Below, piece after piece: positions 1-64,000 of a stretch of DNA of 64,000 nt; within the stretch, counting starts at the first letter, position 1; each line of letters starts with the position of its first letter. The stretch covers positions 91,224-155,223 of IMG/VR virus record IMGVR_UViG_3300020057_000029. The stretch is one strand, 5' to 3'. A program made the position numbers and the translations under genes. Origin of the DNA: a virus. The notes under the pieces are model-generated. The model made no database searches. It had not been told where the DNA came from and saw only the letters and a list, made by a program, of their open reading frames with translations.

Positions 1-121
1 CATAGCGCTCAAGATCGTATGTATCATCTTGACTGACAATGAGAGCCCAGCCGGTCTTGGTACTGATATCCAAAGACAGGACTCGTTCTTGTCGATGGGA
101 TTGAGTTCCAGAGAGGGTCAC
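1..121 (-). CDS. RuvC-like Holliday junction resolvase, N-terminus (runs off window edge)
   Basis: Manual translation from GTG at 121 (GTGA overlap with the upstream stop): MTLSGTQSHRQERVLSLDISTKTGWALIV. VLSLDISTKTGWALI matches the RuvC first strand/catalytic Asp pattern. Lies downstream of Rad50/Mre11. Confidence 0.65.
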   Translation of the reverse strand, partial: MTLSGTQSHRQERVLSLDISTKTGWALIVSQDDTYDLERY

Positions 122-393
122 GCGCCGCCTTTTTCCTTAACCATCTCGATCAAATACTTGATTTTAAGTTCGTTTTCCTTGATACCATCAAGATAAGGGC
201 CTTTAAGCTCTTTCAAAAGCTCTTTAGCTTCATCGATCTTTTGGTTGTCGTCCATTGCAGTCTGGATCTCGTCGTTATTTTTAACGAGCTTGGTCAAACG
301 AGCGTTCATGTCCGTTACGCTCATGCCATTCGCTTCTTCAACGAAAGTTGGGTACTTCTTCTCTACTTCACGCTTTGCTTTAAAACTATCCAT
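118..393 (-). CDS. hypothetical coiled-coil protein
   Basis: ORF in a tightly coupled minus-strand operon. Confidence 0.7.
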   Translation of the reverse strand: MDSFKAKREVEKKYPTFVEEANGMSVTDMNARLTKLVKNNDEIQTAMDDNQKIDEAKELLKELKGPYLDGIKENELKIKYLIEMVKEKGGA

Positions 394-589
394 ACAGTAA
401 CTCCTCTATTGTTATATTCTTACCATAAATTTTTTGTAACCTGTCCTTGACAATACAATCCGAACAGAATTTATGCTCAACAGCATTTTCAAGGACAATC
501 TCCGTTTGCCATCCACTATCTTTATCACGGCGATGGACTATTGTTAGGGTTTTATTTCTAACCGGAACTTTCATATATTCAATTTTCAT
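386..589 (-). CDS. hypothetical protein
   Basis: Overlapping start/stop coupling with neighbours. Confidence 0.65.
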   Translation of the reverse strand: MKIEYMKVPVRNKTLTIVHRRDKDSGWQTEIVLENAVEHKFCSDCIVKDRLQKIYGKNITIEELLYG

Positions 590-909
590 ACACCGAAAAT
601 CTCTGGATCGGAATACTTACCATCAGTGCTTCTGAATAGCTCTGCGGTATTTGCTGAAGACACCGCAATGATATCTTGACCAACTACTACAAATTTTAAA
701 ACAGTGTTTTCAAATCCTAGCATTCCCTTAGAAGCTCTAGACGCGATCTTGTTGGTGTCAGTGCCTTTAACTTTTCCCTTGCGGAAATGGCGCGCTAATA
801 CTCTGTAATATTCTCTGCCAATCACCACATAGCTTGGATCTGCATTGTGATTTTCTACCATGGCGGTAGCCTGGCTTTCTATTTCAAGCAAGATCTCTAT
901 GGCTTTCAT
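586..909 (-). CDS. hypothetical protein
   Basis: ATGA coupling, GGAG RBS. Confidence 0.7.
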   Translation of the reverse strand: MKAIEILLEIESQATAMVENHNADPSYVVIGREYYRVLARHFRKGKVKGTDTNKIASRASKGMLGFENTVLKFVVVGQDIIAVSSANTAELFRSTDGKYSDPEIFGV

Positions 910-1244
910 TTTTTCGTATACTCCACCTTTGTCAGCTTCCGAAGAAGCTTGTTGCCTGTTAAATAGTTTAACACAGATTCTAGCATTGCAACAGAAGATA
1001 CATCCATTGATGAAATTTCTTTACCAGAAACGTTCAAGGGAAGAGACTGTCTTACCCACTGACCTTTGGCAAAACTCATTATAGTTTGAATGTCGTAGTA
1101 ATTAATCGAGTGTTCCAGTTCACTAATAGCAAAATGCTTATCAAATATTGCTTTCAAATATCTGAACTTGTCTTCCCCACGAAGATTTGACTCCTTCGTT
1201 AGGTATTCTCGCAAATCACTTTCTATATTTTTTAGATCTGACAT
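906..1244 (-). CDS. hypothetical protein
   Basis: Operon coupling. Confidence 0.7.
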   Translation of the reverse strand: MSDLKNIESDLREYLTKESNLRGEDKFRYLKAIFDKHFAISELEHSINYYDIQTIMSFAKGQWVRQSLPLNVSGKEISSMDVSSVAMLESVLNYLTGNKLLRKLTKVEYTKK

Positions 1245-1254
1245 TTTACCCCCA

Positions 1255-3309
1255 TCAGGCTATGGTGCTAAAAGCCCCATCGCGAATAACTACGATTCTG
1301 TTGCTGACCATTTCCTTAACTTCTTGATTATGGTCAACGATTATAAGTTTCTTACTGGAATTGGAATTCTTCAAAACCTCTAGCGCCATTTCGATCTCCA
1401 CCGGACCCAGTCCAGTGAATGGTTCGTCTAGGATAAAAAAGTTAATTCCTTTCCCAGATACTGATTCTATCAGGTCAATGACGGCTAGGTCAATAGCCAA
1501 ATCCAGAGCAGAGCGCTCGCCGCCTGAAAAAGTTTCGATTGGGATATCTTCTTCGCCATCAGAATGGATTACTGCAGTAACCTCTTCTTTAATAGCGCCT
1601 TTGCCTGTTTCACGAGTTCCTTCCAGCTGAATTGTCGCATTGGCCATGTTTGGTATATTGCGAATAATCCTGGTAGCTTCTTTGCTGATTGTCTCTAGGG
1701 CATCGTCGAAAGAACAGGAAACAAAGATCTTAAGAGCTCGCCTACCCTCTTCTACCATCAGAATCTTTTGAGCCAAATCACTGGTCTGAGCCGTAAGACT
1801 GAATACTTTATCAGCATATCTGGACTCTTGCGCCTCTAGGTCTTTTACTGACTGTTCATACCGCTGTTTAGCAGTATTGAAGCCGGTCATCTTAAAATTA
1901 GCCTGGGTCCAAACAGACTTGTCTAGATCTGATTGTCCGCGTACTAGCTGTTGTTCTTTAGACTGGTTTTCTTGTAATTCGCGTAGCTTAAGGGAAAACT
2001 GGTCAGATACAGTTTTAATCCGACTATTTTCGGCAAAATTGTGCCGCGTCTCTTTCTCTTTCTCAGATGCAATGTGAGCCAAAAGAACTTCTTCTTGATC
2101 TTTTTCTGCCTTAACATTTACGGTTCGCGCCACAGTGTCTGGCAGAATAGCGTTGATCTTAGGCTCTACTTCATTGTTAAGTTCGGTCTCGGCGACTTGC
2201 CCATTTTCGATTTGAGGACGAATTTGTTTAAGTTGCTCAAGCAGGTTAAGCTCTGAAGTCTTGGCGTTTTCTGTAAACCAGCTCTGTTCGCAAGTAGGGC
2301 ATATGGCGTCTCTGATTTTTTTAATCTGTGCAGCTATATTGACAGCATCTTTTTTTAGAGAGAGTCCGATAACGCATTGGTGCTGTAGACTAGATTTCTT
2401 AAGATTTAGAGCCGCTAGCTCCTGCTTAGCCCTGTTCATGCGCTCAATTTCTACCATTCCGGCTTTTTGAATCACATCGCGGATTTCTTGCAATTGTACA
2501 TTATACTGCTCATAATCGGCCTTGCTGTACATTGTAATGCTCAAATCCGGCCTTATCTTGTTGAGCTCTTCTGTCTGAAGTCTTTGAGCGCTCATAAGAG
2601 TGGTCAGCGCCATCTCAGACAGGTTTGAAGCGGTCTTAAGCCTCTCCACAACGTCTGGGTGTACCTCTTGGGCTGGTGGTGTTCCTACCCCTTTTACGGC
2701 GCTCTGAGTAGCGGTTAGACCTTCTGTATTAGAAATCAAGGCCTTGTCCGCAGTTTCTTTTTCTAAAAGCAAGGTTTTAAGTTTCTTATCTATGATTTCA
2801 GCTTTAGATTTAAGATGGCTTAGATTAAGACAATCCATAAGAAATTCATTGGTTTCCTTAGGCGTGAAACTAAGAAAGAATCCGCCTTCTTTCTGGCGCT
2901 TATGACAAATTTTGCGGAATAGTTCACGCGGCATTGCCAAAATGATGTCCAGGTTTTCTTCAGCCAGTTTGCTGTTCCCAGACATGTCTAGACCGGCACC
3001 TTCTATAGAAAGACCCTTAGCCTTGCTTCTGGAGATTTTAATAGGCTTTCCGTCTAAAGAACCTTCCGCCCAAACAGAAATGCCATTCTTTGTCAAACGG
3101 GACTGTAGTTTGCCTGCAGGAATTTTATTGAAGCCAAGGAGGTAGTCCCAGGCGTGAAAAATAGTAGATTTAGCCGCTCCAGATCCGCCTCCGGTATTCT
3201 TGTTGATACCGTCAATTTGAACCAAATTACCAAGGGAGCTAAGCTCAATCGTTTGAGGTTCAACAAAGCGCCCTATGTTTTCCCAGCCAAGTCGATCTAT
3301 AATAAACAT
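1255..3309 (-). CDS. Rad50/SbcC-like (T4 gp46-like) recombination ATPase
   Basis: Walker A-like GSGAAKST, coiled coils, zinc hook CPTC, signature FSGGE, Walker B FILDEPF, H-loop IIVDH. Confidence 0.92.
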   Translation of the reverse strand: MFIIDRLGWENIGRFVEPQTIELSSLGNLVQIDGINKNTGGGSGAAKSTIFHAWDYLLGFNKIPAGKLQSRLTKNGISVWAEGSLDGKPIKISRSKAKGLSIEGAGLDMSGNSKLAEENLDIILAMPRELFRKICHKRQKEGGFFLSFTPKETNEFLMDCLNLSHLKSKAEIIDKKLKTLLLEKETADKALISNTEGLTATQSAVKGVGTPPAQEVHPDVVERLKTASNLSEMALTTLMSAQRLQTEELNKIRPDLSITMYSKADYEQYNVQLQEIRDVIQKAGMVEIERMNRAKQELAALNLKKSSLQHQCVIGLSLKKDAVNIAAQIKKIRDAICPTCEQSWFTENAKTSELNLLEQLKQIRPQIENGQVAETELNNEVEPKINAILPDTVARTVNVKAEKDQEEVLLAHIASEKEKETRHNFAENSRIKTVSDQFSLKLRELQENQSKEQQLVRGQSDLDKSVWTQANFKMTGFNTAKQRYEQSVKDLEAQESRYADKVFSLTAQTSDLAQKILMVEEGRRALKIFVSCSFDDALETISKEATRIIRNIPNMANATIQLEGTRETGKGAIKEEVTAVIHSDGEEDIPIETFSGGERSALDLAIDLAVIDLIESVSGKGINFFILDEPFTGLGPVEIEMALEVLKNSNSSKKLIIVDHNQEVKEMVSNRIVVIRDGAFSTIA

Positions 3310-3558
3310 CTAGTCCTCTCGATAGTCCTTGTTTGATTTCTCATGATTCAGCTCTATGATGTTAGGAACAATTTCTACCGCCCTAGCCTGAACGCCGTTG
3401 TCTACTGTTATCTTAGACCCAGATGAAGGTGCTGACAAGATCTTTTTTGCTTCCTTTTTACAGGTCTTACAAACAATACAGGCAGGTGCTTGTGACACCT
3501 GCCTATGAAATTTCTTGTCAACGTGTCCTTCTGAGCATTGGTATGCAAAGATAGGCAT
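3310..3558 (-). CDS. FmdB-family zinc-ribbon protein
   Basis: MPIFAYQCxxGH...CxxC pattern. Confidence 0.75.
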   Translation of the reverse strand: MPIFAYQCSEGHVDKKFHRQVSQAPACIVCKTCKKEAKKILSAPSSGSKITVDNGVQARAVEIVPNIIELNHEKSNKDYRED

Positions 3559-3563
3559 GTTGA

Positions 3564-4550
3564 TTAGTATCCCTTGATAATCTTGCGTTCGGTCTTATTG
3601 CTGATGCTTTCTTTAACCTTCTGATTGATCTCGAACAATTGTTCAGAAGTCAATCTAGGCTTAACTGGTTCAGAGTTGTAATTACCAAACCAACCTTCTT
3701 TTTCAGATTTCTTCTCTTCTTTGGTATTGATATCTTTAAAGAGAGCTTCGCCATCAACCAGAACCTTGTATCTCAAAGCGTTGGTGTTAACTGGACAATT
3801 ATCTTGCTCGGCAACGATTTGAACAGCCCTTCCCATATAGAAGAATTCAGCCAAAAGCTCATTGCGTGTACCTTCAAGGGATCTGTCACAAGAAGCAGTA
3901 ACAACCCTATCAGCAAGACCTTGATCTACACAGTCTTGACCATCACACCAGTATTCATTCTCGATCAAATCGCGGTACGATTTTAGGGTTAGTTTTCCAC
4001 CAGAACGGCTTACAGCAACTTCGTCCATGCGAGTAACGCGTTTTAGGTAGTAATTATATCGACTGTCCAATTGACCAGGGAATTCACCAGAAAATCCACC
4101 ACGGGCCTTATGACTCATGAGGGTACCGTTTTTTAGAACAAGACGATCACCAAGACCTTGAGCGGTTTGAAAGCCCATGGAAGCGGAGAACACGTTGATA
4201 CTGTGTACGGGACGGTTCATGCTCGAAAGGTTCTCGATAAGCTCAAGACCAGCATCAATTGAGCCACCTGGGCTGTTGATTACGAGGTACAGAGGGTCAC
4301 CAGAAGGCAATCGGGCATCCATAGCTTTAGCGGCTAGGGTTAGCTGGGCTACAACTTCAGAGTCAAATACGTTGTTGATAGTAATACTATTGTCCTTGGT
4401 AAGAATAATAGCGCCTGGGGATGCAGAAACAGAAGCGGAGCTTTTGGCCTCGCTTGAGCTCTGAGCAGATGTCTTGCCAGAAGATTCCGCTGCAAACGAA
4501 ACATTTCCTAGCAATGCAAAAACCAATACGAGTCCAATTAGATTCTTCAT
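3564..4550 (-). CDS. ClpP-like (S14 fold) serine protease with N-terminal signal peptide
   Basis: LYLVINSPGGS, ASMG (catalytic Ser), LMSH (catalytic His); signal peptide MKNLIGLVLVFALLGNVSFA. Confidence 0.85.
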   Translation of the reverse strand: MKNLIGLVLVFALLGNVSFAAESSGKTSAQSSSEAKSSASVSASPGAIILTKDNSITINNVFDSEVVAQLTLAAKAMDARLPSGDPLYLVINSPGGSIDAGLELIENLSSMNRPVHSINVFSASMGFQTAQGLGDRLVLKNGTLMSHKARGGFSGEFPGQLDSRYNYYLKRVTRMDEVAVSRSGGKLTLKSYRDLIENEYWCDGQDCVDQGLADRVVTASCDRSLEGTRNELLAEFFYMGRAVQIVAEQDNCPVNTNALRYKVLVDGEALFKDINTKEEKKSEKEGWFGNYNSEPVKPRLTSEQLFEINQKVKESISNKTERKIIKGY

Positions 4551-4567
4551 TTTCTTCCTTTTCTTCC

Positions 4568-4711
4568 TTATTTTAAAACCAGTTTTCCTGATTTCTGTTT
4601 GTCTTGTTCGCGTCTTAGATTTACAAGATCTTTTGACACGTTTCCGATTGTTTTAGATTTTGACGCAGCATCAGTTAGCTTGCTGCGATTTTTGAAATTT
4701 TTATTTTTCAT
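4568..4711 (-). CDS. small basic hypothetical protein (47 aa, not in ORF track)
   Basis: Manual translation MKNKNFKNRSKLTDAASKSKTIGNVSKDLVNLRREQDKQKSGKLVLK fills the operon gap. Confidence 0.55.
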   Translation of the reverse strand: MKNKNFKNRSKLTDAASKSKTIGNVSKDLVNLRREQDKQKSGKLVLK

Positions 4712-5069
4712 TTTTTTTACTTTCAAACACTATCTTATCATTAAAGTAGATTTTTACAAGAACATCTTTCCAAAAAAGATTTCTTACCCATTTCTCTATT
4801 GCTTCAAGGCGCAAACCTAGAGCTTCTTGATTTCTGGATTCGTCTAGCACTAGACGGTAAGACACAAGAGGATTGTGAGTAACTGGCTCATCTTTATCGG
4901 TTTTTTCGTAAGACAGATCGTATTCGAGTTTCGCCTCCTTAATACCGTCAAATGCTATAAAAGGATAGTTCTTGAGATTTAAAAGCTGAACATCACTGAT
5001 TTTATTGCTTAAAACAGCGAGCCTAGACATCTCTTTTACTTTATCAATGCTGTCCTTTTGATCGTTCAT
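4701..5069 (-). CDS. hypothetical protein
   Basis: ATGA-coupled to the nuclease gene. Confidence 0.75.
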   Translation of the reverse strand: MNDQKDSIDKVKEMSRLAVLSNKISDVQLLNLKNYPFIAFDGIKEAKLEYDLSYEKTDKDEPVTHNPLVSYRLVLDESRNQEALGLRLEAIEKWVRNLFWKDVLVKIYFNDKIVFESKKNEK

Positions 5070-6061
5070 ATAATCGCCAGTTCTTTCAAAAAGTTGACCA
5101 TCGCCTGTTTATCCACCCCTGCAATGGGCTCAAATTGGTCCATCAGGAACTGTTCCAGACTTTTACCGGTCTTACGACTGGCAGGCCTAGATTTATCAGT
5201 TATCTTAGATTTTACACTAGCTTTACCCTTAAGGGAAGCTTTTTGTTTATTGACCCATTCGGATGAACCAATAAGCTCTATGGAAGCCCTGGAACCTTCT
5301 GGAATTACCGGAGAGTTGTCCCCTTCTTTCCATTGATATTCTAGGATCGGAGAACACACTTTAGAAGTGTCAACATATTCTTCTGCCAAAATTAAACCTG
5401 TAGTGTCATCGTGGTCTACGATCCATAGGCCTTTTTCCTCGTTTGCATCTGAAGCAGTATCCCATTTGGCTGTGCCTGGATAGATCACTTGCTGACTCTT
5501 GTTGGTCACGTAACGCTGACGATTATGAATGTGACCGCTGATAAGCAGAGGATAATTCAAAAGCTCTGGATCAACCCCGCCTGGTGCGTACATGCCGCTC
5601 TCAAATCTAGACCCAGAATAAGTGGTGTGAGATACGAGGATTTTGGCTCCACAAGTCTGAAGATGATTGGCAGCCTCTACGAATTTATCATTGTCATGGA
5701 TACAGGGTACGTATCCTATAAAATCGATAGCACTTGCGCTATCGATGATTCTTAAGTTCTTTTTACGAATGCGTTTAAATACGTCCAGGGAGTGGTAAGA
5801 CGCCTCGTTGTTTCCAGGCATGTCGTGATTGCCAACCAGGACTACTACTTCGCAAATGTCTGCTAGATGGTCCAGCCAATGATCCCAAAAATCAAGCACC
5901 TCTAAGCGTACCACCGCATGGGTGTGAAAAAGATCGCCTAGGATTTCTATGCGGTTCACGCTATATTTCATAGCAGTATCGACCACGAATTGCAAGAGCT
6001 TTTCGGCTTCGTCTCGATTTGAAGTTTTAATATGCGGATCGCCTAGGCGCAAAATTTTCAT
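5066..6061 (-). CDS. Mre11/SbcD-like (T4 gp47-like) nuclease
   Basis: Calcineurin-like motifs GDPH, GDLFH, GNHD, SH, GHIH; near Rad50-like gene. Confidence 0.92.
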   Translation of the reverse strand: MKILRLGDPHIKTSNRDEAEKLLQFVVDTAMKYSVNRIEILGDLFHTHAVVRLEVLDFWDHWLDHLADICEVVVLVGNHDMPGNNEASYHSLDVFKRIRKKNLRIIDSASAIDFIGYVPCIHDNDKFVEAANHLQTCGAKILVSHTTYSGSRFESGMYAPGGVDPELLNYPLLISGHIHNRQRYVTNKSQQVIYPGTAKWDTASDANEEKGLWIVDHDDTTGLILAEEYVDTSKVCSPILEYQWKEGDNSPVIPEGSRASIELIGSSEWVNKQKASLKGKASVKSKITDKSRPASRKTGKSLEQFLMDQFEPIAGVDKQAMVNFLKELAII

Positions 6062-6216
6062 TTGATTTCCCTACACTGATCTGATAGCCAAGTAATAAAA
6101 AACGGTCCTATTGTCAACATCTTACATCCACAAGGGCAATCGTTTTCAAAACTAAAATTTTTAAACGTTACAGGTCTAATCAGCCCTGCTTGAAATCTTT
6201 TGACAGTGAAATACAT
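6058..6216 (-). CDS. small Cys-containing hypothetical protein (52 aa, not in ORF track)
   Basis: MYFTVKRFQ...DCPCGCK...REIK; abuts the upstream stop and has an ATGA overlap with Mre11. Confidence 0.55.
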   Translation of the reverse strand: MYFTVKRFQAGLIRPVTFKNFSFENDCPCGCKMLTIGPFFITWLSDQCREIK

Positions 6217-6522
6217 TTATTTTTGATCTTCCACGAATTCTATGTGAGAGGCGTCTACGATAATGAAGTCACCTTCTACAGCAGAACTCTTTAAGGTGTT
6301 CTTAGCCCAAGGACTATTGTGCAACACTTCTTCGCGAATGTAAACAGTAGAACCCTTTTTTAGAATAACAGATACACTGTTTATTGAAGCATCGGCATCG
6401 ACTAAAAGTTTTAATCCAATTACCCGATTCTTTTGGCCAACCATTGCGATACCGTGCCTAATCTCTGACTTGAGAGCTTCTGCTTTGTAGGGTTCTAGGA
6501 TCAACTTGTTGAACGATTTCAT
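6217..6522 (-). CDS. divergent GroES/Cpn10-like co-chaperonin
   Basis: 101 aa; NKLILEP, mobile-loop-like RHGIAMVG, LKKGSTVY (cf. VKVGDIV), FIIVDASHIEFVE (cf. LIMSESDILAIVE); GroEL 2.6 kb away. Confidence 0.55.
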   Translation of the reverse strand: MKSFNKLILEPYKAEALKSEIRHGIAMVGQKNRVIGLKLLVDADASINSVSVILKKGSTVYIREEVLHNSPWAKNTLKSSAVEGDFIIVDASHIEFVEDQK

Positions 6523-7565
6523 AGCTTAACGCCTTTCAATTTAAGAACTTTCCTGTGCATCATAGAAAGATTTTTTGCAGCCGCCAACATACGAGATGTT
6601 TCTTCCTGCTGAATGTATTGGCTTTCTATATCCTGAGTCTCATCTGCGGTATACTGATATACCCCCTGACCTTCTTCGTTCACTGTGGCGTCTGCGCTGA
6701 CAGTAGAGGCGGCGCTCATAAGAGAGGATAGCTCAGAAACCGTCACGTTTTCTTTAGGGATAGTTTTGCCATCTAGCTTGTCCTGCTGAAATGCTCTGTT
6801 TACGGCGCTAGCCAGTTCGACTGGATCATTGATGCCTTGGCGACCACGAATGGTGTGAGCCTTATAGAGAACTCTCTTATCCGAAGGATAAAAATGGAGC
6901 ATTGTCTCTGAATAACTATCGATCATGTTTCCTACCATCCTGCCAATGCACACCGAGCGGAACACTGGAGAGTATTTACCAACATATTTATCGACGCCTG
7001 CTGCCAGTCCCATCGCACAGATATTGACAAAATCTATGAGAGTTAAATGGCCCCTTGGAGTCTTCCTGTAAAACAATTTTGCCCTGTTGATTGCCAAAGG
7101 CATATTGTTCTCGATCAACCTGTTTCGAGCTACGTGTACTCTATTGTACAGCTGTTCGGCACGTTTTGGGAAGGGGCCAAGCCAACTTTTACGAATAAAC
7201 TTTATAAGTTGATAATTGATATCAAACTCTTTTAGTTCTTCTATCTTACTCTCGTCTTTGCTACAGGCTTTGATTATTGGGGTGATTTCTTTGCTGAACA
7301 TGACGGCGCTTTCCCTGAAATAGGGTCTGGCAGATAGGATGTTTTTGTTGGTTACGCAAACTTTTTGTAGAAATTTTTTGTAAACCTGAGTAGACTGTCG
7401 ATATTTGAGAATTGTTTCTTTAAACTTTATCTCAGCATCCATAAGCTCTTCTACCTGTTCTTGCTGAACAGTGCCATCCTTGTTCTTTTCCAAGGCCTTG
7501 GTGATTTCTGCAGCCAGTCTAGACAGTGCTGGATCAAATTCGTGTTGTTTTTTAGGGCTTGCCAT
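6519..7565 (-). CDS. phage sigma70-family RNA polymerase sigma factor (probably late), no region 4.2
   Basis: Region 2 pattern ARNRLIENNMPLAINRAK...GLAAGVDKY...FRSVC; protein ends at region 4.1-like LSMMHRKVLKLK. Confidence 0.82.
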   Translation of the reverse strand: MASPKKQHEFDPALSRLAAEITKALEKNKDGTVQQEQVEELMDAEIKFKETILKYRQSTQVYKKFLQKVCVTNKNILSARPYFRESAVMFSKEITPIIKACSKDESKIEELKEFDINYQLIKFIRKSWLGPFPKRAEQLYNRVHVARNRLIENNMPLAINRAKLFYRKTPRGHLTLIDFVNICAMGLAAGVDKYVGKYSPVFRSVCIGRMVGNMIDSYSETMLHFYPSDKRVLYKAHTIRGRQGINDPVELASAVNRAFQQDKLDGKTIPKENVTVSELSSLMSAASTVSADATVNEEGQGVYQYTADETQDIESQYIQQEETSRMLAAAKNLSMMHRKVLKLKGVKL

Positions 7566-7595
7566 ACCCTGTATATATCACAAGCAGGTGAACAT

Positions 7596-9101
7596 CTACT
7601 TGATTTTGATTCTTTTTATTACAGATCGCGAATTACAATATACTTCCAGTTGCTTATCTAGATGGGCCATCATTATAGGGACATCCATTACGGCATAGCC
7701 CCAAATAGTCGAGAGTGGCTTTGGAGCACACTTATCGGCCCAAGGATTTGAGTGACCATGTCTTACGGAGCGTCCTACGGTTCCCTGAGCAGTTTTGATC
7801 TCGGATGCGCCGCCTACCCAGTTGTGGCAGTGATGTACTGGATAAATATTAGTTCCTGTTGCGATACAGGACGTTCCGATAAGAACCTTGACCTCGTTTT
7901 TATTGAACTTTTCTACACTTTCGGATGGATCAACTTTTTCTAATCCTAACTCCAGAAGACGTTCTTTTTTGGACTCTGAGTGAGCAATTGCGTAGGGAAC
8001 TTTTAAAAGCTTTGATAACATGCTTATCTGTTTTAATTCTTCAACTAGAACAAGGGTTTGCTGTCCATACGCCAACGCAACGGCATTTGACATTTTGGCC
8101 ACAAAAGCACAGATGTTTCGATTGCCTAAAAAATGCTCTCTTTTCATTTCTAGGGCATCATTGGAATGGAAGTTTGGATTAGAAGATTCGAGTTCTACTA
8201 TGTTAAAAACGTGCTCTGCTACGATTTTGCGTTCTTTTGCTAACCAGGTGGGCAGGTCATAGACAATGCGACCAATAATTGACTGAAGAAGTTTTTCAGC
8301 CCCATCGTTACGCGTCTGAGTGCCGGAAAAGAAGTGACGACAAGGTACATCTCCTAGGACACCATGGCAGATATCGTTTAAAGAATCAGCGCCCCATGTG
8401 TGACTCTCATCCACACACATCTGCTGGCGAGTGCTGAAAAACTCCCACTCAACGGTTCCCTGTTTTATATTTGCTAAAGAATCGCCAATTGCGATGGTAA
8501 ACTTTTTACCTATGACCTTTTTGCCATCTCCAAAGCCACCCACTTGGGCCTTGCCAAGGTATTTCTCAAACGAATCAAGGAGTTCGTGAAAAATGCTTTT
8601 GCTGGGCACCACAATTACAGTAGAGAAACCTGTGTTGCGGCAAACATGTAATAGAATCGCAGACTTACCTGCTGACGTACAGAGTTCACAGCTTGAGTGT
8701 GGATCTGCTATCATCTCGTTTTCGGTCACAAGTTGGTGTTCCATACGATCATATGGAAATTTTACCTTCCAGCCAACCGCCTTAGGTGTTGGATATACGA
8801 TGGTATTTTCAACTGTGATATTAAAATCAGCCCTTAAGTAAGGGATAGATCCTGGTCGAATGTATTTTTTACCATCTTCTTCCCAAATAAGAGTGTGGTG
8901 AACGGCTTTTTTAAGCTCTTCAAGCTTAAACGCCCATGCAGCACGATTCTTTTCTTTTAACCATTTCATGTTGTAGTGACGCTTCACCATGTGTTGAGCA
9001 GCAGTGTTTGTATAGCTGAGAACTTCGGTCAGCTTTTCTAGTTCTGCGTCGGTAATAGATTCAATGAATGCCTTTGAAGGCATGGTAATTTTAAGATGCA
9101 T
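7596..9101 (-). CDS. SF2 DExH helicase (UvsW-like)
   Basis: TSAGKS Walker A, VVPS, VDESH, SGT motif III, QGTVGRSVR motif VI. Confidence 0.9.
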   Translation of the reverse strand: MHLKITMPSKAFIESITDAELEKLTEVLSYTNTAAQHMVKRHYNMKWLKEKNRAAWAFKLEELKKAVHHTLIWEEDGKKYIRPGSIPYLRADFNITVENTIVYPTPKAVGWKVKFPYDRMEHQLVTENEMIADPHSSCELCTSAGKSAILLHVCRNTGFSTVIVVPSKSIFHELLDSFEKYLGKAQVGGFGDGKKVIGKKFTIAIGDSLANIKQGTVEWEFFSTRQQMCVDESHTWGADSLNDICHGVLGDVPCRHFFSGTQTRNDGAEKLLQSIIGRIVYDLPTWLAKERKIVAEHVFNIVELESSNPNFHSNDALEMKREHFLGNRNICAFVAKMSNAVALAYGQQTLVLVEELKQISMLSKLLKVPYAIAHSESKKERLLELGLEKVDPSESVEKFNKNEVKVLIGTSCIATGTNIYPVHHCHNWVGGASEIKTAQGTVGRSVRHGHSNPWADKCAPKPLSTIWGYAVMDVPIMMAHLDKQLEVYCNSRSVIKRIKIK

Positions 9102-9134
9102 GTCCTATTATATCAAATTAGCAAAAAATAACAA

Positions 9135-9147
9135 CACGTATGATATA
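9135..9147 (+). promoter_or_regulatory. extended -10-type promoter CACGTATGATATA upstream of groEL
   Basis: Identical 13-mer also at 12398-12410 upstream of the terminase. Confidence 0.6.
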
Positions 9148-9173
9148 GAATATTATCAACCAGGAGATTAACC

Positions 9174-10946
9174 ATGTCATTTCGCAAGGCAAAAAGCGCA
9201 CCTAAAATTTTTGAAGTAAACCCTAGTAGGCTCAGGAATAAGGTTTTAAGCACTATGCACCGTGTTTCCGAAGCGGTTGGCTCAACTATGGGTCCAGGCG
9301 GTAGAAACGTATTGATTGAATCAGACTTTCCAGGTATTCCTAACAAAAACACCAAAGACGGAGTGACTGTTTTTAAGAGCCTTGGTGCTATTGACCCATA
9401 CGAACATCTTATCATAGAACAAGCCCGTGATGTGGCTCAACGTACTGCTACTGAAGCTGGCGATGGTACTACCACGGCAACCGTGCTCGCGTACAATATC
9501 ATCTCTAATTTATTCGAATTCTGTGAAAAAAACAAGAAGTACAGTCCTCAAAAAGCTGCTCGTCGCATCGCTAAAATAACACGCGAACGCCTTGTCCCTT
9601 ATATCAAAGAGCGCAGTATCCCTGTTGGAGTAGACAATCAAGAATTACTCAAAATGGTAGCCAAGGTATCCGCCAATGGCGATGAAGACATGGCGGCTGC
9701 TGTAATTAAGGCCTTTGAAGAAATTGGATACGGAGACGCCTCTCACGTAACAATCCGAGAACTATCAGGCCCTCAAGGCTATAAAGTCGAACGTATCGAC
9801 GGATTCCCCATTCCTGCTGGCTATGAAGAGTCTATTGGCAAATTTCACACTGCCTTTATTAATGACCAAGCAAATCAACGTTGTTTTCTTGAGAACCCCC
9901 TGTTTATCCTGTTTGACGGTCAGGTAAACGATCTCATGGCGTTCCACGATCTTCTAGACGTTCTTGGTAAAAAATACGTAGAAGACGGCGACAGTGATTA
10001 TAAAAACGTTGTAATCGTAGCTCATGGTTTTTCTGAAAACGTGCTCACAAATCTTGCTTTCAACTTCTCAAACCCCTCTACCCTGAACGTTGTGCCCCTG
10101 GTTACCCCAATGGCTCAATTCATCAATAGCCAGCTTCAGTTTCTGCAGGATTTAGCCGCTTTTACCGGCTCTCGCGTATTCGGCATGAAAGATCAGATCA
10201 ATACTGCTACTATTGCCGATTTAGGCGGCAGCATGGAATCTTTTGAGTGCTATCGTTTTCGCTCCACTGTGATTGGTGATCCAGACCCAACCAATATTGA
10301 GGTTCGTGCTGAAGAGCTTAGAATCATGAAAGATCGTTCTGAAAGTCAAGCTGAGAAGATCTTCTTAGAAGAGCGTATTGGTAAGATCACTAACGGTATT
10401 GCTAAATTAACCATTTACGGCGGATCTAACGGCGAGCTCAAAGAAGCGCACGATCGCTGCGAAGACGCGGTATGTGCGGTTCGTTCTGCAATTTCTCACG
10501 GTGCTCTACCAGGTGGATGTCGTATTGCCCTAGACATGACAATGCTGCTTATGACCGAACTAGAAGCAGGTGACCCAGCCCGTGACGTTTTAGTGCCTTC
10601 TTTGTTAAGCCTACATCACAAACTGCTCGACAATGCTGGATATACTCCAGCCGAATCTAAAGAAGTTTTGGAAATCCTTTTGAACGATCCTTCTATCGTA
10701 TATGACATTGAGAATCAGGTTTACGGTGACGCAAAAGAATTAGGCCTGTTCGATGCTACAAAGGCTGTACAAGAGTCCTTGTCAAACGCAGTATCTCTTG
10801 CGAATGTGCTTGGAACAATGGGCGGCTTAGTATGTCATCCTCGTGATGATGTTTTTGAACGGACAGAGGCTAGAGCAGATGCTGACTTTGGCCGTGTAAC
10901 CTCCAACCCAAATGCGTACGTTAATGAAGCTAATAATCGCCCATAA
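9174..10946 (+). CDS. groEL: GroEL-like chaperonin
   Basis: TMGPGGRNV, TKDGVTV, GDGTTTATVLA, RCEDA, PGGC; lacks the GGM tail; AGGAG RBS. Confidence 0.95.
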   Translation: MSFRKAKSAPKIFEVNPSRLRNKVLSTMHRVSEAVGSTMGPGGRNVLIESDFPGIPNKNTKDGVTVFKSLGAIDPYEHLIIEQARDVAQRTATEAGDGTTTATVLAYNIISNLFEFCEKNKKYSPQKAARRIAKITRERLVPYIKERSIPVGVDNQELLKMVAKVSANGDEDMAAAVIKAFEEIGYGDASHVTIRELSGPQGYKVERIDGFPIPAGYEESIGKFHTAFINDQANQRCFLENPLFILFDGQVNDLMAFHDLLDVLGKKYVEDGDSDYKNVVIVAHGFSENVLTNLAFNFSNPSTLNVVPLVTPMAQFINSQLQFLQDLAAFTGSRVFGMKDQINTATIADLGGSMESFECYRFRSTVIGDPDPTNIEVRAEELRIMKDRSESQAEKIFLEERIGKITNGIAKLTIYGGSNGELKEAHDRCEDAVCAVRSAISHGALPGGCRIALDMTMLLMTELEAGDPARDVLVPSLLSLHHKLLDNAGYTPAESKEVLEILLNDPSIVYDIENQVYGDAKELGLFDATKAVQESLSNAVSLANVLGTMGGLVCHPRDDVFERTEARADADFGRVTSNPNAYVNEANNRP

Positions 10947-10961
10947 TGATACAATTGATAA

Positions 10962-12395
10962 ATGAGCAAAAGGACAGACATACAGATAATTAGACAGTAT
11001 GTAGAGAAAAGAGGGTTTTCTCTATTGTCCAATTCTTACAAAAACAGAAAATCTGATCTTGATCTGCACTGCCCTGTTCATGGTAATTTTACCTCTACTT
11101 ATAGCAACATCATACGGACCAGTATATGTCCCAAATGCGGCTATAGTTTTGGTGGTAACAAACAATCTCTGTCTCTGGAACACGTCAGGTTAGAAATAGT
11201 CAAAATGGGCTATGTCCCATTGTTTGACTCCTACAAAAGGGCCAAAGACAAACTGGAGATATCGTGTTCTTCCCATGGCAAATTCTTTGCAAGCTACGAC
11301 GGCTTAAAACAAGGCAAAAGATGTCCAAAATGCAGTCTTATTTCTAAGACAAAAAACAACAGACTTGACATAGAAGAAGTAAAAAATAGAATAACAAAAG
11401 CTGGCTATTTGCCAAAATTTGAGTCTTACAGCGATTCTCAGTCGCTATTAAGCGTTGTGTGCCCTGTTCATGGCCCTTTCAAGGCGTCTTTAGAGAGATT
11501 TATGTATGGATACGGATGTCAAAAATGCTCTAAGGGAAGATCCAAATCTCAAGACGAGATGTTTGATTTTATACACAGTCTGAATGCAGACACTAAAGAA
11601 AATGTCAGAGACGTTATCGGCCCACTAGAGCTAGATGTCTATACGCCGTGCCTGAATTTGGCCATAGAATACTGTGGACTTTATTGGCATTCCGATCTGT
11701 ATAAAAATAGAAATTATCATTTCGACAAAATGACAATGACCAATACTGTAAATATTCGTCTCATAACAATTTTTGAAGATGAGTGGTTAGAACGCAAAGA
11801 TCAGGTAAAAGGATTTCTTCGATCTGTATTGAAAAAGAATAATAGAAAAATCTTTGCTAGAAAAACAAACCTTAAGCAAGTAGGAAAAGCAGAAGCTTGT
11901 AAGTTTCTTGAAGAAAATCATATTCAAGGGTCTTGCGGTCTAGAAGTCGCTTTTGGCTTGTACTGTAGGGATGAGCTTGTAGGCGTAGTCACTGGCAACA
12001 GGCATCACAGGAATATTAAAGCAAATCAGCTAGTGCTCAACAGACTAGCCTTTAAATCAGGCATTAGCGTGACCGGTGGTTCTTCCAAGCTTTTGAGAGC
12101 CCTAATGGAATACTCTAAAAACAATGATTATTCCAAAATAGTTTCTTGGTCTGATAACAGATGGTCCGAAGGCAATGTTTATAAAAAGCTAGGTTTTGAG
12201 TTAGAAGAAGAGTTAGCGCCAGACTATAGCTACGTGAAAAAATCAAAAAGAGTGTCTAAGCAGTCTATGACCAAGAACAAGTTGATTGAGCGGGGTGCCA
12301 TTGGTAATACTGAAAGAGAAATGGCTATCAATCTAGGCTATGGCAGAATTTGGGATTGTGGAAAGAAAAGGTGGGCTTTAAAGTTAAAAAGATGA
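10962..12395 (+). CDS. Hef-like free-standing homing endonuclease (Zn-ribbon repeats + PD-(D/E)xK/Vsr-like nuclease + GNAT/Mom-like C-domain)
   Basis: Three CxxHG...CxxC repeats; ELDVY...LAIEYCGLYWH; LNRLAF...GGSSKLL...SWSDNRWSEGNVYKKLGF; IWDCGK. Confidence 0.8.
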   Translation: MSKRTDIQIIRQYVEKRGFSLLSNSYKNRKSDLDLHCPVHGNFTSTYSNIIRTSICPKCGYSFGGNKQSLSLEHVRLEIVKMGYVPLFDSYKRAKDKLEISCSSHGKFFASYDGLKQGKRCPKCSLISKTKNNRLDIEEVKNRITKAGYLPKFESYSDSQSLLSVVCPVHGPFKASLERFMYGYGCQKCSKGRSKSQDEMFDFIHSLNADTKENVRDVIGPLELDVYTPCLNLAIEYCGLYWHSDLYKNRNYHFDKMTMTNTVNIRLITIFEDEWLERKDQVKGFLRSVLKKNNRKIFARKTNLKQVGKAEACKFLEENHIQGSCGLEVAFGLYCRDELVGVVTGNRHHRNIKANQLVLNRLAFKSGISVTGGSSKLLRALMEYSKNNDYSKIVSWSDNRWSEGNVYKKLGFELEEELAPDYSYVKKSKRVSKQSMTKNKLIERGAIGNTEREMAINLGYGRIWDCGKKRWALKLKR

Positions 12396-12397
12396 AC

Positions 12398-12410
12398 CAC
12401 GTATGATATA
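12398..12410 (+). promoter_or_regulatory. extended -10-type promoter upstream of the terminase
   Basis: CACGTATGATATA, identical to the groEL site. Confidence 0.6.
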
Positions 12411-12504
12411 ACCTAGATAACATCCCTGCTTTCTTTGATCTGATTGGTAAGCTTCAATGATTCATGACGAAAAACCTCTTTTAGAATATCGCAACAAATG
12501 GAGA

Positions 12505-12556
12505 ACGCAATTCCTCCCCATGCCTAATGAGCGGGGTTTCCTTGCGTGAAAATTAA
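12505..12556 (+). mobile_element. IS200/IS605 (IscB-type) transposon end remnant
   Basis: Hairpin ACGCAATTCCTCCCC...GGGGTTTCCTTGCGT; 27/28 nt identical to an inverted copy at 51604-51631; followed by ATGA. Confidence 0.6.
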
Positions 12557-13366
12557 ATGATCAATTTTAAAGACTTACCTCCTGAAGAGAAAAAAGCCTT
12601 AGCGGAAGAAATGTTCAAACCTCTTGAGTCAGCTGACAAACTAAGAGAATGGATCGTATTCTTCTTTGGTCTTGACATGCCAATTGGACATATTGATCCA
12701 GATTCGAATTCCAGTCCAATTGAGGCAATGTGGGAGATCTACTCCTGTATTAAAGAAAATAAAGGTGAAGATAATCCTGGTTACATCATGCTTTCGGCGC
12801 GGGAAGGTTATAAAACGCTTTCTGCCTCCATTCTAGAAACCCTTCTTTTGGTACATTTCAGACTAACCATCGCTCACCTGGCAGCGATTCAGGCCCAGTC
12901 TGCTAAGGCTATTCAGTATATCAATTTCTTTTTCAACAAAATCCAACCTCTTTTGGAAGTATCGGGTTGGTCTAAAACCAGTGAAAACAAGAGTAAGGTA
13001 AGCTTTCGTACAAAAGAAGGCGATGACGCTTACATTCGCGTAATTGTGGCCACGATGGCTGGCGCTAACTGTATAGATCCTGCTATGGTGCTTGATACAG
13101 ACAGGGGCAATATTTCCGCTCAAGAAGTATATGATTTGGTCAGAAACAATGAATGCGTAATGGTCCTGTCTTTTAACCATAAAACAAATGAGTTGGAATA
13201 TAAAGAAGTCACCCACACATTCGACTCTATCAAAACTTTAGTCACGATAGAATTAGAAAATGGGTCAATTATCAAATGTTCTCCTGAACACAGGTTTTAC
13301 ATAGAAGGCAAGGGCTATATGGAGGCCAAGGATTTGACTGAAGAGGATTATTTAAGTGTCAAATAG
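12557..13366 (+). CDS. terL: terminase large subunit N-fragment fused to split-intein N-half
   Basis: Walker A-like SAREGYKT; intein block A CIDPAMVL at 13070, block B IKCSPEHRFY; ends EAKDLTEEDYL then stop. Confidence 0.88.
   Translation: MINFKDLPPEEKKALAEEMFKPLESADKLREWIVFFFGLDMPIGHIDPDSNSSPIEAMWEIYSCIKENKGEDNPGYIMLSAREGYKTLSASILETLLLVHFRLTIAHLAAIQAQSAKAIQYINFFFNKIQPLLEVSGWSKTSENKSKVSFRTKEGDDAYIRVIVATMAGANCIDPAMVLDTDRGNISAQEVYDLVRNNECVMVLSFNHKTNELEYKEVTHTFDSIKTLVTIELENGSIIKCSPEHRFYIEGKGYMEAKDLTEEDYLSVK
13070..13363 (+). mobile_element. split intein N-half (98 aa)
   Basis: Cys1; block B His; typical IntN C-terminal EAKDL motif. Confidence 0.88.
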
Positions 13367-13542
13367 ACCGACAAGACATGACCTAGAGTTTGCGAGGGCG
13401 TCGGTGCGCAAAACAGTCTTGTAAGAAAAAGAGCTTGCTGATCAAAGGCGCTACAGGAAACACAGGGACAGAGATGGCCTTATCTTTAGGGTATGACCGC
13501 ATCTGGGACTGTGGAAAAATAAGATGGGAGATTTTCTTGTGA
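13356..13542 (+). pseudogene. internally deleted Hef-like endonuclease relic between the intein halves
   Basis: 13411-13542 reads KQSCKKKSLLIKGATGNTGTEMALSLGYDRIWDCGKIRWEIFL*, closely matching the C-termini of the 10962 and 28523 genes; probable old start GTG at 13356 with GAGGA RBS. Confidence 0.85.
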
Positions 13543-13652
13543 AAAAAGTAAAGATAAAAAGTATTAAAAGGTCAAACGTAGAGGTTCCAATGTTGGACTT
13601 TACCGTTGCTGATAACCACAACTACTTTGTGGAGCAGGCGCTTACTCACAAT
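13539..13652 (+). mobile_element. split intein C-half (38 aa)
   Basis: Basic N-terminus, block F DFTVADNHNYF, terminal HN followed by Ser+1. Confidence 0.88.
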
Positions 13653-15005
13653 TCTGAGCATACAAACATGATGTTCGTAGACGAAATCGACGTGGTGGCA
13701 AATCCTCAAGCCTATGAAGAGGCTAAGCTCATTCCTGGTTATGCTAAGGGATTACATCCGGTTACCGTGAAGCTATCTACTCGTAAATTTGCATTTGGAC
13801 TCATGCAGAAGGAACTTGACCTGGCTCCAATATCAGGTGATAAGATTCTTAGGTGGAATCTTTTAGATGTTACGGAGCGTTGCCCTGATAGTCGCCATAG
13901 GCCAAATGAGCCAAAAGAAGACCGGTATGTAGCAAAAGCCTTGCCTCTAAAACAGATGAGTGTAGAAGACTACTCAGATCTACAAGATGTGGAAAAGGAC
14001 AAGTTCGACCTCATTCCGCAAGCCCATGCTGGATGCTCCAGTTGCAAACTCTTGCCGGTATGCAAGACCAGGCTAGCAGCTCGTCCAGCCAATGATGTTG
14101 GCGGCTTGTTTAAGCCCGTAGGCGCTGTGATTAACACTTTTAAGAAGACCGGCCCTGATCGCGCAGAGGCACAGCTTCTTTGCTGGAAGCCATCCACTAA
14201 AGGAATGGTGTACCCTCGCTTTGAGTCCACACTCGATACCGGCAACGTGATCAGTCTTGAAAAAGCCTGGGAAACCCTTGTTGGTGATCCTCCTCATAAA
14301 AAGAAGATTTCAGAAGCCGATCTTCTTTGGAAGATGCAGCAGCTTGGAATTGCATTCTACGCTGGAGTGGACTGGGGTTATACTCACGATTTCGTAATCG
14401 TTGTTTTTGCCATAATCCCTAATGGTGAAATATGGATTGTAGACTGTTATTCAATGGCCGGTCTAGAATTTTCTGACATCTTGGAAATCGCTAAAGACTA
14501 TCGCGATAAGTACCGTATGGATAAATGGTGGTGTGACCAGGCTATGCCTGCGAATATCAAATCTTTTAACAAGAACCATATGAAATCTCCTTCTTTCACC
14601 AAAGATGTTATGGGTGGAATTGAATCTTTGCGTTCTAAGATCTTAGATGGTAACAGCAGGCGTTTGCTTAAGGTTTTTAATACGGAAAACTGTGAAAAAG
14701 TAATTACAGCCTTTCAAAAACACCATTTCAAGCTAGACAGTGCGGGTAACCCTTCTCTTATCCCAGATGATACCCCTGGGGTCGCAGATAGCGCCGATGC
14801 TATGCGTTACGTTGGCCAAAACATGTTTCCTATCCGTGGACCCCAGAAACCCAGTATGGCCGCTGACGCTACTGGGAATACTGCTGTAATGGTTCAGAAT
14901 GTCGAAAATTCCGAGCTGATGAAGCAGGAGCTATTAAACAGGTTAGAGGGAACAGCTTTTAAGGGCGGGACGGGCAAAAAAGGTGGGTTTCATTTTAACT
15001 TCTGA
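13539..15005 (+). CDS. terL: split-intein C-half fused to terminase large subunit C-fragment (Walker B + RNase H-like nuclease)
   Basis: GTG at 13539 with GGGAG RBS; IntC KKVKIKSIKR...LDFTVADNHNYF...THN|S; then MFVDEID, AGVDWGY, DSADAMRY. Confidence 0.88.
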   Translation: MKKVKIKSIKRSNVEVPMLDFTVADNHNYFVEQALTHNSEHTNMMFVDEIDVVANPQAYEEAKLIPGYAKGLHPVTVKLSTRKFAFGLMQKELDLAPISGDKILRWNLLDVTERCPDSRHRPNEPKEDRYVAKALPLKQMSVEDYSDLQDVEKDKFDLIPQAHAGCSSCKLLPVCKTRLAARPANDVGGLFKPVGAVINTFKKTGPDRAEAQLLCWKPSTKGMVYPRFESTLDTGNVISLEKAWETLVGDPPHKKKISEADLLWKMQQLGIAFYAGVDWGYTHDFVIVVFAIIPNGEIWIVDCYSMAGLEFSDILEIAKDYRDKYRMDKWWCDQAMPANIKSFNKNHMKSPSFTKDVMGGIESLRSKILDGNSRRLLKVFNTENCEKVITAFQKHHFKLDSAGNPSLIPDDTPGVADSADAMRYVGQNMFPIRGPQKPSMAADATGNTAVMVQNVENSELMKQELLNRLEGTAFKGGTGKKGGFHFNF

Positions 15006-15007
15006 CG

Positions 15008-15015
15008 CAATCTTA
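15008..15015 (+). promoter_or_regulatory. late promoter box YAATCTTW
   Basis: CAATCTTA; recurs upstream of 11 late genes. Confidence 0.7.
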
Positions 15016-15043
15016 ACTGTAATAGCTTATAGGAGGCTTTCGA

Positions 15044-15988
15044 GTGTCTAAATTTAATTTATTATTCTTTCTCAATGCTTACAAAGACGCTGCCTCTACA
15101 AACCAGCCAAATTTCCAGAACTTCAAATGGAGTAGGGAAATCAATGGCCTATCAGCATCAAAGCCTTTAAGTCAAGAATTAAGCCTAGCTCCAGGTGAGT
15201 CTAAGACCGTCTTTGATGGCACCAGAGCTTTGTCCCAGGACGGCAGCACTGTCTACTCTTTGGCCTTAAAAGTCGGCGCATCCTCTATTTATGTTCTTAA
15301 GCACATTTCTGGCACTGCACCTGCTTTTCGTACAGCTCGCAGCTCAGCAGCTGACGCTACAACTCAAATAACAGTGACTCAAAACGGTCCACTATTGATT
15401 TTTACATCGACTGGTGGCACAGCCCTTAGCCTGATCGCTGGCGGCGCTGTGGTTGGCGACTACGTTCGTCTAGGCAGCCTTTTTGATGTCAACAACCAAG
15501 GCGAATGGAAAATATTAGCCTTAACAGCCACCAGTCTTACTGTAAAAAATGATATTGGTGTTGCTCAGGGGCCAATCACTCTTGCTGCTGGTTTTGATGA
15601 TCAGCTTCGTGTTTACGGGGCCTTGGGCGTACAGGTAGATGACACCCTCAATATCACTGGTGGATTTTCAATTATAAGCCGCGATGCTTATAAGATCACT
15701 GCCGTTTCTGACAATCTTGTAGAATTTTCCAGTCTTGAGGTCTTGCCAACAGAAGCAAGTGTGACCACCAATGCTCTAGCTATTTACTCCGCTGCTAAGC
15801 AATTTGTATATTTAGAAACATCTGAAAAGGTTTCTCTAATTATCAACGGGATAGCAACAGGAGATGTTGAACCTTTCTTGGTAGGTAATAAGCCTGGTAT
15901 TTTTGTTAAAACCGCAACAATGTGGTCTTTGGCTATCACAAATCAAAGCACTGATCCAGCATCTGTTTACGTTGCTGCAATTGAATAG
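15044..15988 (+). CDS. putative virion structural protein (beta-rich)
   Basis: AGGAGG RBS, late box, between terminase and portal. Confidence 0.7.
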   Translation: MSKFNLLFFLNAYKDAASTNQPNFQNFKWSREINGLSASKPLSQELSLAPGESKTVFDGTRALSQDGSTVYSLALKVGASSIYVLKHISGTAPAFRTARSSAADATTQITVTQNGPLLIFTSTGGTALSLIAGGAVVGDYVRLGSLFDVNNQGEWKILALTATSLTVKNDIGVAQGPITLAAGFDDQLRVYGALGVQVDDTLNITGGFSIISRDAYKITAVSDNLVEFSSLEVLPTEASVTTNALAIYSAAKQFVYLETSEKVSLIINGIATGDVEPFLVGNKPGIFVKTATMWSLAITNQSTDPASVYVAAIE

Positions 15989-16027
15989 TTTGGTCAAAAG
16001 CGACATGATTACGATATAAGGTAGAAT

Positions 16028-17899
16028 ATGGACAATGACAACAAAACTCCAGACCAAATAGAAGCTGCAATTGTTGCTTTGCAATCTGCTGTAGCCTCAG
16101 TCGATTCTAAAAAGAAGATGTTGTTTACCGTTTCTGATACAGAAGAGGCTACCCTTGCCAAGGGTGGCTATGAAAGCTCTAGCCCCATATCGCCCTTGCT
16201 TGCTGCTATTAAAAGTGCTTCTGGTTCTGCAAGCAGGAAAGCCCCTCGTTTAGCTTTTACTGAAAACCCAGCACCTTCTGACAATTATCTTGGTCTGTTC
16301 AAATCCAAGCGCAGGCTGGTGCCTGATGAGATTTTAAAACAAATTCGCGTAACCGATCACTTGATCGCTGCTATCCTACGTGCTCGCGGCAACATGATGA
16401 GCCTATTTGGCCATCCTCGTAAAAACAGATTTGATATAGGAATGGAAATCGCTATTAAACAGGAGTTTGAAAAAGTCTTTACTCCAGAGCAATTGGCCAA
16501 AGTACGAATGCGTATCAAGAATCTTGAGGCAGTACTCGTCAACTGTGGACACACAGAAGGTCTTGAACAACAAGATAGGACCACATTAGCTGATTTTATA
16601 GATATTCAAGCTCGCAATGGATTGACATTTGGTCGTTTTGCTACTGAGATTATTTATGATCGCGGAGAAGAACCAGGCTCTGATGGTCGTTTTCCATTTT
16701 TCCGGTTTCGCGCTCTAGACGTTGCTACTATTTATCGCGCTGTTCGCAAGGGTGAAATGCTAGGAAACACACTGCGCCTAACCGCAATCAAAGCTCTTCA
16801 GTCCTTGACTGGTGAGAACTTTAAGATTGACTTTGACAGGCTTCAAGAAGACGAATATGCTTGGCTACAGGTAATTGAGGGAACCCCTCGTCAAGCCTTT
16901 ACGCATGATGAGATGATTGTTTACAATCTTTACGATTCTACCGATATCGAACACAATGGCTATCCAGTATCGCCAATGGATACTGCGATCAGTTCTATTA
17001 CTACCCATATTTCTATCGATGCCTATAAAAAGCTCTATTTTCAAAACGGTCGTGCCTCTAAGGGTATGCTTGTGATCAAATCTGATGAAGTAGATCAGGC
17101 TACACTTGACAACATGAAGCTTCAGTTCAACGCTTCTATTAATAGCGTAAGTAATTCTTTCCGTACTCCTATTTTTGGTATTGGAAAAGAAGACCAAGTT
17201 GACTGGTTGGCGATGAATGAGGGCGCTCGTGACGACGACTTCCAGTTCATGTACGATCAGATTGCTCGTAACATTCTTTCTGCTTTCAATATGTCTCCTG
17301 ACGAGCTTCCTGGCTACTCACACCTTTCTCGTGGTACTAACTCGCAGACCCTATCTGAATCAAATAACGAATTCAAGCTTACCGCTGCTCGTGATACTGG
17401 TCTACGTCCTTTAATCTTGAAGTTCCAGACCTTCTTTAACGAAAAGCTTCTTCCTTTGATTGACCCTTTGCTTGCAAAAATTGCAGAGGTTAGGTTCGCT
17501 GGCATTGATGCTCAGTCCAAAGAGCAAGAGTCTACTCGATTACAGCAAGACATGGCTGTACACATGAATTACGACCAGACCTTAAAAGAAGTAGATAAAG
17601 AGCCTATCGGACACACTCTTGGTGGCGAATTCCCTTTTAATGAGCGTTGGCAGATTATTATAGACAAGTACATGAACGTTTCTGAGCTTAGGGCTCAGTT
17701 CTTCAAAGATCCTACTGCTTACGTAGATCCCTTGCTACAATATAAAAGAGATCCCTTTTTTCTACAGAATCTACAATTGTTAGCCCAAGTAAACCCACTT
17801 GCCCTAAAAGCTTTTTATGCGACTAAGCCTTTTGCCCTAGAATTCTTAAAAATGAACATCGAAGACGCCTTAGAAGAAGACGAAAACGTAGGAACCTAA
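16028..17899 (+). CDS. portal protein
   Basis: YFQNGRASKGML, NSFRTPI, DFQFMYDQIARNILSAFNMSPDEL, GLRPL motifs of Twort/SPO1-type portals; position. Confidence 0.88.
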   Translation: MDNDNKTPDQIEAAIVALQSAVASVDSKKKMLFTVSDTEEATLAKGGYESSSPISPLLAAIKSASGSASRKAPRLAFTENPAPSDNYLGLFKSKRRLVPDEILKQIRVTDHLIAAILRARGNMMSLFGHPRKNRFDIGMEIAIKQEFEKVFTPEQLAKVRMRIKNLEAVLVNCGHTEGLEQQDRTTLADFIDIQARNGLTFGRFATEIIYDRGEEPGSDGRFPFFRFRALDVATIYRAVRKGEMLGNTLRLTAIKALQSLTGENFKIDFDRLQEDEYAWLQVIEGTPRQAFTHDEMIVYNLYDSTDIEHNGYPVSPMDTAISSITTHISIDAYKKLYFQNGRASKGMLVIKSDEVDQATLDNMKLQFNASINSVSNSFRTPIFGIGKEDQVDWLAMNEGARDDDFQFMYDQIARNILSAFNMSPDELPGYSHLSRGTNSQTLSESNNEFKLTAARDTGLRPLILKFQTFFNEKLLPLIDPLLAKIAEVRFAGIDAQSKEQESTRLQQDMAVHMNYDQTLKEVDKEPIGHTLGGEFPFNERWQIIIDKYMNVSELRAQFFKDPTAYVDPLLQYKRDPFFLQNLQLLAQVNPLALKAFYATKPFALEFLKMNIEDALEEDENVGT

Positions 17900-17900
17900 T

Positions 17901-18680
17901 ATGAGTGAAATCAATTACAAAGTAAAATACGAACAGATTAAGCTTAAGTTCATGAGCTCCGTAGATATGGCCTTCCGTCTTGGTTATGAAAATGGCCAAA
18001 AAGATTCTCAGACGGAAATGGCTGCTGGACAACAGCAAGCCGCTGAACAACAGGCTCAACAACAATCTAACGCTGAGGCAAATGGTTTTGGTGGCGGCGA
18101 GGGCGATGATTCCGATTCCGATGGAGATGGAATGGGCGATGCTCTTCCTGGTCAATCTGGGATGCCTGGTGAAGGCGACAGTGAAGACCCTAACCAAGAC
18201 CCCAATATGGGCGGTGCTGGACAGCCTGGACAGCCTGGACTAGATGGTTCTGAAGCTGATCCTGAAGCTGCTCCAGTTGATGGTTCTGAGCTGGATTCTC
18301 ACATTTCTCAACTCGAACAGATGACTATGGGAAAATCTGAAGTATCCGTAGAACAGCTCAAGAAATCTTTGATTGGAATCAAACGTTTCAAAGAGGCTCG
18401 CGACCTTCACAAGTCTATGAATGCCATCAAACAGATCGGCAATACCATGAAAAAATCTACAAAAAAACATGCTAAGAAAATGAGCGGTTTAAAACCCACA
18501 TTTAACGTAAACGCTAACAAACAAGCGGCTGCAAATCTTACCGACAAAGATAAAGCGGCAATCAATGGTCAAGAAAAAATCGTAGCAGATATCATGAAAT
18601 CTTGGGATGAACAAGACAAGAAATCTACCAAGAAGATCACTGACATCCTCAATATCGAAGGTTTGACAAAAAAAGAATAA
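17901..18680 (+). CDS. putative head-internal protein (acidic linker, K|S motifs)
   Basis: Follows portal; MGKSE, LKKS, LHKS, MKKS. Confidence 0.6.
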   Translation: MSEINYKVKYEQIKLKFMSSVDMAFRLGYENGQKDSQTEMAAGQQQAAEQQAQQQSNAEANGFGGGEGDDSDSDGDGMGDALPGQSGMPGEGDSEDPNQDPNMGGAGQPGQPGLDGSEADPEAAPVDGSELDSHISQLEQMTMGKSEVSVEQLKKSLIGIKRFKEARDLHKSMNAIKQIGNTMKKSTKKHAKKMSGLKPTFNVNANKQAAANLTDKDKAAINGQEKIVADIMKSWDEQDKKSTKKITDILNIEGLTKKE

Positions 18681-18729
18681 AACCTGCAAATATCTGGATC
18701 AAAGAAAACAGGTCTAAAGGCAATAGGAT

Positions 18730-19488
18730 ATGTTAGGAATAAGCAGTTCTGGTAGAGAACAGATCAATTCAGTTGTAGAGGATCATTTTGATACAATAGC
18801 TCTACATTTAATTGGTGACATTCCTCATCTCAAATACAAAAAACTACTTCTCATTAGCTCGACTAAAAATTACGGGCTTCCTAATCTATTTGTCCAGGCA
18901 ATGGCCAACAGAACTCCTAATCCTATTGAACAGGATGTTCTTAAGAATCTTCTTGTCACTGTGCATGGTTATATCGAAGCGCTCAAAGAAAAGACCAAGA
19001 ATAAAGTGGCTGAGCGTGTGGATGAAATTGTCAAGCGCTCTAAGATCAACAGAGAAAAGGCTCGCAAAGAAGACATTGAAGATGCTGTCCAAGAGGAGCT
19101 TAACAGTGCAAAAGCCCAGCTCAAAGCGATTGTGGAGTCCGAATCTACCAAGCTTCGCAATCTAGGCTCCCTAATGGACATCTCTCACGTAGCAGCATCT
19201 CGTGGTGAGAGTGACCCTTTAGTATTCTTTGTAATAGTAAGAGACGGTAAAACCTGCAAGGAATGTTTACGGCTTCATTTGAACCCAGATGGTAACCCTA
19301 GAGTTTGGAAGCTTTCTGAGCTCAAGCAGGGTTATCACAAACGTGGTGAAGACAACCCATCTGCTTTTGGAGCACATCCACATTGTCGTTGCACCCTGAC
19401 CTATATAACCCAAGGCTTTGGGTTCAAAGAGGGTAAAATTGCTTGGATCGGCGAAAAACATGATGAATTCAATAAGCAAAGAAAATAG
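18730..19488 (+). CDS. MuF/SPP1 gp7-like head morphogenesis protein
   Basis: RDGKTCKEC...HPHCRC. Confidence 0.8.
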   Translation: MLGISSSGREQINSVVEDHFDTIALHLIGDIPHLKYKKLLLISSTKNYGLPNLFVQAMANRTPNPIEQDVLKNLLVTVHGYIEALKEKTKNKVAERVDEIVKRSKINREKARKEDIEDAVQEELNSAKAQLKAIVESESTKLRNLGSLMDISHVAASRGESDPLVFFVIVRDGKTCKECLRLHLNPDGNPRVWKLSELKQGYHKRGEDNPSAFGAHPHCRCTLTYITQGFGFKEGKIAWIGEKHDEFNKQRK

Positions 19489-19776
19489 TTGGCCAATTAT
19501 CGTAGGACCGCACGTAACGGGATCATGATTGTGTTTGCGTTGAAAGCTGTACATACTTTCGCAAAAAGCTTACTTATCCGTTCTTTTACCGTGGGCAGCA
19601 ATCCCGCGATGCTCAATTCGTTAAATATCTCTCTTTTAAATCTGAATTAAAAAATCCCTAAAAATTTTTTGCGAACCATACAGTGTTTCGCAACATAGTC
19701 TAGCGGTTTTTAGCTCTCCACCAATAAATAGCCATTTCAGGGCAACTTGTAGGTTAAGTCTATAGTTATTGCCTTT

Positions 19777-20619
19777 TCATTTCTTTAGCCCAATTTCTTT
19801 CAGTCTTTGTTCTAGATATTCGCCTGCAGTATAGCGTTCTGACAAGCGTACTTCAGGCCTGGCGTGCATAAATAGTGGTGAAGAATACCTAGACTTGTTC
19901 GCTTCTTTGCCAGAAGGGTTTACCACTCTGTGTGTTGTAGATCTTAATTTACCAGCAGTAATTTCCTGTAACTGATCACCAACATTCACCACCACAGTGC
20001 CTGGGTCTATGTCCAACAGATGCCATTTGCCATCCAAGTCTTTGACTGCAAGGCCTGGAGCAGATGCTGCAGGTAGAATGGTGATCAGATTAATATCCTC
20101 ATGAGGAGCCGCTCTTACTGCACCTTTTTCTGCGTCAGAAGGCAGAGGTGGGTAATGTAGCACGCGAAAAAGGGTGTTTGGAGACTCCGTAATCATGCTG
20201 GGCAGCATCAGGTTCTTGCCGGTACGCATTAGGTGTTCTACGTTGATTTGGGAAAGAAGGGTGGAGCCTAGGAGCTCAAGATCTTCAGCCAAATACATTG
20301 TGGACTTGTCGATTCCATTTGGTACGTTCTTGTCGAAGCCTGGACCAAAAAGGTGATAGAATTCTTTCAAATCCTTCACGCTGTAGCCTTTAGCGTTCTC
20401 GCTCTTCATTGGGAAATAGCCAGAAGCCCCGCCATGCTCTGCTTTGAGATCGTGCTTCGTTTCACTGCCGAAAAATTTCTCCCACTGACCATACACTTCG
20501 CTTAAGCGTGAGCCTGAGATTCCATGATTGGTCAGAACGGCAAAGCCAGTCTGTTCGAGGGAGTTATAAAGCTCTTTACGGAAGGTAGGGCTTGCTTTGC
20601 TGATTTTAGCGACTTTCAT
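19777..20619 (-). CDS. 2-oxoglutarate/Fe(II) oxygenase, isopenicillin N synthase-like family
   Basis: GFAVLTNHG, RVLHYPP, HEDINLITIL, NVGDQL, STTHRV, RYS. Confidence 0.92.
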   Translation of the reverse strand: MKVAKISKASPTFRKELYNSLEQTGFAVLTNHGISGSRLSEVYGQWEKFFGSETKHDLKAEHGGASGYFPMKSENAKGYSVKDLKEFYHLFGPGFDKNVPNGIDKSTMYLAEDLELLGSTLLSQINVEHLMRTGKNLMLPSMITESPNTLFRVLHYPPLPSDAEKGAVRAAPHEDINLITILPAASAPGLAVKDLDGKWHLLDIDPGTVVVNVGDQLQEITAGKLRSTTHRVVNPSGKEANKSRYSSPLFMHARPEVRLSERYTAGEYLEQRLKEIGLKK

Positions 20620-20627
20620 ATTGCTCC

Positions 20628-21830
20628 TTATTCGTAATCACGGATTGCTTTAGCTACAGGAAATCTTGGGCGGCGATTGATTCCGAAGCCCTGGTACACT
20701 ACAGTCATCTGCTTACCTTGCCACAGTGAATGGTTTTCAAAACATTGTTTCAAAAAGCCAGTATCACCTTCTAGCTTAGCTTTAAAGTCCACACCTTCTT
20801 TGGTTAGGCAATTAAAAGCACCTACATGCCCATTGAGCTTGCCGCTGCCTTCTTCGATGCCAATGATCTTGAATTCGTCTTCATTGAATTCTTTGAGTTT
20901 TTGAAGATCCATGGAACGCTTTGGTACGTACAAAGCGTTCATGTTACGAATCATAGCTCCTTCGTAGCCTTGTTTACGCATAGTATAGAAGAATTCCAGA
21001 TCAGCTTCAACGCCGTCTGCCACTGTAAAAGTTTGTACAGGTACCAATGGAACCTGGAATGGGACTGTCGAGGCTAAAGTCGCAATGCGCTGGTTTGCTG
21101 GCTGATCGTTGATGATATCGTACACATGATAGTGAACCAACTTCGACTCTTCGCTAGGTTCATCTTTGCGAACAGCGCTTACGATTTTCTCGAAATCATT
21201 CTTGTACATGTGATTGTAAAGCTCGCCATCTAAAACAATGTCGCTTTTCACGTTAGCTTCGATTGTAGCAACGATATGAGGAACAGACTTGATAGGTTTA
21301 CGAGTACGCGACCACAGGGTACATTTGCCGTCCTTAACGATAGCAATGCAGCGAATACCGTCAAACTTTGGCTGCATGAGAGCAGGAAACTTGATCTTTT
21401 TCGACTCTTTAGTGCGAGTGATAATTGGAGGATCGTTTTCATGACCTGGGCGCATGTCATATAAAACATCCAGATAGCTTTGGGCCAACATAGGAAGAGC
21501 GCCACCTTCAATAAGCTCATCTAGTTCGCCAGCCTGAGCTGCTTCCAAGGATTCAACGTAGCCTTTTTTGCGTTGTTTTTCATGTTTTGCTTGAGCTTCA
21601 GCTTCAGCTTGCTGTACAGCAGTGGTTTCATTCTTTTTACCTATATTTTTACCCTCTTTTACATAATCTACAGTTTTCTGTGGACTGTCAGTATTCAGTT
21701 GGCCATATTCAGTTAAAATTTCACCTACAGAGTCTTTATTTCTATCGTGCCATTCCTCTGTCACCTTGATCTTCCAGTACTGAATCGCACCAGTGTTTGT
21801 TTTCTTATAAAGAGTGGTAAAAGTTTTCAT
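20628..21830 (-). CDS. ATP-dependent DNA ligase with WGR-like N-domain
   Basis: QPKFDGIRC, LDGELY, YDI, GYEGAMIR, LQKLK, PRFP. Confidence 0.92.
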   Translation of the reverse strand: MKTFTTLYKKTNTGAIQYWKIKVTEEWHDRNKDSVGEILTEYGQLNTDSPQKTVDYVKEGKNIGKKNETTAVQQAEAEAQAKHEKQRKKGYVESLEAAQAGELDELIEGGALPMLAQSYLDVLYDMRPGHENDPPIITRTKESKKIKFPALMQPKFDGIRCIAIVKDGKCTLWSRTRKPIKSVPHIVATIEANVKSDIVLDGELYNHMYKNDFEKIVSAVRKDEPSEESKLVHYHVYDIINDQPANQRIATLASTVPFQVPLVPVQTFTVADGVEADLEFFYTMRKQGYEGAMIRNMNALYVPKRSMDLQKLKEFNEDEFKIIGIEEGSGKLNGHVGAFNCLTKEGVDFKAKLEGDTGFLKQCFENHSLWQGKQMTVVYQGFGINRRPRFPVAKAIRDYE

Positions 21831-22462
21831 TTCTTGCTTCTATCCCTTTGTGTTTTCTTATAATGATCTTCTTTCCATAATGGCTGAATATTTGTAAAAT
21901 TGCAAGCTATTTTCAAATCTTCTTCTTTTGTCAAATCAAAATTCAATAATGCTATTCTATGGTCTAGCTCCCATTCTTTTCCGTAGTTATCCCAGGTCAT
22001 CTCTGGTTGAAACTGATTGTAAATATAATTCTTGAATTCTTCTATTGAGCACCCTAGATATTTAATACCAACACCGGTCTTGTAATTACCCCTCATAGCC
22101 ATTTTAAACCTAGACCTAACTCGTGTTTTAAGCAAAAAACCAATATCAGTCCTGATTCTTATAGCGTCTCTGGCTACTTGATTTTTTATAATTTCTCTCT
22201 TATTTTTTTCATAATAATCTTTTCTTATCAATAGGATAGACTCTTTATTAGTCTGATAATACTTTTTAGCATTTTCCAGTATTTCTTTTTTCTTATTTTT
22301 GTAGCGTAAGCGAGCATTACTTCTCTTTTTCTCAGGGTTTTGAGAAGCCAATATCAAGTTTTTGTTTTTGACATACCTATCTGATGCATAGCACTTGGTA
22401 CATTTAGGACCGGAGTACCATTTTGGGGCTTCTGTGACTTTGCAAATTATACATTGTTTCAT
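21827..22462 (-). CDS. HNH endonuclease
   Basis: CxxC...CxxC; MTWDNYGKEWELDHRI...NFTNIQPLW; start re-called to MKQC at 22462. Confidence 0.8.
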   Translation of the reverse strand: MKQCIICKVTEAPKWYSGPKCTKCYASDRYVKNKNLILASQNPEKKRSNARLRYKNKKKEILENAKKYYQTNKESILLIRKDYYEKNKREIIKNQVARDAIRIRTDIGFLLKTRVRSRFKMAMRGNYKTGVGIKYLGCSIEEFKNYIYNQFQPEMTWDNYGKEWELDHRIALLNFDLTKEEDLKIACNFTNIQPLWKEDHYKKTQRDRSKK

Positions 22463-22514
22463 ACAGTATAGATTACCATTCTTCTGCTTTTCCCTCAATA
22501 TAAAAAGCAAAAAG

Positions 22515-22838
22515 TCAATCTCTAGGTTTGTACATTCTACAGAAAAACATGTGAAGATCAGGTGCGCTTGTATGTTTAGCTCCACATTGGCATCCGTAGA
22601 AGCTGTTGTTATTCAGTAGAACGTCCAAGTCAACCGGGCTTTCCCATGGAAAAGCTGATCCTTTACCCTGTTCTACGAAGTGAACCTCGTAATTAATCAT
22701 GTATTCGTCACTTTTTTCATAGGCCATCTGTTTGTAAACGCGGTTAAGCATACGAATTAACTTGGGAAATTCCCGAATGGTTTTTGGCCATTCAACTAGG
22801 CTTTCCCCTGCATGTTGGAAAATAAGGCGAATTCTCAT
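22515..22838 (-). CDS. hypothetical protein with CxCG...H..C motif
   Basis: ORF track. Confidence 0.6.
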   Translation of the reverse strand: MRIRLIFQHAGESLVEWPKTIREFPKLIRMLNRVYKQMAYEKSDEYMINYEVHFVEQGKGSAFPWESPVDLDVLLNNNSFYGCQCGAKHTSAPDLHMFFCRMYKPRD

Positions 22839-22842
22839 AGCG

Positions 22843-22850
22843 TAATCTTA
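22843..22850 (+). promoter_or_regulatory. late promoter box
   Basis: TAATCTTA upstream of the M15 peptidase. Confidence 0.6.
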
Positions 22851-22888
22851 ATTGTATACGATATAGATAGTATATACAAGAGGGCCTT

Positions 22889-23518
22889 ATGAAAATAGAC
22901 CAGAAAATGATTGAAAAAGCTATTGAAGCGGTATTGAAGTTTTTCAACAAAGAGATTGCTAAGCCAGTACAGCCAATCGTAGCGACCCCAGTTCCAAAGG
23001 TTGAAGTGGTAAGCGTGACACTTGATGATCTGGGTCCACTTTTGCACCAAGTTGACTGGGCTAATCCGCAATCTAAGATTTCTAAGTATTTTACCGTAAA
23101 CGAGGCTATCCAGTTACGTGAATGGAAGCGTTTGGCCAATGAATCAGATGGTTTAGACGACAAGGTTAAAGAGAATCTATACAGTATTTTTCAAAAGATG
23201 GATACAATCCGCGAATTCCTAGGAAAACCTGTGTACATTCGTTCCGCTTATCGCCCAGGTGAATACAACGTAGCAATTGGTGGGGCTAAACGCTCTGCTC
23301 ATATTGCTGATGCTGAATATGCTGCGGTTGACTTCTGGTGCGATATGGATAGTGATGGCGACAAGGATGGTGAGGATTGTGATCTCATCAAGGTAGCCCT
23401 AATGAACAAGCTTGAGGGATGGGGTCTTCGTATGGAGGATAACGGCAAAGGTGCTAGATGGGTTCATCTAGACAACAAACCTGTGCCTCCAGGTGGCAAC
23501 AGATTTTTTAAACCTTAA
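22889..23518 (+). CDS. peptidase M15A-family Zn peptidase (candidate endolysin)
   Basis: SAYRP..YNVAIGGAKRSAH, AVDF, WVHLD. Confidence 0.85.
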   Translation: MKIDQKMIEKAIEAVLKFFNKEIAKPVQPIVATPVPKVEVVSVTLDDLGPLLHQVDWANPQSKISKYFTVNEAIQLREWKRLANESDGLDDKVKENLYSIFQKMDTIREFLGKPVYIRSAYRPGEYNVAIGGAKRSAHIADAEYAAVDFWCDMDSDGDKDGEDCDLIKVALMNKLEGWGLRMEDNGKGARWVHLDNKPVPPGGNRFFKP

Positions 23519-23542
23519 GCGATTGTAAAGAATAAGACCCAA

Positions 23543-25561
23543 TTATTTTTTTTCAGACTTTTCCATGGTTTTAGGCCTATCGAACTCTTTTAGTTCGTGA
23601 ACGTGTCTTGGGTGTAATACGGCATCATCGTGTTCATTAATACCAAACTTAACATGTTTTCCAGAAAGGATTTTTCCATGTTGTTTGTTTGGCAAATGAT
23701 GCATTTCGCCGGTTGGTTTTTTGGCAAAATATTCACCACCACGAGAGATCACCTTGCCCGTATGAGGGTGCTCGGAATCGATTTTTTCAGACTTTTCCAT
23801 GGTTTTAGGCTTTTTGTAACATTCCTTATCTTCGCCAGTCATCATTGCATCAGAAAATTTCTTGAGCTCTTTTTCGGCTTCAACGCTTTTTTTCAAAATC
23901 ATAGTTTTGCCAAAAGAGTCTATTTCGCTTTTGGTCATGTTGGGCATTCGCTTCTTCATAAATTCTTGAAACTGTTCACGCTTGTCCCATTTAGAATATT
24001 CTTCTTCTGCGCGAATTAACCACTCGGACTTTGTTAGGTTGGGCTTCATTTGTCTGATGCGCTTCAAATTCTTATGAGCAATTTCTTTGGCTGTATAAAC
24101 GGTCTCGGAAGCAGCGCCATGACGAACCTTCTGGCCCATGTGGGACATTCCCATGCCAGCTTTTAGGCCAGGGCTCATTTTATTACCAGCTACCTTGTCG
24201 GATAGAGGTTTGTTAACATTATCCGTTTTCTTCATACTGCCCTTGCCGAACGGCGAACCGATTGCAGCATTAATTGTCGAAGTGCCGTTCGAGGTAGCGG
24301 TATTGCCTAGGCTCTGAGGAGGAGGAGGAGGCGGTGGTGGTGGCGCATCTACTTTGTGCATTTTTTTGTCGAGATGCTCTTTGGCGAGCGCAGCGCCGTC
24401 TGTTAACGCACCAGGCGAGCTCATTCCAGAACCTGCGGTCATCGCTTTTTCCATCTTTTGTTCGCCAGAATCATTTTTTGGCTGTTTTTGCACATTAGCA
24501 GATGGGTTCATTGCTTTACCCAATAGCTTTTTGCGCTTATCAGCCATTCCGGCCTCAAAACGATCATCTTTACGAGCAGATGTATGAGCGGCTTGTAAGT
24601 GAAGCTTCATGCGGTCAAGATGATGAGCTCCAGCTTTATGATCTTTGGTACCCTGAGAATGCTCAAAATGCATTTTAGCAGCTTCTTCATGATCTTTGGT
24701 AGAAAAACCACGATATTCGTGGATGCGCTGATGACTCATCACGTCTTTGCCTGAGCTAGTGCGACCCATGGTGTGACCAGGATCTCTAAAAGGTGTTTTG
24801 CCAAAGGTCTTTGCGCTGGCCTTTGGGGTGCCAATTGAAGCATTGGGTTTCTCGATACCTGCAGCAGATTTGTCAACTGAAGCTGGAGCTTGTGATGTCA
24901 TTTCTTTTTTCATGGGGGTGATTCCTAGCTTATTAGCATGATGATTCGGGTCTTCTGCCTTTTTTACATCGGCGAAAACATCGGACTTAAGAAGTTCAAT
25001 TTCTGCGTAAGGTACTGTTTTAAAAGACTGTTCTGATTTAAAAAAATCGGCGATATTATCGACTTTTTTAGTTTTTTCGGGCATTTCGGGCATTTTTTCA
25101 GCTATAGCCATTTTGTTACAATGGGACTCTGTTATGGTACATTTACGAGCAATAGATCTTGTAATTGTCATACCTTTTTTATCAAGCTTTGCGCCTTCAA
25201 TAGAGAAACCAACTACATTGTGTTCGTTAATACCTCTTTTCTCAGCATCGTATTGAAAAAGACCGGCTACGTGCAGACCAGACTCTGTATGGGTAAAGAG
25301 CTCACCCATAACGTAAACGTAGGGAACCTTGCATTTGTTCCAAAAATAGCGGTGTCTTTCGTTATCACAGTCTTCTAACTTAAAGATTTTCTTAGCTTTT
25401 AAGATCTTTCCAATAATTTGCATTGGGTAGTCTTTTTTATGCTCCCAATTGAAATTTCCGGTTTTGTCTAACGAGGAGATATCCATTCCTGCTACGGAAA
25501 TGATTTCGCCAGAAGAGTCTATGTTTTCAGAAGCTGCTATTCCGTCAATTAGGGTGGACAT
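23543..25561 (-). CDS. prohead (capsid maturation) protease with long low-complexity C-terminal extension
   Basis: IDGIAASENIDSSGEII, NWEH, GFSIEG; extension carries many [LMF]xK[SA] motifs and a poly-Pro tract. Confidence 0.82.
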   Translation of the reverse strand: MSTLIDGIAASENIDSSGEIISVAGMDISSLDKTGNFNWEHKKDYPMQIIGKILKAKKIFKLEDCDNERHRYFWNKCKVPYVYVMGELFTHTESGLHVAGLFQYDAEKRGINEHNVVGFSIEGAKLDKKGMTITRSIARKCTITESHCNKMAIAEKMPEMPEKTKKVDNIADFFKSEQSFKTVPYAEIELLKSDVFADVKKAEDPNHHANKLGITPMKKEMTSQAPASVDKSAAGIEKPNASIGTPKASAKTFGKTPFRDPGHTMGRTSSGKDVMSHQRIHEYRGFSTKDHEEAAKMHFEHSQGTKDHKAGAHHLDRMKLHLQAAHTSARKDDRFEAGMADKRKKLLGKAMNPSANVQKQPKNDSGEQKMEKAMTAGSGMSSPGALTDGAALAKEHLDKKMHKVDAPPPPPPPPPQSLGNTATSNGTSTINAAIGSPFGKGSMKKTDNVNKPLSDKVAGNKMSPGLKAGMGMSHMGQKVRHGAASETVYTAKEIAHKNLKRIRQMKPNLTKSEWLIRAEEEYSKWDKREQFQEFMKKRMPNMTKSEIDSFGKTMILKKSVEAEKELKKFSDAMMTGEDKECYKKPKTMEKSEKIDSEHPHTGKVISRGGEYFAKKPTGEMHHLPNKQHGKILSGKHVKFGINEHDDAVLHPRHVHELKEFDRPKTMEKSEKK

Positions 25562-25566
25562 ATGAT

Positions 25567-25574
25567 TAAGATTA
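25567..25574 (-). promoter_or_regulatory. late promoter box (leaderless protease mRNA)
   Basis: TAATCTTA on the minus strand 5 nt before the ATG. Confidence 0.65.
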
Positions 25575-25735
25575 CCTTAGACATGTCTTATCATGGATAT
25601 CATTAGTTTATTTCAATTGATTTGGCAAGATTTTTCAATTCAACTGCTCGATTTTATACAGTAAAAGTGTTCCGTCTTAATCCTTTTTGTATACAATGAG
25701 TTATCTCATTCCACAAACCCTTAAAGGAGAATAAT

Positions 25736-26194
25736 ATGAAATCGACCAGTAAAGCAGAAGCTCTATTGCGCGACGTAGCTGATCATCTCAGAAAACGTTA
25801 CGCTGGTAGTGCAAGCATTGACACTGTTCGTGAAGCCCGTGATTCCAATGGCTGGCCCATGCTGTTTCTTTCCGATGCCGGAAATGAAGCTGCTGGACAA
25901 CCTGTGATCGCCCTTCGCATTAAAGCAGTTGACGCAGTTTCTAAAGATGTGTTCGGCAACGACCTGATCGCATTTGCCCCTCACAGTCTAGAGATCGCCT
26001 ATGAATTGGATGGTACTGAACCAGAAGCAAGTCAAGCGGATCTTCTAAAAGCCCAATTTGAAGCCATTAAAACCGGTGTAAAAATTCAACAAAAGGCAAT
26101 CGCAGATGGTACCGCAGTAACCGCAGCTAATATGGACGCTGCTGCAGTAGCAGTTGAGATCGAAGATCTTTATTGGCCAACCAAAGGCGTTTAA
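25736..26194 (+). CDS. putative head protein
   Basis: Strong AAGGAG RBS; first gene of the capsid operon; variant box TAATCCTT at 25678. Confidence 0.75.
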   Translation: MKSTSKAEALLRDVADHLRKRYAGSASIDTVREARDSNGWPMLFLSDAGNEAAGQPVIALRIKAVDAVSKDVFGNDLIAFAPHSLEIAYELDGTEPEASQADLLKAQFEAIKTGVKIQQKAIADGTAVTAANMDAAAVAVEIEDLYWPTKGV

Positions 26195-26217
26195 TCGCTT
26201 AATACGGAGGCTAATAT

Positions 26218-26946
26218 ATGTATACAGAACAAGATCTTTCAAAAATGTTAGCGGAAGTGGAAAAAGAATTTGCTGGTGCTCTTGCTAAAGCTGAAGAAGA
26301 AAAATCTTCTCTAGCTAAGTCAGAAACTGCAAATGCCGATGCCGCTACCGAAGAGACTGCCAAAGTTGAAGAGAAATCTGCAACGGCGGAAATCGCTCTC
26401 GCTAAAAACGAAGACGAAGACGAAGATAAAGACGATTGCGATTACGACGACGAGGATCATGAAGAAATAGAGAAAATCTATAAGTCCATGTCCAAATCTG
26501 AACGTAAAGCACACTTGAATGCGCTCGGGAAATGTGGAGAAATGTCAATGAAAAAGTCCGAAAAAGACACTTTAGTTGAAATTGAAACCCCTATTGCTGA
26601 CGCTGGTAAAGAAATCGAACTTCTTAAGTCCGAATTTTCGACTAAACTTGCCGCTTCTGAAGCAAAAAGCGAAGAGTTAAAAAAGAATCTAGATGCCGTG
26701 TCAGAATTTTTGACCAGATTGGTTAAGAAAACTGCACCCCAAGGTAAGGGTATCACTAATCTCGACAGTATCGCCAAAAGCGATGTTGGCGCTGATGAAG
26801 AGAAGCCTTTGTCGAAGAGTGAAATTAGCACTCGTCTAGCTAAAAAAGCCGCTGAACCTACTTTGGCCAAGTCGGATAGAGAGGCTATCAATGCTTTCTA
26901 CCTACAAGGCGCAAATATTAACACTGTAAACCACTTACTCAAGTAA
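26218..26946 (+). CDS. capsid scaffolding protein
   Basis: Acidic coiled coil directly before the capsid gene, with about ten LxK[SAN] motifs. Confidence 0.7.
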   Translation: MYTEQDLSKMLAEVEKEFAGALAKAEEEKSSLAKSETANADAATEETAKVEEKSATAEIALAKNEDEDEDKDDCDYDDEDHEEIEKIYKSMSKSERKAHLNALGKCGEMSMKKSEKDTLVEIETPIADAGKEIELLKSEFSTKLAASEAKSEELKKNLDAVSEFLTRLVKKTAPQGKGITNLDSIAKSDVGADEEKPLSKSEISTRLAKKAAEPTLAKSDREAINAFYLQGANINTVNHLLK

Positions 26947-26977
26947 TTGGTAAAAAGACTTAAATAAGGAGAATAAA

Positions 26978-28363
26978 ATGATCGAACAACTTCAGTCACT
27001 TATGAAAGCTCTTGAGGCCGGTAGTTACAACGCCGCCCCAGGTCAGCTTGCGCAAGGTGCTGCTTTAATGGTGGAAGACCTTTCCCCAGTAATGCAAAAC
27101 GTAACGTTTGACGACAGCCATATCAAACTTCAAAAAATGCTAACTAGCAAAGATGTAAAAGCTACAATGCATCAATTCAACCGTCAACTTGACTATGGAA
27201 TCTTCGGTGGTTCTGCTCAATTTGAAGGCGGCATTGGTGAAGAAGATACCTCGAACTACGTTCGTGCTATCGTTCCCATGGCCTATTACAGCACGACTCG
27301 TCGTGTTTCTGTTGCTGCTAACCTCATCGGTGCTTTCGACGGCGTAAAAGCTGAAGACCGTGCTGCTGCTGACGCTGCAATGAAACTTGCTGGCGATATC
27401 GAATTCGACTGCTTCCGTGGTCAATCCGATTTCTCAAACGCTGGTGTGTTTGACGGTAACCCTCTCGCTGTAGCGAAAGTGCCCAATATGATTGGACTTG
27501 ACCAACAAGTTCGTCAGTCGGACGCTCAACAAAATACGCAAGATCTTATGTTTGCTGAGTACGGCTCAGACCAAACTGTAGTACTCTCTGCTGGTGGCGC
27601 TCTAACCCAGTCCATCATCGAAGATTCCGCAGTTCGTAGCTCTATGAACATGGGTAATGCTGATAAGCTCGTTCTCGATCCTATCAGTCTCTCTGCATAT
27701 AACAAGATCGCCCACGCTAAAGAACGTATCATGCTCGCTGGCTCTGCTCAAGAAGCTTCCGGCGCTCACTTACGTACTCAGTGGACCTCTTCGGCTATCG
27801 TATCACTTGAAGCTTCGCGCTTCTTGAGTGGTAAGACTCGTCCTGCTCGCGCTCGCGCATCAGCTCTCGCTGGTCCCGCTATCGCTGCTGCTGACGCTGG
27901 TGCCGCTGGTTCGCTCTTGGCCGCTGCTGCATACGTATACTATGCTACTGCTGTTAATGAACGTGGCGAAAGTACTCCTGGTGCATCTAGTTCTGTAACC
28001 CCTGCTCTTGCTGGTAACAAGGTCAATGTGACCATTACTGCAGTAGCTGGAGCTAAGTACTACAACTTGTATCGATCTGCCGCTGGTGGAAATGCAGCTT
28101 CTGCAAAATTCATTGGCAAGATTGCACAAGGTTCTGGCAACCCTGTATTCGCGGATCTTGGTAACCGTTCCCCTGGTTCTGTTACTGGTTTCTTGATTCA
28201 AGGTAACACCATGGGTCTTGCTCAGTTGGCTCCATATAGCAAATTGAAATTGGCTGTTAGTGACCTCTCACTTCCTGAGGCACACTTCAGATTCCTTTCT
28301 CTTGCTGTATACCAACCTCGCAAAAACGTTCTGATCGAGAACATTGATGGTCAACTTAGCTAA
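26978..28363 (+). CDS. major capsid protein
   Basis: LMK|AL propeptide site, GAALMVEDL, IEFDCFRG; Twort/SPO1-type layout with Ig/Fn3-like insertion; strong RBS and terminator. Confidence 0.9.
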   Translation: MIEQLQSLMKALEAGSYNAAPGQLAQGAALMVEDLSPVMQNVTFDDSHIKLQKMLTSKDVKATMHQFNRQLDYGIFGGSAQFEGGIGEEDTSNYVRAIVPMAYYSTTRRVSVAANLIGAFDGVKAEDRAAADAAMKLAGDIEFDCFRGQSDFSNAGVFDGNPLAVAKVPNMIGLDQQVRQSDAQQNTQDLMFAEYGSDQTVVLSAGGALTQSIIEDSAVRSSMNMGNADKLVLDPISLSAYNKIAHAKERIMLAGSAQEASGAHLRTQWTSSAIVSLEASRFLSGKTRPARARASALAGPAIAAADAGAAGSLLAAAAYVYYATAVNERGESTPGASSSVTPALAGNKVNVTITAVAGAKYYNLYRSAAGGNAASAKFIGKIAQGSGNPVFADLGNRSPGSVTGFLIQGNTMGLAQLAPYSKLKLAVSDLSLPEAHFRFLSLAVYQPRKNVLIENIDGQLS

Positions 28364-28389
28364 TCAATAGCAATATTAGTTAGTTACGC

Positions 28390-28438
28390 AAAAAAAGAAA
28401 AGCCACTTGTTTAATTACAGGTGGCTTTTTCTTTTTTT
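28390..28438 (+). terminator. rho-independent terminator (probably bidirectional)
   Basis: AAAAGCCACTTGT-loop-ACAGGTGGCTTTT with A and T tracts. Confidence 0.85.
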
Positions 28439-28487
28439 ATTTATGCTAATCTATCTTCTTGCGATTATCTGTTTTTGCTTTTTCATA

Positions 28488-28516
28488 TTGCTTTCTGTAT
28501 CTATTCATAGTACAAT
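28488..28516 (+). promoter_or_regulatory. sigma70-type promoter, leaderless endonuclease mRNA
   Basis: TTGCTT-N17-TACAAT, ATG begins 7 nt downstream. Confidence 0.65.
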
Positions 28517-28522
28517 ACGTAT

Positions 28523-30226
28523 ATGAAGGATAAAATATCAGAACTGTATAAAAAAGGTGTGAAAACATCAGATATAGCCATGGTTCTAAGGAAAACGCCT
28601 CAAAGAATTAATCAAGTGCTGATAGAGCTTGGCTTAAAGCAAAAAACGTTTGACTATTCGCCAAAAATAACTGCTATCATTGCTGAAAGCATTCTTGCTT
28701 TTAATAGAGATGGTCTGACCGTAACTGAAATATCAAAAAGGGTTGATCTAACAACCACTGGAATCAGAAATTTTCTTAAAAAACGTAGTATTTCAACAAA
28801 CGCATCCAAAGAAGACAGGTCTAGGCCTTGTGTTGTTTGTAAATTAGTGTTCACTCCGAAACACTCAGATGGGGTGAAAAAAAACAAATACAAGACTTGC
28901 TCTGTCGAATGTCGCTCTAAGCACGCTAGTGAATACAGAACGAAATATACAAAAGATGATATCGATAAGGTTTTAGAGCTAAAAAAGGCCAATACTGCCA
29001 ATGATGAGATTTGCCTGGCAACAGGGGTAAATATAAATAAGATCAAAGAGGTGATCAAAGAAAATGCCTTGTTTTTGGACCCAAAAGTGGCTCAAAAGAA
29101 TGCTTATGAAGCTAAGCTAAAAAAGAATACTCGTTCTATGGAAGAGATGCGAGCTTATTACGGAAAAATAGCCGTATCAGAAGAAAGTCTTGAAAAAACA
29201 AAAACAATTCTTTTGGAAAGGGGTTTTGAATATATAGATGGTTTTGAGGGCAAAAGCAATCCTTTTAAAATCAAATGTCTAGTCTGCAATAATATCAGAA
29301 CTACACATAGGATAAACAATGTGGTCAAAAACGCCTGTATGTTCTGTTCTGGATGTAAAAAAACTTCCAAAGCCGAAATAGAAATTGGGGCATGGGTAAA
29401 CTCTTTAAAGATAAAGGCTGAAAAATTCAAGTTTGAATACCGAAAAGATGGTGGCGAAATAGATGTTTTTGTTCCCCTTGTAAAGGTGGGAATAGAATAC
29501 TGTGGTCTTTATTGGCATAACGAAAATAGCCCAACCTCAAGAGGGGTGGATTATCATTTCAACAAAATGAAAAAGGCTAACAAAGAAGGTATTCGCCTAA
29601 TAACCATTTTCGAAGACGAATGGCTCAATAAAAAAGATCAAATTAAAGGATTTTTACGATCTGTTCTTAATAAAAATGAAATAAGGCTTTTTGCCAGAAA
29701 AACAGATTTGAGAGAGGTGCCTAAAAAAGAGGCCTCTCTTTTCTTAGAGGAAAATCATATCCAGGGTTCTTCTCAAATCGAATCGGCTTTTGGCCTTTAT
29801 TACAACGAAGAGCTTGTTGGTATTGTAACTGGCAACAAACATCACAGACAGGGAATGAAAAATCAATTCATACTGAATCGATTGGCCTTTAAAACAAACG
29901 TAAGTGTGGCTGGTGGTTCGTCTCGGCTTCTTAAGGCGCTAATTGGTTATGCTAAAAAGAATGGCTATTTAAAACTAGTCTCGTGGTCAGACAATAGGTG
30001 GTCCGAAGGTAATGTTTACGAAAAACTAGGGTTTGTATTGGAAGAAACCCTTGGCCCAGACTATTCTTACGTAGTTGGCCAAAAAAGAATCTCCAAGCAA
30101 TCTTGTACCAAGGAAAACTTGCTCAAAAAAGGAGCCATTGGTAACACAGAAAAAGAAATGGCCCTCAGTTTAGGATATAGCAGAATATGGGATTGTGGCA
30201 AAAAACGCTGGACCTTCGCCTTGTAG
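28523..30226 (+). CDS. Hef-like homing endonuclease, second copy (HTH/Zn-finger N-terminus)
   Basis: EIDVF...GIEYCGLYWH; C-terminal half highly similar to the 10962 gene. Confidence 0.8.
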   Translation: MKDKISELYKKGVKTSDIAMVLRKTPQRINQVLIELGLKQKTFDYSPKITAIIAESILAFNRDGLTVTEISKRVDLTTTGIRNFLKKRSISTNASKEDRSRPCVVCKLVFTPKHSDGVKKNKYKTCSVECRSKHASEYRTKYTKDDIDKVLELKKANTANDEICLATGVNINKIKEVIKENALFLDPKVAQKNAYEAKLKKNTRSMEEMRAYYGKIAVSEESLEKTKTILLERGFEYIDGFEGKSNPFKIKCLVCNNIRTTHRINNVVKNACMFCSGCKKTSKAEIEIGAWVNSLKIKAEKFKFEYRKDGGEIDVFVPLVKVGIEYCGLYWHNENSPTSRGVDYHFNKMKKANKEGIRLITIFEDEWLNKKDQIKGFLRSVLNKNEIRLFARKTDLREVPKKEASLFLEENHIQGSSQIESAFGLYYNEELVGIVTGNKHHRQGMKNQFILNRLAFKTNVSVAGGSSRLLKALIGYAKKNGYLKLVSWSDNRWSEGNVYEKLGFVLEETLGPDYSYVVGQKRISKQSCTKENLLKKGAIGNTEKEMALSLGYSRIWDCGKKRWTFAL

Positions 30227-30244
30227 CCATGATATAATCCTGTT

Positions 30245-30925
30245 ATGAGAATAGACGCAATTTCAGACACACACCGCAAGCATGAACATTTTTCACTAAA
30301 AGGTGGAGATGTTTTGGTTTGTAGCGGTGACATATGTTCTCGCGGATCGCTAGATGAAGCTATAGATTTTCTTACTTGGTTCGAAGTTCAGCCATATAGG
30401 TACAAAATACTTGTTCCTGGCAATCATGACTGGGTGTTCGAGAGGAATCCTTCTTTAATGGATGCTGAGTGTGATATTCGCAATATAATTTTACTAAATG
30501 ACTCAGGAATTGTCTTAGAAGGCGTAAGATTTTGGGGTTCCCCAGTCCAACCTAGATTTTGTGATTGGGCCTTTAACCGAGATCGTGGAGCGGATATTAA
30601 AAAACACTGGGATCTCATACCTGTAGATACCGATGTTTTGATCACTCATGGGCCTCCTGCTGGTATTTTGGACTATGTTGCTCACGGCGGGTCTGTAGGC
30701 TGTCACGATCTTTTGAATAAGATCATGAGAACTGATGTAAAACTTCATATTTTCGGCCACATACATATGGGTCGTGGTACCATGAAAGTTGGAAACAAGT
30801 TGTTTGTAAACGCAGCAAGTTTAAATGAACAATATCAGCCAGTTGAAGGCGTTCCTCACAAGATAAAGCTGCTAAAAAGTGGCGAATTTAAGGTTCTATC
30901 CCAAAGAGCAAAGCAATCTTTATAG
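30245..30925 (+). CDS. calcineurin-like metallophosphoesterase (MPPED/239FB-like)
   Basis: SDTH, GD, PGNHD, THGPP, FGHIH. Confidence 0.9.
   Translation: MRIDAISDTHRKHEHFSLKGGDVLVCSGDICSRGSLDEAIDFLTWFEVQPYRYKILVPGNHDWVFERNPSLMDAECDIRNIILLNDSGIVLEGVRFWGSPVQPRFCDWAFNRDRGADIKKHWDLIPVDTDVLITHGPPAGILDYVAHGGSVGCHDLLNKIMRTDVKLHIFGHIHMGRGTMKVGNKLFVNAASLNEQYQPVEGVPHKIKLLKSGEFKVLSQRAKQSL
30914..30921 (+). promoter_or_regulatory. late promoter box
   Basis: CAATCTTT upstream of the 30978 gene. Confidence 0.55.
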
Positions 30926-30977
30926 AGTACATGTCACTGGCATTTTGCTAGTGTCTATTCTTTTAAGGAGAATTGTC

Positions 30978-31256
30978 ATGGCCCTAAGTAAACGAACCAA
31001 AGATATTATGATCGTAGCAATGGCTGATAAAAAAGCCGCTAACGAACTTGCCGATGCAGTAGCTGCTGGCAGTAACCCCCAGGCTACTTCTGTCGCTGCT
31101 CTCGGAGCTCTTGCTGACGTAGGCTTTGTAGACGTAGCAGATGTCGGTCCAGCGGACTTAGCATTAGCTGCTGATGTTGACGCTAGGATTAGCAGTGTTC
31201 AGGGTAAAATCGATGCCGTTATCGCTGCTCTAAAAGCAGCTGGATTGATGGCTTAA
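30978..31256 (+). CDS. small head-fibre/decoration-like protein
   Basis: Start re-called to ATG 30978 (AAGGAG RBS); C-terminus KIDAVIAALKAAGLMA typical of head-fibre trimerisation ends. Confidence 0.65.
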   Translation: MALSKRTKDIMIVAMADKKAANELADAVAAGSNPQATSVAALGALADVGFVDVADVGPADLALAADVDARISSVQGKIDAVIAALKAAGLMA

Positions 31257-31345
31257 TTTAACTCATCTATCTAAAGATTGGGAACCACTACCTCTTTTAC
31301 GAGAGGCGCGAGAATTCTTGATTTTCAAAACGTATTATCGCTAGA

Positions 31346-31382
31346 GCCAGGGCAAGAAGCTTAAACAGCTGACTTCCCTGGC
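31346..31382. terminator. hairpin between convergent genes
   Basis: GCCAGGG...AAG.AGCT-loop-AGCT..CTT-CCCTGGC. Confidence 0.5.
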
Positions 31383-32008
31383 TAGTTTTTTGTCAATTTT
31401 TCCGCCAGATCACGAAGCTGTTCTTGAACACCTTCAACGCTACGTTCAGCGTCGATGAGCTCGACTTTCACTCCAGTTTGCTCAATATATTTCATAAAAC
31501 TTTGATATACGAGCTCTTGAAAACCAGGGCCTTTTGCTTCAATGGCATCAACAAACCCATTGCGTTTGCCACGACGTGCAAGAGCAGTTTCGGGAGCCAA
31601 TGACAAGAAAACCACCGCGTCAGGAAGCTTAGTGTGTTTAACAACAACATTCATGTAGAATTCTTGAGTAAACTCAGGATTTACGTTATGGTCAGTGTAT
31701 GCCAAATGAGATAGCCATCCACGATCACTTACGATAAAATCATACTTATCTGCCACAGTGGCATAGAAACGCTGGTTTTCATTGCGCATTGCAGCAAATA
31801 CATACTCCATCGATCTGCCGTCCATGCCAGCAGCTGGGTCCAAAATAAGCTTGCGTAGAGCTACGCATACTGGAATATGAGGACTGCCCACTTCTCTAGT
31901 GTCCAGAACTCTATAGCCACGTTCTTTTAGCTGATCGATAAAATAGGCCCAAGCAGTAGTTTTGCCAGAACCGTCAATTCCTTCAAATTCAATAACTCTT
32001 GCGTTCAT
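31382..32008 (-). CDS. tmk: thymidylate (dTMP) kinase
   Basis: FEGIDGSGKTT, TREVG, SDR, LAY. Confidence 0.93.
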   Translation of the reverse strand: MNARVIEFEGIDGSGKTTAWAYFIDQLKERGYRVLDTREVGSPHIPVCVALRKLILDPAAGMDGRSMEYVFAAMRNENQRFYATVADKYDFIVSDRGWLSHLAYTDHNVNPEFTQEFYMNVVVKHTKLPDAVVFLSLAPETALARRGKRNGFVDAIEAKGPGFQELVYQSFMKYIEQTGVKVELIDAERSVEGVQEQLRDLAEKLTKN

Positions 32009-32068
32009 TTTTTTGTTCTCCTAAGTACTTGAAAATATGATATAATTATATTAATAAACTGGTTGTTC

Positions 32069-32076
32069 CAATCTTA
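32069..32076 (+). promoter_or_regulatory. late promoter box
   Basis: CAATCTTA at the start of the neck/cargo operon. Confidence 0.7.
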
Positions 32077-32106
32077 AGAATATAGCTTACCCTATCTGGA
32101 GTCAAA

Positions 32107-32496
32107 ATGTCTAGACTTTCTGTTAAAATCATCAAAAATTATTACAACAACAATATGTTTGCATATGCGAATGAATGGATCATTCGTGCTAATGAGCCAA
32201 ATCTCCTTTATTTTCAGCTAGTTGACTTAGACAATGATAGCCTGCGCTATATGCCCTCTGTCCCAACTCTGGTATATATGAAGCTTCTTTCGATTGATAG
32301 CGCCGATGTCATCATGGCACCTGCAAGCCTGGCTGACCCGCTAGACACCTCTATTTGGAAAATTAGCTTAGGTGCCAGCCAGATTCCCAAAAGCGGCAAC
32401 GTGGCCTTCCAGATCTCTGAAAATGGCGTTATTCGCACGTTCAGCATCCTAAACGGGATCAGCGTAGAGTATCCTGGAAATGATGGGTCGTGCTAA
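32107..32496 (+). CDS. putative virion protein
   Basis: GGAG RBS, late box. Confidence 0.7.
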   Translation: MSRLSVKIIKNYYNNNMFAYANEWIIRANEPNLLYFQLVDLDNDSLRYMPSVPTLVYMKLLSIDSADVIMAPASLADPLDTSIWKISLGASQIPKSGNVAFQISENGVIRTFSILNGISVEYPGNDGSC

Positions 32497-33324
32497 ATGT
32501 TTTTCCCTCAAAGTAAATCTCCACAAACCGCAATATACCCAGTTCACTGCAAAGAGGCTTCTGGATTATTGCGCCGTTGCGAACCCTTTTTGACTCCAAC
32601 CCAATTGAAGAATCGGTTTTTGCTGGGCATTCCCTTAAAATTCGCCAACGACGATGTCTTAACGGACGAGATCCTAAAAGACCGTATTCATTTGGCAATG
32701 AACGAAGTAGAGCTTCTTTTGAATATTACCATTACCAGAGAAGCCTTTCAAGACAAGCTTCCTTTTGACTATCAGCTCTACAAAGCGTATATTAATCTAG
32801 TGTCAGAAAAAGGACCAATTATTAGTATTGAAAGTCTTGCTATCACAAGCGCTGACTTCAATAATATTTTCACAATTCCACCTGATTGGATCGAAACTTC
32901 AAATTTTTCAAAACGTCTTGTTAACGTGATCCCTCTATTGGCTGCCTATGGCGTAAACACCGTTCAGGGTGCAGTCGGAAATGCCGGTATAGCTTTTTTG
33001 GCCGTGATGGGTGGTTTGAGCTGGGTTCCTGCTTATTGGCAAATCAATTATACCGCAGGTCTTTCTAACAAAGAAGGTCAGGTGCCAGTACCAGTAAACG
33101 AGCTTATTGGGGTAGTAGCTGCTCTAAACACCCTTAGTCTTATCGCGCCTTCAAATATCTATAATAGCCAATCGCTATCTCAAGATGGCATCTCACAGTC
33201 TTCGTCTGGTCTTGGACCTCGTTTGTACGAACTGAGAATTTCTGAACTTGAGAGAAAAAAAGAAGAGCTAACCAGAAAGCTCAAGGCTATCTTTTTCAGC
33301 AGGATAATATTCGGGAACATATAA
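32497..33324 (+). CDS. neck / head-tail adaptor protein
   Basis: RFLLGIPL, INYTAG, SQSLSQDGISQS pattern of myovirus adaptors; position. Confidence 0.65.
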   Translation: MFFPQSKSPQTAIYPVHCKEASGLLRRCEPFLTPTQLKNRFLLGIPLKFANDDVLTDEILKDRIHLAMNEVELLLNITITREAFQDKLPFDYQLYKAYINLVSEKGPIISIESLAITSADFNNIFTIPPDWIETSNFSKRLVNVIPLLAAYGVNTVQGAVGNAGIAFLAVMGGLSWVPAYWQINYTAGLSNKEGQVPVPVNELIGVVAALNTLSLIAPSNIYNSQSLSQDGISQSSSGLGPRLYELRISELERKKEELTRKLKAIFFSRIIFGNI

Positions 33325-34370
33325 TGGGTTTAAGTAAATTTTTGCTACAATCTATGTCAGAGCACAAGGATAAGGTCAAAGGGCCTCATTTCCTGTTTTC
33401 TGCAGAGAACCCTCGTTTTCCGCAAAAAACTACGCTAAGCCACGAAGACGTTGTAAAACATCTAAAAGGTGCGGGTTTTGATGCGCACGAAGTGAATGGT
33501 CATTATGGATCTCCCGAGCGCAGCATTGCTGTTTATGGCGTGAGTAAGGTTCAGGGAGAAGAGCTTCACGACATGGCTTCCCGTTTAGGTCAAGATAGCT
33601 CTATTTATTCCAATGGTAAACAGCACGAAATGCGCTTTCATCATGGAGAAAATGCTGGCAAAGCCCATTATGGAGAAGGCACTAAGTGGCATTTGCAAAA
33701 GCCAGCAGACTATTTTACCACCCTTCCTGGCGGACATCACCATTTTACCCATGATTTCAAATTTGACACCTTACACCCAGCGGGCCAGTTACACAATGTT
33801 CACGAGATGCTTGGTAAGCAAGTTTCTGCAGAGCACAAAACCGCTCAAGAAGCTGTTGCTTCGCCTTTAAACCAAAAACTTGAGAGTGATCATGACACCA
33901 ATATGAAAGGTATCAAGGATGGTCTTAAGGACGACATAAAGAAAAACGAACAAGAGCGTATAAAACTTGTTCATTTTTCCTCTCAAGGCGATCTAAAACA
34001 TATTGACCCTAATTTCAAACAAACTGGGGTAGACGCTGGAAAAAAGGGCAGAGATACTTTTCATCCTCACTCATTCTATTACGTAGAGGGCACTGAACCT
34101 GAACAGATCGTTGTGAGTCAAAGCCGTCACAAATATAAGACCAGCATAAACCCTGCTGAAAAACCTGTATACGATCTCGGTCATGATCCAAAAGGTGTGG
34201 TCGATGAAGCAATTAAGGAAAACCAGGGCGTTTTAAACATGGACATGGTTCATGAAAAATTAAAAGATGCTGGGTTTCACGGATTTAGAAACTCAAAACA
34301 CCCTAGTCTATCTAATGTGGTCGGAATGTATCATCCTTTGGCAGTGGAGCATCATGAACAAATCAGATAA
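33324..34370 (+). CDS. two-domain putative head cargo (DUF3293-like N-domain + possible ART-fold domain)
   Basis: FSAENP...GHYGSPERS...LGQDS; then KLVHFS...SFYY...GFHGF. Confidence 0.5.
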   Translation: MGLSKFLLQSMSEHKDKVKGPHFLFSAENPRFPQKTTLSHEDVVKHLKGAGFDAHEVNGHYGSPERSIAVYGVSKVQGEELHDMASRLGQDSSIYSNGKQHEMRFHHGENAGKAHYGEGTKWHLQKPADYFTTLPGGHHHFTHDFKFDTLHPAGQLHNVHEMLGKQVSAEHKTAQEAVASPLNQKLESDHDTNMKGIKDGLKDDIKKNEQERIKLVHFSSQGDLKHIDPNFKQTGVDAGKKGRDTFHPHSFYYVEGTEPEQIVVSQSRHKYKTSINPAEKPVYDLGHDPKGVVDEAIKENQGVLNMDMVHEKLKDAGFHGFRNSKHPSLSNVVGMYHPLAVEHHEQIR

Positions 34371-35442
34371 AACAGAAAATTTGGGTCAGGGCGTACACGA
34401 AGGGTATCAGCAACGCGCTAAACAGGGCGGCGATGTTCTGTTCCATGTAAAGCTTAAGGGTAGAACTTATCTTACGAACGACATACCTCTTCACATGTCC
34501 TTGAAGGTGTTTTCCAACAAGGATGAAATGGACCTAGCTGAAATTAAAGCCAAGGTTAAAGAGTTTGACATCAAGGCTCCAGATCCTAAAAATCTTAAAT
34601 TTAAAACAACTATTTTTACCTCAGAAAATGATGGTAAAGAATATTTCATGCTTTTGTGTGAAGGTTGTCCTGATAATTATGAAAAATTCTACCATTCTTT
34701 TGGCAACAAAGGAACTCGTTATAAAAATTTCATGTCCCATGTGACCATTGACAAGCTATTGTACGATGCGATCAATGAAGACGGCGTAAAAGCTGAAGAG
34801 ATCGAATTTAGCCCTCTCACTGTTGAGCATGGTGCTGACAATACTGTGCATATTTTTGAAGACAGTCTAGAAAAGTCTGAAGAGCTTCTTGAAAAAGGCA
34901 GTATGAAGCATTTAGCTTCTGCTTTGATTATGAGCACGGCCCTTGCTGGCGGATCTCACACTGCTCATGCTCCTAAAACACCATCTGCAATCCATCAAGA
35001 ACCTGAATACACACCAGCAAGAATGCTTGCTAGTATTTCTGATGTAGAAAGCTCTGGCGGAAAAGATACTAAACACGAAGCTCTTCCTGAGGGCGGGATA
35101 CATCGTGGTGAAAAAGCTTATGGAAAATACGGACTAACACCTGTTGTTATACGCGAAACAATACATATGCACAAAGACCTTGCGACAAAACATAAAAAAG
35201 CCTTAAACCTGCGTGGACAAGACATGTCTAACTATATGCAAGACAACCCTGAATTAGAAGACACGATTGCTCAGAAGCATTTACAAAGACTTGAACATCA
35301 TTTTGGTCCAAAACCAGACGTTCTGGGCTATGCGTGGTTACAGGGAATTACTGGGACAAACAAGGCTCTGAAAACAAAAGAAGATATTAAAAGTCATTGG
35401 CATGTCAAAAAAATTAGAGATGCCTATCTAAGGGGTAAGTAA
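34354..35442 (+). CDS. 2H phosphodiesterase (Acb1-like) fused to lysozyme/lytic transglycosylase-like domain
   Basis: HMSL (34492) and HVTI (34738) 82 aa apart; ISDVESSGG...AYGKYGL; start re-called to 34354 (GGAG RBS). Confidence 0.65.
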   Translation: MNKSDKTENLGQGVHEGYQQRAKQGGDVLFHVKLKGRTYLTNDIPLHMSLKVFSNKDEMDLAEIKAKVKEFDIKAPDPKNLKFKTTIFTSENDGKEYFMLLCEGCPDNYEKFYHSFGNKGTRYKNFMSHVTIDKLLYDAINEDGVKAEEIEFSPLTVEHGADNTVHIFEDSLEKSEELLEKGSMKHLASALIMSTALAGGSHTAHAPKTPSAIHQEPEYTPARMLASISDVESSGGKDTKHEALPEGGIHRGEKAYGKYGLTPVVIRETIHMHKDLATKHKKALNLRGQDMSNYMQDNPELEDTIAQKHLQRLEHHFGPKPDVLGYAWLQGITGTNKALKTKEDIKSHWHVKKIRDAYLRGK

Positions 35443-35948
35443 TGGATATTAAAGCTGATGAAATATTGAGCGTAGAAGAAGCTGGAATGCTGGACAAACA
35501 TCCTGTAAAAATGCTTCGCACAAAAGGTGGGTTTTGGATTGCCGTAGGTAGGCCAAAAGGAAAGCACAAGGATGAGGCGATTGGGGCAGGCAGTCACCCT
35601 GCTATCGTAAGGTACAACCTCGAAAAACAGTATCCAGCCTTTGAACCTGCCCTTATGAAGAGCGAAATGTTCAATGACTCTGCTATCGTAGATAAACATT
35701 CCCATTTTCTTTCTGATGAATTGCGTAAATCTGGTTACGATGTTTACTCCGTTCAAGACGGCAAAGAAATAGAATTTCACGTAACCAAGCTCAATGCCTA
35801 TGTTGCTACCGTAAAAGGCCAGCTACAGTCAGATGCGTTGGTTTTTAAAGTATTAGAAATGCCTAAAGAATTTACCAGAGCTATTGCTGGAGCGGCAACC
35901 GAAAAAGCCCTATCTTGTAATACGCCCAAAATCCGCATCGAGAAATAA
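35442..35948 (+). CDS. hypothetical virion-associated protein
   Basis: Operon coupling; LMKSE. Confidence 0.7.
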   Translation: MDIKADEILSVEEAGMLDKHPVKMLRTKGGFWIAVGRPKGKHKDEAIGAGSHPAIVRYNLEKQYPAFEPALMKSEMFNDSAIVDKHSHFLSDELRKSGYDVYSVQDGKEIEFHVTKLNAYVATVKGQLQSDALVFKVLEMPKEFTRAIAGAATEKALSCNTPKIRIEK

Positions 35949-35949
35949 T

Positions 35950-36324
35950 ATGAGCGTAAAGATCTTTTATTCTAAAAAAATCGCTACTTACGATCCAGAT
36001 AAGCCCTTGCAGCATCAGTTGAAAGGTTGCAAAAAGGTCGTAATAGAATACGAACCTAAAGATTCTTCCATCGATAGGTTTATTGATGAAATTGAACAAC
36101 TTTGTGATAAAAACAATAGCACTGTCTTAAACATAAATTTGGTTCATAACGACTTTATAGCTGGTGCTAAGTTAAAAAAACGCGTAAAAAAATTAGAAAC
36201 AAATACCTCTGTAAACACGCTTATAAAAATGATGGCGTCTGGGTATTCAGAAACAGATAAGAAACTGGAGCAAATTGCTTCTATCTGTACAGAGGGTGAC
36301 TGCAATGGCAAAGAGAAAGCCTAA
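35950..36324 (+). CDS. hypothetical protein
   Basis: Start re-called to ATG 35950. Confidence 0.65.
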   Translation: MSVKIFYSKKIATYDPDKPLQHQLKGCKKVVIEYEPKDSSIDRFIDEIEQLCDKNNSTVLNINLVHNDFIAGAKLKKRVKKLETNTSVNTLIKMMASGYSETDKKLEQIASICTEGDCNGKEKA

Positions 36325-37249
36325 CGGAATTCAGGCAGATACTATCAATCGATATAGCCCGTTTACTCAACTCTCTTTTGATTTGAAGAGACAGGATGTT
36401 TTCGTTACCAGTTTTGCTATTGATTTCTTGCATTACAAGGCTATGCCTAGCCCTATAGGCAAAAAAGATAGAGGCGACTATCGCCGCCAAGATGGCGTAG
36501 ATACGATCACGTCTAATGGTATGATTTATAAATGCTCTGGTGTTTTCTCAGCCACAATGGTGGATAATGAGCGTAAACAGAGAAAAGGCGACATCGGCAC
36601 TTTAGACCCTTCGACTGGTAGAATCATCATGCCTCGTTTTTACAACAAAGACGGTACCAAAGGCAACTTGGCAGATGGCAAACGTATCTATTTGGCACCA
36701 GGAGATCGGCTTTACATAGCAGATCCAGTTGCTGACGTGAAAGTAGAAAATTACCAGGAAATGGACTATGAGCCTGGAATCGACAATGAAGCAAAATTTG
36801 CCATTGTGGAACTAGCGCTTCCTATTGTGGATAGCCGAAACATCGAATATACAGAAAATGTAGATTTTTCAATCACTTGCGATGGAAACGTCCGATGGCT
36901 TGATAGTGGAAAAAATCCTGGTATTGATCCAACTACTGGAAAGGGTAGGATTTATTCAATTCGCTACCGATACAAGGCTTATTGGTATGTAACCATGATA
37001 CCAAAAGAAGTTCGGGTGACCAATGTTACTACGGATGGCATTAGATCTCCCGAAAGAATGGCTTATCATGCGGTTATCACTCGGGAATATATGTATCATA
37101 ATCAGAACAAGGGTGATGCTGTAAACCAGCTTGAGTCTAAAGATCCCAAAAGGGCTCAAAGCGAACCAGTTCGGTCGATTACTCCAAATAAGTTTGTTGT
37201 ACCCGTAGACATGAGCGCTATTGGCGAAGAAAATAGCGACGAAGACTAA
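36305..37249 (+). CDS. putative head-closure/neck protein
   Basis: Start ATG 36305 (GAGG RBS); position; YSIRY motif. Confidence 0.55.
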   Translation: MAKRKPNGIQADTINRYSPFTQLSFDLKRQDVFVTSFAIDFLHYKAMPSPIGKKDRGDYRRQDGVDTITSNGMIYKCSGVFSATMVDNERKQRKGDIGTLDPSTGRIIMPRFYNKDGTKGNLADGKRIYLAPGDRLYIADPVADVKVENYQEMDYEPGIDNEAKFAIVELALPIVDSRNIEYTENVDFSITCDGNVRWLDSGKNPGIDPTTGKGRIYSIRYRYKAYWYVTMIPKEVRVTNVTTDGIRSPERMAYHAVITREYMYHNQNKGDAVNQLESKDPKRAQSEPVRSITPNKFVVPVDMSAIGEENSDED

Positions 37250-37254
37250 TCTTT
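37247..37254 (+). promoter_or_regulatory. late promoter box
   Basis: TAATCTTT. Confidence 0.65.
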
Positions 37255-37287
37255 AATGTGAACTAAGTATAAGGAATCAAATCATTT

Positions 37288-37737
37288 ATGGCAGCTAAAA
37301 ATATCAGAAATGTACAAGGCAAAAAAGTAGAAGATGTTCCTGTAATCGCGAACAATATCTACAACAATGCTGCGGGTGCTCAAAAAAATGCTGAAGTGGG
37401 CAGATTTCTTGTCCCATTAAACATTGATGGATCAACTTATACCACAGATGCCACCACCGCCCGCAGACTTCCTTCTAAGGGTCGCAACGTCGCTGTGTAC
37501 AACAACAGTGGGGTTGTTCACTCTATAACTGCTGGCGATAGAGATGTTGCTGCCATGGTGGCGCTCGCGATAGGCGTTGTGGACAATGCCACCAGACGTG
37601 TAGGTATTGCTTGTCCTCCAAACGCATGGACTTATGTTGCTCTGTACGAACAACAAGATGTAATTTCCGACAATGCAGCTCTTCTTGTATATCTAATCGA
37701 AGACGACACTTTTATCAAACAAGAAGCTTCCAGATAA
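37288..37737 (+). CDS. putative virion protein
   Basis: AAGGA RBS, late box. Confidence 0.7.
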   Translation: MAAKNIRNVQGKKVEDVPVIANNIYNNAAGAQKNAEVGRFLVPLNIDGSTYTTDATTARRLPSKGRNVAVYNNSGVVHSITAGDRDVAAMVALAIGVVDNATRRVGIACPPNAWTYVALYEQQDVISDNAALLVYLIEDDTFIKQEASR

Positions 37738-37746
37738 GGGGATTCA

Positions 37747-38880
37747 ATGTCTTTCGGCAACTCCTTTCTTAAAAAAGCGTTAGGCGAAGATTTTTTTGAA
37801 TCTTTGCAAAAAGTTGAGCTTTATAAGCAAGGCACTCGCACGACCGTAGATCCAGAGGAAATTGCCACGGCCCTTCAGATTGTACCAAGAACCTTGATGG
37901 CGTTTTTGGTGAACACTCTTTCTCCTTTAAAGGTAGGAGACAACAAAAGAATTCAGCTCCCTCTTCAAGAATCTGGCGTATTCCTCAATGCCACCAAGCT
38001 GGAGCGCGACGTTTATATTGGCAATATTGAGCAAGCCGGTAAGATTGTGACTGAGTATAAATTCAGATCCATTCCAGGGATTGGACTTATTATCATGTCA
38101 GCTTACGAGCTCTATGATATTAATAAGTTGATAGAGCCTCCAAAAGTGGAGGAAGACGTTGCCTCCAAAGTGCAACATATGATCAATGAACGTCTTGCTA
38201 TACATGATATAGTTGGTCAGGTGGTCGATAAGACTATGGCTGAACGTGAAGCGCTAAACAAGCTCATGCTCATGAAACTGACCAATGAGCTCAATGCTAC
38301 TAGGGAAGAATTAGAACGTGAAAGAGTAAGGCTTGCTGGCTGTGCCGTTGCTGCTCATGGTGGTGTAAAGCCTGGAGAACTCCAACCTGGTGACTACGGA
38401 CACTCTGCATCTTTGGACGATGTTCTACATCTTCGTGAAAAAAACGAGAAGTTTAAAAAAGACATTGCTAACGTGGCCAGAGTTTTTTCGGAAGATCCTG
38501 CTTCTAAAAGCGATGAGTATTTACGCGGCTTGGCCAACGGAATTGCTGTTGTTGATGCTACCATAAATGATAAGGAACCAGAATTCGTGGATGCACCCAA
38601 AAAAGGCTCTCAAAAACTAAAAAACTTTGTAGAGCGCCGAAAACAGCCTCAAGAATTTTCTATTCAAATGGCCAAAGGTGAGCAAGTTGATTGCCCTGAT
38701 TGTGGCAAAAACATCTTTGATGGCACTGTATTTTCTGGCTGTATTTGCTTTGGCGATGATCGCGAGCGCAAGGTTTTTGTTAGGAAAAGTGATACCGGAA
38801 TCAATGTGCGTTTCTCTAAAGGCTTTGATCCTGAAAATATCGAAATGCTTCTAGATATTCTTAGGAGAAAACATGGATAA
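37747..38880 (+). CDS. hypothetical protein with coiled coil and C-terminal Zn ribbon
   Basis: CPDCG...CIC; LKKA, MAKG. Confidence 0.7.
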   Translation: MSFGNSFLKKALGEDFFESLQKVELYKQGTRTTVDPEEIATALQIVPRTLMAFLVNTLSPLKVGDNKRIQLPLQESGVFLNATKLERDVYIGNIEQAGKIVTEYKFRSIPGIGLIIMSAYELYDINKLIEPPKVEEDVASKVQHMINERLAIHDIVGQVVDKTMAEREALNKLMLMKLTNELNATREELERERVRLAGCAVAAHGGVKPGELQPGDYGHSASLDDVLHLREKNEKFKKDIANVARVFSEDPASKSDEYLRGLANGIAVVDATINDKEPEFVDAPKKGSQKLKNFVERRKQPQEFSIQMAKGEQVDCPDCGKNIFDGTVFSGCICFGDDRERKVFVRKSDTGINVRFSKGFDPENIEMLLDILRRKHG

Positions 38881-40549
38881 TATATTTTTAGCAATGGACG
38901 CAGATAACGCAGGAAGAATGGTCGGAAGAGCCGTTCTTGCTAACGATGTTGCTGCTCTTACCGAAGTAAGCTCCAGAATCGATCTGGGACAAGAAATCAT
39001 CGCCAGGTGGGTTCAAGAACAGGGCGGAAAAAAGATTTCTGCTGGAGGAGATGAGTTCACAGCCCAGATGCCGCCTGGTTCTATTGAAACGATTGAAGAA
39101 CTTCGGAAGGACTATCAATTTGCTACGAATCTAACAATGACCGTTGGCGTAGGCAAAGATTTGTCCCAAGCTGGCAAGTCTCTTATGGCCGGAAAACTAC
39201 GTGGTAAAAATATCGTAGTGATATTCGATGAAACCGTTGATTCTGAATTGCAGTCCGCACATCTACATGCTGGAGACGGAACTGGATCGGAAGAAGAAAA
39301 CAAGCTAGACGAAGCGTATCTTAGCGATGGTCAACAAAACGAGCAGGGAGAGGACGCCGCCAATGATGGTCAGGGCGAATTCTCTGATGGTAAAAATCAT
39401 GATAGCGAAGCCAATCGTGAGGCAAAGGGCGATGATGTTGGGCCTGGTTCTACTGAAGAAAGCCCAGGAGAGGGCGTTGAGCCTACCGCTACAGATCAAC
39501 AAGCTGAACAAAATGATCAACAAGCACAATTTAACACAGATGGTGAAGAGCCTGGTCCAACCGACCCAAAAGCTCAATCCAATCCCAAAACCGAAGGTGC
39601 GGAAAAGCTAGAGGAAAAATCTATGAACGATAAATCTAACGGAAACAGTGTAAAACCAAAAAACAAGGAGATCGTAAATGAAGGCTCTAAAGAAAAAGAT
39701 CCAAAAGCAGGTCAAGAAAATGTTGACAAGCTTAAAGAAAAAATTGATGAAGCCAGCCCCGAAAGCCAAAGCCAAGAAAAAGATGTAATGGAAAATATTG
39801 ACGATGCAGATCTTGCAACTGGCCATGCCGATGGAAAAGGGGTGGATGACAAAGACTCCGACCAAACTCCTGGTGACATGGGCCTAGGCGATGAAGCAGA
39901 AGCTGGGGCTGAAGAAGGTGTTGATCCTCAAGATCCTAGTGCTTCTGAAGAAGAAGGCGAAGAAGATCTTAATCCAGATCAGCTTCCTGGCGAAGACAAA
40001 GAAGACCCTGACTACAAAGAAGTTCTTGGTGACGCGATTGCCTCTGAACAAGAAAACATTCAAAAAGAAAAAGTCGTACAGATGGTAGCTGAAGCCCTAG
40101 AAGTCTTCAAAAGTCAGCGCCATATTTTGGAACGAGCTAAAGAACAAGCCCCTGAGCTCTATAACGGCTCGATCAAAATGCTTCGCGCAATGATTGAAAT
40201 GTCAAAATTGCTTGGTTTTGGCGATGGGCTAGAAGATCCTGAACACGATGCTCAGCAAAATGGCGCTGACTCCCTGTTTGGCAATGACGAAGACATGCCT
40301 GCCGATGACGAAGATATGCTTGCCGATGACGAAGATATGCTTGCCGATGACAAACCTTTCTTGGATGGTTCTGATTCTGAAGAAGGTGCGGAAGATAAAG
40401 AGAAGCCTGCTAGCAAACCTGAATTTCCTCCTAAGAAAGATGGTAAATCTGCTAAACCCGACGTTTCACCAGACGCTAAAGGAAAACCTAGTTTCCCCCC
40501 TAAAAAACCAGAAGGAAAACCTGCTGGAAAAAAGCCAGCGGGGCAATAG
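38873..40549 (+). CDS. mCpol (minimal Cas10/GGDD-type) nucleotide cyclase domain protein with long acidic tail
   Basis: FLAMDADNAG, ND, ISAGGDEF, TVGVG, AGKLRGKN within the first ~118 aa. Confidence 0.75.
   Translation: MDNIFLAMDADNAGRMVGRAVLANDVAALTEVSSRIDLGQEIIARWVQEQGGKKISAGGDEFTAQMPPGSIETIEELRKDYQFATNLTMTVGVGKDLSQAGKSLMAGKLRGKNIVVIFDETVDSELQSAHLHAGDGTGSEEENKLDEAYLSDGQQNEQGEDAANDGQGEFSDGKNHDSEANREAKGDDVGPGSTEESPGEGVEPTATDQQAEQNDQQAQFNTDGEEPGPTDPKAQSNPKTEGAEKLEEKSMNDKSNGNSVKPKNKEIVNEGSKEKDPKAGQENVDKLKEKIDEASPESQSQEKDVMENIDDADLATGHADGKGVDDKDSDQTPGDMGLGDEAEAGAEEGVDPQDPSASEEEGEEDLNPDQLPGEDKEDPDYKEVLGDAIASEQENIQKEKVVQMVAEALEVFKSQRHILERAKEQAPELYNGSIKMLRAMIEMSKLLGFGDGLEDPEHDAQQNGADSLFGNDEDMPADDEDMLADDEDMLADDKPFLDGSDSEEGAEDKEKPASKPEFPPKKDGKSAKPDVSPDAKGKPSFPPKKPEGKPAGKKPAGQ
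40284..40351 (+). repeat. 21-bp coding tandem repeat x3 (DDEDM[PL]A)
   Basis: gatgacgaagatatgcttgcc units. Confidence 0.85.
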
Positions 40550-40562
40550 GTAGCCCCATTGG
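40513..40562 (+). other. programmed -1 ribosomal frameshift signal
   Basis: AGGA SD-like, in-phase A_AAA_AAG at 40528-40534, stem GGGGC/GCCCC 5 nt downstream; -1 frame open to 40761. Confidence 0.72.
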
Positions 40563-40744
40563 AAAACTACCGACCAAGCAAACCACCTCTCACGTAGCGC
40601 GTGAAACGTTGCCACCTGGAGCGATTAACGCTAAAGGGCAGCAAAAGGTTATCGACCCTGTTACTGGTAAAACCAGATTTATAGACAGGAAAGCCGGTGT
40701 AGTAATGAGTTCCACCGGAGTCCCTGTAAAATCGGGAGGCGTGA

Positions 40745-41497
40745 ATGGCTCTCAAAATTAACTTAGATCTTGATAAGATAGCGGATCATTTCAAGGAGCT
40801 AGCCTACGAAGTAAAACAAGATTTAGAAAAAGGCGTTGGCAGCTTAGCTGCAATGACCCATGCTAGAGTTGCTGAGATAGCCAGTAGCGAATTGAATTCT
40901 TCTAGAAAAGAGTTTCAAGAATCTCTTGGTTTTGAAGAGATATCTCCTGGCGTTTGGGTTGTAAGCGTAGATGAAAAAGGTCTATGGGTAGAAGAAGGTA
41001 TTAAGCCTAATACGGATATGAAGGAAGGCCTTCTACGAGAAGGCGCAAAAACATCGAAGGATGGCTATAAGTACAAGTCGATTCCTTTTGATCACGGCAA
41101 AGCTCCTTCGCAGATGACACCCTATGCTAAAACGCTAGTAAGTCAGATCCGATATGTTTTAAAAAAAGAAGGTATTTCTTTTAAGAAGATTGAGAATGGT
41201 CCTAATGGGAATCCTAGGCTTGGTAAATTACACAAGCTAGACATTGATTCTATGCCACCAACCTCTCGGGCAAACACTGGAGCTCTACAGGGCCTAACGA
41301 TCTATCAAAGCAAAAATGCGGCTGGCAATGTTAGACGAGACATAATGACTTTTAGAACGGTTAGTGACGGTCCTAAGGGTCAAGGTAAATGGATTCACCC
41401 TGGAATGCAGGCTAAGAAGTTTTTAGACAGAGCAGCAGAATGGGCTTTAAAAGAATGGGAAGAAAAAATTCTTCCAGAGATATTAAAGAAATATTAA
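40745..41497 (+). CDS. neck/tail completion protein (HK97 gp10-like)
   Basis: MTFRTVSD...WIHPG motif; position. Confidence 0.65.
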   Translation: MALKINLDLDKIADHFKELAYEVKQDLEKGVGSLAAMTHARVAEIASSELNSSRKEFQESLGFEEISPGVWVVSVDEKGLWVEEGIKPNTDMKEGLLREGAKTSKDGYKYKSIPFDHGKAPSQMTPYAKTLVSQIRYVLKKEGISFKKIENGPNGNPRLGKLHKLDIDSMPPTSRANTGALQGLTIYQSKNAAGNVRRDIMTFRTVSDGPKGQGKWIHPGMQAKKFLDRAAEWALKEWEEKILPEILKKY

Positions 41498-41498
41498 T

Positions 41499-42503
41499 AT
41501 GGGTATTTTTCAAGCAGATGTAGTTATCAAGACAATCGTGGAGCTCGCGTTCGATGACGTGCGCAAAAACGATTGGTTGGTTGATGATATTTTGTCTGAT
41601 TGCGTAGTAAACCCTTATTTAAAAGACAAGTATGGTCAATCCCAGATAGACGCGTGCAAGGAATGGTTAAAAAACAACCAGGTAGACGTTGCTCTTGGTT
41701 ATCTAGAAAATAACAAGCTTCCTCTAATAACGATCATTCTTGGGGCAAGCCAGGAGAAAGAAGGCATGAAATCCATGGCCGATCTTTCTACTGAAAGCAA
41801 GATTCTCTTGCCAAATGAGATTGGCAAACCGATCCCTTTTGTAATAAAACCATTTGTACCCGCTGGGTATGATCAGAATACTGGTATCGTTTCTTTGCCT
41901 CAGTCCGTTATAGATAAGGATTCTATTGCAGAAGGTATGATCCTGGTAAATCCAGAAAATGGCACGGGGTATATCATACAAGAAATTGTTCCAGAAGGTG
42001 TGCGTATCGAAGCTGGTATGGAAATTGATGCTACCCAGCTTGCAGTTGTACCCCAGTATCAATACTATGTCGCCAGAATAGAACATTCTTTTTTTCAAGA
42101 ATCACATACGATCAAGTGTACTGCGCACGGAAATGCTCAAGTATGTCTCTGGATGTGGGGTATAGTAAAATACGCCCTAATGCGCTACCGTGAAGGTCTT
42201 TTGGAAGCCAATGGCTTTTCTGAGAGTGTTCTTTCTAGCGGCGATTTGGCCCCAGACCCCCTGTTTCCTGGAGAGGGTGGCGAATTAGCATGGAGCCGAG
42301 CCATAGGCCTGACTGGACAAGTCGAGAATACATGGATCAAATCTCCACATCGTGTGATTGAAAAGATATCCTTAAAAGAGCTTACTCCAGGCGAAGCTCC
42401 TGGTTTTAGAGGCGGAATCAAGATTTTGAGCAATTTAGATTCTCCAGATTTTTTAGATAACAACTCCGAATGCTGGACAACTGTTGACGAAAATGAGGAA
42501 TAA
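41499..42503 (+). CDS. tail terminator-like protein
   Basis: LPLITIILG..E; position before the sheath. Confidence 0.5.
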   Translation: MGIFQADVVIKTIVELAFDDVRKNDWLVDDILSDCVVNPYLKDKYGQSQIDACKEWLKNNQVDVALGYLENNKLPLITIILGASQEKEGMKSMADLSTESKILLPNEIGKPIPFVIKPFVPAGYDQNTGIVSLPQSVIDKDSIAEGMILVNPENGTGYIIQEIVPEGVRIEAGMEIDATQLAVVPQYQYYVARIEHSFFQESHTIKCTAHGNAQVCLWMWGIVKYALMRYREGLLEANGFSESVLSSGDLAPDPLFPGEGGELAWSRAIGLTGQVENTWIKSPHRVIEKISLKELTPGEAPGFRGGIKILSNLDSPDFLDNNSECWTTVDENEE

Positions 42504-42566
42504 CTCAGGTTGTAAAAATAAACCCTAATAAATTCATGGGATTATCTCGTTAAACAAGATCCCACG

Positions 42567-42574
42567 TAATCTTA
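42567..42574 (+). promoter_or_regulatory. late promoter box
   Basis: TAATCTTA. Confidence 0.7.
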
Positions 42575-42601
42575 GAGTATATAAGAGTATTACAAGAGGC
42601 A

Positions 42602-43108
42602 ATGATGAAACACTACACCGCAAAACAAGTAGCTCTAGAAGTCTTGAAAAAAGCAGACGAATGTCTTAAGAAGTCTGAAATGCTCAAGAAAGAGCATGTT
42701 GAAAAAGACGCCACTCCTCCAAACGGTGTTAGAGCCCAAATAGCTCCTGAAAAGAATCCTAAAGAAAAGAAGGAAGAAAAAGGAACTGATCCTACTGGGA
42801 TGGCGGACTATGATGACAAGCGTTTAAAAAAATCCGAAGGTTTTTCTGGTTTAGCTAAGTTTTTAGAAGATAAAAAATCAAAACGTATGTCTAAAGGCGA
42901 AACCGGACATGAAAAAGGAATAAATACTTCTACTGATCCTTCGCAAAAAAGCAAGGTAATGATGGGAACCAGTAAAGCTGGATCTAGCTTACCAGGCGCT
43001 TCAAACAGCCCTGCTAAAAAAATAGCAGACGAAAATGAGGCTAAAGGCAAACACAAACAGGTGCTTGGCGAAATGAAGCAAATGCCTAAACCAAAGTTGC
43101 CGGTGTAG
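42602..43108 (+). CDS. putative head-internal low-complexity protein
   Basis: LKKA, LKKS x2, MSKG motifs. Confidence 0.6.
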   Translation: MMKHYTAKQVALEVLKKADECLKKSEMLKKEHVEKDATPPNGVRAQIAPEKNPKEKKEEKGTDPTGMADYDDKRLKKSEGFSGLAKFLEDKKSKRMSKGETGHEKGINTSTDPSQKSKVMMGTSKAGSSLPGASNSPAKKIADENEAKGKHKQVLGEMKQMPKPKLPV

Positions 43109-43110
43109 TT

Positions 43111-43392
43111 ATGGCAAAAAACCGCGATTACAAAGAAGATCCCCAAAATATGAGTATGCAAGAGGCTAGAGCGGCAAGGTTGGCCATGGCCAAACCTAAA
43201 GCGCCCAAAGAGCTCTCAGAATCTCAAAAACGTGAAGCTTTCCGTCTTCATTGGGCAAAAGAAAAGGCAAGTTACGGAAAAACAAGAGATCTAGAAGAAA
43301 TTCTCTGGCTGCATCTTAAGGCTACAAAGATGGATTCCCCAGAAAAATTTGACGATGGTTTAAAACATTTTGGACTTAAAAAAGAAGAGTAA
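43111..43392 (+). CDS. hypothetical protein (pre-sheath)
   Basis: Operon context. Confidence 0.7.
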   Translation: MAKNRDYKEDPQNMSMQEARAARLAMAKPKAPKELSESQKREAFRLHWAKEKASYGKTRDLEEILWLHLKATKMDSPEKFDDGLKHFGLKKEE

Positions 43393-43404
43393 GAGGAGAC
43401 ACCC

Positions 43405-45561
43405 ATGGCTCAAAGATTAGTAACTAGTTTCGTAAATACAAATGTACCTGGCGCTTACCCCAATCAAAGCGTTATTAGCAAGCCAGTAGGCTTTGCTTCT
43501 TCTGGTAACATCGTTATCATTGGAGAAGCTGATGGTGGTGACAACTTCGCTAACGTGGATCTGAAGAAGAATTTCTTTGGTCCTAGTCAAGCGGCAAAAG
43601 TTGCCCAACAGTACATCCGTGGATCTCTTGTAGACGCCATGAATGCACTTGCTGGACCTTCTGCTGATCCAGAAATTGTTGGATCTGCAAATCGTATTTA
43701 TATCTTAAAAACCAACTCTGGAAGCCAGGCTTCTGCCTTGGTTGATACCGATTATGGCACACTGAAGGATAAAAACTGGGGCTTGGATGGTAATAAATAC
43801 AATTTCAAAGTAACCCAAGTGGCAGCAGAGGCCGCTCCAGAAATTTCTGGTATTACAATCGTTACTTTTGGAGCCACCTTGAACGGTGCTTCTTTCAGTC
43901 TCCGCCAAAATGGTGGTGCTGCTGTTGTAATTGCTCTTAGCGGAATCGCTGGTGACCATGCGGACCAGGCCACTTTGATCATTGAACTTAACAGTTTGCT
44001 TCCTATTGGTGTCACTGCCTCTGCTGGCGCTGCTATTAATAGTATCAAGCTTGCTATGGCCGTAGATGCTGCTGCTAACCGTAAGGGTTGGGCTAAATCT
44101 CTTGAGCTTATCGATTCCACCCCAGGCGATCTCGCTGCTCTTGGACACGATGAAAACTTAATCGTTTCCGCTCAAGAAGCTGAAATTGAACTTTCCATTG
44201 CTCGCGCCGATACGAATCTAAGCGAAGTATGGGATATCGATGCTGAAGTTGCCTTTCAAATTGGATATCTTGGCACAACCGCTACTATGACCATAAATCA
44301 ATCGGCTAAGACCCTAACCACTACCGTAACAGGTGGTGCTGGTAGTAACTTGAGCTTAAGTCTGGCGAACTTTGCAACCCTTGGAAATTTGTCTGCTTTC
44401 ATTGCTACTCAACCTGGATACTCTGCTGCTATTCCGGCTGCATCATTGCAATTGGCACCTTCTTCCTTGGACGCTGTTACTGCAATCGGTATCGGCGCAA
44501 GTGTTGCTGGTGACATGCCTGGACGTGTAAAACGCGGTCTCTATGATTTCAAAGTATCTGTTGGTCAATCTCGCGCTCTTGCTTTTACTGCAATTGCCCA
44601 AGCTGGCCTGCCTGATGCTTCTGCTACCGCCTACTTAGCAGGTGGTCTAAAGGGCGCAACTACGGCTGCTCAAGTTGCCGCTGCTATCGCAAAGCTTTCT
44701 GGTCTATCTGTGAACATTATTGTTCCCCTGTTTTCCCGCGACGCTAGTGCCGATATCGCTGACGCTTTAACTGACAGTGCTTCAACCTATACAATTGATG
44801 CTATTCACGCTCTTGTGAAAACTCATTGCTTGACCTATTCAACCCCTAAACTTAAGAAACATCGCTCTGCAGTGCTTTCTTTCTGGGGCACCTTTGCTCA
44901 GGCCCAACAAAAAGCTCAACAGTTGGCCCAATACCGTTGTGCCATGACCATGCAACGTGCTACTCAAGTTAGCTCTACTACAAACCAAAGTGAAGTTTTC
45001 TTGCCCTGGATGAATGCGGTAATCGCAGCTGGAATGCAAGCTGGTGGTTTTTATAAAGCTATTGTCAATAAGCTTGCTAACGTGATTAGCTTTGAAGATC
45101 CTGCTGGATTTGATTCTGGTGACCCAGACGATAACAGCACTGCACTCGACGCTGGCCTGATGTTCTTGACTCAAGAAGACAATGATGGCCCTCGTTGGGT
45201 TTCTGACCAAACCACCTATGGTTTTGATACGAACTTTGTATACAACAGCTTCCAAGCGGTATACTTGTCCGATTCTCTAACCTTAGACCTTGCCTCTAGC
45301 TTTCAAAAAGCTTTTACTGGCAAAAACGTAGCAGATATCGATGCAGGTGCCGCTCGCGGATTCTTGCACCAGAAGATGGCTGAATACAAGCGTCTAAAAA
45401 TGATTGCTTCCAGTGTTGATGCTCCCTTGGGCTTCAAAAACGAAAATGTTGTAGTTGCCCCCCCAGAACTCGATATCGCTGTTGAAGTAAAACTCGCTAC
45501 TGCGATTTACTTTATACCAATTGATGTGAGTTTCTCGCAAGTAATTCAGACATCGGCTTAA
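43405..45561 (+). CDS. contractile tail sheath protein
   Basis: PGAY, IIGEADGG, NWG, DQTTY, FIPI; 718 aa; AGGAG RBS. Confidence 0.9.
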   Translation: MAQRLVTSFVNTNVPGAYPNQSVISKPVGFASSGNIVIIGEADGGDNFANVDLKKNFFGPSQAAKVAQQYIRGSLVDAMNALAGPSADPEIVGSANRIYILKTNSGSQASALVDTDYGTLKDKNWGLDGNKYNFKVTQVAAEAAPEISGITIVTFGATLNGASFSLRQNGGAAVVIALSGIAGDHADQATLIIELNSLLPIGVTASAGAAINSIKLAMAVDAAANRKGWAKSLELIDSTPGDLAALGHDENLIVSAQEAEIELSIARADTNLSEVWDIDAEVAFQIGYLGTTATMTINQSAKTLTTTVTGGAGSNLSLSLANFATLGNLSAFIATQPGYSAAIPAASLQLAPSSLDAVTAIGIGASVAGDMPGRVKRGLYDFKVSVGQSRALAFTAIAQAGLPDASATAYLAGGLKGATTAAQVAAAIAKLSGLSVNIIVPLFSRDASADIADALTDSASTYTIDAIHALVKTHCLTYSTPKLKKHRSAVLSFWGTFAQAQQKAQQLAQYRCAMTMQRATQVSSTTNQSEVFLPWMNAVIAAGMQAGGFYKAIVNKLANVISFEDPAGFDSGDPDDNSTALDAGLMFLTQEDNDGPRWVSDQTTYGFDTNFVYNSFQAVYLSDSLTLDLASSFQKAFTGKNVADIDAGAARGFLHQKMAEYKRLKMIASSVDAPLGFKNENVVVAPPELDIAVEVKLATAIYFIPIDVSFSQVIQTSA

Positions 45562-45584
45562 TAGATTAAAGAAGGAGAACACTT

Positions 45585-46031
45585 ATGAGTAAGGTAGTAG
45601 TAGGCGGACGTGCCAAAGTTTATATAGATAACCAGCTAGTTGGTATCTTTGAATCCTGTACGATATCCAATACCACAGGAACAGAGCCTATCCACTTGCT
45701 TGGGCGATACAGTCCAGACGAAATCGCGATCATTTCCCAAGAAGCAGTGAACATAAACTGTGCGGGTTTTCGCGTAGTTGGCTCTGGCAAACATACATTG
45801 CCCAAGGCACCAAAAGTTCAAGATCTTTTGAATTTTGAACCTTTTACGATAGTGATCACTGACCGTCAAACCGGTGTGACCCTGGAAACCGTTCTTGGTG
45901 TAGTACCTACCAGCAACAATAGCAACTATAATGCCAAGGCTACCAGCCGCGTAAATATTAGTTATGTTGGAATTCTGAACAGTGATGAGTCCGGCGCTCA
46001 AGATGAAGCTGGTGCTGTTAGTCTTCCTTAA
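45585..46031 (+). CDS. tail tube protein
   Basis: Follows sheath; EPIHLLG...EI; 148 aa. Confidence 0.85.
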   Translation: MSKVVVGGRAKVYIDNQLVGIFESCTISNTTGTEPIHLLGRYSPDEIAIISQEAVNINCAGFRVVGSGKHTLPKAPKVQDLLNFEPFTIVITDRQTGVTLETVLGVVPTSNNSNYNAKATSRVNISYVGILNSDESGAQDEAGAVSLP

Positions 46032-46056
46032 CAAAAACAAATAGTCAAACAGAAAC

Positions 46057-46078
46057 AGGGCCGAAAGGCCCTTTTTTT
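46057..46078 (+). terminator. rho-independent terminator
   Basis: AGGGCC-GAAA-GGCCCT-T6. Confidence 0.9.
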
Positions 46079-46142
46079 ATTTTAAAAATGAGGTTATCTT
46101 GACCTCCTGCCCACGCCTAAAATCATAGATTTTATTAGCAAG

Positions 46143-46150
46143 CAATCTTA
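46143..46150 (+). promoter_or_regulatory. late promoter box
   Basis: CAATCTTA. Confidence 0.65.
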
Positions 46151-46161
46151 AAAGTAACACT

Positions 46162-46509
46162 ATGGCCACACAAACTAAAGATACCACGTCAGCAGCGTCC
46201 CAAGTCGCTTTAGACGCTATTACGGCGGCAGCAAATGCTAAATTCATAGCAGAGGCTGATGCTATAATACTTGACAGGGAAGCTCTAGGTCAAAAATTTG
46301 TAAAGCTTACCCTAACGCCTGATGCTAATATAGCCGATATTATAGAATATTATCGTGGATTTGGATATGCTATTGCTCCCCCAAAAGCAACTGGGTGGCA
46401 AGCAGGTCAGCCAGCTCAGCTTTTTGGGTGGCTATGGGAAGCCTATTGGAATCAAAACATCGCATTGATCGATTATGATTCAAGAACCGTGATTATTTCC
46501 TGGAAATAG
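46162..46509 (+). CDS. hypothetical late protein
   Basis: Late box upstream. Confidence 0.7.
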   Translation: MATQTKDTTSAASQVALDAITAAANAKFIAEADAIILDREALGQKFVKLTLTPDANIADIIEYYRGFGYAIAPPKATGWQAGQPAQLFGWLWEAYWNQNIALIDYDSRTVIISWK

Positions 46510-46520
46510 GGGTAAGCGCC

Positions 46521-46528
46521 TAATCTTT
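46521..46528 (+). promoter_or_regulatory. late promoter box
   Basis: TAATCTTT. Confidence 0.6.
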
Positions 46529-46587
46529 GTATTGTACGCATGGGCGTACAATCGTATTGCGTAAGCATACATTGGCAAAGGTGACGC

Positions 46588-47529
46588 ATGGCTATTGAAC
46601 AAAAATGGCTCTCTGTACCGCCTCGACTTTTTACAGTCGATGGCAGTAGCTTAGGGATAATTACATTGGCTAACGCTAAGGGCTTTAAGGTAAAGCAATT
46701 AGTTGTCATTTCTGCCGTATCTCTCCCAGATTTAAGACTACAGGTTAAAAGAGTCATCTCTGACAATCAGCTGATTGTAGGTCCAATACCTACTAGGGCT
46801 GGCGAATCTCTTTTGACCAAAAGGTCTGATCTGTCTGCCTACACTGTATCTTTAGGCGCATTTGTATACGCAGAAGAGCAAGAAAAAGCCAAACTAAAAC
46901 CTGATGATATTTGGCAGGCCGTATACGACCAAGAACCCACTGTTGCTGTCAGAACAGTTGGTGTTGACCAATTTGGTCGATATTATGAGACTGACAACCC
47001 TCTTCCAGTTAGATTGTCGGATGGCTCCATCAATATTGGTACCGTCAATGCTGAACTAGAGGTTCAGCTAAGCCACTTAGACAATTCACCAAATCCAGGC
47101 GATGTTCATGATTCTATTAGGATTGGTGGCGCTAGCGGGAATGAACTAGAGGTTCTAGACGACAAGTCTATCAATGTTCACGTTCTTGACACTCCTGTTG
47201 CCAATTCTGGCCTGTCTTGGTCCTACAATGAGGTTTCAGCTATCCCATCGGGCGTAGAAACGACTATCATCACTGTTTTGGGCGCTCCTGTCCAAAAGAG
47301 AATTCAGAAGATAGAGGTGTCAGGAGAGAACGTAGCCGAGATACGTGTAAAAATTGATGGTAGCACCATGTCCAAAAAAAGGCTATGGCACACTAGATTT
47401 GACACAACGTTTGATTTTGAACAATTTGCCAATGGCGTCAAGCTGTTAGCGGGCCAAACACTTACTGTCACCGTGTTACATGGGCGATCTTCTGCAGGAG
47501 ATTTTGAGACAACTGTTTGGTATTTATAA
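46588..47529 (+). CDS. putative fibre/decoration protein
   Basis: NPLPV motif and C-terminal beta-sandwich shared with the 47790 gene. Confidence 0.6.
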   Translation: MAIEQKWLSVPPRLFTVDGSSLGIITLANAKGFKVKQLVVISAVSLPDLRLQVKRVISDNQLIVGPIPTRAGESLLTKRSDLSAYTVSLGAFVYAEEQEKAKLKPDDIWQAVYDQEPTVAVRTVGVDQFGRYYETDNPLPVRLSDGSINIGTVNAELEVQLSHLDNSPNPGDVHDSIRIGGASGNELEVLDDKSINVHVLDTPVANSGLSWSYNEVSAIPSGVETTIITVLGAPVQKRIQKIEVSGENVAEIRVKIDGSTMSKKRLWHTRFDTTFDFEQFANGVKLLAGQTLTVTVLHGRSSAGDFETTVWYL

Positions 47530-47557
47530 GCTTTTTCAACTATAACAAGACACATCA

Positions 47558-47565
47558 CAATCTTT
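47558..47565 (+). promoter_or_regulatory. late promoter box
   Basis: CAATCTTT. Confidence 0.6.
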
Positions 47566-47581
47566 AGAGCAAGGAACAGGC

Positions 47582-47776
47582 ATGAACAAAAATCTAGAAA
47601 TCAAAAAAAGACAAGTAGAAATTTTACGAGTACAAGCAGCTAAAGCTGAGCAAGAACTCAAAATAGAAGAAGCTCATGACCAAATCGAACGTCTTAAAAA
47701 TGCCATGAAGGTTCAAGACGAGAGAGTTTTACAACTTGAAAAAGAACTTGAAGAGCTTAACAAAAGTTCTCAATAA
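47582..47776 (+). CDS. small coiled-coil protein
   Basis: Heptad pattern. Confidence 0.7.
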   Translation: MNKNLEIKKRQVEILRVQAAKAEQELKIEEAHDQIERLKNAMKVQDERVLQLEKELEELNKSSQ

Positions 47777-47789
47777 CGGGAGATAAGAG

Positions 47790-48557
47790 ATGCCAACAGA
47801 TTATAAAAGTGGTTTGCCAGTACGTACAGAATCGGATGGCGCTGATGAACGCTTACACGTAAAAATAGTAGACGGTACTAATCCTGCGGTCAACCAAATG
47901 ACCGTAGATAGTGATCAAAACGCCCACGCAGAAATGCATGGTAATGATCCTTTGGGAGTAGATAGGGTAGTTAGAACTTCCGAATTAGGGGCTTTAACTC
48001 CTGATGGCGTATATGATGCGTCTGATAATACTAAGCCTGGAAACTCTGGTCTTATTGCAAGTGTCAGGGACGCTTCTCCCAGCGATACCACCCAAACACA
48101 GCGAGTTACTGCTGTAACAAATAGCACCAAGCGATTGCTTGACGTTTCCATGCATGATGAAAATGGGGATGCTTTTAGCGCATCTAATCCATTGCCCGTA
48201 ACCAGTGTAGATTCTGAAGGTGACGAGGTAAATGATTATGTTACAGCAACAGTAGCAAAAGATGCCACTTCAGATCACGACTATACTGTTACTGTGGCTA
48301 AAACCCTTAAGCTAAGCCAAATTTGGGCTAGCGCTTCTGGAAAAATGAAAATTGAGGTAAAGGTTGAAACTGCTGTAGCTAGCGGAACCTTTCTGACTAA
48401 ATTTGTTGGTTTCAACTCTACTGCCAATACAAATGTAAACATAGATATTAAGGAAAATATAGCAGTTGCTGCCGGAGTAAGGGTTAGGATTACAAAAACC
48501 AACCTAGACAACCAGCCACAGGATTTGTACAGCACAATTTCTGGACATGAGATTTAA
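47790..48557 (+). CDS. putative fibre/decoration protein
   Basis: NPLPV motif, beta-rich. Confidence 0.6.
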   Translation: MPTDYKSGLPVRTESDGADERLHVKIVDGTNPAVNQMTVDSDQNAHAEMHGNDPLGVDRVVRTSELGALTPDGVYDASDNTKPGNSGLIASVRDASPSDTTQTQRVTAVTNSTKRLLDVSMHDENGDAFSASNPLPVTSVDSEGDEVNDYVTATVAKDATSDHDYTVTVAKTLKLSQIWASASGKMKIEVKVETAVASGTFLTKFVGFNSTANTNVNIDIKENIAVAAGVRVRITKTNLDNQPQDLYSTISGHEI

Positions 48558-48616
48558 TAATTAACTTAAATTAAGGTAGGGGGATCGGGAATAACATCTC
48601 CATTCCCCTTAATTTT

Positions 48617-49030
48617 ATGCCAGATCTGACAGGGAAAGAAGCATCGCAATCAATCAAAATCACTGGCGCGGATAGCGCTGGTGCGGAAACTAATTATGTT
48701 GGCGCTGCTGAAAATGGAAATTTAAAAACTACAGACGGCTTATCTGGAGGCGGGATACAGGGCTCTTTAATACTTACAACGGCTAATACCGCCTATGAAG
48801 CCAAGGTTGGGGGGTCTCCTCTTGCAAATAGAAAAAGTTTAGTCATTACGGCCATAGATGCAAATATGTTTTGGGGATATACTAACGGAGTAACAACTAG
48901 CAACGGACAGCCTCTTCAAAAGGGCAGAAGTATAATTTTCTCCATCGACCCAACAACAGCGAACACCTTCAAGATATGGGTGGTGTGCGGAAGTTCTGGA
49001 AAACAAATTAATGTTGCGGAGTCTCCGTAA
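48617..49030 (+). CDS. putative virion beta-sandwich protein
   Basis: G/S/T-rich, NRKSL motif. Confidence 0.6.
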   Translation: MPDLTGKEASQSIKITGADSAGAETNYVGAAENGNLKTTDGLSGGGIQGSLILTTANTAYEAKVGGSPLANRKSLVITAIDANMFWGYTNGVTTSNGQPLQKGRSIIFSIDPTTANTFKIWVVCGSSGKQINVAESP

Positions 49031-49617
49031 TGCCTAAAAGTTCACAGATAGGCATAACGGACGTTGCCAGCTCTATTCCGTTCGACAATTCTACTAATGG
49101 CTTTGCAGCTACAGACGTACAAACCGCTATTGAAGAAGTTAGAACTTCTTTTAATGGGAAGGGTTATCAGCTAACTTTCGTTGCAAACGGAACCGCAACA
49201 AATACCTGGTTGAGTCAAGAAGACGCGAACGTACCGTCTAGTGCAAGTCCTGCAATGGTAGCCTATAAATCAAGATTAGTAGGAATAACATTTGTCAACA
49301 ACAATGTCAATGTGAATACGATAATAAGAATAGCTATATCTAATAAGGCCACCACGAATAATACAATAAATAGGGCTTACAAATGGACCTTGGATAATGT
49401 CAGGACGGCATCGAAAACAGATGACCAATTAGGATTCACGTTGGAGGCTGGAGATAAGGTTGGAGTTTATATGGAAGACACTGGCGGTAACCCTTCGGAC
49501 GTGGTTATTGTAATGCATTTTATTGTTACAGATGCGACTTCTCAATCTATAACAGGAAACCATAGTGGTAATTTTTCTAGTGGTGGTTTTCCTGCTCTTA
49601 CAGAAATCTTTACTTAG
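49030..49617 (+). CDS. putative virion protein
   Basis: ATDVQTAIEEV fibre-type motif. Confidence 0.6.
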   Translation: MPKSSQIGITDVASSIPFDNSTNGFAATDVQTAIEEVRTSFNGKGYQLTFVANGTATNTWLSQEDANVPSSASPAMVAYKSRLVGITFVNNNVNVNTIIRIAISNKATTNNTINRAYKWTLDNVRTASKTDDQLGFTLEAGDKVGVYMEDTGGNPSDVVIVMHFIVTDATSQSITGNHSGNFSSGGFPALTEIFT

Positions 49618-49626
49618 GGAACCATT

Positions 49627-50424
49627 ATGATCAAGTATATAAAGAATGCTACACAAAATACAATAACCTATCTAGGACAAGATATTTTTACCGGATCTTA
49701 TTATGAGATACCTGCTGCTAAAGAATTAGCACTATCTAACAACTCAGCTTTATTGACAGATATCGCTAATGGCATCGCAGTAATATCAAAAACAGATGAT
49801 AGCAGTGGAAACATAACGGATATTTCTACTGCTATAAATTATCTTAAAAACATAGATTCTTCTCAAAGAGACTCGGATGGAGCAGTTCTTTCTAGGGCAA
49901 AAATAACCACAACAGGATGGCATTACCAGATTCAAGGTGTTGAATTTGAAACCAGCAAATTAGACTCATTGCACTCTAAAAAAGCTGATAATTCTGATTA
50001 TGGTTTTACTGTTATGAAGTTCCATGAATTGATAAGTGGTGTGGAAACAGAAATCACTGGTAACAATTTAAACCAACAATATCTTGATGCAAATTGTATT
50101 AAAACCCTTATGGATTGGGAAACAAATTATGATATCGAAATACTTGGCGGTATGCTAAAACAAGCAACAGCAACTACCGAGGACATAAGATTGTGGGTAA
50201 TAGGCGTTCCAGATGTTCCAGAAGCATATGGGGGATCAAAATCTTTTGTTACAAACGTTAATTTAAAATATCTAGATGGTACCGGAGTAAAAGTTGACGG
50301 TAAAACTGCAAAATATTTAACATATAGTGCTCAAAATCATACGAGCAAGATTAGACTTATTTTTAGGCACCCAGTGGGATGCAATCATAAGCTTTTGATG
50401 ATTTTTGAACTTTTCAAGGCGTAG
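49627..50424 (+). CDS. putative virion protein
   Basis: Operon context. Confidence 0.6.
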   Translation: MIKYIKNATQNTITYLGQDIFTGSYYEIPAAKELALSNNSALLTDIANGIAVISKTDDSSGNITDISTAINYLKNIDSSQRDSDGAVLSRAKITTTGWHYQIQGVEFETSKLDSLHSKKADNSDYGFTVMKFHELISGVETEITGNNLNQQYLDANCIKTLMDWETNYDIEILGGMLKQATATTEDIRLWVIGVPDVPEAYGGSKSFVTNVNLKYLDGTGVKVDGKTAKYLTYSAQNHTSKIRLIFRHPVGCNHKLLMIFELFKA

Positions 50425-50426
50425 CC

Positions 50427-50933
50427 ATGCAAAAACTCATTGTGGGTTTTAGCAAACCAAAATCAAGATACGCTATTGGTAGTTACCTTATAAGGGCCGC
50501 AGAGCGATCTTCCTATTCACACGTTTTCTTGCGATGGTATTCCAACAGTCTAGAACGTGACATGGTGTACCAAGCTAGTCATGGAATGGTGCATTTTGTT
50601 TCTGGAGAAAGATTTGATAGAGATGCGGAAACCGTCACGTCTTACGAGGTTGACCTAGCGGAAGAAGAGCTGAGAGAGGTTGTAAAAAAATGCGTAGATC
50701 TAGCTGGTACAAAATACGGAACACTGGCCCTGATAGGTATGGCCTTTGAGAGAGTCACTGGAATCAAGAGTCCTTTCAGAGATAGGGATAGAACTTTTGT
50801 GTGCAGTGAGCTCGTCGGTGAAGTTCTCAGGCAAACCGGTATAGCAGATGTGGCAATAGACTTAGAACTTGCAGGGCCTAAAAAACTAGAATCTGCAATT
50901 GCTTCTATTTCAAGGTTTCGCTATCGTAGCTGA
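50427..50933 (+). CDS. permuted papain-like (YiiX/YaeF, NlpC/P60) amidase
   Basis: YSHV precedes GTKYG and FVCSELV. Confidence 0.8.
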   Translation: MQKLIVGFSKPKSRYAIGSYLIRAAERSSYSHVFLRWYSNSLERDMVYQASHGMVHFVSGERFDRDAETVTSYEVDLAEEELREVVKKCVDLAGTKYGTLALIGMAFERVTGIKSPFRDRDRTFVCSELVGEVLRQTGIADVAIDLELAGPKKLESAIASISRFRYRS

Positions 50934-51307
50934 CCAGCACCCCATACGGCGGCACCTGTAACTACAACGCCTAGGCCAAACATAACCCAACTATTTTTAG
51001 CCTGAAGAGAATCGATTTTATTCAAACGGTCCTCCAACCTGTAAGTAGTGTTCATCCAGAGCTCTAAACGTTCATTTGATTTAGACAGGGCTAGGTCTTT
51101 GAGCTCAATAGATCTGTTTAGTAGCGCTACCTGTTGGGTAGCGATCTCAAGATCCTGCTTCATCTCGCCTACCTTTATGTGACATTCTTTTGAATAGGCT
51201 CTGCGTCCATCCGGCAATGTTTCAATATCGGTCTTGAAATTACATTCAGCAAAAGCGGTGGTGGAAATCATACACATTGCCAAAATCATAGTTAATAGTT
51301 TTTTCAC
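50921..51307 (-). CDS. exported coiled-coil protein with C-terminal TM helix (lysis/spanin-like candidate)
   Basis: Signal peptide ending AFA; C-terminal WVMFGLGVVVTGAAVWG. Confidence 0.65.
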   Translation of the reverse strand: MKKLLTMILAMCMISTTAFAECNFKTDIETLPDGRRAYSKECHIKVGEMKQDLEIATQQVALLNRSIELKDLALSKSNERLELWMNTTYRLEDRLNKIDSLQAKNSWVMFGLGVVVTGAAVWGAGQLR

Positions 51308-51585
51308 GATTTATTCCAATCTTCGCCAACCGTAGGCTTATTTTTACTTAAAGCTGCGGCTTGTTTGCGGAGCTCTTCTGCAGCAGCACTGGCAGCGGCT
51401 TGCTCCTGTGCCAATTCCTTGTCTTTCTGTTCAGTTTCGATTGCGATCTTGCGACTATCATTTACAAGCAAATCGATCAATACTGACCTAAACTTGTAAG
51501 CAACTATAGCCAATCCCAATGGAACGACCAATAGCCAAAATGCTAGTCGATTGTTTCGCCACAAAGATTTTAGTTTTTCATCCAT
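51304..51585 (-). CDS. N-terminal TM + coiled-coil protein (i-spanin-like candidate)
   Basis: FWLLVVPLGLAIVAY then coiled coil. Confidence 0.6.
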   Translation of the reverse strand: MDEKLKSLWRNNRLAFWLLVVPLGLAIVAYKFRSVLIDLLVNDSRKIAIETEQKDKELAQEQAAASAAAEELRKQAAALSKNKPTVGEDWNKS

Positions 51586-51607
51586 TTTATCCCCAAACTT
51601 TCTTCAT

Positions 51608-51652
51608 CTAATTTTCACGCAAGGAAACCCCCTTTAGGGAGGGGTTATTTAC
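51608..51652 (-). mobile_element. collapsed IS200/IS605 (IscB-type) element: two ends fused, 45 bp
   Basis: GTAAATAACCCCTCCCTAAAGGGGGTTTCCTTGCGTGAAAATTAG followed by ATGAA. Confidence 0.6.
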
Positions 51653-51939
51653 TTTAAGTCCAATTCTTTCTCATCGTTAGATTCATCTGTATCAGCAAGG
51701 GCTGTTGGTTCTGTTGGGGTTTCTTTGCCCATTACAGCACTTACTGTCCTAACTATGTGTTCTACGCCGTTTGCAGCGAAAAACGAGATGGTAGTGCCTT
51801 TAAGCAGGTCTACGAACTGATTTCCATCCAAATAGCCTTTTACTCGAAAAACAATTCCCACGGCAAAAAGAGCCAGCATTAGCAAGAACTTACGGAATCC
51901 GAAAATTAGATTAAAGATTTCAGCTACTTTCTGTTTCAC
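51649..51939 (-). CDS. holin-like membrane protein
   Basis: RKFLLMLALFAVGIVF TM segment, second hydrophobic segment, charged tail. Confidence 0.55.
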   Translation of the reverse strand: MKQKVAEIFNLIFGFRKFLLMLALFAVGIVFRVKGYLDGNQFVDLLKGTTISFFAANGVEHIVRTVSAVMGKETPTEPTALADTDESNDEKELDLK

Positions 51940-51975
51940 AATGATCCCTCTATTGGCTTATATCACATAATGCTG

Positions 51976-51983
51976 TAATCTTA
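51976..51983 (+). promoter_or_regulatory. late promoter box
   Basis: TAATCTTA. Confidence 0.65.
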
Positions 51984-52005
51984 TAATACAAATGGAGATA
52001 TTCTT

Positions 52006-52377
52006 GTGATTAACGAAACAAACAGTTTGGTGACTCTGGCTGGCCTGGTCATTACCCTTGGTACAGCCCTTTTAACGATCATGAAGGTCAACAGGACTGT
52101 AAAAAAGGATAAAGAAGAGCAAGAGGCCAAGATTCTGCAGCAAGCCAAGGAAGAGGATGAGCTTATTCGTACACAGTTTGAGGCCAAAATCTATTCTCAA
52201 GAGCAAAAACTTGAGAATCTTAGAGAGTCATTTGTTAAGGATATCGAGCACTTGCGCGAAAATCATAGTGGTCAAATCTCTAATTTAGGTGAAAAAATTG
52301 AACAATTGCGAGATGAGCTTCGTACTCAACATGGTCAAATGGTCGTACTGCTCAGCAAATTAATAGACAATCGTTAA
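52006..52377 (+). CDS. TM + coiled-coil protein
   Basis: LVTLAGLVITLGTALLTI; GGAG RBS. Confidence 0.7.
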   Translation: MINETNSLVTLAGLVITLGTALLTIMKVNRTVKKDKEEQEAKILQQAKEEDELIRTQFEAKIYSQEQKLENLRESFVKDIEHLRENHSGQISNLGEKIEQLRDELRTQHGQMVVLLSKLIDNR

Positions 52378-52616
52378 AGACACTTACAAGAATCGTGCAT
52401 TAGCTTTTGGAAGTTTTTGTTTTCTAGGGCTGTTTTCTTATTCCAGTACTTTTTACCCTTCAAAAAGATCAGTTTACACTGCTTATCGCAGAATTGCATT
52501 TTAGTGCCTTTCATCTTGCTTATGAAATGCCCCCCATGGCCTTCTACGACCGTGAACAAAGGGCCTATACAGCGTTTACAGCGGTCGCAGATGTCTTTAC
52601 CTAGCTTATGCGCCAT
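52374..52616 (-). CDS. small Zn-finger protein
   Basis: CDRC...FCDKQC. Confidence 0.55.
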   Translation of the reverse strand: MAHKLGKDICDRCKRCIGPLFTVVEGHGGHFISKMKGTKMQFCDKQCKLIFLKGKKYWNKKTALENKNFQKLMHDSCKCL

Positions 52617-52697
52617 ATCAGTGTCCAGCCCGTCTGTGGCGATTATAGAGATCCACAGAGCTAGACGGCCACCTAAGAAGCATTTCGTCTAAGACAC

Positions 52698-52991
52698 TCA
52701 TCCTTTTCTCAGCACAAAACCAGCTTCTTCAGCTTCTTTTTTAGCAAGAACTGTGCCGCCGCGTTCGCCTTCAAGGGCTGTACGTTTATAGTCGATATGC
52801 TTGAAATACACAAAGCCGCCCTTTGGCACCTCGATCTTATACACAACACTAGTTTCAGGATCTTGGAACATTGCTCCAACACCTAAGGCTTGCATTGCAG
52901 CCTCAAGATGTTCACGCACAGTGTTAGTTTCTTTCTGCTTTGCTTCCAAATCTTTGGCTAGAGTCAAAAATGTCTGTTGTTCATTGGTCAT
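52698..52991 (-). CDS. hypothetical protein
   Basis: ORF coupling. Confidence 0.7.
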   Translation of the reverse strand: MTNEQQTFLTLAKDLEAKQKETNTVREHLEAAMQALGVGAMFQDPETSVVYKIEVPKGGFVYFKHIDYKRTALEGERGGTVLAKKEAEEAGFVLRKG

Positions 52992-53242
52992 TAGCTTACC
53001 CTCTGTTTTTTTCTGCTGTTATATGAAAATAAAAACTTCCTAAACACCCCAAAATGTAAGGTGTCGTGATCAGTATTCTCAGGCTTGCACATCTCAGCAA
53101 CTGCCTGATCAAGCTGAGTAGCGTCGAATTTGAATTCCTGTAAACAAATCTTTATCACATTTTTGAAGCTACCATGGAATACCGCTTTAACGCCTACCAC
53201 CAAGGTCCATTCACCATTATCGCTATTGATCAATTCGTACAT
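52991..53242 (-). CDS. hypothetical protein
   Basis: GGAG RBS, promoter upstream. Confidence 0.7.
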   Translation of the reverse strand: MYELINSDNGEWTLVVGVKAVFHGSFKNVIKICLQEFKFDATQLDQAVAEMCKPENTDHDTLHFGVFRKFLFSYNSRKKQRVS

Positions 53243-53259
53243 AAATTCTCCATAAAATA

Positions 53260-53288
53260 AGTATCTCCTATTTTTTATTACTAGTCAA
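53260..53288 (-). promoter_or_regulatory. sigma70-type promoter
   Basis: TTGACT-N17-GATACT. Confidence 0.55.
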
Positions 53289-53348
53289 GCACTATGAGCC
53301 AAAAAGAAGCGTAATGATTTCAATAACTTACATAATAAATTAAAAAAA

Positions 53349-53382
53349 TTTGTATTTTCTTTGTATTTTCTTTGTATTTTTC
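53349..53382 (+). repeat. 11-bp tandem repeat TTTGTATTTTC x3 in an AT-rich intergenic region
   Basis: Direct reading. Confidence 0.85.
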
Positions 53383-53608
53383 TTGTTTTGTATGATATTC
53401 ACTACGCAGTAGTACTAAGTTTAGGTAAGTTCCATACAGCTTCGCTGCATAGCTAAATTATAGCTAATTAAATAACCAAAAGCCATACTTCGTTCAAAAA
53501 ACAATGTTGATTAAAACAGTATGAATTGATCTTACTTTTGGTGCAAAACTTTTATATATAAAATCATCAAAGACCTGATAAGTATACTGGGTAGACAAAA
53601 AGGTAAAT

Positions 53609-54130
53609 ATGGCAAAAAAAGTAAAAAAAGCAGAACGAGCAGATATCAAGATTGAAGGCAATATTTCTGTCTGGACTTTTCGCATGGAAGGCTTGATTCA
53701 CGGTACTTATGCCGGACAATTCAGGTTCCGTTGTGTTTTGGCTCCTACTCAAAGAATATCGGCCAATGCTAAATATCGAGCCATGCTTGGTGCTAATCCA
53801 ACATTGGCGGGCGAACATGAATCCGCCTTGGCCTATGCTTTAACACAGCTCGAAGTTCGCGTAATTGAAGCACCCCCGTTCTGGACTGCGACTGTACCAA
53901 AGTCAGGAGAAGCTGGCGATTTAGAAGATGACAATATTATCATGGCAGCTTTAGATGCCGCAATTGCTTCAGAAGTAATGTACCGCGACAGTCTGGCAAA
54001 TCGCAAAGAAGAGGCTATCAAAAAATCACGTAAAGCTGCTGACAAACTTTTAGAAGAAGAAGAAGTAGAGAAAAAAGCCGAAGAGGATGAAGATGAAGAT
54101 CAGGATGAAGAGACTGTTGATAAATCCTGA
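53609..54130 (+). CDS. putative tail assembly chaperone
   Basis: G.F.FR...LEVRVIEAPPFW...D.NII pattern typical of myovirus tail chaperones. Confidence 0.5.
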   Translation: MAKKVKKAERADIKIEGNISVWTFRMEGLIHGTYAGQFRFRCVLAPTQRISANAKYRAMLGANPTLAGEHESALAYALTQLEVRVIEAPPFWTATVPKSGEAGDLEDDNIIMAALDAAIASEVMYRDSLANRKEEAIKKSRKAADKLLEEEEVEKKAEEDEDEDQDEETVDKS

Positions 54131-54332
54131 AAAGTTTCTGCACATCATGTGTAGAGATACGGCTTGGCGTGTTCACGTAGGTGTACCAAAAACCGCTCGT
54201 TTGCGTACCTGTATGCAAGATCCACATACAGGAAACATTGTTTTGTTTATCGAGGACGATTCCTTTCCAGAAATTGACGCCCATTCTGAAGTAGCCCCAA
54301 TTCTTGAAACTGAATTTCGTAAAATCGTATGA
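54087..54332 (+). CDS. hypothetical protein
   Basis: ORF track; ATGA coupling downstream. Confidence 0.55.
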   Translation: MKMKIRMKRLLINPEKFLHIMCRDTAWRVHVGVPKTARLRTCMQDPHTGNIVLFIEDDSFPEIDAHSEVAPILETEFRKIV

Positions 54333-54814
54333 TAGATTTTAATGAGTTCTTAGGAACATTGCAGGCAGAAGCCTTGTCGGATAAATTTCAGCCCACCCAA
54401 ACATCGGTCTGGGAGAGCATTTGTCGCCAATATTCTAAGAAGTTTTTTACTCCACTACATGTCGTTCTGAAGATGGACCCAGAGTTTGTCGTGCGTCAGA
54501 ACTATGCTGATCAAATGGATGAAGCTAATTTCGACGACCATCTTGAGAATTTTATTGACCTGCTCAAACATCTAGAAGATCCTGAATACGATGCTGATAC
54601 TGAGAAGGATTTGAAAAATTTTATTGCTCAAGCCGAGGCCGAAGAAGAAGATCGCAAATCCAAAGGTTTGCCTCTTAGCTCAATCTTTCGCAAGGGCCAT
54701 AAGATCAGCAAGGTTAAAAAGAAGGCTGAAAAAGTTGTTCAGCAGGAAGTTGATCAACCCAAGTCTGGCAGTATTGACCTTTCGCACCTTGGCGATGACG
54801 AAAATGAACGCTAA
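54329..54814 (+). CDS. hypothetical (possible second tail chaperone)
   Basis: ICRQYSKKFFTPL; acidic. Confidence 0.5.
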   Translation: MIDFNEFLGTLQAEALSDKFQPTQTSVWESICRQYSKKFFTPLHVVLKMDPEFVVRQNYADQMDEANFDDHLENFIDLLKHLEDPEYDADTEKDLKNFIAQAEAEEEDRKSKGLPLSSIFRKGHKISKVKKKAEKVVQQEVDQPKSGSIDLSHLGDDENER

Positions 54815-54844
54815 CAGCCCTTGGATTACTGATTGCGTAGCGCT

Positions 54845-55054
54845 TTATCCCAATTTCTTTTTGGCTCCATAATAAAATACTGGATGCGATCCGTCAAGAT
54901 ATTCTTCTTGAGCATCAGGTCTGTGAATCTCTAGGTGGCCCCTGACAAGGTTAAAGATGTCACCCCATTGACAGTCATGATCGTCCACGAGTTCATCCAG
55001 CACCGTTTCCAGGCTTAACAAGGTATCGCCAAGTCTCTTTTTCTTTTTGCTCAT
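54845..55054 (-). CDS. hypothetical protein
   Basis: Early-region small gene. Confidence 0.65.
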   Translation of the reverse strand: MSKKKKRLGDTLLSLETVLDELVDDHDCQWGDIFNLVRGHLEIHRPDAQEEYLDGSHPVFYYGAKKKLG

Positions 55055-55079
55055 CTAGTTTTCCTTCCAAGCTCCTACT

Positions 55080-55430
55080 TTAGGGATCTGTTGATAGATT
55101 CGTATTGAACTGTTCAAAATGGTTAAGCAATTCGTTTACGGCCAATGCCTGATCAAGAAGAAGTCTTTTGAAATCAAAATTTTTAATTTCATTGACAAGC
55201 TTTAAGCGCATTCTTTCTTCTATCATCTCTTTTGTGAGAGGTTCAATTCGACCAAGAGACCCATAACCATGCTTGTCAAAAGTGGTTTCGTATCCGTTGA
55301 TATTGGCTACTACAATTTTGCCAGTGGGGGTGATCTTTTCTACAATACCAATCGTCCAATCACCTCTGTTGGAGATGGCAACTTTGTTGCCTTTGTTTAA
55401 ACTCTTAAGGAATTCTCCGTGATTTTTCAT
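55080..55430 (-). CDS. hypothetical (SH3-like barrel)
   Basis: LNKGNKVAI...VEKITPTGKIVV. Confidence 0.65.
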   Translation of the reverse strand: MKNHGEFLKSLNKGNKVAISNRGDWTIGIVEKITPTGKIVVANINGYETTFDKHGYGSLGRIEPLTKEMIEERMRLKLVNEIKNFDFKRLLLDQALAVNELLNHFEQFNTNLSTDP

Positions 55431-55966
55431 GCCGCCTCCGGCAATTCACTTTTGGTTTCAGGCTTAATATACTCGCCGACTGATCCACCGCCACTCTCTT
55501 TAAAGTAATAAAGTGTTTGACCCAATTCATTGGCCATCTTTTGAGCTTTAGCACGCGTTTCGGCACGATCAAAAGATCCTTCGGTAAACTCTTCCTCAAG
55601 ATAAAGAACATCCTTGAACACTTTCCCAGACATATAGACATCCTCATAGATCATTGACTTAGAAATAATCACACGGCTAGAGTAGGTGTTGCGCAAATCT
55701 ACTTCTGTATCTTTGAACATATCGTTAGCATTGGAATGCCAGGGGCCTTTAAGATCAATCGTTGAGCCATCATCAAGCTGAAAGCTCAACAGGGAACCGC
55801 CAAAACCTTTGCTGTTAGGATCACCAGATACGTATATGTTGTCAGCAGCAAATTTACCGACCTTCTCCAGCCATATATTACCAGATCTACCAATATGCTT
55901 GCGATAGACGTTTGCCACAGCTTCACCCTGTCCAGATTTCATTTGTATCCTAATTCTATAGTCCAT
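55427..55966 (-). CDS. hypothetical phage protein
   Basis: GFGG...LKGPWHSN; AGGAG RBS. Confidence 0.7.
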   Translation of the reverse strand: MDYRIRIQMKSGQGEAVANVYRKHIGRSGNIWLEKVGKFAADNIYVSGDPNSKGFGGSLLSFQLDDGSTIDLKGPWHSNANDMFKDTEVDLRNTYSSRVIISKSMIYEDVYMSGKVFKDVLYLEEEFTEGSFDRAETRAKAQKMANELGQTLYYFKESGGGSVGEYIKPETKSELPEAA

Positions 55967-55975
55967 ATTCGCTCC

Positions 55976-56503
55976 TTAAATTTTTTTATCGGCCAAAATA
56001 GTATCAGTCAGGATTGCCCCAGTCAGGTCAGCCCCAGTCAGGTTTGCCCTAATCAGGTTTGCCCCAAACAGGTTTGCCTTGGTCAGGTCAACCCAAGTCA
56101 GGTTTGCCTCGAACAGGTCAGCCTGAGACAGGTCAGCCTGAAACAGGTTTACCCAATACAGGTTTGCCCTAGTCAGGTTTGCCTTAGACAGGTCAACCCC
56201 AGACAGGTTTACCCAATACAGGATTGCCCCAAACAGGTTTGCCCCAGACAGGTTTGCTCCAGACAGGTTTGCTCCAGACAGGTTTGCTCCGCGTAGGTTT
56301 GCCACAATCAGGTTTGCCCTGAACAGGTCAGCCCCAATCAGGTCAGCCCTAGTCAGGTTTGCCCCAGACAGGCTTGCCCCAGACAGGTCAGCCCCAGACA
56401 GGTCAGCCCCAATCAGGTCAGCCTTTTCCCCACCTTCTTCACCTTTTAAAAACATAACATGTAGTTTAAGGATATTATCTAAAATTTGCTTATCCATATT
56501 CAT
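55976..56503 (-). CDS. pentapeptide repeat protein
   Basis: A[DN]LXX repeats. Confidence 0.92.
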   Translation of the reverse strand: MNMDKQILDNILKLHVMFLKGEEGGEKADLIGADLSGADLSGASLSGANLTRADLIGADLFRANLIVANLRGANLSGANLSGANLSGANLFGAILYWVNLSGVDLSKANLTRANLYWVNLFQADLSQADLFEANLTWVDLTKANLFGANLIRANLTGADLTGAILTDTILADKKI

Positions 56504-56506
56504 CTC

Positions 56507-57094
56507 TTAAATTTTCTTATCGGCTAAAATAGTACTAGTCAGGTCAACCCTAGTCAGGTCAACCCCAGACAGGTCAGCCCCAGAAAGGTTTGCCCCAGAC
56601 AGGAAAGCCCCAGAAAGGTTTGCTAAAGTCAGGTCAGCCCCAGACAGGTTTGCCCCGCGAAGGTCAGCCCCAGTCAGGTTTGCCCCGGTCAGGTTTGCCC
56701 CGTAAAGGTCAGCCCAAGCCAGGTTTGCCTGAGACAGGTTTGCCAAAGCCAGGAAGGCCCCAGACAGGACAGTCCTGAACAGGTCAGCCTTAGTCAGGTT
56801 TGCCTCAGACAGGTCAGCCCCAGACAGGTAGGCCCCAGACAGGTTTGCCCCAGACAGGTCAACCCCAGACAGGAAAGTCCTAATCAGGTTTGCCCCGCGA
56901 AGGTTTGCCCTGTAAAGGCTTGCCCCGTAAAGGTTTGCCCTAGACAGGTTTGCTAAAGACAGGTTTGCTAAAGACAGGTTTGCCAAAGACAGGTTTGCCC
57001 CAGACAGGTTTGCCCTTTCCCCACCTTCTTCACCTTTTAAAAACATAGCATGTAGCTTAAGGATGTTATCTAAAATTTGCTTTTCCATATTCAT
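56507..57094 (-). CDS. pentapeptide repeat protein
   Basis: A[DN]LXX repeats. Confidence 0.92.
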   Translation of the reverse strand: MNMEKQILDNILKLHAMFLKGEEGGERANLSGANLSLANLSLANLSLANLSRANLYGASLYRANLRGANLIRTFLSGVDLSGANLSGAYLSGADLSEANLTKADLFRTVLSGAFLALANLSQANLAWADLYGANLTGANLTGADLRGANLSGADLTLANLSGAFLSGANLSGADLSGVDLTRVDLTSTILADKKI

Positions 57095-57107
57095 CTCTTA
57101 AATTTTT

Positions 57108-57356
57108 TTATCGGCCAAAAATAGTATCAGTCAGGTTTGCCCCAGTCAGGTCAACCCCAGACAGGTCAGCCTTAGACAGGTTTGCCCAAGCCAGGTTTGC
57201 CCCAGCCAGGTAAGCCCCAGAAAGGTTTGCTAAAGTCAGGTCAGCCCCAGTCAGGTCAACCCCAGACAGGTTTGCCCTTTCCCCACTTTCTCCACCTTTT
57301 AAAAATATAGCGTGTAGTTTAAGGATGTTATCTAAAATTTGCTTTTCCATAGTCAC
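57108..57356 (-). CDS. short pentapeptide repeat protein
   Basis: Same N-cap; tail shifted relative to the ILADKKI end of paralogues. Confidence 0.85.
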
Positions 57357-57394
57357 CTATTAAAATTTTACCAAGGCATGTTAAGAGCAATAGC

Positions 57395-57544
57395 TTATGC
57401 AATCAACACTTCTCGGGCTTTTTCGTAAACAGTATGAGAGAAGAAGGTATGCCCATCAACTTGCACATTGTAAATGCCATTCTCGCGTACTACGGCTAGT
57501 TCGGTACCATTAGGAAGAATCATCTTGAACATTACGGTTTTCAT
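57395..57544 (-). CDS. small hypothetical protein (49 aa, not in ORF track)
   Basis: MKTVMFKMILPNGTELAVVRENG...VLIA*. Confidence 0.55.
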   Translation of the reverse strand: MKTVMFKMILPNGTELAVVRENGIYNVQVDGHTFFSHTVYEKAREVLIA

Positions 57545-57729
57545 TAGTTACTCACTTTCGCTTTTAGGTTTTTGACATCTGAATTTGCCTTGGCTTGTCT
57601 TTCCATACATATCTCTTTATAAAGCCCTTCAAATTGCCCTATCTTGTCTTTACAGTCAGCCATGCTGGCCTGTCTGCGTTCAAAGGCACCTTTGCGGCGT
57701 ATATTTTTATTCAATCGTGCTCTGCTCAT
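57544..57729 (-). CDS. small basic protein
   Basis: AAGGA RBS. Confidence 0.6.
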   Translation of the reverse strand: MSRARLNKNIRRKGAFERRQASMADCKDKIGQFEGLYKEICMERQAKANSDVKNLKAKVSN

Positions 57730-58023
57730 CTATTCCTTTTTGTACTTTGAATAACTGTTTAAGGTCAATTTGCTTATGCGGTCAACCAAACCATAGGCAT
57801 CTTTCAAGGCTAGTTTTTTCGCTCTTTCAAAGCGCATAGGACCAAGCACCGTAGTGGCCTTGTCGAATACGTGAGCGCAGTAGTTTTCATTGCCAGCATA
57901 ATTAGTCAAACACTGGATAAGCTTGCCATCAATCAAGAAAAAACGCTTTCGAGAATCTGCTGCTGCAAAAGCTTTTTTAAAGGATACGGCCTCTCCATTT
58001 AGCAACATTGCTTTCTTAGCCAT
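57730..58023 (-). CDS. hypothetical protein
   Basis: Start re-called to MAKK at 58023. Confidence 0.65.
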   Translation of the reverse strand: MAKKAMLLNGEAVSFKKAFAAADSRKRFFLIDGKLIQCLTNYAGNENYCAHVFDKATTVLGPMRFERAKKLALKDAYGLVDRISKLTLNSYSKYKKE

Positions 58024-58207
58024 TTCTCGCCCTTTGTTCGTTTGCTTCATCAGCAATTTTAATTAACTGATCTAGGGCAATGGTGATGGCATCACTCTTG
58101 CTCCCACCAAAAGACGTTTGTACAATAACCACATCTTTTGCCGTAAAATCTACAGTTATGGTTGTTAAAGCGCCTTTGTGTCTAAAATTAAAAATTGAGT
58201 TTTCCAT
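58016..58207 (-). CDS. hypothetical protein
   Basis: GAGG RBS. Confidence 0.6.
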   Translation of the reverse strand: MENSIFNFRHKGALTTITVDFTAKDVVIVQTSFGGSKSDAITIALDQLIKIADEANEQRARNG

Positions 58208-58386
58208 TAATATTCCTCGTCAGCTTCTTCTTCCATTTCGTAGTCAAGGCTTTCAGGTTCGTCATCCAGGGCTTCAAGCTCTTCTTTAGCAGCTTCTAGA
58301 ACATCACGATCCATCATTTCCTTATCATCGGAATCAGTTTTAACTTCCAGCCTCAAAACCACTTTTACTTTTATCTTTTTTAACAT
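58207..58386 (-). CDS. small highly acidic protein (59 aa, not in ORF track)
   Basis: MLKKIKVKVVLRLEVKTDSDDKEMMDRDVLEAAKEELEALDDEPESLDYEMEEEADEEY*. Confidence 0.6.
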   Translation of the reverse strand: MLKKIKVKVVLRLEVKTDSDDKEMMDRDVLEAAKEELEALDDEPESLDYEMEEEADEEY

Positions 58387-58493
58387 ACTATTCCCCTTTT
58401 TTAAAATCCAGGTAGGCCATTACAATGCCACCAATTACTGTCCACCATATTATCAGAAAAAACACTCCTATCATAGCCAGGCACAGAAAAAGC

Positions 58494-59096
58494 TTAAAAA
58501 GGTATCGGCGTGCTTTGTTCGGCTTCATAACGCGCTCTTTCATTCCAAATCTTATAATTCACAATCTCAGAAATATGGCCTTTTGAAATACCATACATTT
58601 GAGAAATCCTACTATAAGGTATACCATCTTTGCTTAATGCTCTGATATCTTCCGCAATCGCAAAGGTCAATACTGCGTTACGAATAGGGCTATGGCCTAG
58701 TTCATTAATGGCGTGCAAAGTGTTTTCTTTACATTCGATCTGCTCAAGATTGTCCCTGTGATTGTTGGCTTTATTGCCATCCTTATGATTTACAACCATT
58801 TTGCAATCCAACTCTCCCACAAACTTCTGAAAAACCATGCGGTGAACTCGTAGCTTTTTGCGTGTGCTACGACCTTTCTTTTGGATGCGCAGATTGAGAA
58901 CCCTATAGCCATCACCATTTGCTATGTCACAATTACGAACCTCCCCATTGGGCAACAGACTGATGCCGTTTGTATTGGCTCTCGTAAAAACTTCACCGCT
59001 TTCAGTCACGGTAAAACGCTCATCTGCCAGTACCGCCCGAATCAAAGCATCGTTTTTAGCAGTCAGTCTATGAGTCTTGCTTTTGTAATTTATCAT
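58494..59096 (-). CDS. HNH homing endonuclease with C-terminal HTH
   Basis: RVHRMV...VNHKDGNKANNHRDNLE...EN..HA. Confidence 0.88.
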   Translation of the reverse strand: MINYKSKTHRLTAKNDALIRAVLADERFTVTESGEVFTRANTNGISLLPNGEVRNCDIANGDGYRVLNLRIQKKGRSTRKKLRVHRMVFQKFVGELDCKMVVNHKDGNKANNHRDNLEQIECKENTLHAINELGHSPIRNAVLTFAIAEDIRALSKDGIPYSRISQMYGISKGHISEIVNYKIWNERARYEAEQSTPIPF

Positions 59097-59163
59097 TTCC
59101 GACCCTTTTCTACAACCAAATGTTTTACATCCCACATAGACGTATTGTCAATATACATTCGCT

Positions 59164-59487
59164 TCATGATTCGTCCAAGTCTGTTTCTAACATTTCGTCA
59201 ACCTGACTAGCCCGTGACAAGTACGATTCAGAACTCTTTCTATGGATGCTTTCCATATCTTCGGATGCATCCTGCATTGCCTGTACCGTCAATCTTAGGA
59301 AAGCATCGCATCCATAACTGTGCATCATTTTCTGCAAGATGCCCCTATCCGTTGTGATATTTTTCTGAAGGCTTTGTAGCCGCTCACTAATAGAAAGCGC
59401 ATCCCTCGCCGCCTTTTCCGCCCATGCCTCCCGCGCCGCCTCTTTCCTTATTGGCTCGGGGTAGCCGCCATGTTTAGGTTTTTTCAT
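59164..59487 (-). CDS. hypothetical protein
   Basis: Start re-called to MKKPK at 59487, downstream of the sigma54-like promoter. Confidence 0.55.
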   Translation of the reverse strand: MKKPKHGGYPEPIRKEAAREAWAEKAARDALSISERLQSLQKNITTDRGILQKMMHSYGCDAFLRLTVQAMQDASEDMESIHRKSSESYLSRASQVDEMLETDLDES

Positions 59488-59513
59488 ATTGTTTTCTCTC
59501 ATATATGGAGTAT

Positions 59514-59592
59514 TGCAGGATTAGTGCCACTCTCAACTACTTAATTTCATTAAGAGGGCCTGTTTTTAAATCGAGTATCTTTTGATCAATCG
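59514..59592 (-). promoter_or_regulatory. sigma54-type (-24/-12) promoter with IHF-like site and upstream activator-like box
   Basis: TGGCACTAATCCTGCA; TAATTTCATTAAG; CTTTTGATCAATCG, all shared with 62807-62897. Confidence 0.65.
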
Positions 59593-59610
59593 CCTATTTC
59601 TTGGCCTTTG

Positions 59611-59916
59611 CTATACGAACATAGGGAAGTTTTCATCAAAGCTATCTTCTGTTATTTGCATTCCAAACTCATTGTAAATTGCATCCTCAGAGGCTATGGT
59701 AGCCATGGATCGTAGCTCTTTACCTATAGGACTAAGCATAATGCGCTTAGTAGCAGATTCAATTGAAGTGGAATGCTCAACCATACTATCAAGCACTGCT
59801 TGCCGCTTGCCGTCAAGCTTTAGATTGCCATCAATCAAATTCAGCACTGCATTCTTTAAGTTACGCTTTACAGCTTGTATCTGTTGATCGCTAGTTAAAT
59901 CATTCCACTTTTTCAT
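59611..59916 (-). CDS. hypothetical protein
   Basis: Start re-called to MKKW at 59916 (AGGAG RBS). Confidence 0.65.
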   Translation of the reverse strand: MKKWNDLTSDQQIQAVKRNLKNAVLNLIDGNLKLDGKRQAVLDSMVEHSTSIESATKRIMLSPIGKELRSMATIASEDAIYNEFGMQITEDSFDENFPMFV

Positions 59917-59944
59917 AAAATTCACTCCTAAGTATTGTATTTGA

Positions 59945-60616
59945 TTAGTGATAAAACAAGGCACCAGGCGCAATATTTCCATCCATGTTTAGGATTAGAG
60001 CAAAAGGCCCATGACCACTTTGAGCATAGGCTATGCTGAATTTTTTTACGCCTCTTCGCATACTCTTCGACCCACTTTTGGTTACAATGCCATGGTTGCC
60101 ATCATTGTTGATCAGTTTAGTACCATCAACACTAAGGATAGAACCATCATCACTTGCCATGCTAAAGCCTGTATGGCCATCACGCTCAATAACAATAAAG
60201 CCAGTGCAAGTGATTTTATAGTTTTTGTTAAGGAACAGCGATTGAATAGACGTGGGCAAAATGTTATTGGGTTGTCCTCCTGCTACGCTAGGTTGATTAA
60301 ATCCACTTTTGTTAAGAAAGGCATACTTAGTACCAGTCAATACCAATACACCCTGCCCAGCATTGTATCCAGGGCTAGAACTAGACAGCCATTGTCCGCT
60401 AGCAACTTCCCTTACAGAACAGCTAAGTCCAGAAGATAGCGCATTTTTCCCTTGGCTTAATCGGTATTTATTTTCCACATCCACAAGGTTTTGTACATTT
60501 TCACAAGGTTCGGTTACTGTTACCGTGTCTTTTACCACTACGGTTTTAGTTCTTTTGCCACATCCTGTAAACGCGATACTGGCCCAAATTGCAATTGCTA
60601 CATAGATTAGTTTCAT
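59945..60616 (-). CDS. lipoprotein with PA14-like domain
   Basis: Lipobox FTGC; SDDGSILSVDG..LINNDGNH. Confidence 0.8.
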   Translation of the reverse strand: MKLIYVAIAIWASIAFTGCGKRTKTVVVKDTVTVTEPCENVQNLVDVENKYRLSQGKNALSSGLSCSVREVASGQWLSSSSPGYNAGQGVLVLTGTKYAFLNKSGFNQPSVAGGQPNNILPTSIQSLFLNKNYKITCTGFIVIERDGHTGFSMASDDGSILSVDGTKLINNDGNHGIVTKSGSKSMRRGVKKFSIAYAQSGHGPFALILNMDGNIAPGALFYH

Positions 60617-60650
60617 ATATTTCCCTTTAATTAATTGTTAAGAATTACTT

Positions 60651-60899
60651 TTAATACTTGTTCTTTTTCTCATACATTGCCCACAAAACATCTTGCAGTT
60701 TCTTAAATTCCTCCTCTGCCCTATTGTAATTTTCTATCAATTCCTGACTGACTTCGATGCAGCATTCCGCGATATCTTCTTCATTAAAATAGTAGCAATC
60801 TTTTAACTCTTGCTCTGTCTCAAGATGGATTCGCCATGTATCATTTTTATTCAATCGTACTTTTACGCTTGTCGCCTCATTAGTCTTAGAAGTGTTCAT
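60651..60899 (-). CDS. acidic hypothetical protein
   Basis: ORF track. Confidence 0.6.
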   Translation of the reverse strand: MNTSKTNEATSVKVRLNKNDTWRIHLETEQELKDCYYFNEEDIAECCIEVSQELIENYNRAEEEFKKLQDVLWAMYEKKNKY

Positions 60900-61200
60900 T
60901 TTTCCCCTTCAAAGCCCTATCCAACGCTTTTACCAAAGCAGCATCACGAGCAGCCTTAGCGGCATCTCTCGCAGCGCCCCACGCCTTTGCCGCTGCTATT
61001 ACGTCGCGTGCTTGAATGTTTTTATCTCCAGCTTTTTCATTGCACATTTCCTTCCACTTAGCTTTATCTATCACCGCCGCCCTTTCCCATTCTCTCACCT
61101 CTTTATGCGCCACCCACGCAGCGCCCCACGCCATACCCGCTGCCACTACGGTTACTACTGCTATTCCCATACATATACCGTCAAGTTCTGATTTTTTCAT
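60886..61200 (-). CDS. membrane-anchored hypothetical protein with Ala-rich repeats
   Basis: Start re-called to 61200. Confidence 0.55.
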   Translation of the reverse strand: MKKSELDGICMGIAVVTVVAAGMAWGAAWVAHKEVREWERAAVIDKAKWKEMCNEKAGDKNIQARDVIAAAKAWGAARDAAKAARDAALVKALDRALKGKNEHF

Positions 61201-61775
61201 CGCACGTCCTTCGTTTCGATTCCAGTTATAATCATTTCGCGTAACTTGATCTCTTGTGCGTCCCACGCAGAATCCCACGCAGCACCACGAATATCACTCG
61301 CAACAATCCTCGCGGCAGCCCTCGCAGCATCATTCGCAGCAGCACGAATATCACTCGCAACCCACACAACAGCCCACACGGCAGCCCTCGCAGCAGCAAA
61401 CTCAGCATCCCACACCGCAGAACTCACCTTCATCGCAGTATTCCACAAAGCAGCCCTCGCAGAATCCCTCGCAGCATCCAATTCGGCATTAGTTGCGTTT
61501 CCATTTGCGTAGGCTTCTGCTACGTCAAGCGCCTTTATACTTCGTTCGTCATGCATTAGATGCTGCACTTGTCTCGCGCACCCTACTGCATAAAGGCGCA
61601 TAAACTTCTCAGAGAAAAACTCCTGGTGCATTAAGAGCCAGAGCCGGTCAGGAAAAGGACATTCTTTTACATTTAAAATATCCAGCGCGTTACCGGTCCA
61701 GTTTTCCGGCAAATATTTGACCGGATCGTGACAAGGCTTTAGTGCGCGCAAGTCTTCTAGTGTGAATTGTTTCAT
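61197..61775 (-). CDS. Imm5-like / AAWDAA-repeat helical protein
   Basis: LRALKPC...DRLW...CARQV...DERS...AEAYANG + A/W/D repeats. Confidence 0.7.
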   Translation of the reverse strand: MKQFTLEDLRALKPCHDPVKYLPENWTGNALDILNVKECPFPDRLWLLMHQEFFSEKFMRLYAVGCARQVQHLMHDERSIKALDVAEAYANGNATNAELDAARDSARAALWNTAMKVSSAVWDAEFAAARAAVWAVVWVASDIRAAANDAARAAARIVASDIRGAAWDSAWDAQEIKLREMIITGIETKDVR

Positions 61776-61805
61776 AGCTTCTTTCTCCTAAAAATCATTA
61801 TTGTG

Positions 61806-62783
61806 CTAGGCCGCCTTTTTTTCAGGCATAATTTCAGCGATAGAAAAGTATTGCTGAAATTGTCCGCTTTCTTCATGAATAAACATGAAAGTTTTTTCAG
61901 GCATCTTCTCTTGATATTCCCGCAAAATTGCTTCTGGTGTACCTTCCCGCGTAGGCTTGCCTTCAAAGTACCCCCCTCTACCGTCTACCATGCCGCCAAT
62001 GAAAGTTTCAAGGCGTTCAATCTTGCCCTCGTTTTCCAAATCGGTAGCGGCAGCGCGTTCAATTGCCTGTTTAGGATTGTTAGCGTAGGTATCGGCAAAG
62101 TTTAATTTGCAGTGTTCGTCAAAGCATCCACAATTAGTGCCCAACATTCCGAGGTCTTCAACATGCCTGAAATTGTAGACATAGCCATCATCATTGCTAT
62201 CCAACATTCCGCATTCATCGCATCTTGTGGTATCGTCCTCAAAACCATAGTCCTCTACATTTGCAACTTCCTCGAATTGCTCATGGTGATACCCAAGCAA
62301 GCGCATAACACTGTAATAATTCCAGCCTTCCTTAACTAGAACATTTTTGTCCTCTTGAGCGTGTTCGCCTACTTGCGAAATGCCATATTCTCCATTGTTA
62401 ATAATTTCTTGCGCTTGATCTTTAGTGATGCGCTTGACGATCTTATTGGTAGGCTTAAGCGTGCCCTTATCCTGAAGGGTTACAAAGCCGATATAAACCG
62501 TAGAAAACTCTTGCTTATCGCCGCAAAACATTTTAGGTTTCACGATCTTTTCCACCATATCCATAGCATGGGTTACCTGTGTATGTTTGGAATATTCCTT
62601 AACCTCAAAGGTTAACGCTTTTTCGCCAACGCGTAGGCCAAGCTTTTCCGCCAACGCTTTTAGCTCGGGTAGACCTGCGCTATCATCAACCAATTCGGGC
62701 AGAACTTCAAACTTGGTAGAACAAGAAGAGAACTTTGCACCGTCAGATTCATAAGGACTATGGAATTTAATCAATCGTTTCAT
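61806..62783 (-). CDS. acidic hypothetical protein with Zn ribbon
   Basis: CDECG...CGC; GAGG RBS; first gene after the sigma54-like promoter. Confidence 0.75.
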   Translation of the reverse strand: MKRLIKFHSPYESDGAKFSSCSTKFEVLPELVDDSAGLPELKALAEKLGLRVGEKALTFEVKEYSKHTQVTHAMDMVEKIVKPKMFCGDKQEFSTVYIGFVTLQDKGTLKPTNKIVKRITKDQAQEIINNGEYGISQVGEHAQEDKNVLVKEGWNYYSVMRLLGYHHEQFEEVANVEDYGFEDDTTRCDECGMLDSNDDGYVYNFRHVEDLGMLGTNCGCFDEHCKLNFADTYANNPKQAIERAAATDLENEGKIERLETFIGGMVDGRGGYFEGKPTREGTPEAILREYQEKMPEKTFMFIHEESGQFQQYFSIAEIMPEKKAA

Positions 62784-62806
62784 TTATCACCTCTTATTAA
62801 GTATAA

Positions 62807-62897
62807 TGCACTGGTTATGCCAAAAGTTAAAAGCCTAATTTCATTAAGTTAACCAATTTCATCAAGGCTTCAATCCTGTAGAACTTTTGGTCAATCG
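62807..62897 (-). promoter_or_regulatory. sigma54-type promoter with IHF-like site and upstream activator-like box
   Basis: TGGCATAACCAGTGCA; TAATTTCATTAAG; CTTTTGGTCAATCG. Confidence 0.65.
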
Positions 62898-62905
62898 TAC
62901 AATGC

Positions 62906-63424
62906 TTATTCGATCTTAGCCTTATCGGCCAAAATAGTACCAGACAGGCTTGCCCCAGACAGGTCAGCCTTAGACAGGCTTGCCCCAGACAGGTCAGCCC
63001 AAGACAGGTTTGCTTTGGTCAGGTCAGCCCTGGTCAGGTCAGACCCGTAAAGGCTTGCCCTAGAAAGGTCAGCCCTAGTCAGGTCAGCCCCGTAAAGGCT
63101 TGCCCTAGAAAGGTCAACCCCAGACAGGTCAGCCTCAGACAGGTCAGCCTCAGACAGGTCAGCCCCAGTCAGGTTTGCCTTAGACAGGTTTGCCCCGAAC
63201 AGGCTTGCCCCAGTCAGGAAAGCCCCGAACAGGCTTGCCCCGAACAGGTTTGCCCCAGTCAGGTTTGCCCTAGTCAGGTCAGCCTCAGACAGGTTTGCCC
63301 CACGAAGGTCAGCCTCAGACAGGTTTGCCTCAGTCAGGTTTGCCCTTTCCCCAGCCTTTTCATCTTTTAAAAATATAGCATGCAGCTTAAGGATGTTATC
63401 TAAAATTTGCTTTTCCATATTCAC
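62906..63424 (-). CDS. pentapeptide repeat protein
   Basis: Same N-cap [13 protein letters not shown]; A[DN]LXX repeats. Confidence 0.92.
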   Translation of the reverse strand: MNMEKQILDNILKLHAIFLKDEKAGERANLTEANLSEADLRGANLSEADLTRANLTGANLFGASLFGAFLTGASLFGANLSKANLTGADLSEADLSEADLSGVDLSRASLYGADLTRADLSRASLYGSDLTRADLTKANLSWADLSGASLSKADLSGASLSGTILADKAKIE

Positions 63425-63613
63425 CTAATTTTGTTTTTGTTTGTTCAATTGTTTTTCTATTTTATCTGTCAGAGTATCGCATTTATGCCCCATGCGTTCA
63501 TCAAAATCAACTTCTTCTTCTATTTCTCTATCACCAACATAGGGCAAGGCTTTTAATAGCAAACTCACCTCTTTAACTGTCAAATTCAATTTTATAGTTT
63601 TAACGGTCTTCAT
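63425..63613 (-). CDS. hypothetical protein
   Basis: GAGG RBS. Confidence 0.6.
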   Translation of the reverse strand: MKTVKTIKLNLTVKEVSLLLKALPYVGDREIEEEVDFDERMGHKCDTLTDKIEKQLNKQKQN

Positions 63614-63622
63614 ACATTCACC

Positions 63623-64000
63623 TCAAATTTGCTTTTTAAAAATATCTGCACAGGTTTTAATGAAATTACCATACATTTCAACTTGTTTTTCTGTATAACC
63701 TTCTTCTCTGCCTATTTCTTTAAAGTTTTCAAGCCAAAAAGAAATAGTATTTTTGTGACAGCCTATAGCAATTTCATTTAATCCGAAAAAATAAGCAGTG
63801 TGTTTTTCAAACTGAAAACTTAAAATTTCCTTATCGGCCAAAATAGTACCAGACAAGTCAGCCCCAGACAGGTCAGCCCCAGACAGGATAGCCCCAGACA
63901 GGTCAGCCCCAGACAGGATAGCCCCAGACAGGATAGCCCCAGACAGGTCAGCCCCAGTCAGGTTTGTCCAAGACAGGTCAGCCCTAGTCAGGTTTGCCCT
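63623..64000 (-). CDS. pentapeptide repeat protein with extra C-terminal domain (5' end outside window)
   Basis: Frame open from 64000; repeats, then ILADKE...[13 protein letters not shown]. Confidence 0.85.

Follow-up and report, generated by a model that had tools for sequence, protein, structure and literature searches.

The mCpol gene of this phage very probably uses programmed −1 ribosomal frameshifting at an A_AAA_AAG heptamer near its 3′ end, yielding predicted proteins of 558 and 629 residues. The gene lies in the window, a 64,000-nucleotide stretch of viral DNA (positions 91,224 to 155,223 of IMG/VR record IMGVR_UViG_3300020057_000029). A −1 frameshift had been proposed in a first-pass annotation of this DNA and is now supported by a homologous tail in relatives, a slip site in all relatives with the −1 arrangement, hairpins in most of them, and purifying selection. 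We infer slippage at the heptamer, its efficiency and the use of both isoforms from these features.

In the proposed mechanism, ribosomes would reach A_AAA_AAG with two lysine tRNAs on AAA-AAG and pause at a hairpin just downstream (40535–40562), with a weak Shine-Dalgarno-like AAGGA upstream perhaps contributing. A fraction would slip one base back onto AAA-AAA, resume with GCC at 40534 and append 75 residues, making a 629-aa protein that ends in a basic, beta-rich domain, while unshifted ribosomes would halt at the TAG at 40547, releasing an acidic 558-aa protein.

The mCpol gene and its surroundings

The 0-frame ORF (38873–40549, plus strand) encodes 558 aa (59.9 kDa, pI 4.2) and closes with the TAG (40547–40549, plus strand) that would end the short isoform. 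Residues 5–118 (114 residues) make up its N-terminal mCpol domain, which scores 37.5 bits for Pfam PF18182 (gathering threshold 26.4) and in which the putative acidic catalytic motifs DADNAG and GGDEF (the latter at residues 58–62) can be recognized. Next come an extended acidic stretch of low complexity, a helical block that is conserved, and a Lys/Pro-rich end. In homologues that carry the tail in frame, mCpol is the sole domain reported by Pfam.

The gene sits upstream of the sheath (43405–45561) and tube genes, among head and neck genes. The next gene (40745–41497, plus strand, ATG at 40745) encodes a 250-aa putative protein without assigned function (phrog_16819), and synteny around the pair is kept in all relatives. 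Identity with the tail assembly chaperone G/GT was considered and rejected: the gene is not between the tube and tape-measure genes, and mCpol is the only domain found. In a search of 50,697 phage records, the sheath alone matches a cultured phage (Myxococcus phage Mx1, 40% identity), and neither the gene nor its tail has a cultured-phage match by blastn and tblastn; the protein family belongs to Myxococcus-phage-Mx1-like viruses, and the homologue in Mx1, WNM70340.1, carries the tail in frame.

The slip site and its putative stimulators

The heptamer (40528–40534, plus strand) is in phase with the mCpol ORF, as the first-pass annotation had it: AAA (40529–40531) and AAG (40532–40534) are 0-frame codons and would occupy the P and A sites, respectively. 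Counting the AAG of the heptamer itself, five sense codons (AAG, CCA, GCG, GGG and CAA), not the four given in that annotation, precede the TAG. The two flanking elements it named, an AGGA 11 nt upstream and a GGGGC/GCCCC stem 5 nt downstream, are both present. The former is part of AAGGA (40512–40516, plus strand), a weak Shine-Dalgarno-like candidate 5′ stimulator; the latter is the inner stem (40540–40544 with 40553–40557) of a predicted 3′ stimulatory hairpin (40535–40562, plus strand), to which RNAfold adds an outer stem of CCAG (40535–40538) and UUGG (40559–40562). The hairpin has a predicted energy of −15.9 kcal/mol and a z-score of −2.5, with one of 200 shuffled sequences equally good (RNAfold). 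A cmscan search of 40400–40700 gives no match to Rfam frameshift elements, only a chance HIV_FE on the opposite strand (16 bits vs. 45, E 9.5).

An in-phase A_AAA_AAG is not rare genome-wide, with about 12 in the 155-kb genome, and in-phase X_XXA_AAR occurs 86 times per 45,010 codons; the chance of finding an in-phase heptamer within the 14-codon two-frame overlap of the window is about 0.017. A second frameshift candidate from the genome-wide count (52991–53242, minus strand) is merely an ATGA-coupled next gene and was discarded. Heptamers ending in AAG are far less slippery where a tRNA-Lys(CUU) exists; the phage itself carries no tRNA genes. In E. coli, C_CCA_AAG and A_AAA_AAG rank among the most shift-prone heptamers (PMC5009743).

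Conservation of the slip signals

Conservation of the heptamer and the −1 ORF in homologues, named at the outset as a check on the frameshift, is found at all 24 −1 loci, of which about 21 are distinct: each shows X_XXA_AAR in phase within the two-frame overlap, and its −1 frame is open. The overlap is as short as 5–9 codons, and in L005 the −1-frame TGA abuts the heptamer; from the background of the motif in the same ORFs (10 per 8,133 codons), its chance occurrence is 0.007–0.05 per locus, about 0.02. The three closest relatives of the window (L005, L055 and L056) keep A_AAA_AAG in phase, and the other −1 relatives have C_CCA_AAG or C_CCA_AAA.

These variants bear on whether RNA polymerase, rather than the ribosome, slips on the A6 run, so that some transcripts would gain one A and encode the long form in frame. 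The A6–A7 runs at the site in the window clade would allow this in principle but are shorter than the nine or so A or T residues that productive transcriptional slippage generally needs. Transcriptional slippage is a known route to a like outcome (PMC5009743), but most −1 relatives have C_CCA_AAG, whose three A's are not expected to slip, and yet keep both the architecture and a hairpin spacing typical of ribosomal stimulators. We regard polymerase slippage as very unlikely and return to the ribosomal −1 frameshift.

The candidate stimulators recur unevenly. AAGG(A) is present in L005 and L055 and absent in L056, and among 23 loci of more distant relatives about 17 show a GGAGG-like run 9–13 nt upstream, stronger than the element of the window. 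In most loci with a heptamer a hairpin follows 5–9 nt past it, with a mean z of −2.4 (23 loci) vs. −0.6 in control windows; by MFE the hairpin is not significant in L005 (z −0.4) or in L029, L030 and L034 of another clade. The hairpin sequence of the window clade, GGGGCAATAGGTAGCCCC, is identical in all four members, with synonymous sites elsewhere near saturation; being invariant, this hairpin cannot show covariation, and it has a modest z-score. In a sister clade, 63 of 63 cells pair, with compensatory changes at synonymous sites. Phylogenetically independent pairs for testing whether split genes go along with the slip motif number only 3–6, none in the wrong direction and too few for significance.

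The −1-frame extension

Translation agrees with the −1 frame (40504–40761) and peptide of the first-pass annotation: the frame is open from 40504 to 40758 and ends in TAA (40759–40761). Counted from the heptamer, the extension comprises 75 codons plus the stop (40534–40761, plus strand) and is basic (pI 10.7); added to residues 1–554 of the 0-frame product, it would give the 629-aa isoform of 67.0 kDa. Its reported overlap with the next gene amounts to 17 nt at the ATG at 40745; shifted ribosomes would end beside this start, from which we infer only that translational coupling is possible.

The −1 peptide has its homologue in the C-terminal end of 505–651-aa mCpol proteins that carry the tail in frame, and the junction aligns with these residue for residue (KK followed by ASGAIGSPIGKL, compared with KKSEGAVGQSIGKL). 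Judged by these alignments, what was called a hidden 75-aa domain is the domain that this family of phage proteins conserves at its C-terminus, in frame in many relatives and evidently under selection. Between the window and L005, the tail has a pN of 0.10 and a pS of 0.71, and dN/dS in pairs of −1 loci is 0.05–0.18 with synonymous sites near saturation, pointing to strong purifying selection on the tail in split genes (dN/dS about 0.05). A genuine frameshift mutation could have cut off the tail and left the −1 ORF as a decaying, untranslated remnant, and a truncated 0-frame product would retain the mCpol and helical domains; yet the low dN/dS at near-saturated synonymous sites, together with a −1 frame open at all of the roughly 21 distinct loci, effectively refutes such decay. 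On the strand opposite the tail there is no conserved ORF.

Gene callers often give the tail as a separate 44–96-aa gene, and the small ORF could be translated alone, by non-AUG initiation or by termination-reinitiation just past the mCpol stop, to give a free basic peptide of about 55–70 residues. Two candidate starts, ATT (40558), with an AGG 6 nt ahead, and TTG (40609), are indeed in frame. However, neither is kept: across the four members of the clade, ATT, TTG, ATA or TTA encodes the I/L of IGKL, and in L055, where TTG 40609 is replaced by TTA, no gene is called. Amino-acid conservation begins well upstream of the TTG and extends back to the heptamer, which bears out the earlier remark that the −1 frame has no usable start. 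P0025 and P0044, which seemed to represent a fourth layout with an ATG or GTG of their own, are both −1 ORFs that extend upstream without a stop as far as an in-phase heptamer, their starts being the choice of the gene caller. Independent translation would also leave the slip site in the overlap of every −1 locus unexplained; it is unlikely, and the frameshift remains the preferred reading.

An AF2 model of the tail has four short strands (pLDDT 76). It has no Foldseek match below E 1 and no VIA-align match with Z ≥ 2, and the ESM Atlas holds no usable match for the tail. A likeness to the arm-binding domain of lambda Int is weak and was not counted as evidence. The packaging or anchoring tag suggested in the first-pass annotation is conjectural, and it is likewise a guess that the tail would tether the cyclase to nucleic acid or to part of the virion.

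Frame layouts across relatives

Relatives in IMG/VR were found with alignment queries; scans with single proteins found none. The 38 loci comprise 15 with the tail in frame, 17 with it in the −1 frame and 6 with it in the +1 frame, and a profile search for the tail retrieves 17 long proteins with the domain at their extreme C-terminal end and 27 short ORFs. In a phylogeny based on the mCpol and helical domains, the frame state changes at least nine times.

An indel introduced by sequencing or assembly in the homopolymer could mask a true gene in frame (A7) that makes a single protein; about 40% of the homologues are in frame, and the break falls in a homopolymer. Against this, the exact 558-aa product is recorded on four contigs, and L005, L055 and L056, which come from three other sequencing runs and have a pS of about 0.7 to the window, show the same phase, 0-frame stop region and hairpin. 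Distant −1 loci break at C_CCA_AAG, with no long homopolymer, and a second A6 run (40502–40507), 25 nt upstream in the same gene, leaves the frame intact. The first-pass annotation took homologues with the extension in frame as a sign of such an indel. In-frame homologues do exist, but they do not imply one or refute the frameshift, because upwards of 20 independent contigs show the break, and all of them have a slip site. An indel is highly improbable, and a programmed −1 shift would account for the split.

Slip motifs extend beyond the −1 loci. Seven in-frame loci retain the heptamer, with a −1-frame stop one codon past it in L026 and L023, which mirrors the arrangement of the −1 loci; five in-frame relatives are without any slip motif, so that two isoforms are not universal in the family. 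CC_CCA_CAG is present at each of the nine distinct +1 loci and would suit a tandem −2 slip in which the P-site codon would move from CCA to CCC and the A-site codon from CAG to CAC. A +1 shift at the stop codon is disfavoured, and the −2 reading preferred, because the last sense codon varies within the group and the 0-frame stop of L045 lies six codons past the motif.

Taken broadly, this site may act as a recoding node conserved throughout the mCpol-carrier family of Mx1-like phages, with lineages flipping repeatedly among an in-frame layout, where a shift would shorten the product, a −1 layout, where it would lengthen it, and a +1 layout with CC_CCA_CAG as a tandem −2 slip site; we offer this as a tentative proposal, more likely wrong than right. 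Were frameshifting about 50% efficient, flips between layouts would be almost neutral, with selection acting on a set ratio of protein with and without the tail, and if the proposal is true, CC_CCA_CAG would count as a naturally occurring −2 slippery sequence new for bacteria. With dozens of naturally varying versions of a single frameshift site spread over three frame layouts, the family lends itself to comparing stimulators. Every gene caller misses the predicted full-length 629-aa product, and database entries leave the tail out or list it as a 44–96-aa “hypothetical protein” with an arbitrary start.

Comparison with known systems

The closest parallel is E. coli dnaX (tau/gamma), which has A_AAA_AAG, a stem-loop a few nucleotides downstream and two proteins that differ at the C-terminus, as well as an SD-like element about 10–13 nt upstream of the heptamer, of which the window has a weak candidate counterpart (PMC5009743). 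L026 and L023, both in frame, match the dnaX layout exactly: their stop comes one codon past the shift. In the window, by contrast, the shift would lengthen the protein, the hairpin is short (5 + 4 bp), the SD-like element is weak and the gene is unrelated.

Lambda G/GT and other tail-assembly-chaperone frameshifts are similar in that a −1 slip near the 3′ end of a late phage gene adds a C-terminal domain; among these chaperones, too, the route into the second frame differs between related phages, being a −1, +1 or −2 shift (PMC5009743). Unlike lambda G/GT, the gene described here is upstream of the sheath and starts with an mCpol domain, and many of its relatives are in frame. The heptamers also differ in type, A_AAA_AAG in the window vs. 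G_GGA_AAG in lambda. In orfAB of the IS3/IS911 family, A_AAA_AAG, flanked by an SD on its upstream side and a structure on its downstream side, likewise fuses two overlapping frames (reviewed in PMC5009743). There, however, the product is the transposase of a mobile element, both ORFs are long and the downstream ORF is not known to occur in frame.

The frameshift mechanism is ordinary, and it is the mCpol gene family that is not described as using it: none of the papers found reports recoding of mCpol genes. The N-terminal 114 residues match PF18182 and keep GGDEF, as in the Panoptes mCpol (OptS) synthases. The bacterial Panoptes mCpol is a small stand-alone enzyme beside a 2TM-beta or CARF-TM effector (PMC12657230, PMC12657218), whereas here mCpol heads a 558/629-aa phage late protein without an effector. 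An enzyme so far known from a bacterial guard system would, on the frameshift reading, be made by a phage in two forms, one of them with a basic module at its C-terminus, tethered by an acidic stretch; this matters for the question of whether, and in what way, the enzyme is attached to a virion component.

The mCpol Gene and Its Slippery Site

The mCpol-type nucleotide cyclase ORF (38873-40549, 558 residues) is one of the late genes and lies upstream of the sheath gene; its source IMG/VR record is 155 kb long and rated 96% complete, with the window as its final 64 kb. Residues 5-118 match the Pfam mCpol domain (PF18182; 37.5 bits vs. a cut-off of 26.4), including GGDEF at residues 58-62, and are followed by a low-complexity region that is strongly acidic, then by one helical block and an end rich in Lys and Pro; overall, the protein contains 136 D+E vs. 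60 K+R (pI 4.2). A 21-bp tandem repeat within the gene (40284-40351; 3.2 copies, 95% match) encodes a recurring (A)DDEDML. Many in-frame homologs (P0006-P0021) have several CPxC/CPYC zinc-finger-like pairs in the stretch that separates the mCpol domain from the helical block; the window protein has none and is plain acidic low-complexity sequence there.

Counted back from the 0-frame TAG (40547-40549), AAA (40529-40531) and AAG (40532-40534) are 0-frame codons, and A_AAA_AAG (40528-40534) is therefore in phase, as proposed in the first-pass annotation, which placed it four codons before the stop; a count that begins with AAG, the final codon of the heptamer, gives five sense codons. The -1 frame is open from 40504, just after its last upstream stop, to TAA at 40759-40761, and translation from 40534 reproduces the 75-residue peptide quoted earlier (hereafter, the tail), giving a predicted shifted product of 629 residues. 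The Shine-Dalgarno (SD)-like AGGA is present, as AAGGA, 11 nt upstream of the heptamer, and the downstream stem is recovered by RNAfold as a hairpin at 40535-40562 (-15.9 kcal/mol, z -2.5 vs. dinucleotide shuffles). The tail ORF overlaps the start of the next gene by 17 nt, so shifted ribosomes may also feed the start of that gene.

Conservation and Probable Translation of the Tail

When the 75 residues were used as a word-index query, four short called genes matched at 70-82% identity; each is flanked, as in the window, by an mCpol gene and a gene of 250 aa. Among longer proteins there were sixteen matches: thirteen are PF18182-annotated, 466-651 aa long, and carry the peptide in frame at the C-terminus, and three are fragments of 137-321 aa. 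A profile was also searched exhaustively against 1.84 billion representatives and gave 48 matches: in 17 long proteins the domain is at the extreme C-end, and the remainder are 27 short ORFs (36-153 aa) and 4 doubtful cases. Judged by the profile search and the in-frame homologs, the tail is the normal C-terminus of the mCpol-carrier family. The shared consensus reads ...IGQPIGKLPSKATxHVARTPLPPGAINAKGQQKVIDPKTGKTRFIDRKxGMVQSPTGVPVKPP, and the predicted shifted products align without gaps to in-frame homologs (window, ...KPAGKK followed by ASGAIGSPIGKLP; in-frame phage locus L026, ...PAEKKSEGAVGQSIGKLP). In the sole cultured relative, Myxococcus phage Mx1 (sheath identity 40%), the homolog WNM70340.1 (L054:3645-5051) carries an in-frame tail and has retained the helical block; the mCpol-like domain is degenerate and probably inactive, since GGDEF is lost (ASGGSPVLDLG at that place). 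In public collections (P0002-P0005, P0022-P0066), the tail is spread over dozens of "hypothetical protein" entries of 36-96 aa that look unrelated and begin at an arbitrary ATG, GTG or TTG; in L055, a close relative of the window, it is uncalled.

Could the tail be expressed from its own start? The first-pass annotation saw no usable start in the -1 frame; a TTG is in fact present at 40609. L055 has TTA at this codon, and gene calling left its 195-nt "gap" empty. Across the window clade (the window, L005, L055 and L056), the I/L of IGKL is encoded variously by ATT, TTG, ATA or TTA. An apparent own-Met start at the domain boundary of P0025 and P0044 was rejected: their -1 ORFs are open back to C_CCA_AAA and A_AAA_AAG. 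Between the window and L005 tails, pN is 0.10 and pS 0.71; dN/dS in other -1/-1 pairs (0.05-0.18) falls in the same range as in in-frame pairs. By the substitution pattern and the variable start codons, the tail is very probably translated, but without a start of its own.

The tail is basic (10 K+R vs. 3 D+E, pI 10.7) and attached to an acidic protein; together with the late-gene position ahead of the sheath, this makes a putative tethering role reasonable. An AF2 model built from 43 sequences has four short strands (pLDDT 76); function searches with Foldseek, VIA-align, ESM Atlas and Pfam gave no usable match.

Slip Sites Across Frame Layouts

About 60 loci were gathered by two alignment-driven IMG/VR scans, one metagenome scan and exact look-ups. 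Among 38 IMG/VR loci from one scan, in which an HMM was used to place the tail and the upstream ORF was traced through its open frame, the tail is in frame in 15, -1 in 17 and +1 in 6. The sample has some bias, since split forms served as the first queries; the unbiased profile search gives the same mix. A tree built from the mCpol and helical domains only requires at least 9 layout changes among 33 rows, and places the window beside its sister L005 (-1), then L039/L040 (in frame) and L004 (-1).

In -1 homologs, conservation of the heptamer holds throughout: all 24 -1 loci (~21 distinct sequences) contain an in-phase X_XXA_AAR within the two-frame overlap. It is A_AAA_AAG in the window clade, L042 and L061 and C_CCA_AAG or C_CCA_AAA elsewhere; in E. 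coli, A_AAA_AAG and C_CCA_AAG belong to the heptamers with the strongest tendency to shift (PMC5009743). In many loci the two frames overlap only briefly: L005 has 19 nt, with a -1-frame TGA directly adjoining the heptamer, and the overlap is 16-28 nt in L042, L027, L049, L025, L020 and L029. Upstream of the overlap, the same ORFs contain 10 such heptamers per 8,133 codons, so the chance of one in the overlap is 0.007-0.05 per locus (0.017 for the window); with even three independent origins, the joint chance would be ~1e-5.

A sequencing indel had been named as the alternative should homologs encode the extension in frame. In-frame forms exist, but L005, L055 and L056, from three other sequencing runs, share phase, heptamer and hairpin with the window, with A7 rather than A6; the exact 558-aa product is present on four contigs; and most relatives break frame at C_CCA_AAG, a sequence that has no long homopolymer and at which slippage by the polymerase is implausible. 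An artefactual break was rejected on these grounds.

A different heptamer, T_TTA_AAA, occurs in small paralogous genes on the minus strand of the window (55976-56503, 56507-57094, 57108-57350 and 62906-63418), at a constant offset from the start (47 or 53 nt) and with a common conserved N-terminus; the 155-kb genome holds at least 11 copies, at least 7 of them outside these four.

Predicted Stimulatory Elements

Of 23 distinct heptamer loci, 19 have a predicted hairpin that starts 5-9 nt past the heptamer; no fold better than shuffles was found at L005 (z -0.4) or at L029, L030 and L034, which belong to one other clade. Mean hairpin z is -2.4 vs. -0.6 in control windows 150-200 nt upstream. 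In the clade whose hairpin encodes P-I/V-G-x-P-I-G, pairing is kept in 63/63 cells, with compensatory changes at two pairs on third codon positions (ATA/CCT, ATT/CCA, GTG/CCC; CCA/ATT, CCG/ATC), a covariation reached by 0/500 shuffles. In the window clade, 18 nt, GGGGCAATAGGTAGCCCC, are identical across the four sequences while other synonymous sites differ by ~70%; this identity offers no covariation and indicates constraint. A candidate 5' element, an SD-like GGAGG, lies 9-13 nt upstream in ~17 of the 23 loci; the window clade has AAGG(A) only, and L056 none.

In-Frame and +1 Relatives

Seven in-frame loci, including L026 (L026:2494-2510), L023 (L023:2482-2496), L019, L021, L039 and L040, keep an in-phase heptamer. 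In L026 (GAA AAA AAG TCT GAA) and L023 (GCC CCA AAG TCT AAA), a -1-frame stop lies one codon past the shift, exactly the dnaX layout and the mirror image of the window; a shift there would remove the tail, which suggests that such phages make the tail-less form by frameshifting. In five in-frame loci no slip motif is present, so some phages get by with the long form alone.

Each of the nine distinct +1 loci (L018, L018:2490-2510; L022; L015; L041; L045; L052; L057, L057:340-352; L058; L059), as well as in-frame L036-L038, has CC_CCA_CAG at the homologous position. The 0-frame stop follows immediately or one codon later in 7/9 (directly adjacent in L057), and six codons later in L045/L053. In the +1 frame, S-S-K-P is preserved even where the Ser codons differ (AGC AGT in L018, AGT TCA in L045), a pattern by which this frame is read from there onward. 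Most +1 loci have an SD-like GGAGG ~13 nt upstream, and several have hairpins downstream. CC_CCA_CAG allows tandem -2 slippage (CCA to CCC, CAG to CAC, positions 1 and 2 kept), and a hypothetical -2 slip would read the tail in these relatives; phage Mu and arteriviruses provide known cases of -2 shifts (PMC5009743).

Comparison With Known Systems

Together, we regard a programmed -1 ribosomal frameshift at the window mCpol gene as very likely. The element is a member of none of the Rfam frameshift families, the gene does not belong to the tail-chaperone family, and we found no paper on mCpol genes that describes recoding. In its proposed mode of action, the window site resembles dnaX, IS911 and lambda G/GT.

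Follow-up and report, generated by a model that had tools for sequence, protein, structure and literature searches.

Two intergenic sites on the minus strand of the window, the 64,000-nucleotide stretch of viral DNA that was analysed, are probably sigma54-class (-24/-12) promoters belonging to nine portable cassettes that head small groups of accessory genes. Expression of these accessory genes would probably depend on a host sigma factor and on an activator, neither of which the phage encodes. To our knowledge, the known phage programmes run on sigma70, phage sigma factors or phage RNA polymerases, and we know of sigma54-type cassettes of this kind only as a rarity in published phages.

The virus record (G000; 155,223 bp) comes from microbial-mat metagenomes and is a distant relative of the Myxococcus phage Mx1. 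Small accessory genes make up an 18-kb arm with nine co-oriented cassettes, of which the two sites, P1 and P2, come last. The arm spans the record ends and resumes at genome positions 1-9300 with the seven further cassettes. The earlier note called these genes early, a description that can be supported only by analogy, from the small ORFans, the pentapeptide-repeat proteins and the HNH gene. An AATCTTA motif marks the structural genes and is absent from the arm, and the phage therefore has region-specific promoter types. A near-identity search of the region against cultured phages gave no match, an Rfam search over 54800-64000 at E values up to 1 returned nothing, and no RNA run with the phage sequence was listed among the sequencing runs.

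Geometry of the two sites

The minus strand is the local coding strand, and the three ordered elements described in the earlier note between 59514 and 62897 are present on it (Table 1). Both -24/-12 elements carry GG-N10-GC. The shared 13-mer CTTAATGAAATTA and the upstream CGATTGAYCAAAAG (59579-59592 and 62884-62897) have no other exact copies in the window or in the 155-kb genome. The spacings had been given slightly too long: the 13-mer lies 12 and 13 nt from the -24 box (13-14 claimed), and the upstream CGATTGAYCAAAAG lies 49 and 61 nt away (50 and 62 claimed), while the 12-nt difference between the sites, about one helical turn, holds. Within the upstream box the conserved core reads AAAAGTTCTAC, of which P1 carries the variant AAAAGATACTC. 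Because its spacing is 12 nt longer, the P2 upstream box is located at about -92 to -82. The 13-mer itself had been taken as IHF-like; an IHF-consensus site is present nearby, but the true match to the consensus WATCAANNNNTTR overlaps only the promoter-proximal end of the 13-mer, the best matches being AATTAAGTAGTTG at P1 and AATTAGGCTTTTA at P2.

Table 1. Features of the accessory arm within the window, listed from P2 to P1 in the direction of the genes.
Feature	Position	Strand	Description
Upstream part of arm	62906-64000	-	pentapeptide-repeat genes; the record end falls inside one
P2 upstream box	62878-62897	-	CGATTGACC-AAAAGTTCTAC; exact AAAAGTTCTAC, with the -24 box 55 nt later; activator-type site
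Second 13-mer copy, imperfect	62854-62866	-	CTTGATGAAATTG; 2 mismatches; inside the extra 12 nt by which P2 differs from P1
P2 box B	62828-62848	-	13-mer (62836-62848) and IHF-like core AATTAGGCTTTTA (62828-62840), 2 mismatches to WATCAANNNNTTR
P2 -24/-12 element	62807-62822	-	TGGCATAACCAGTGCA; 17.2 bits, relatives-trained matrix
Genes behind P2	59611-62783	-	325-aa ORFan, 192-aa protein (phrog_18326), two small ORFs, 223-aa PA14-domain lipoprotein-like protein, 123-aa ORFan
P1 upstream box	59573-59592	-	CGATTGATC-AAAAGATACTC; 43 nt from the -24 element; variant also at L034:12949 and L044:771
P1 box B	59534-59554	-	13-mer (59542-59554) and IHF core AATTAAGTAGTTG (59534-59546), 1 mismatch; at -43 to -31
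P1 -24/-12 element	59514-59529	-	TGGCACTAATCCTGCA; 20.3 bits, relatives-trained matrix; top match of the 155-kb genome
Genes behind P1	54845-59502	-	107/112-aa basic ORFan, HNH endonuclease (58494-59135), small ORFs, three pentapeptide-repeat proteins (55976-57356), further ORFans to the arm end

The predicted transcription start was placed 12 nt past the C of the GC. At P2 this gives 62796, adjoining the Shine-Dalgarno sequence AAGAGGTGA (62787-62795), with a predicted leader of 12-13 nt followed by the ATG at 62783. At P1 it gives 59503, with an in-frame ATG one base on (59502) or an alternative ATG 15 nt on (59488). Predicted leaders of 11-13 nt are unusually short, which counts against the sigma54 reading.

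Distribution and conservation of the cassettes

For the genome-wide scan we used a scoring matrix trained exclusively on related phages, with a threshold of 12 bits. The genome contains 26 matches at or above this threshold, compared with 0-5 in shuffles. Of the 26, nine are intergenic matches on the minus strand within the 18-kb arm (binomial P ~7e-13), and each is co-oriented with the next gene, which starts 20-45 nt downstream.

The -24/-12 element is present at both window sites, at seven more sites in G000 and at at least 17 sites in relatives, with invariant spacing and a free spacer. Throughout, TGGCAY and TGCA are invariant and the intervening 6 nt carry no information. In a set of 21 non-redundant cassettes taken from G000 and its relatives, the information content is 1.7-2 bits at positions -26 to -22 and -14 to -11 and 1 bit at position -21, which is C or T; the spacer from -20 to -15 has none. 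The IHF core at -43 to -31 has at most one mismatch in 19 of 26 cassettes, four of them perfect, against a background rate of 0.001 per genome position; its N4 varies, as expected of IHF sites. The gap between this core and the -24 box is just 4-5 nt, tighter than in textbook cases, and counts against the sigma54 reading. The published sigma54 consensus is TGGCAC-N5-7-TTGCT (PMC12316311). The comparison supports the view that the conserved and free positions follow the pattern expected of sigma54 and IHF sites.

Since box conservation is fixed by the way the cassettes were selected, the upstream box serves as an independent check. In scans of whole records, a GG-N10-GC element lies 42-44 or 54-55 nt downstream of each exact copy of this box in G000 (7/7), in the relatives G001, G009 and G010 (2/2 each) and in the phage-like contig of G012 (1/1), the sole exception being one of the two boxes in G011. 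The spacing between the box and the -24 element thus falls into two classes one helical turn apart, a difference that recurs in a relative.

The cassettes of G001, G009 and G010 also cluster in one co-oriented arm, and no such cluster was found in the relatives that lack the cassette, G002-G008 and Mx1. Mx1 is the only cultured relative, and its lack of such sites counts against the sigma54 reading. G011 represents a second lineage, which carries the same cassette, yet only 9 of 213 ORFs are common to it and G000; these are metabolic or structural where identified, and none is regulator-like. It has three tandem perfect CTGGCAC-N5-TTGC sites plus two on the opposite strand, and in total seven sigma54-consensus sites on both strands within ~280 bp. 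The genes behind the cassettes vary greatly among relatives; a PA14 gene, for example, lies directly behind a cassette in L044 and five genes downstream in G000.

Regulatory factors, alternative readings and host

Searches of the phage proteins for Sigma70_r2, T7-type RNA polymerase, the Sigma54 DNA-binding domain and Sigma54_activat gave no match. A bacterial enhancer-binding protein (bEBP) was likewise not found in the phage: its proteins show neither a PF00158 match nor a GAFTGA motif, and no P-loop protein among them is suitable. The large phage proteins are the DNA polymerase and structural proteins. Because no sigma factor, RNA polymerase or sigma54 activator could be detected in the phage, host sigma54-RNA polymerase with an IHF-assisted compact enhancer is the best reading. 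Of the sigma54/IHF/bEBP architecture suggested in the earlier note, the sigma54 consensus, the IHF-consensus site and the phase-locked box are supported by sequence and comparison; a host bEBP would be a candidate activator, and the idea of a motile phase found no support.

We infer the following binding events. Host RNA polymerase with host sigma54 would bind TGGCAY-N5-NTGCA as a closed complex. IHF would bind the WATCAANNNNTTR core at -43 to -31 and bend the DNA sharply, and the upstream T/A tract would extend its footprint to about -60. The bend would carry a protein bound at the upstream box (consensus A.TG.CT-AAAAGTTCTAC, at about -80 to -70) onto the -12 region. This protein, or a partner of it, would be an ATP-dependent activator of the bEBP type, and would be a host protein because the phage encodes none. 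Transcription would start about 12 nt past the GC, giving a very short leader at P2 and a near-leaderless mRNA at P1. A weaker TGTCTAAG-like direct repeat is found about 20 nt above the upstream box. The box itself, one 11-mer at -75 that is not a palindrome, is nearer to the promoter than bEBP enhancers usually are and has less symmetry, which counts against the sigma54 reading.

The cassettes might instead be promoters read by host RNA polymerase that is redirected by an unrecognised phage factor, either a divergent sigma or an appropriator of the MotA/AsiA kind, so that the -24/-12 likeness is convergent and the upstream box is the site of the phage factor. AATCTTA is a second private promoter motif, making some phage-directed recognition likely, and the upstream box, non-palindromic in a phage that encodes no bEBP, is without counterpart in 185,579 species genomes. 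We nevertheless consider this explanation unlikely, as no sigma-like or RNA polymerase gene was detected and the conserved letters are those of the sigma54 consensus at the exact spacing, with textbook CTGGCAC-N5-TTGCA sites in G011. Moreover, no regulator-like gene is common to G000 and G011, which both carry the cassette, and the co-located IHF-consensus site suits a sigma54 architecture.

It is also unlikely that the elements bind sigma54 holoenzyme but mainly serve as insulators or roadblocks, as a host sigma54 sink, or as recombination substrates for gene-cassette shuffling. The seven sites of G011 within ~280 bp do resemble a binding array more than a promoter, and the genes behind the cassettes differ greatly among relatives, as seen for the PA14 gene in L044 and G000. 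No terminator-like site was found on the same strand in the intergenic gaps behind P2, nor are the cassettes set apart by terminators, and read-through could therefore express the genes anyway. However, all cassettes in G000 and its relatives face a gene start 20-45 nt downstream, and the phase-locked box and IHF site are features of activation, not of passive binding. Repeat recombination would follow from any repeated promoter and leaves the conserved positions unexplained.

The exact 13- and 14-mers common to both sites indicate that the two are paralogous, and with the window pair alone, function could not be told apart from shared descent, but a chance likeness of diverged duplicates to sigma54 and IHF sites is very improbable and already contradicted by the comparative data, since the copies in five other phage records have diverged everywhere except at the consensus positions and in the spacing, and the distribution statistics also speak against chance.

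Other candidates were rejected. The intergenic gaps fold weakly (z -1.6 and -2.2) and differently at the two sites, which disfavours a structured RNA element. For a sigma70 promoter, one overlapping TTGAGA-16-AATACT match is present at P1, with no -35/-10 pair in constant register across the cassettes, and sigma70-like matches are no commoner than in shuffles. The dyad GCATTG-T-CAATGC, found within the spacer in most of the seven left-arm cassettes, suggested an operator, but neither the window sites nor the relatives have it, and it was rejected as the common feature. For Pectobacterium phage Q19 a putative phage sigma54 has been put forward (PMC7693777); this weak HHpred claim is irrelevant here.

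A search for the composite of upstream box and sigma54 element in 185,579 species genomes (one genome each) returned one phage-like contig and one probable chance match in an archaeal MAG, and no host regulon with the upstream box was matched in this set. The phage carries no tRNAs and no HIP1 (GCGATCGC) sites as host clues, a thymidylate kinase atlas search did not indicate a host, and BLAST of 20 kb against 277 candidate-family genomes gave only short, noise-level matches. A literature search for the box sequence returned only unrelated primers, and a phyletic profile for a cassette-linked phage factor left 31 clade-specific genes, which is not discriminating. The only host hint is the phage-like contig found with the composite pattern: related to the phage and cassette-bearing, it was binned with a Cellvibrionaceae MAG in which rpoN is present, binning being weak evidence. 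Cyanobacteria are common in microbial mats, and the cyanobacteria-rich mat origin of the record counts against the sigma54 reading. Cyanobacteria rarely have rpoN (PMC12316311). As the host should have sigma54 and IHF, the architecture argues against cyanobacteria and actinobacteria as host.

If the host sigma54 reading is true, the arm genes would be silent unless a host AAA+ activator is active, and the virus would be reading the state of its host. More tentatively, the cassette could be a mobile plug-in common to unrelated phage lineages of the same kind of host, tying accessory genes (probably for counter-defence, including pentapeptide-repeat DNA mimics) to one host sigma54 activator via an unusually compact, IHF-folded enhancer at -75. 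A physiological signal of the host, and not an infection clock, would in that case license expression. The dense site array of G011 may additionally titrate host sigma54. Because the distance from enhancer to promoter is very short and fixed, in two helical phases, the cassette would also be a compact natural system for testing the geometry of sigma54 looping.

Comparison with known systems

In the PeSL (promoter-early stem-loop) cassettes of T4-type phages, each repeat combines a sigma70 early promoter with a conserved stem-loop. As in those phages, repeated promoter modules border variable small genes here, and relatives differ in the genes behind them. Unlike PeSL, the present cassettes show neither a sigma70 early consensus in constant register nor a conserved stem-loop.

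The E. coli pspA promoter, with PspF and IHF, is an enhancer-dependent sigma54 promoter with an IHF site between enhancer and promoter (PMC3709507). The cassettes resemble sigma54/IHF promoters in their GG-N10-GC -24/-12 element, the IHF-consensus site above it, the activator-type site on a fixed helical face and the lack of a constant-register -35/-10 pair. They differ from the pspA type in that the carrier is a virus without sigma54 or bEBP genes, and in that the enhancer is very close, at about -75, where an 11-mer that is no palindrome, together with a weak direct repeat, takes the place of dyad-symmetric sites further up. Furthermore, the IHF core abuts the -24 box, and the whole unit is a portable cassette present in nine copies.

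The Pseudomonas aeruginosa phage YuA is reported to use sigma70 and sigma54-like promoters (Ceyssens et al. 2008, as cited in PMC10914365). According to PMC10914365, one sigma54-like promoter region of YuA, P015, is linked with a promoter trap and with a 5' end that was mapped. The two phages are unrelated, the present one being a relative of the contractile-tailed Mx1 with YuA absent from its protein matches. Here a whole accessory arm is headed by nine cassettes predicted from sequence, all of which carry an upstream box as well as an IHF-type site. Like the present phage, YuA lacks its own sigma54, and it is reported to depend partly on host sigma54; it is the closest published precedent.

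The cassettes and the arm that carries them

Re-reading the minus strand bore out the earlier claim that two intergenic gaps of the window hold the same three elements in order, these being CGATTGAYCAAAAG, CTTAATGAAATTA and a GG-N10-GC box of the sigma54 -24/-12 type (sites P1 and P2). The middle box, a 13-mer, lies 12 and 13 nt from the -24 box at the two sites and the upstream box 49 and 61 nt, and exact copies of CGATTGAYCAAAAG and CTTAATGAAATTA are found genome-wide only in these two gaps. The predicted +1 directly precedes the Shine-Dalgarno sequence at P2 and stands 1 base ahead of an in-frame ATG at P1. The P2 site also shows a 9-bp inverted repeat, formed by the upstream box CCAAAAGTT (window 62878-62888) and the bases immediately ahead of the -24 box, AACTTTTGG (62823-62831), which is not conserved across the other cassettes.

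A motif scan of the whole genome, proposed in the earlier note, added seven minus-strand sites at genome 590-8662 with the sequence TGGCAYYGTCAATGCA, each part of a conserved module roughly 100 bp long, bringing the total to nine. A gene start follows 20 to 30 nt downstream of each cassette (9/9). The two window copies form a separate subtype, their middle box being nearer to that of the closest relative, G001, than to that of the other seven. In five of the seven left-arm copies the -24/-12 spacer is a perfect dyad, GCATTG-T-CAATGC, which occurs in neither window site nor in the relatives and is perhaps an extra operator that only the left-arm subtype has.

The genes from window 54.8 kb to the window end are all on the minus strand. 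The IMG/VR record (155,223 bp, linear, CheckV 96 %, 43 % G+C), of which the window forms the final 64 kb, breaks within a pentapeptide-repeat gene, and the same arm resumes at genome 1-9300, giving a total length of about 18.5 kb. Both record ends fall inside one pentapeptide-repeat gene, which suggests a circularly permuted genome whose assembly was interrupted at this repeat. The arm encodes small ORFans, at least seven pentapeptide-repeat proteins, an HNH endonuclease and a PA14 lipoprotein-like protein. A PA14 homologue on another phage contig (45 % identical, L044:9073-9777) lies directly behind a cassette, and this different placement indicates that genes move relative to cassettes.

A second motif, AATCTTA, occurs 15 to 45 nt upstream of many structural and late gene starts; 14 of its 49 copies are intergenic, compared with 6.8 % of the genome, and none of the 49 lies inside the sigma54-type arm. 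Promoter class thus differs between regions, with AATCTTA probably marking the late class.

Coordinates of the promoter-like sites and associated genes
Feature	Position	Context
P1, -24/-12 element	window 59514-59529 (-)	
P2, -24/-12 element	window 62807-62822 (-)	
Seven left-arm cassettes	genome 590-8677	
Pentapeptide-repeat genes (at least 7)	window 55976-57356, 62906-63424, 63623-64000; genome 1283-1924, 5393-6106	accessory arm
PA14-domain protein, lipoprotein-like N-terminus	window 59945-60616	five genes behind P2
G011 site array	L040:7429-7911 (IMGVR_UViG_3300049595_004693)	divergent intergenic region
Intergenic AATCTTA	window 15009, 22844, 25567(-), 32070, 42568, 46144, 51977	plus seven sites outside the window

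Conservation of the cassette among phages

Seven more contigs with the cassette came out of a pattern search of IMG/VR. G001 (portal 71 % identical) carries four copies in its own terminal minus-strand arm, with TGGCAY-TGCA spacers unlike those of the present phage, and in G001 and the relatives G009 and G010 the sites are grouped in a single co-oriented arm of 10 to 20 kb, while scans of the more distant relatives G002 to G008 and Mx1 showed no such cluster. In whole-record scans, every exact AAAAGTTCTAC is followed by GG-N10-GC in the present phage (7/7), G001, G009 and G010 (2/2 each) and a phage-like contig of the MAG G012 (1/1), the exception being G011, a phage of a second lineage, with one of two. 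The distance from AAAAGTTCTAC to the element is 42 to 44 nt, and 54 to 55 nt in two cases only, P2 and one G010 site, so the one-helical-turn difference first noticed between the window sites recurs independently.

Over 21 non-redundant cassettes, column information is 1.7 to 2 bits for TGGCA and TGCA, 1 bit for the C/T position (-21), nil for the spacer from -20 to -15, and moderate for T-9/A-8, TT at -33/-32, AA at -43/-42 and the upstream box. With a matrix trained only on the relatives, P1 is the best site of the present phage, and 9 of 26 matches fall in intergenic DNA of the minus-strand arm, which makes up 0.9 % of strand-positions.

WATCAANNNNTTR, the IHF consensus core, falls on the conserved middle box and spans -43 to -31. 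It is matched perfectly in four cassettes and with a single mismatch in fifteen, invariably in this register, with N4 varying freely; each of the seven left-arm copies has a T tract ahead of the core. The 13-mer that the earlier note called IHF-like overlaps this core at its 5' end alone. In the known IHF-DNA structure the bend lies a few base pairs to the upstream side of the core; if IHF bent the cassette in this way, the geometry would fold a protein bound at about -75 back onto the -12 region, the site of action of sigma54 activators.

G011 (79 kb) shares 9 of 213 ORFs with the present phage, those identified being dUTPase, phosphoesterase, subtilase and virion-type proteins. It has the same cassette within an array of about 280 bp amid C-rich tracts: on one strand lie the cassette's own site, a TGGTAT variant and a tandem run of three perfect CTGGCAC-N5-TTGC[AT] sites, and on the other two more perfect sites. 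Such an array may be a group of promoters or may serve to bind sigma54.

Candidate readers and host

None of the phage proteins matches Sigma70_r2, T7-type RNA polymerase, the Sigma54 DNA-binding domain or Sigma54_activat, or contains a GAFTGA motif; the sole Sigma70_r4 match is weak, below threshold and within the HNH endonuclease gene, and the large proteins are DNA polymerase and virion parts. The phage must therefore use host RNA polymerase. That the present phage and the unrelated G011 have the cassette in common but no regulator-like gene favours host factors as its readers; a laterally transferred cassette would account for this as well. For the cassettes themselves, a sigma54 promoter with IHF and an upstream activator site is the best supported reading of the sequence, with moderate confidence.

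The only close cultured relative is Myxococcus phage Mx1 (33-48 % amino-acid identity for each of portal, terminase, DNA polymerase and chaperonin), and the G+C of the uncultured relatives spans 34-61 %, so this kinship leaves the host unfixed. At least five microbial-mat metagenome runs contain the phage sequence, none of them an RNA run. Cyanobacteria are typical of such mats; the absence of HIP1 (GCGATCGC, zero sites in the whole genome), the strong use of Shine-Dalgarno sequences and an architecture that would require sigma54 and IHF argue against a cyanobacterial host, rpoN being rare in cyanobacteria (PMC12316311). The sole positive hint is the related phage-like contig, binned in a Cellvibrionaceae MAG with rpoN. 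Matching the upstream box to the regulon of a host enhancer-binding protein, as the earlier note had proposed, yielded none: a search of 185,579 bacterial species genomes for the upstream box together with the sigma54 element gave only that contig, although the probe, which demanded the exact 11-mer and spacing, may have been too strict. The whole genome strongly avoids some restriction-type palindromes (GGATCC 0 and CGATCG 2, where about 27 of each would be expected), and CCGG is at 0.49 of expectation.

Comparison with known systems

The cassettes share with pspA the anatomy of an enhancer-dependent sigma54 promoter with IHF (PMC3709507), whereas their upstream box is non-palindromic and unusually near the promoter. 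The published phage precedent for sigma54-type promoters that could be verified is YuA, in which 5'-end mapping confirmed a single sigma54-like promoter region and which is said to depend on both sigma70 and sigma54 (PMC10914365). In contrast to pspA and YuA, the cassettes of the present phage are portable repeats that affect a whole arm and have a compact, phase-locked putative enhancer, and the phage itself encodes no activator.
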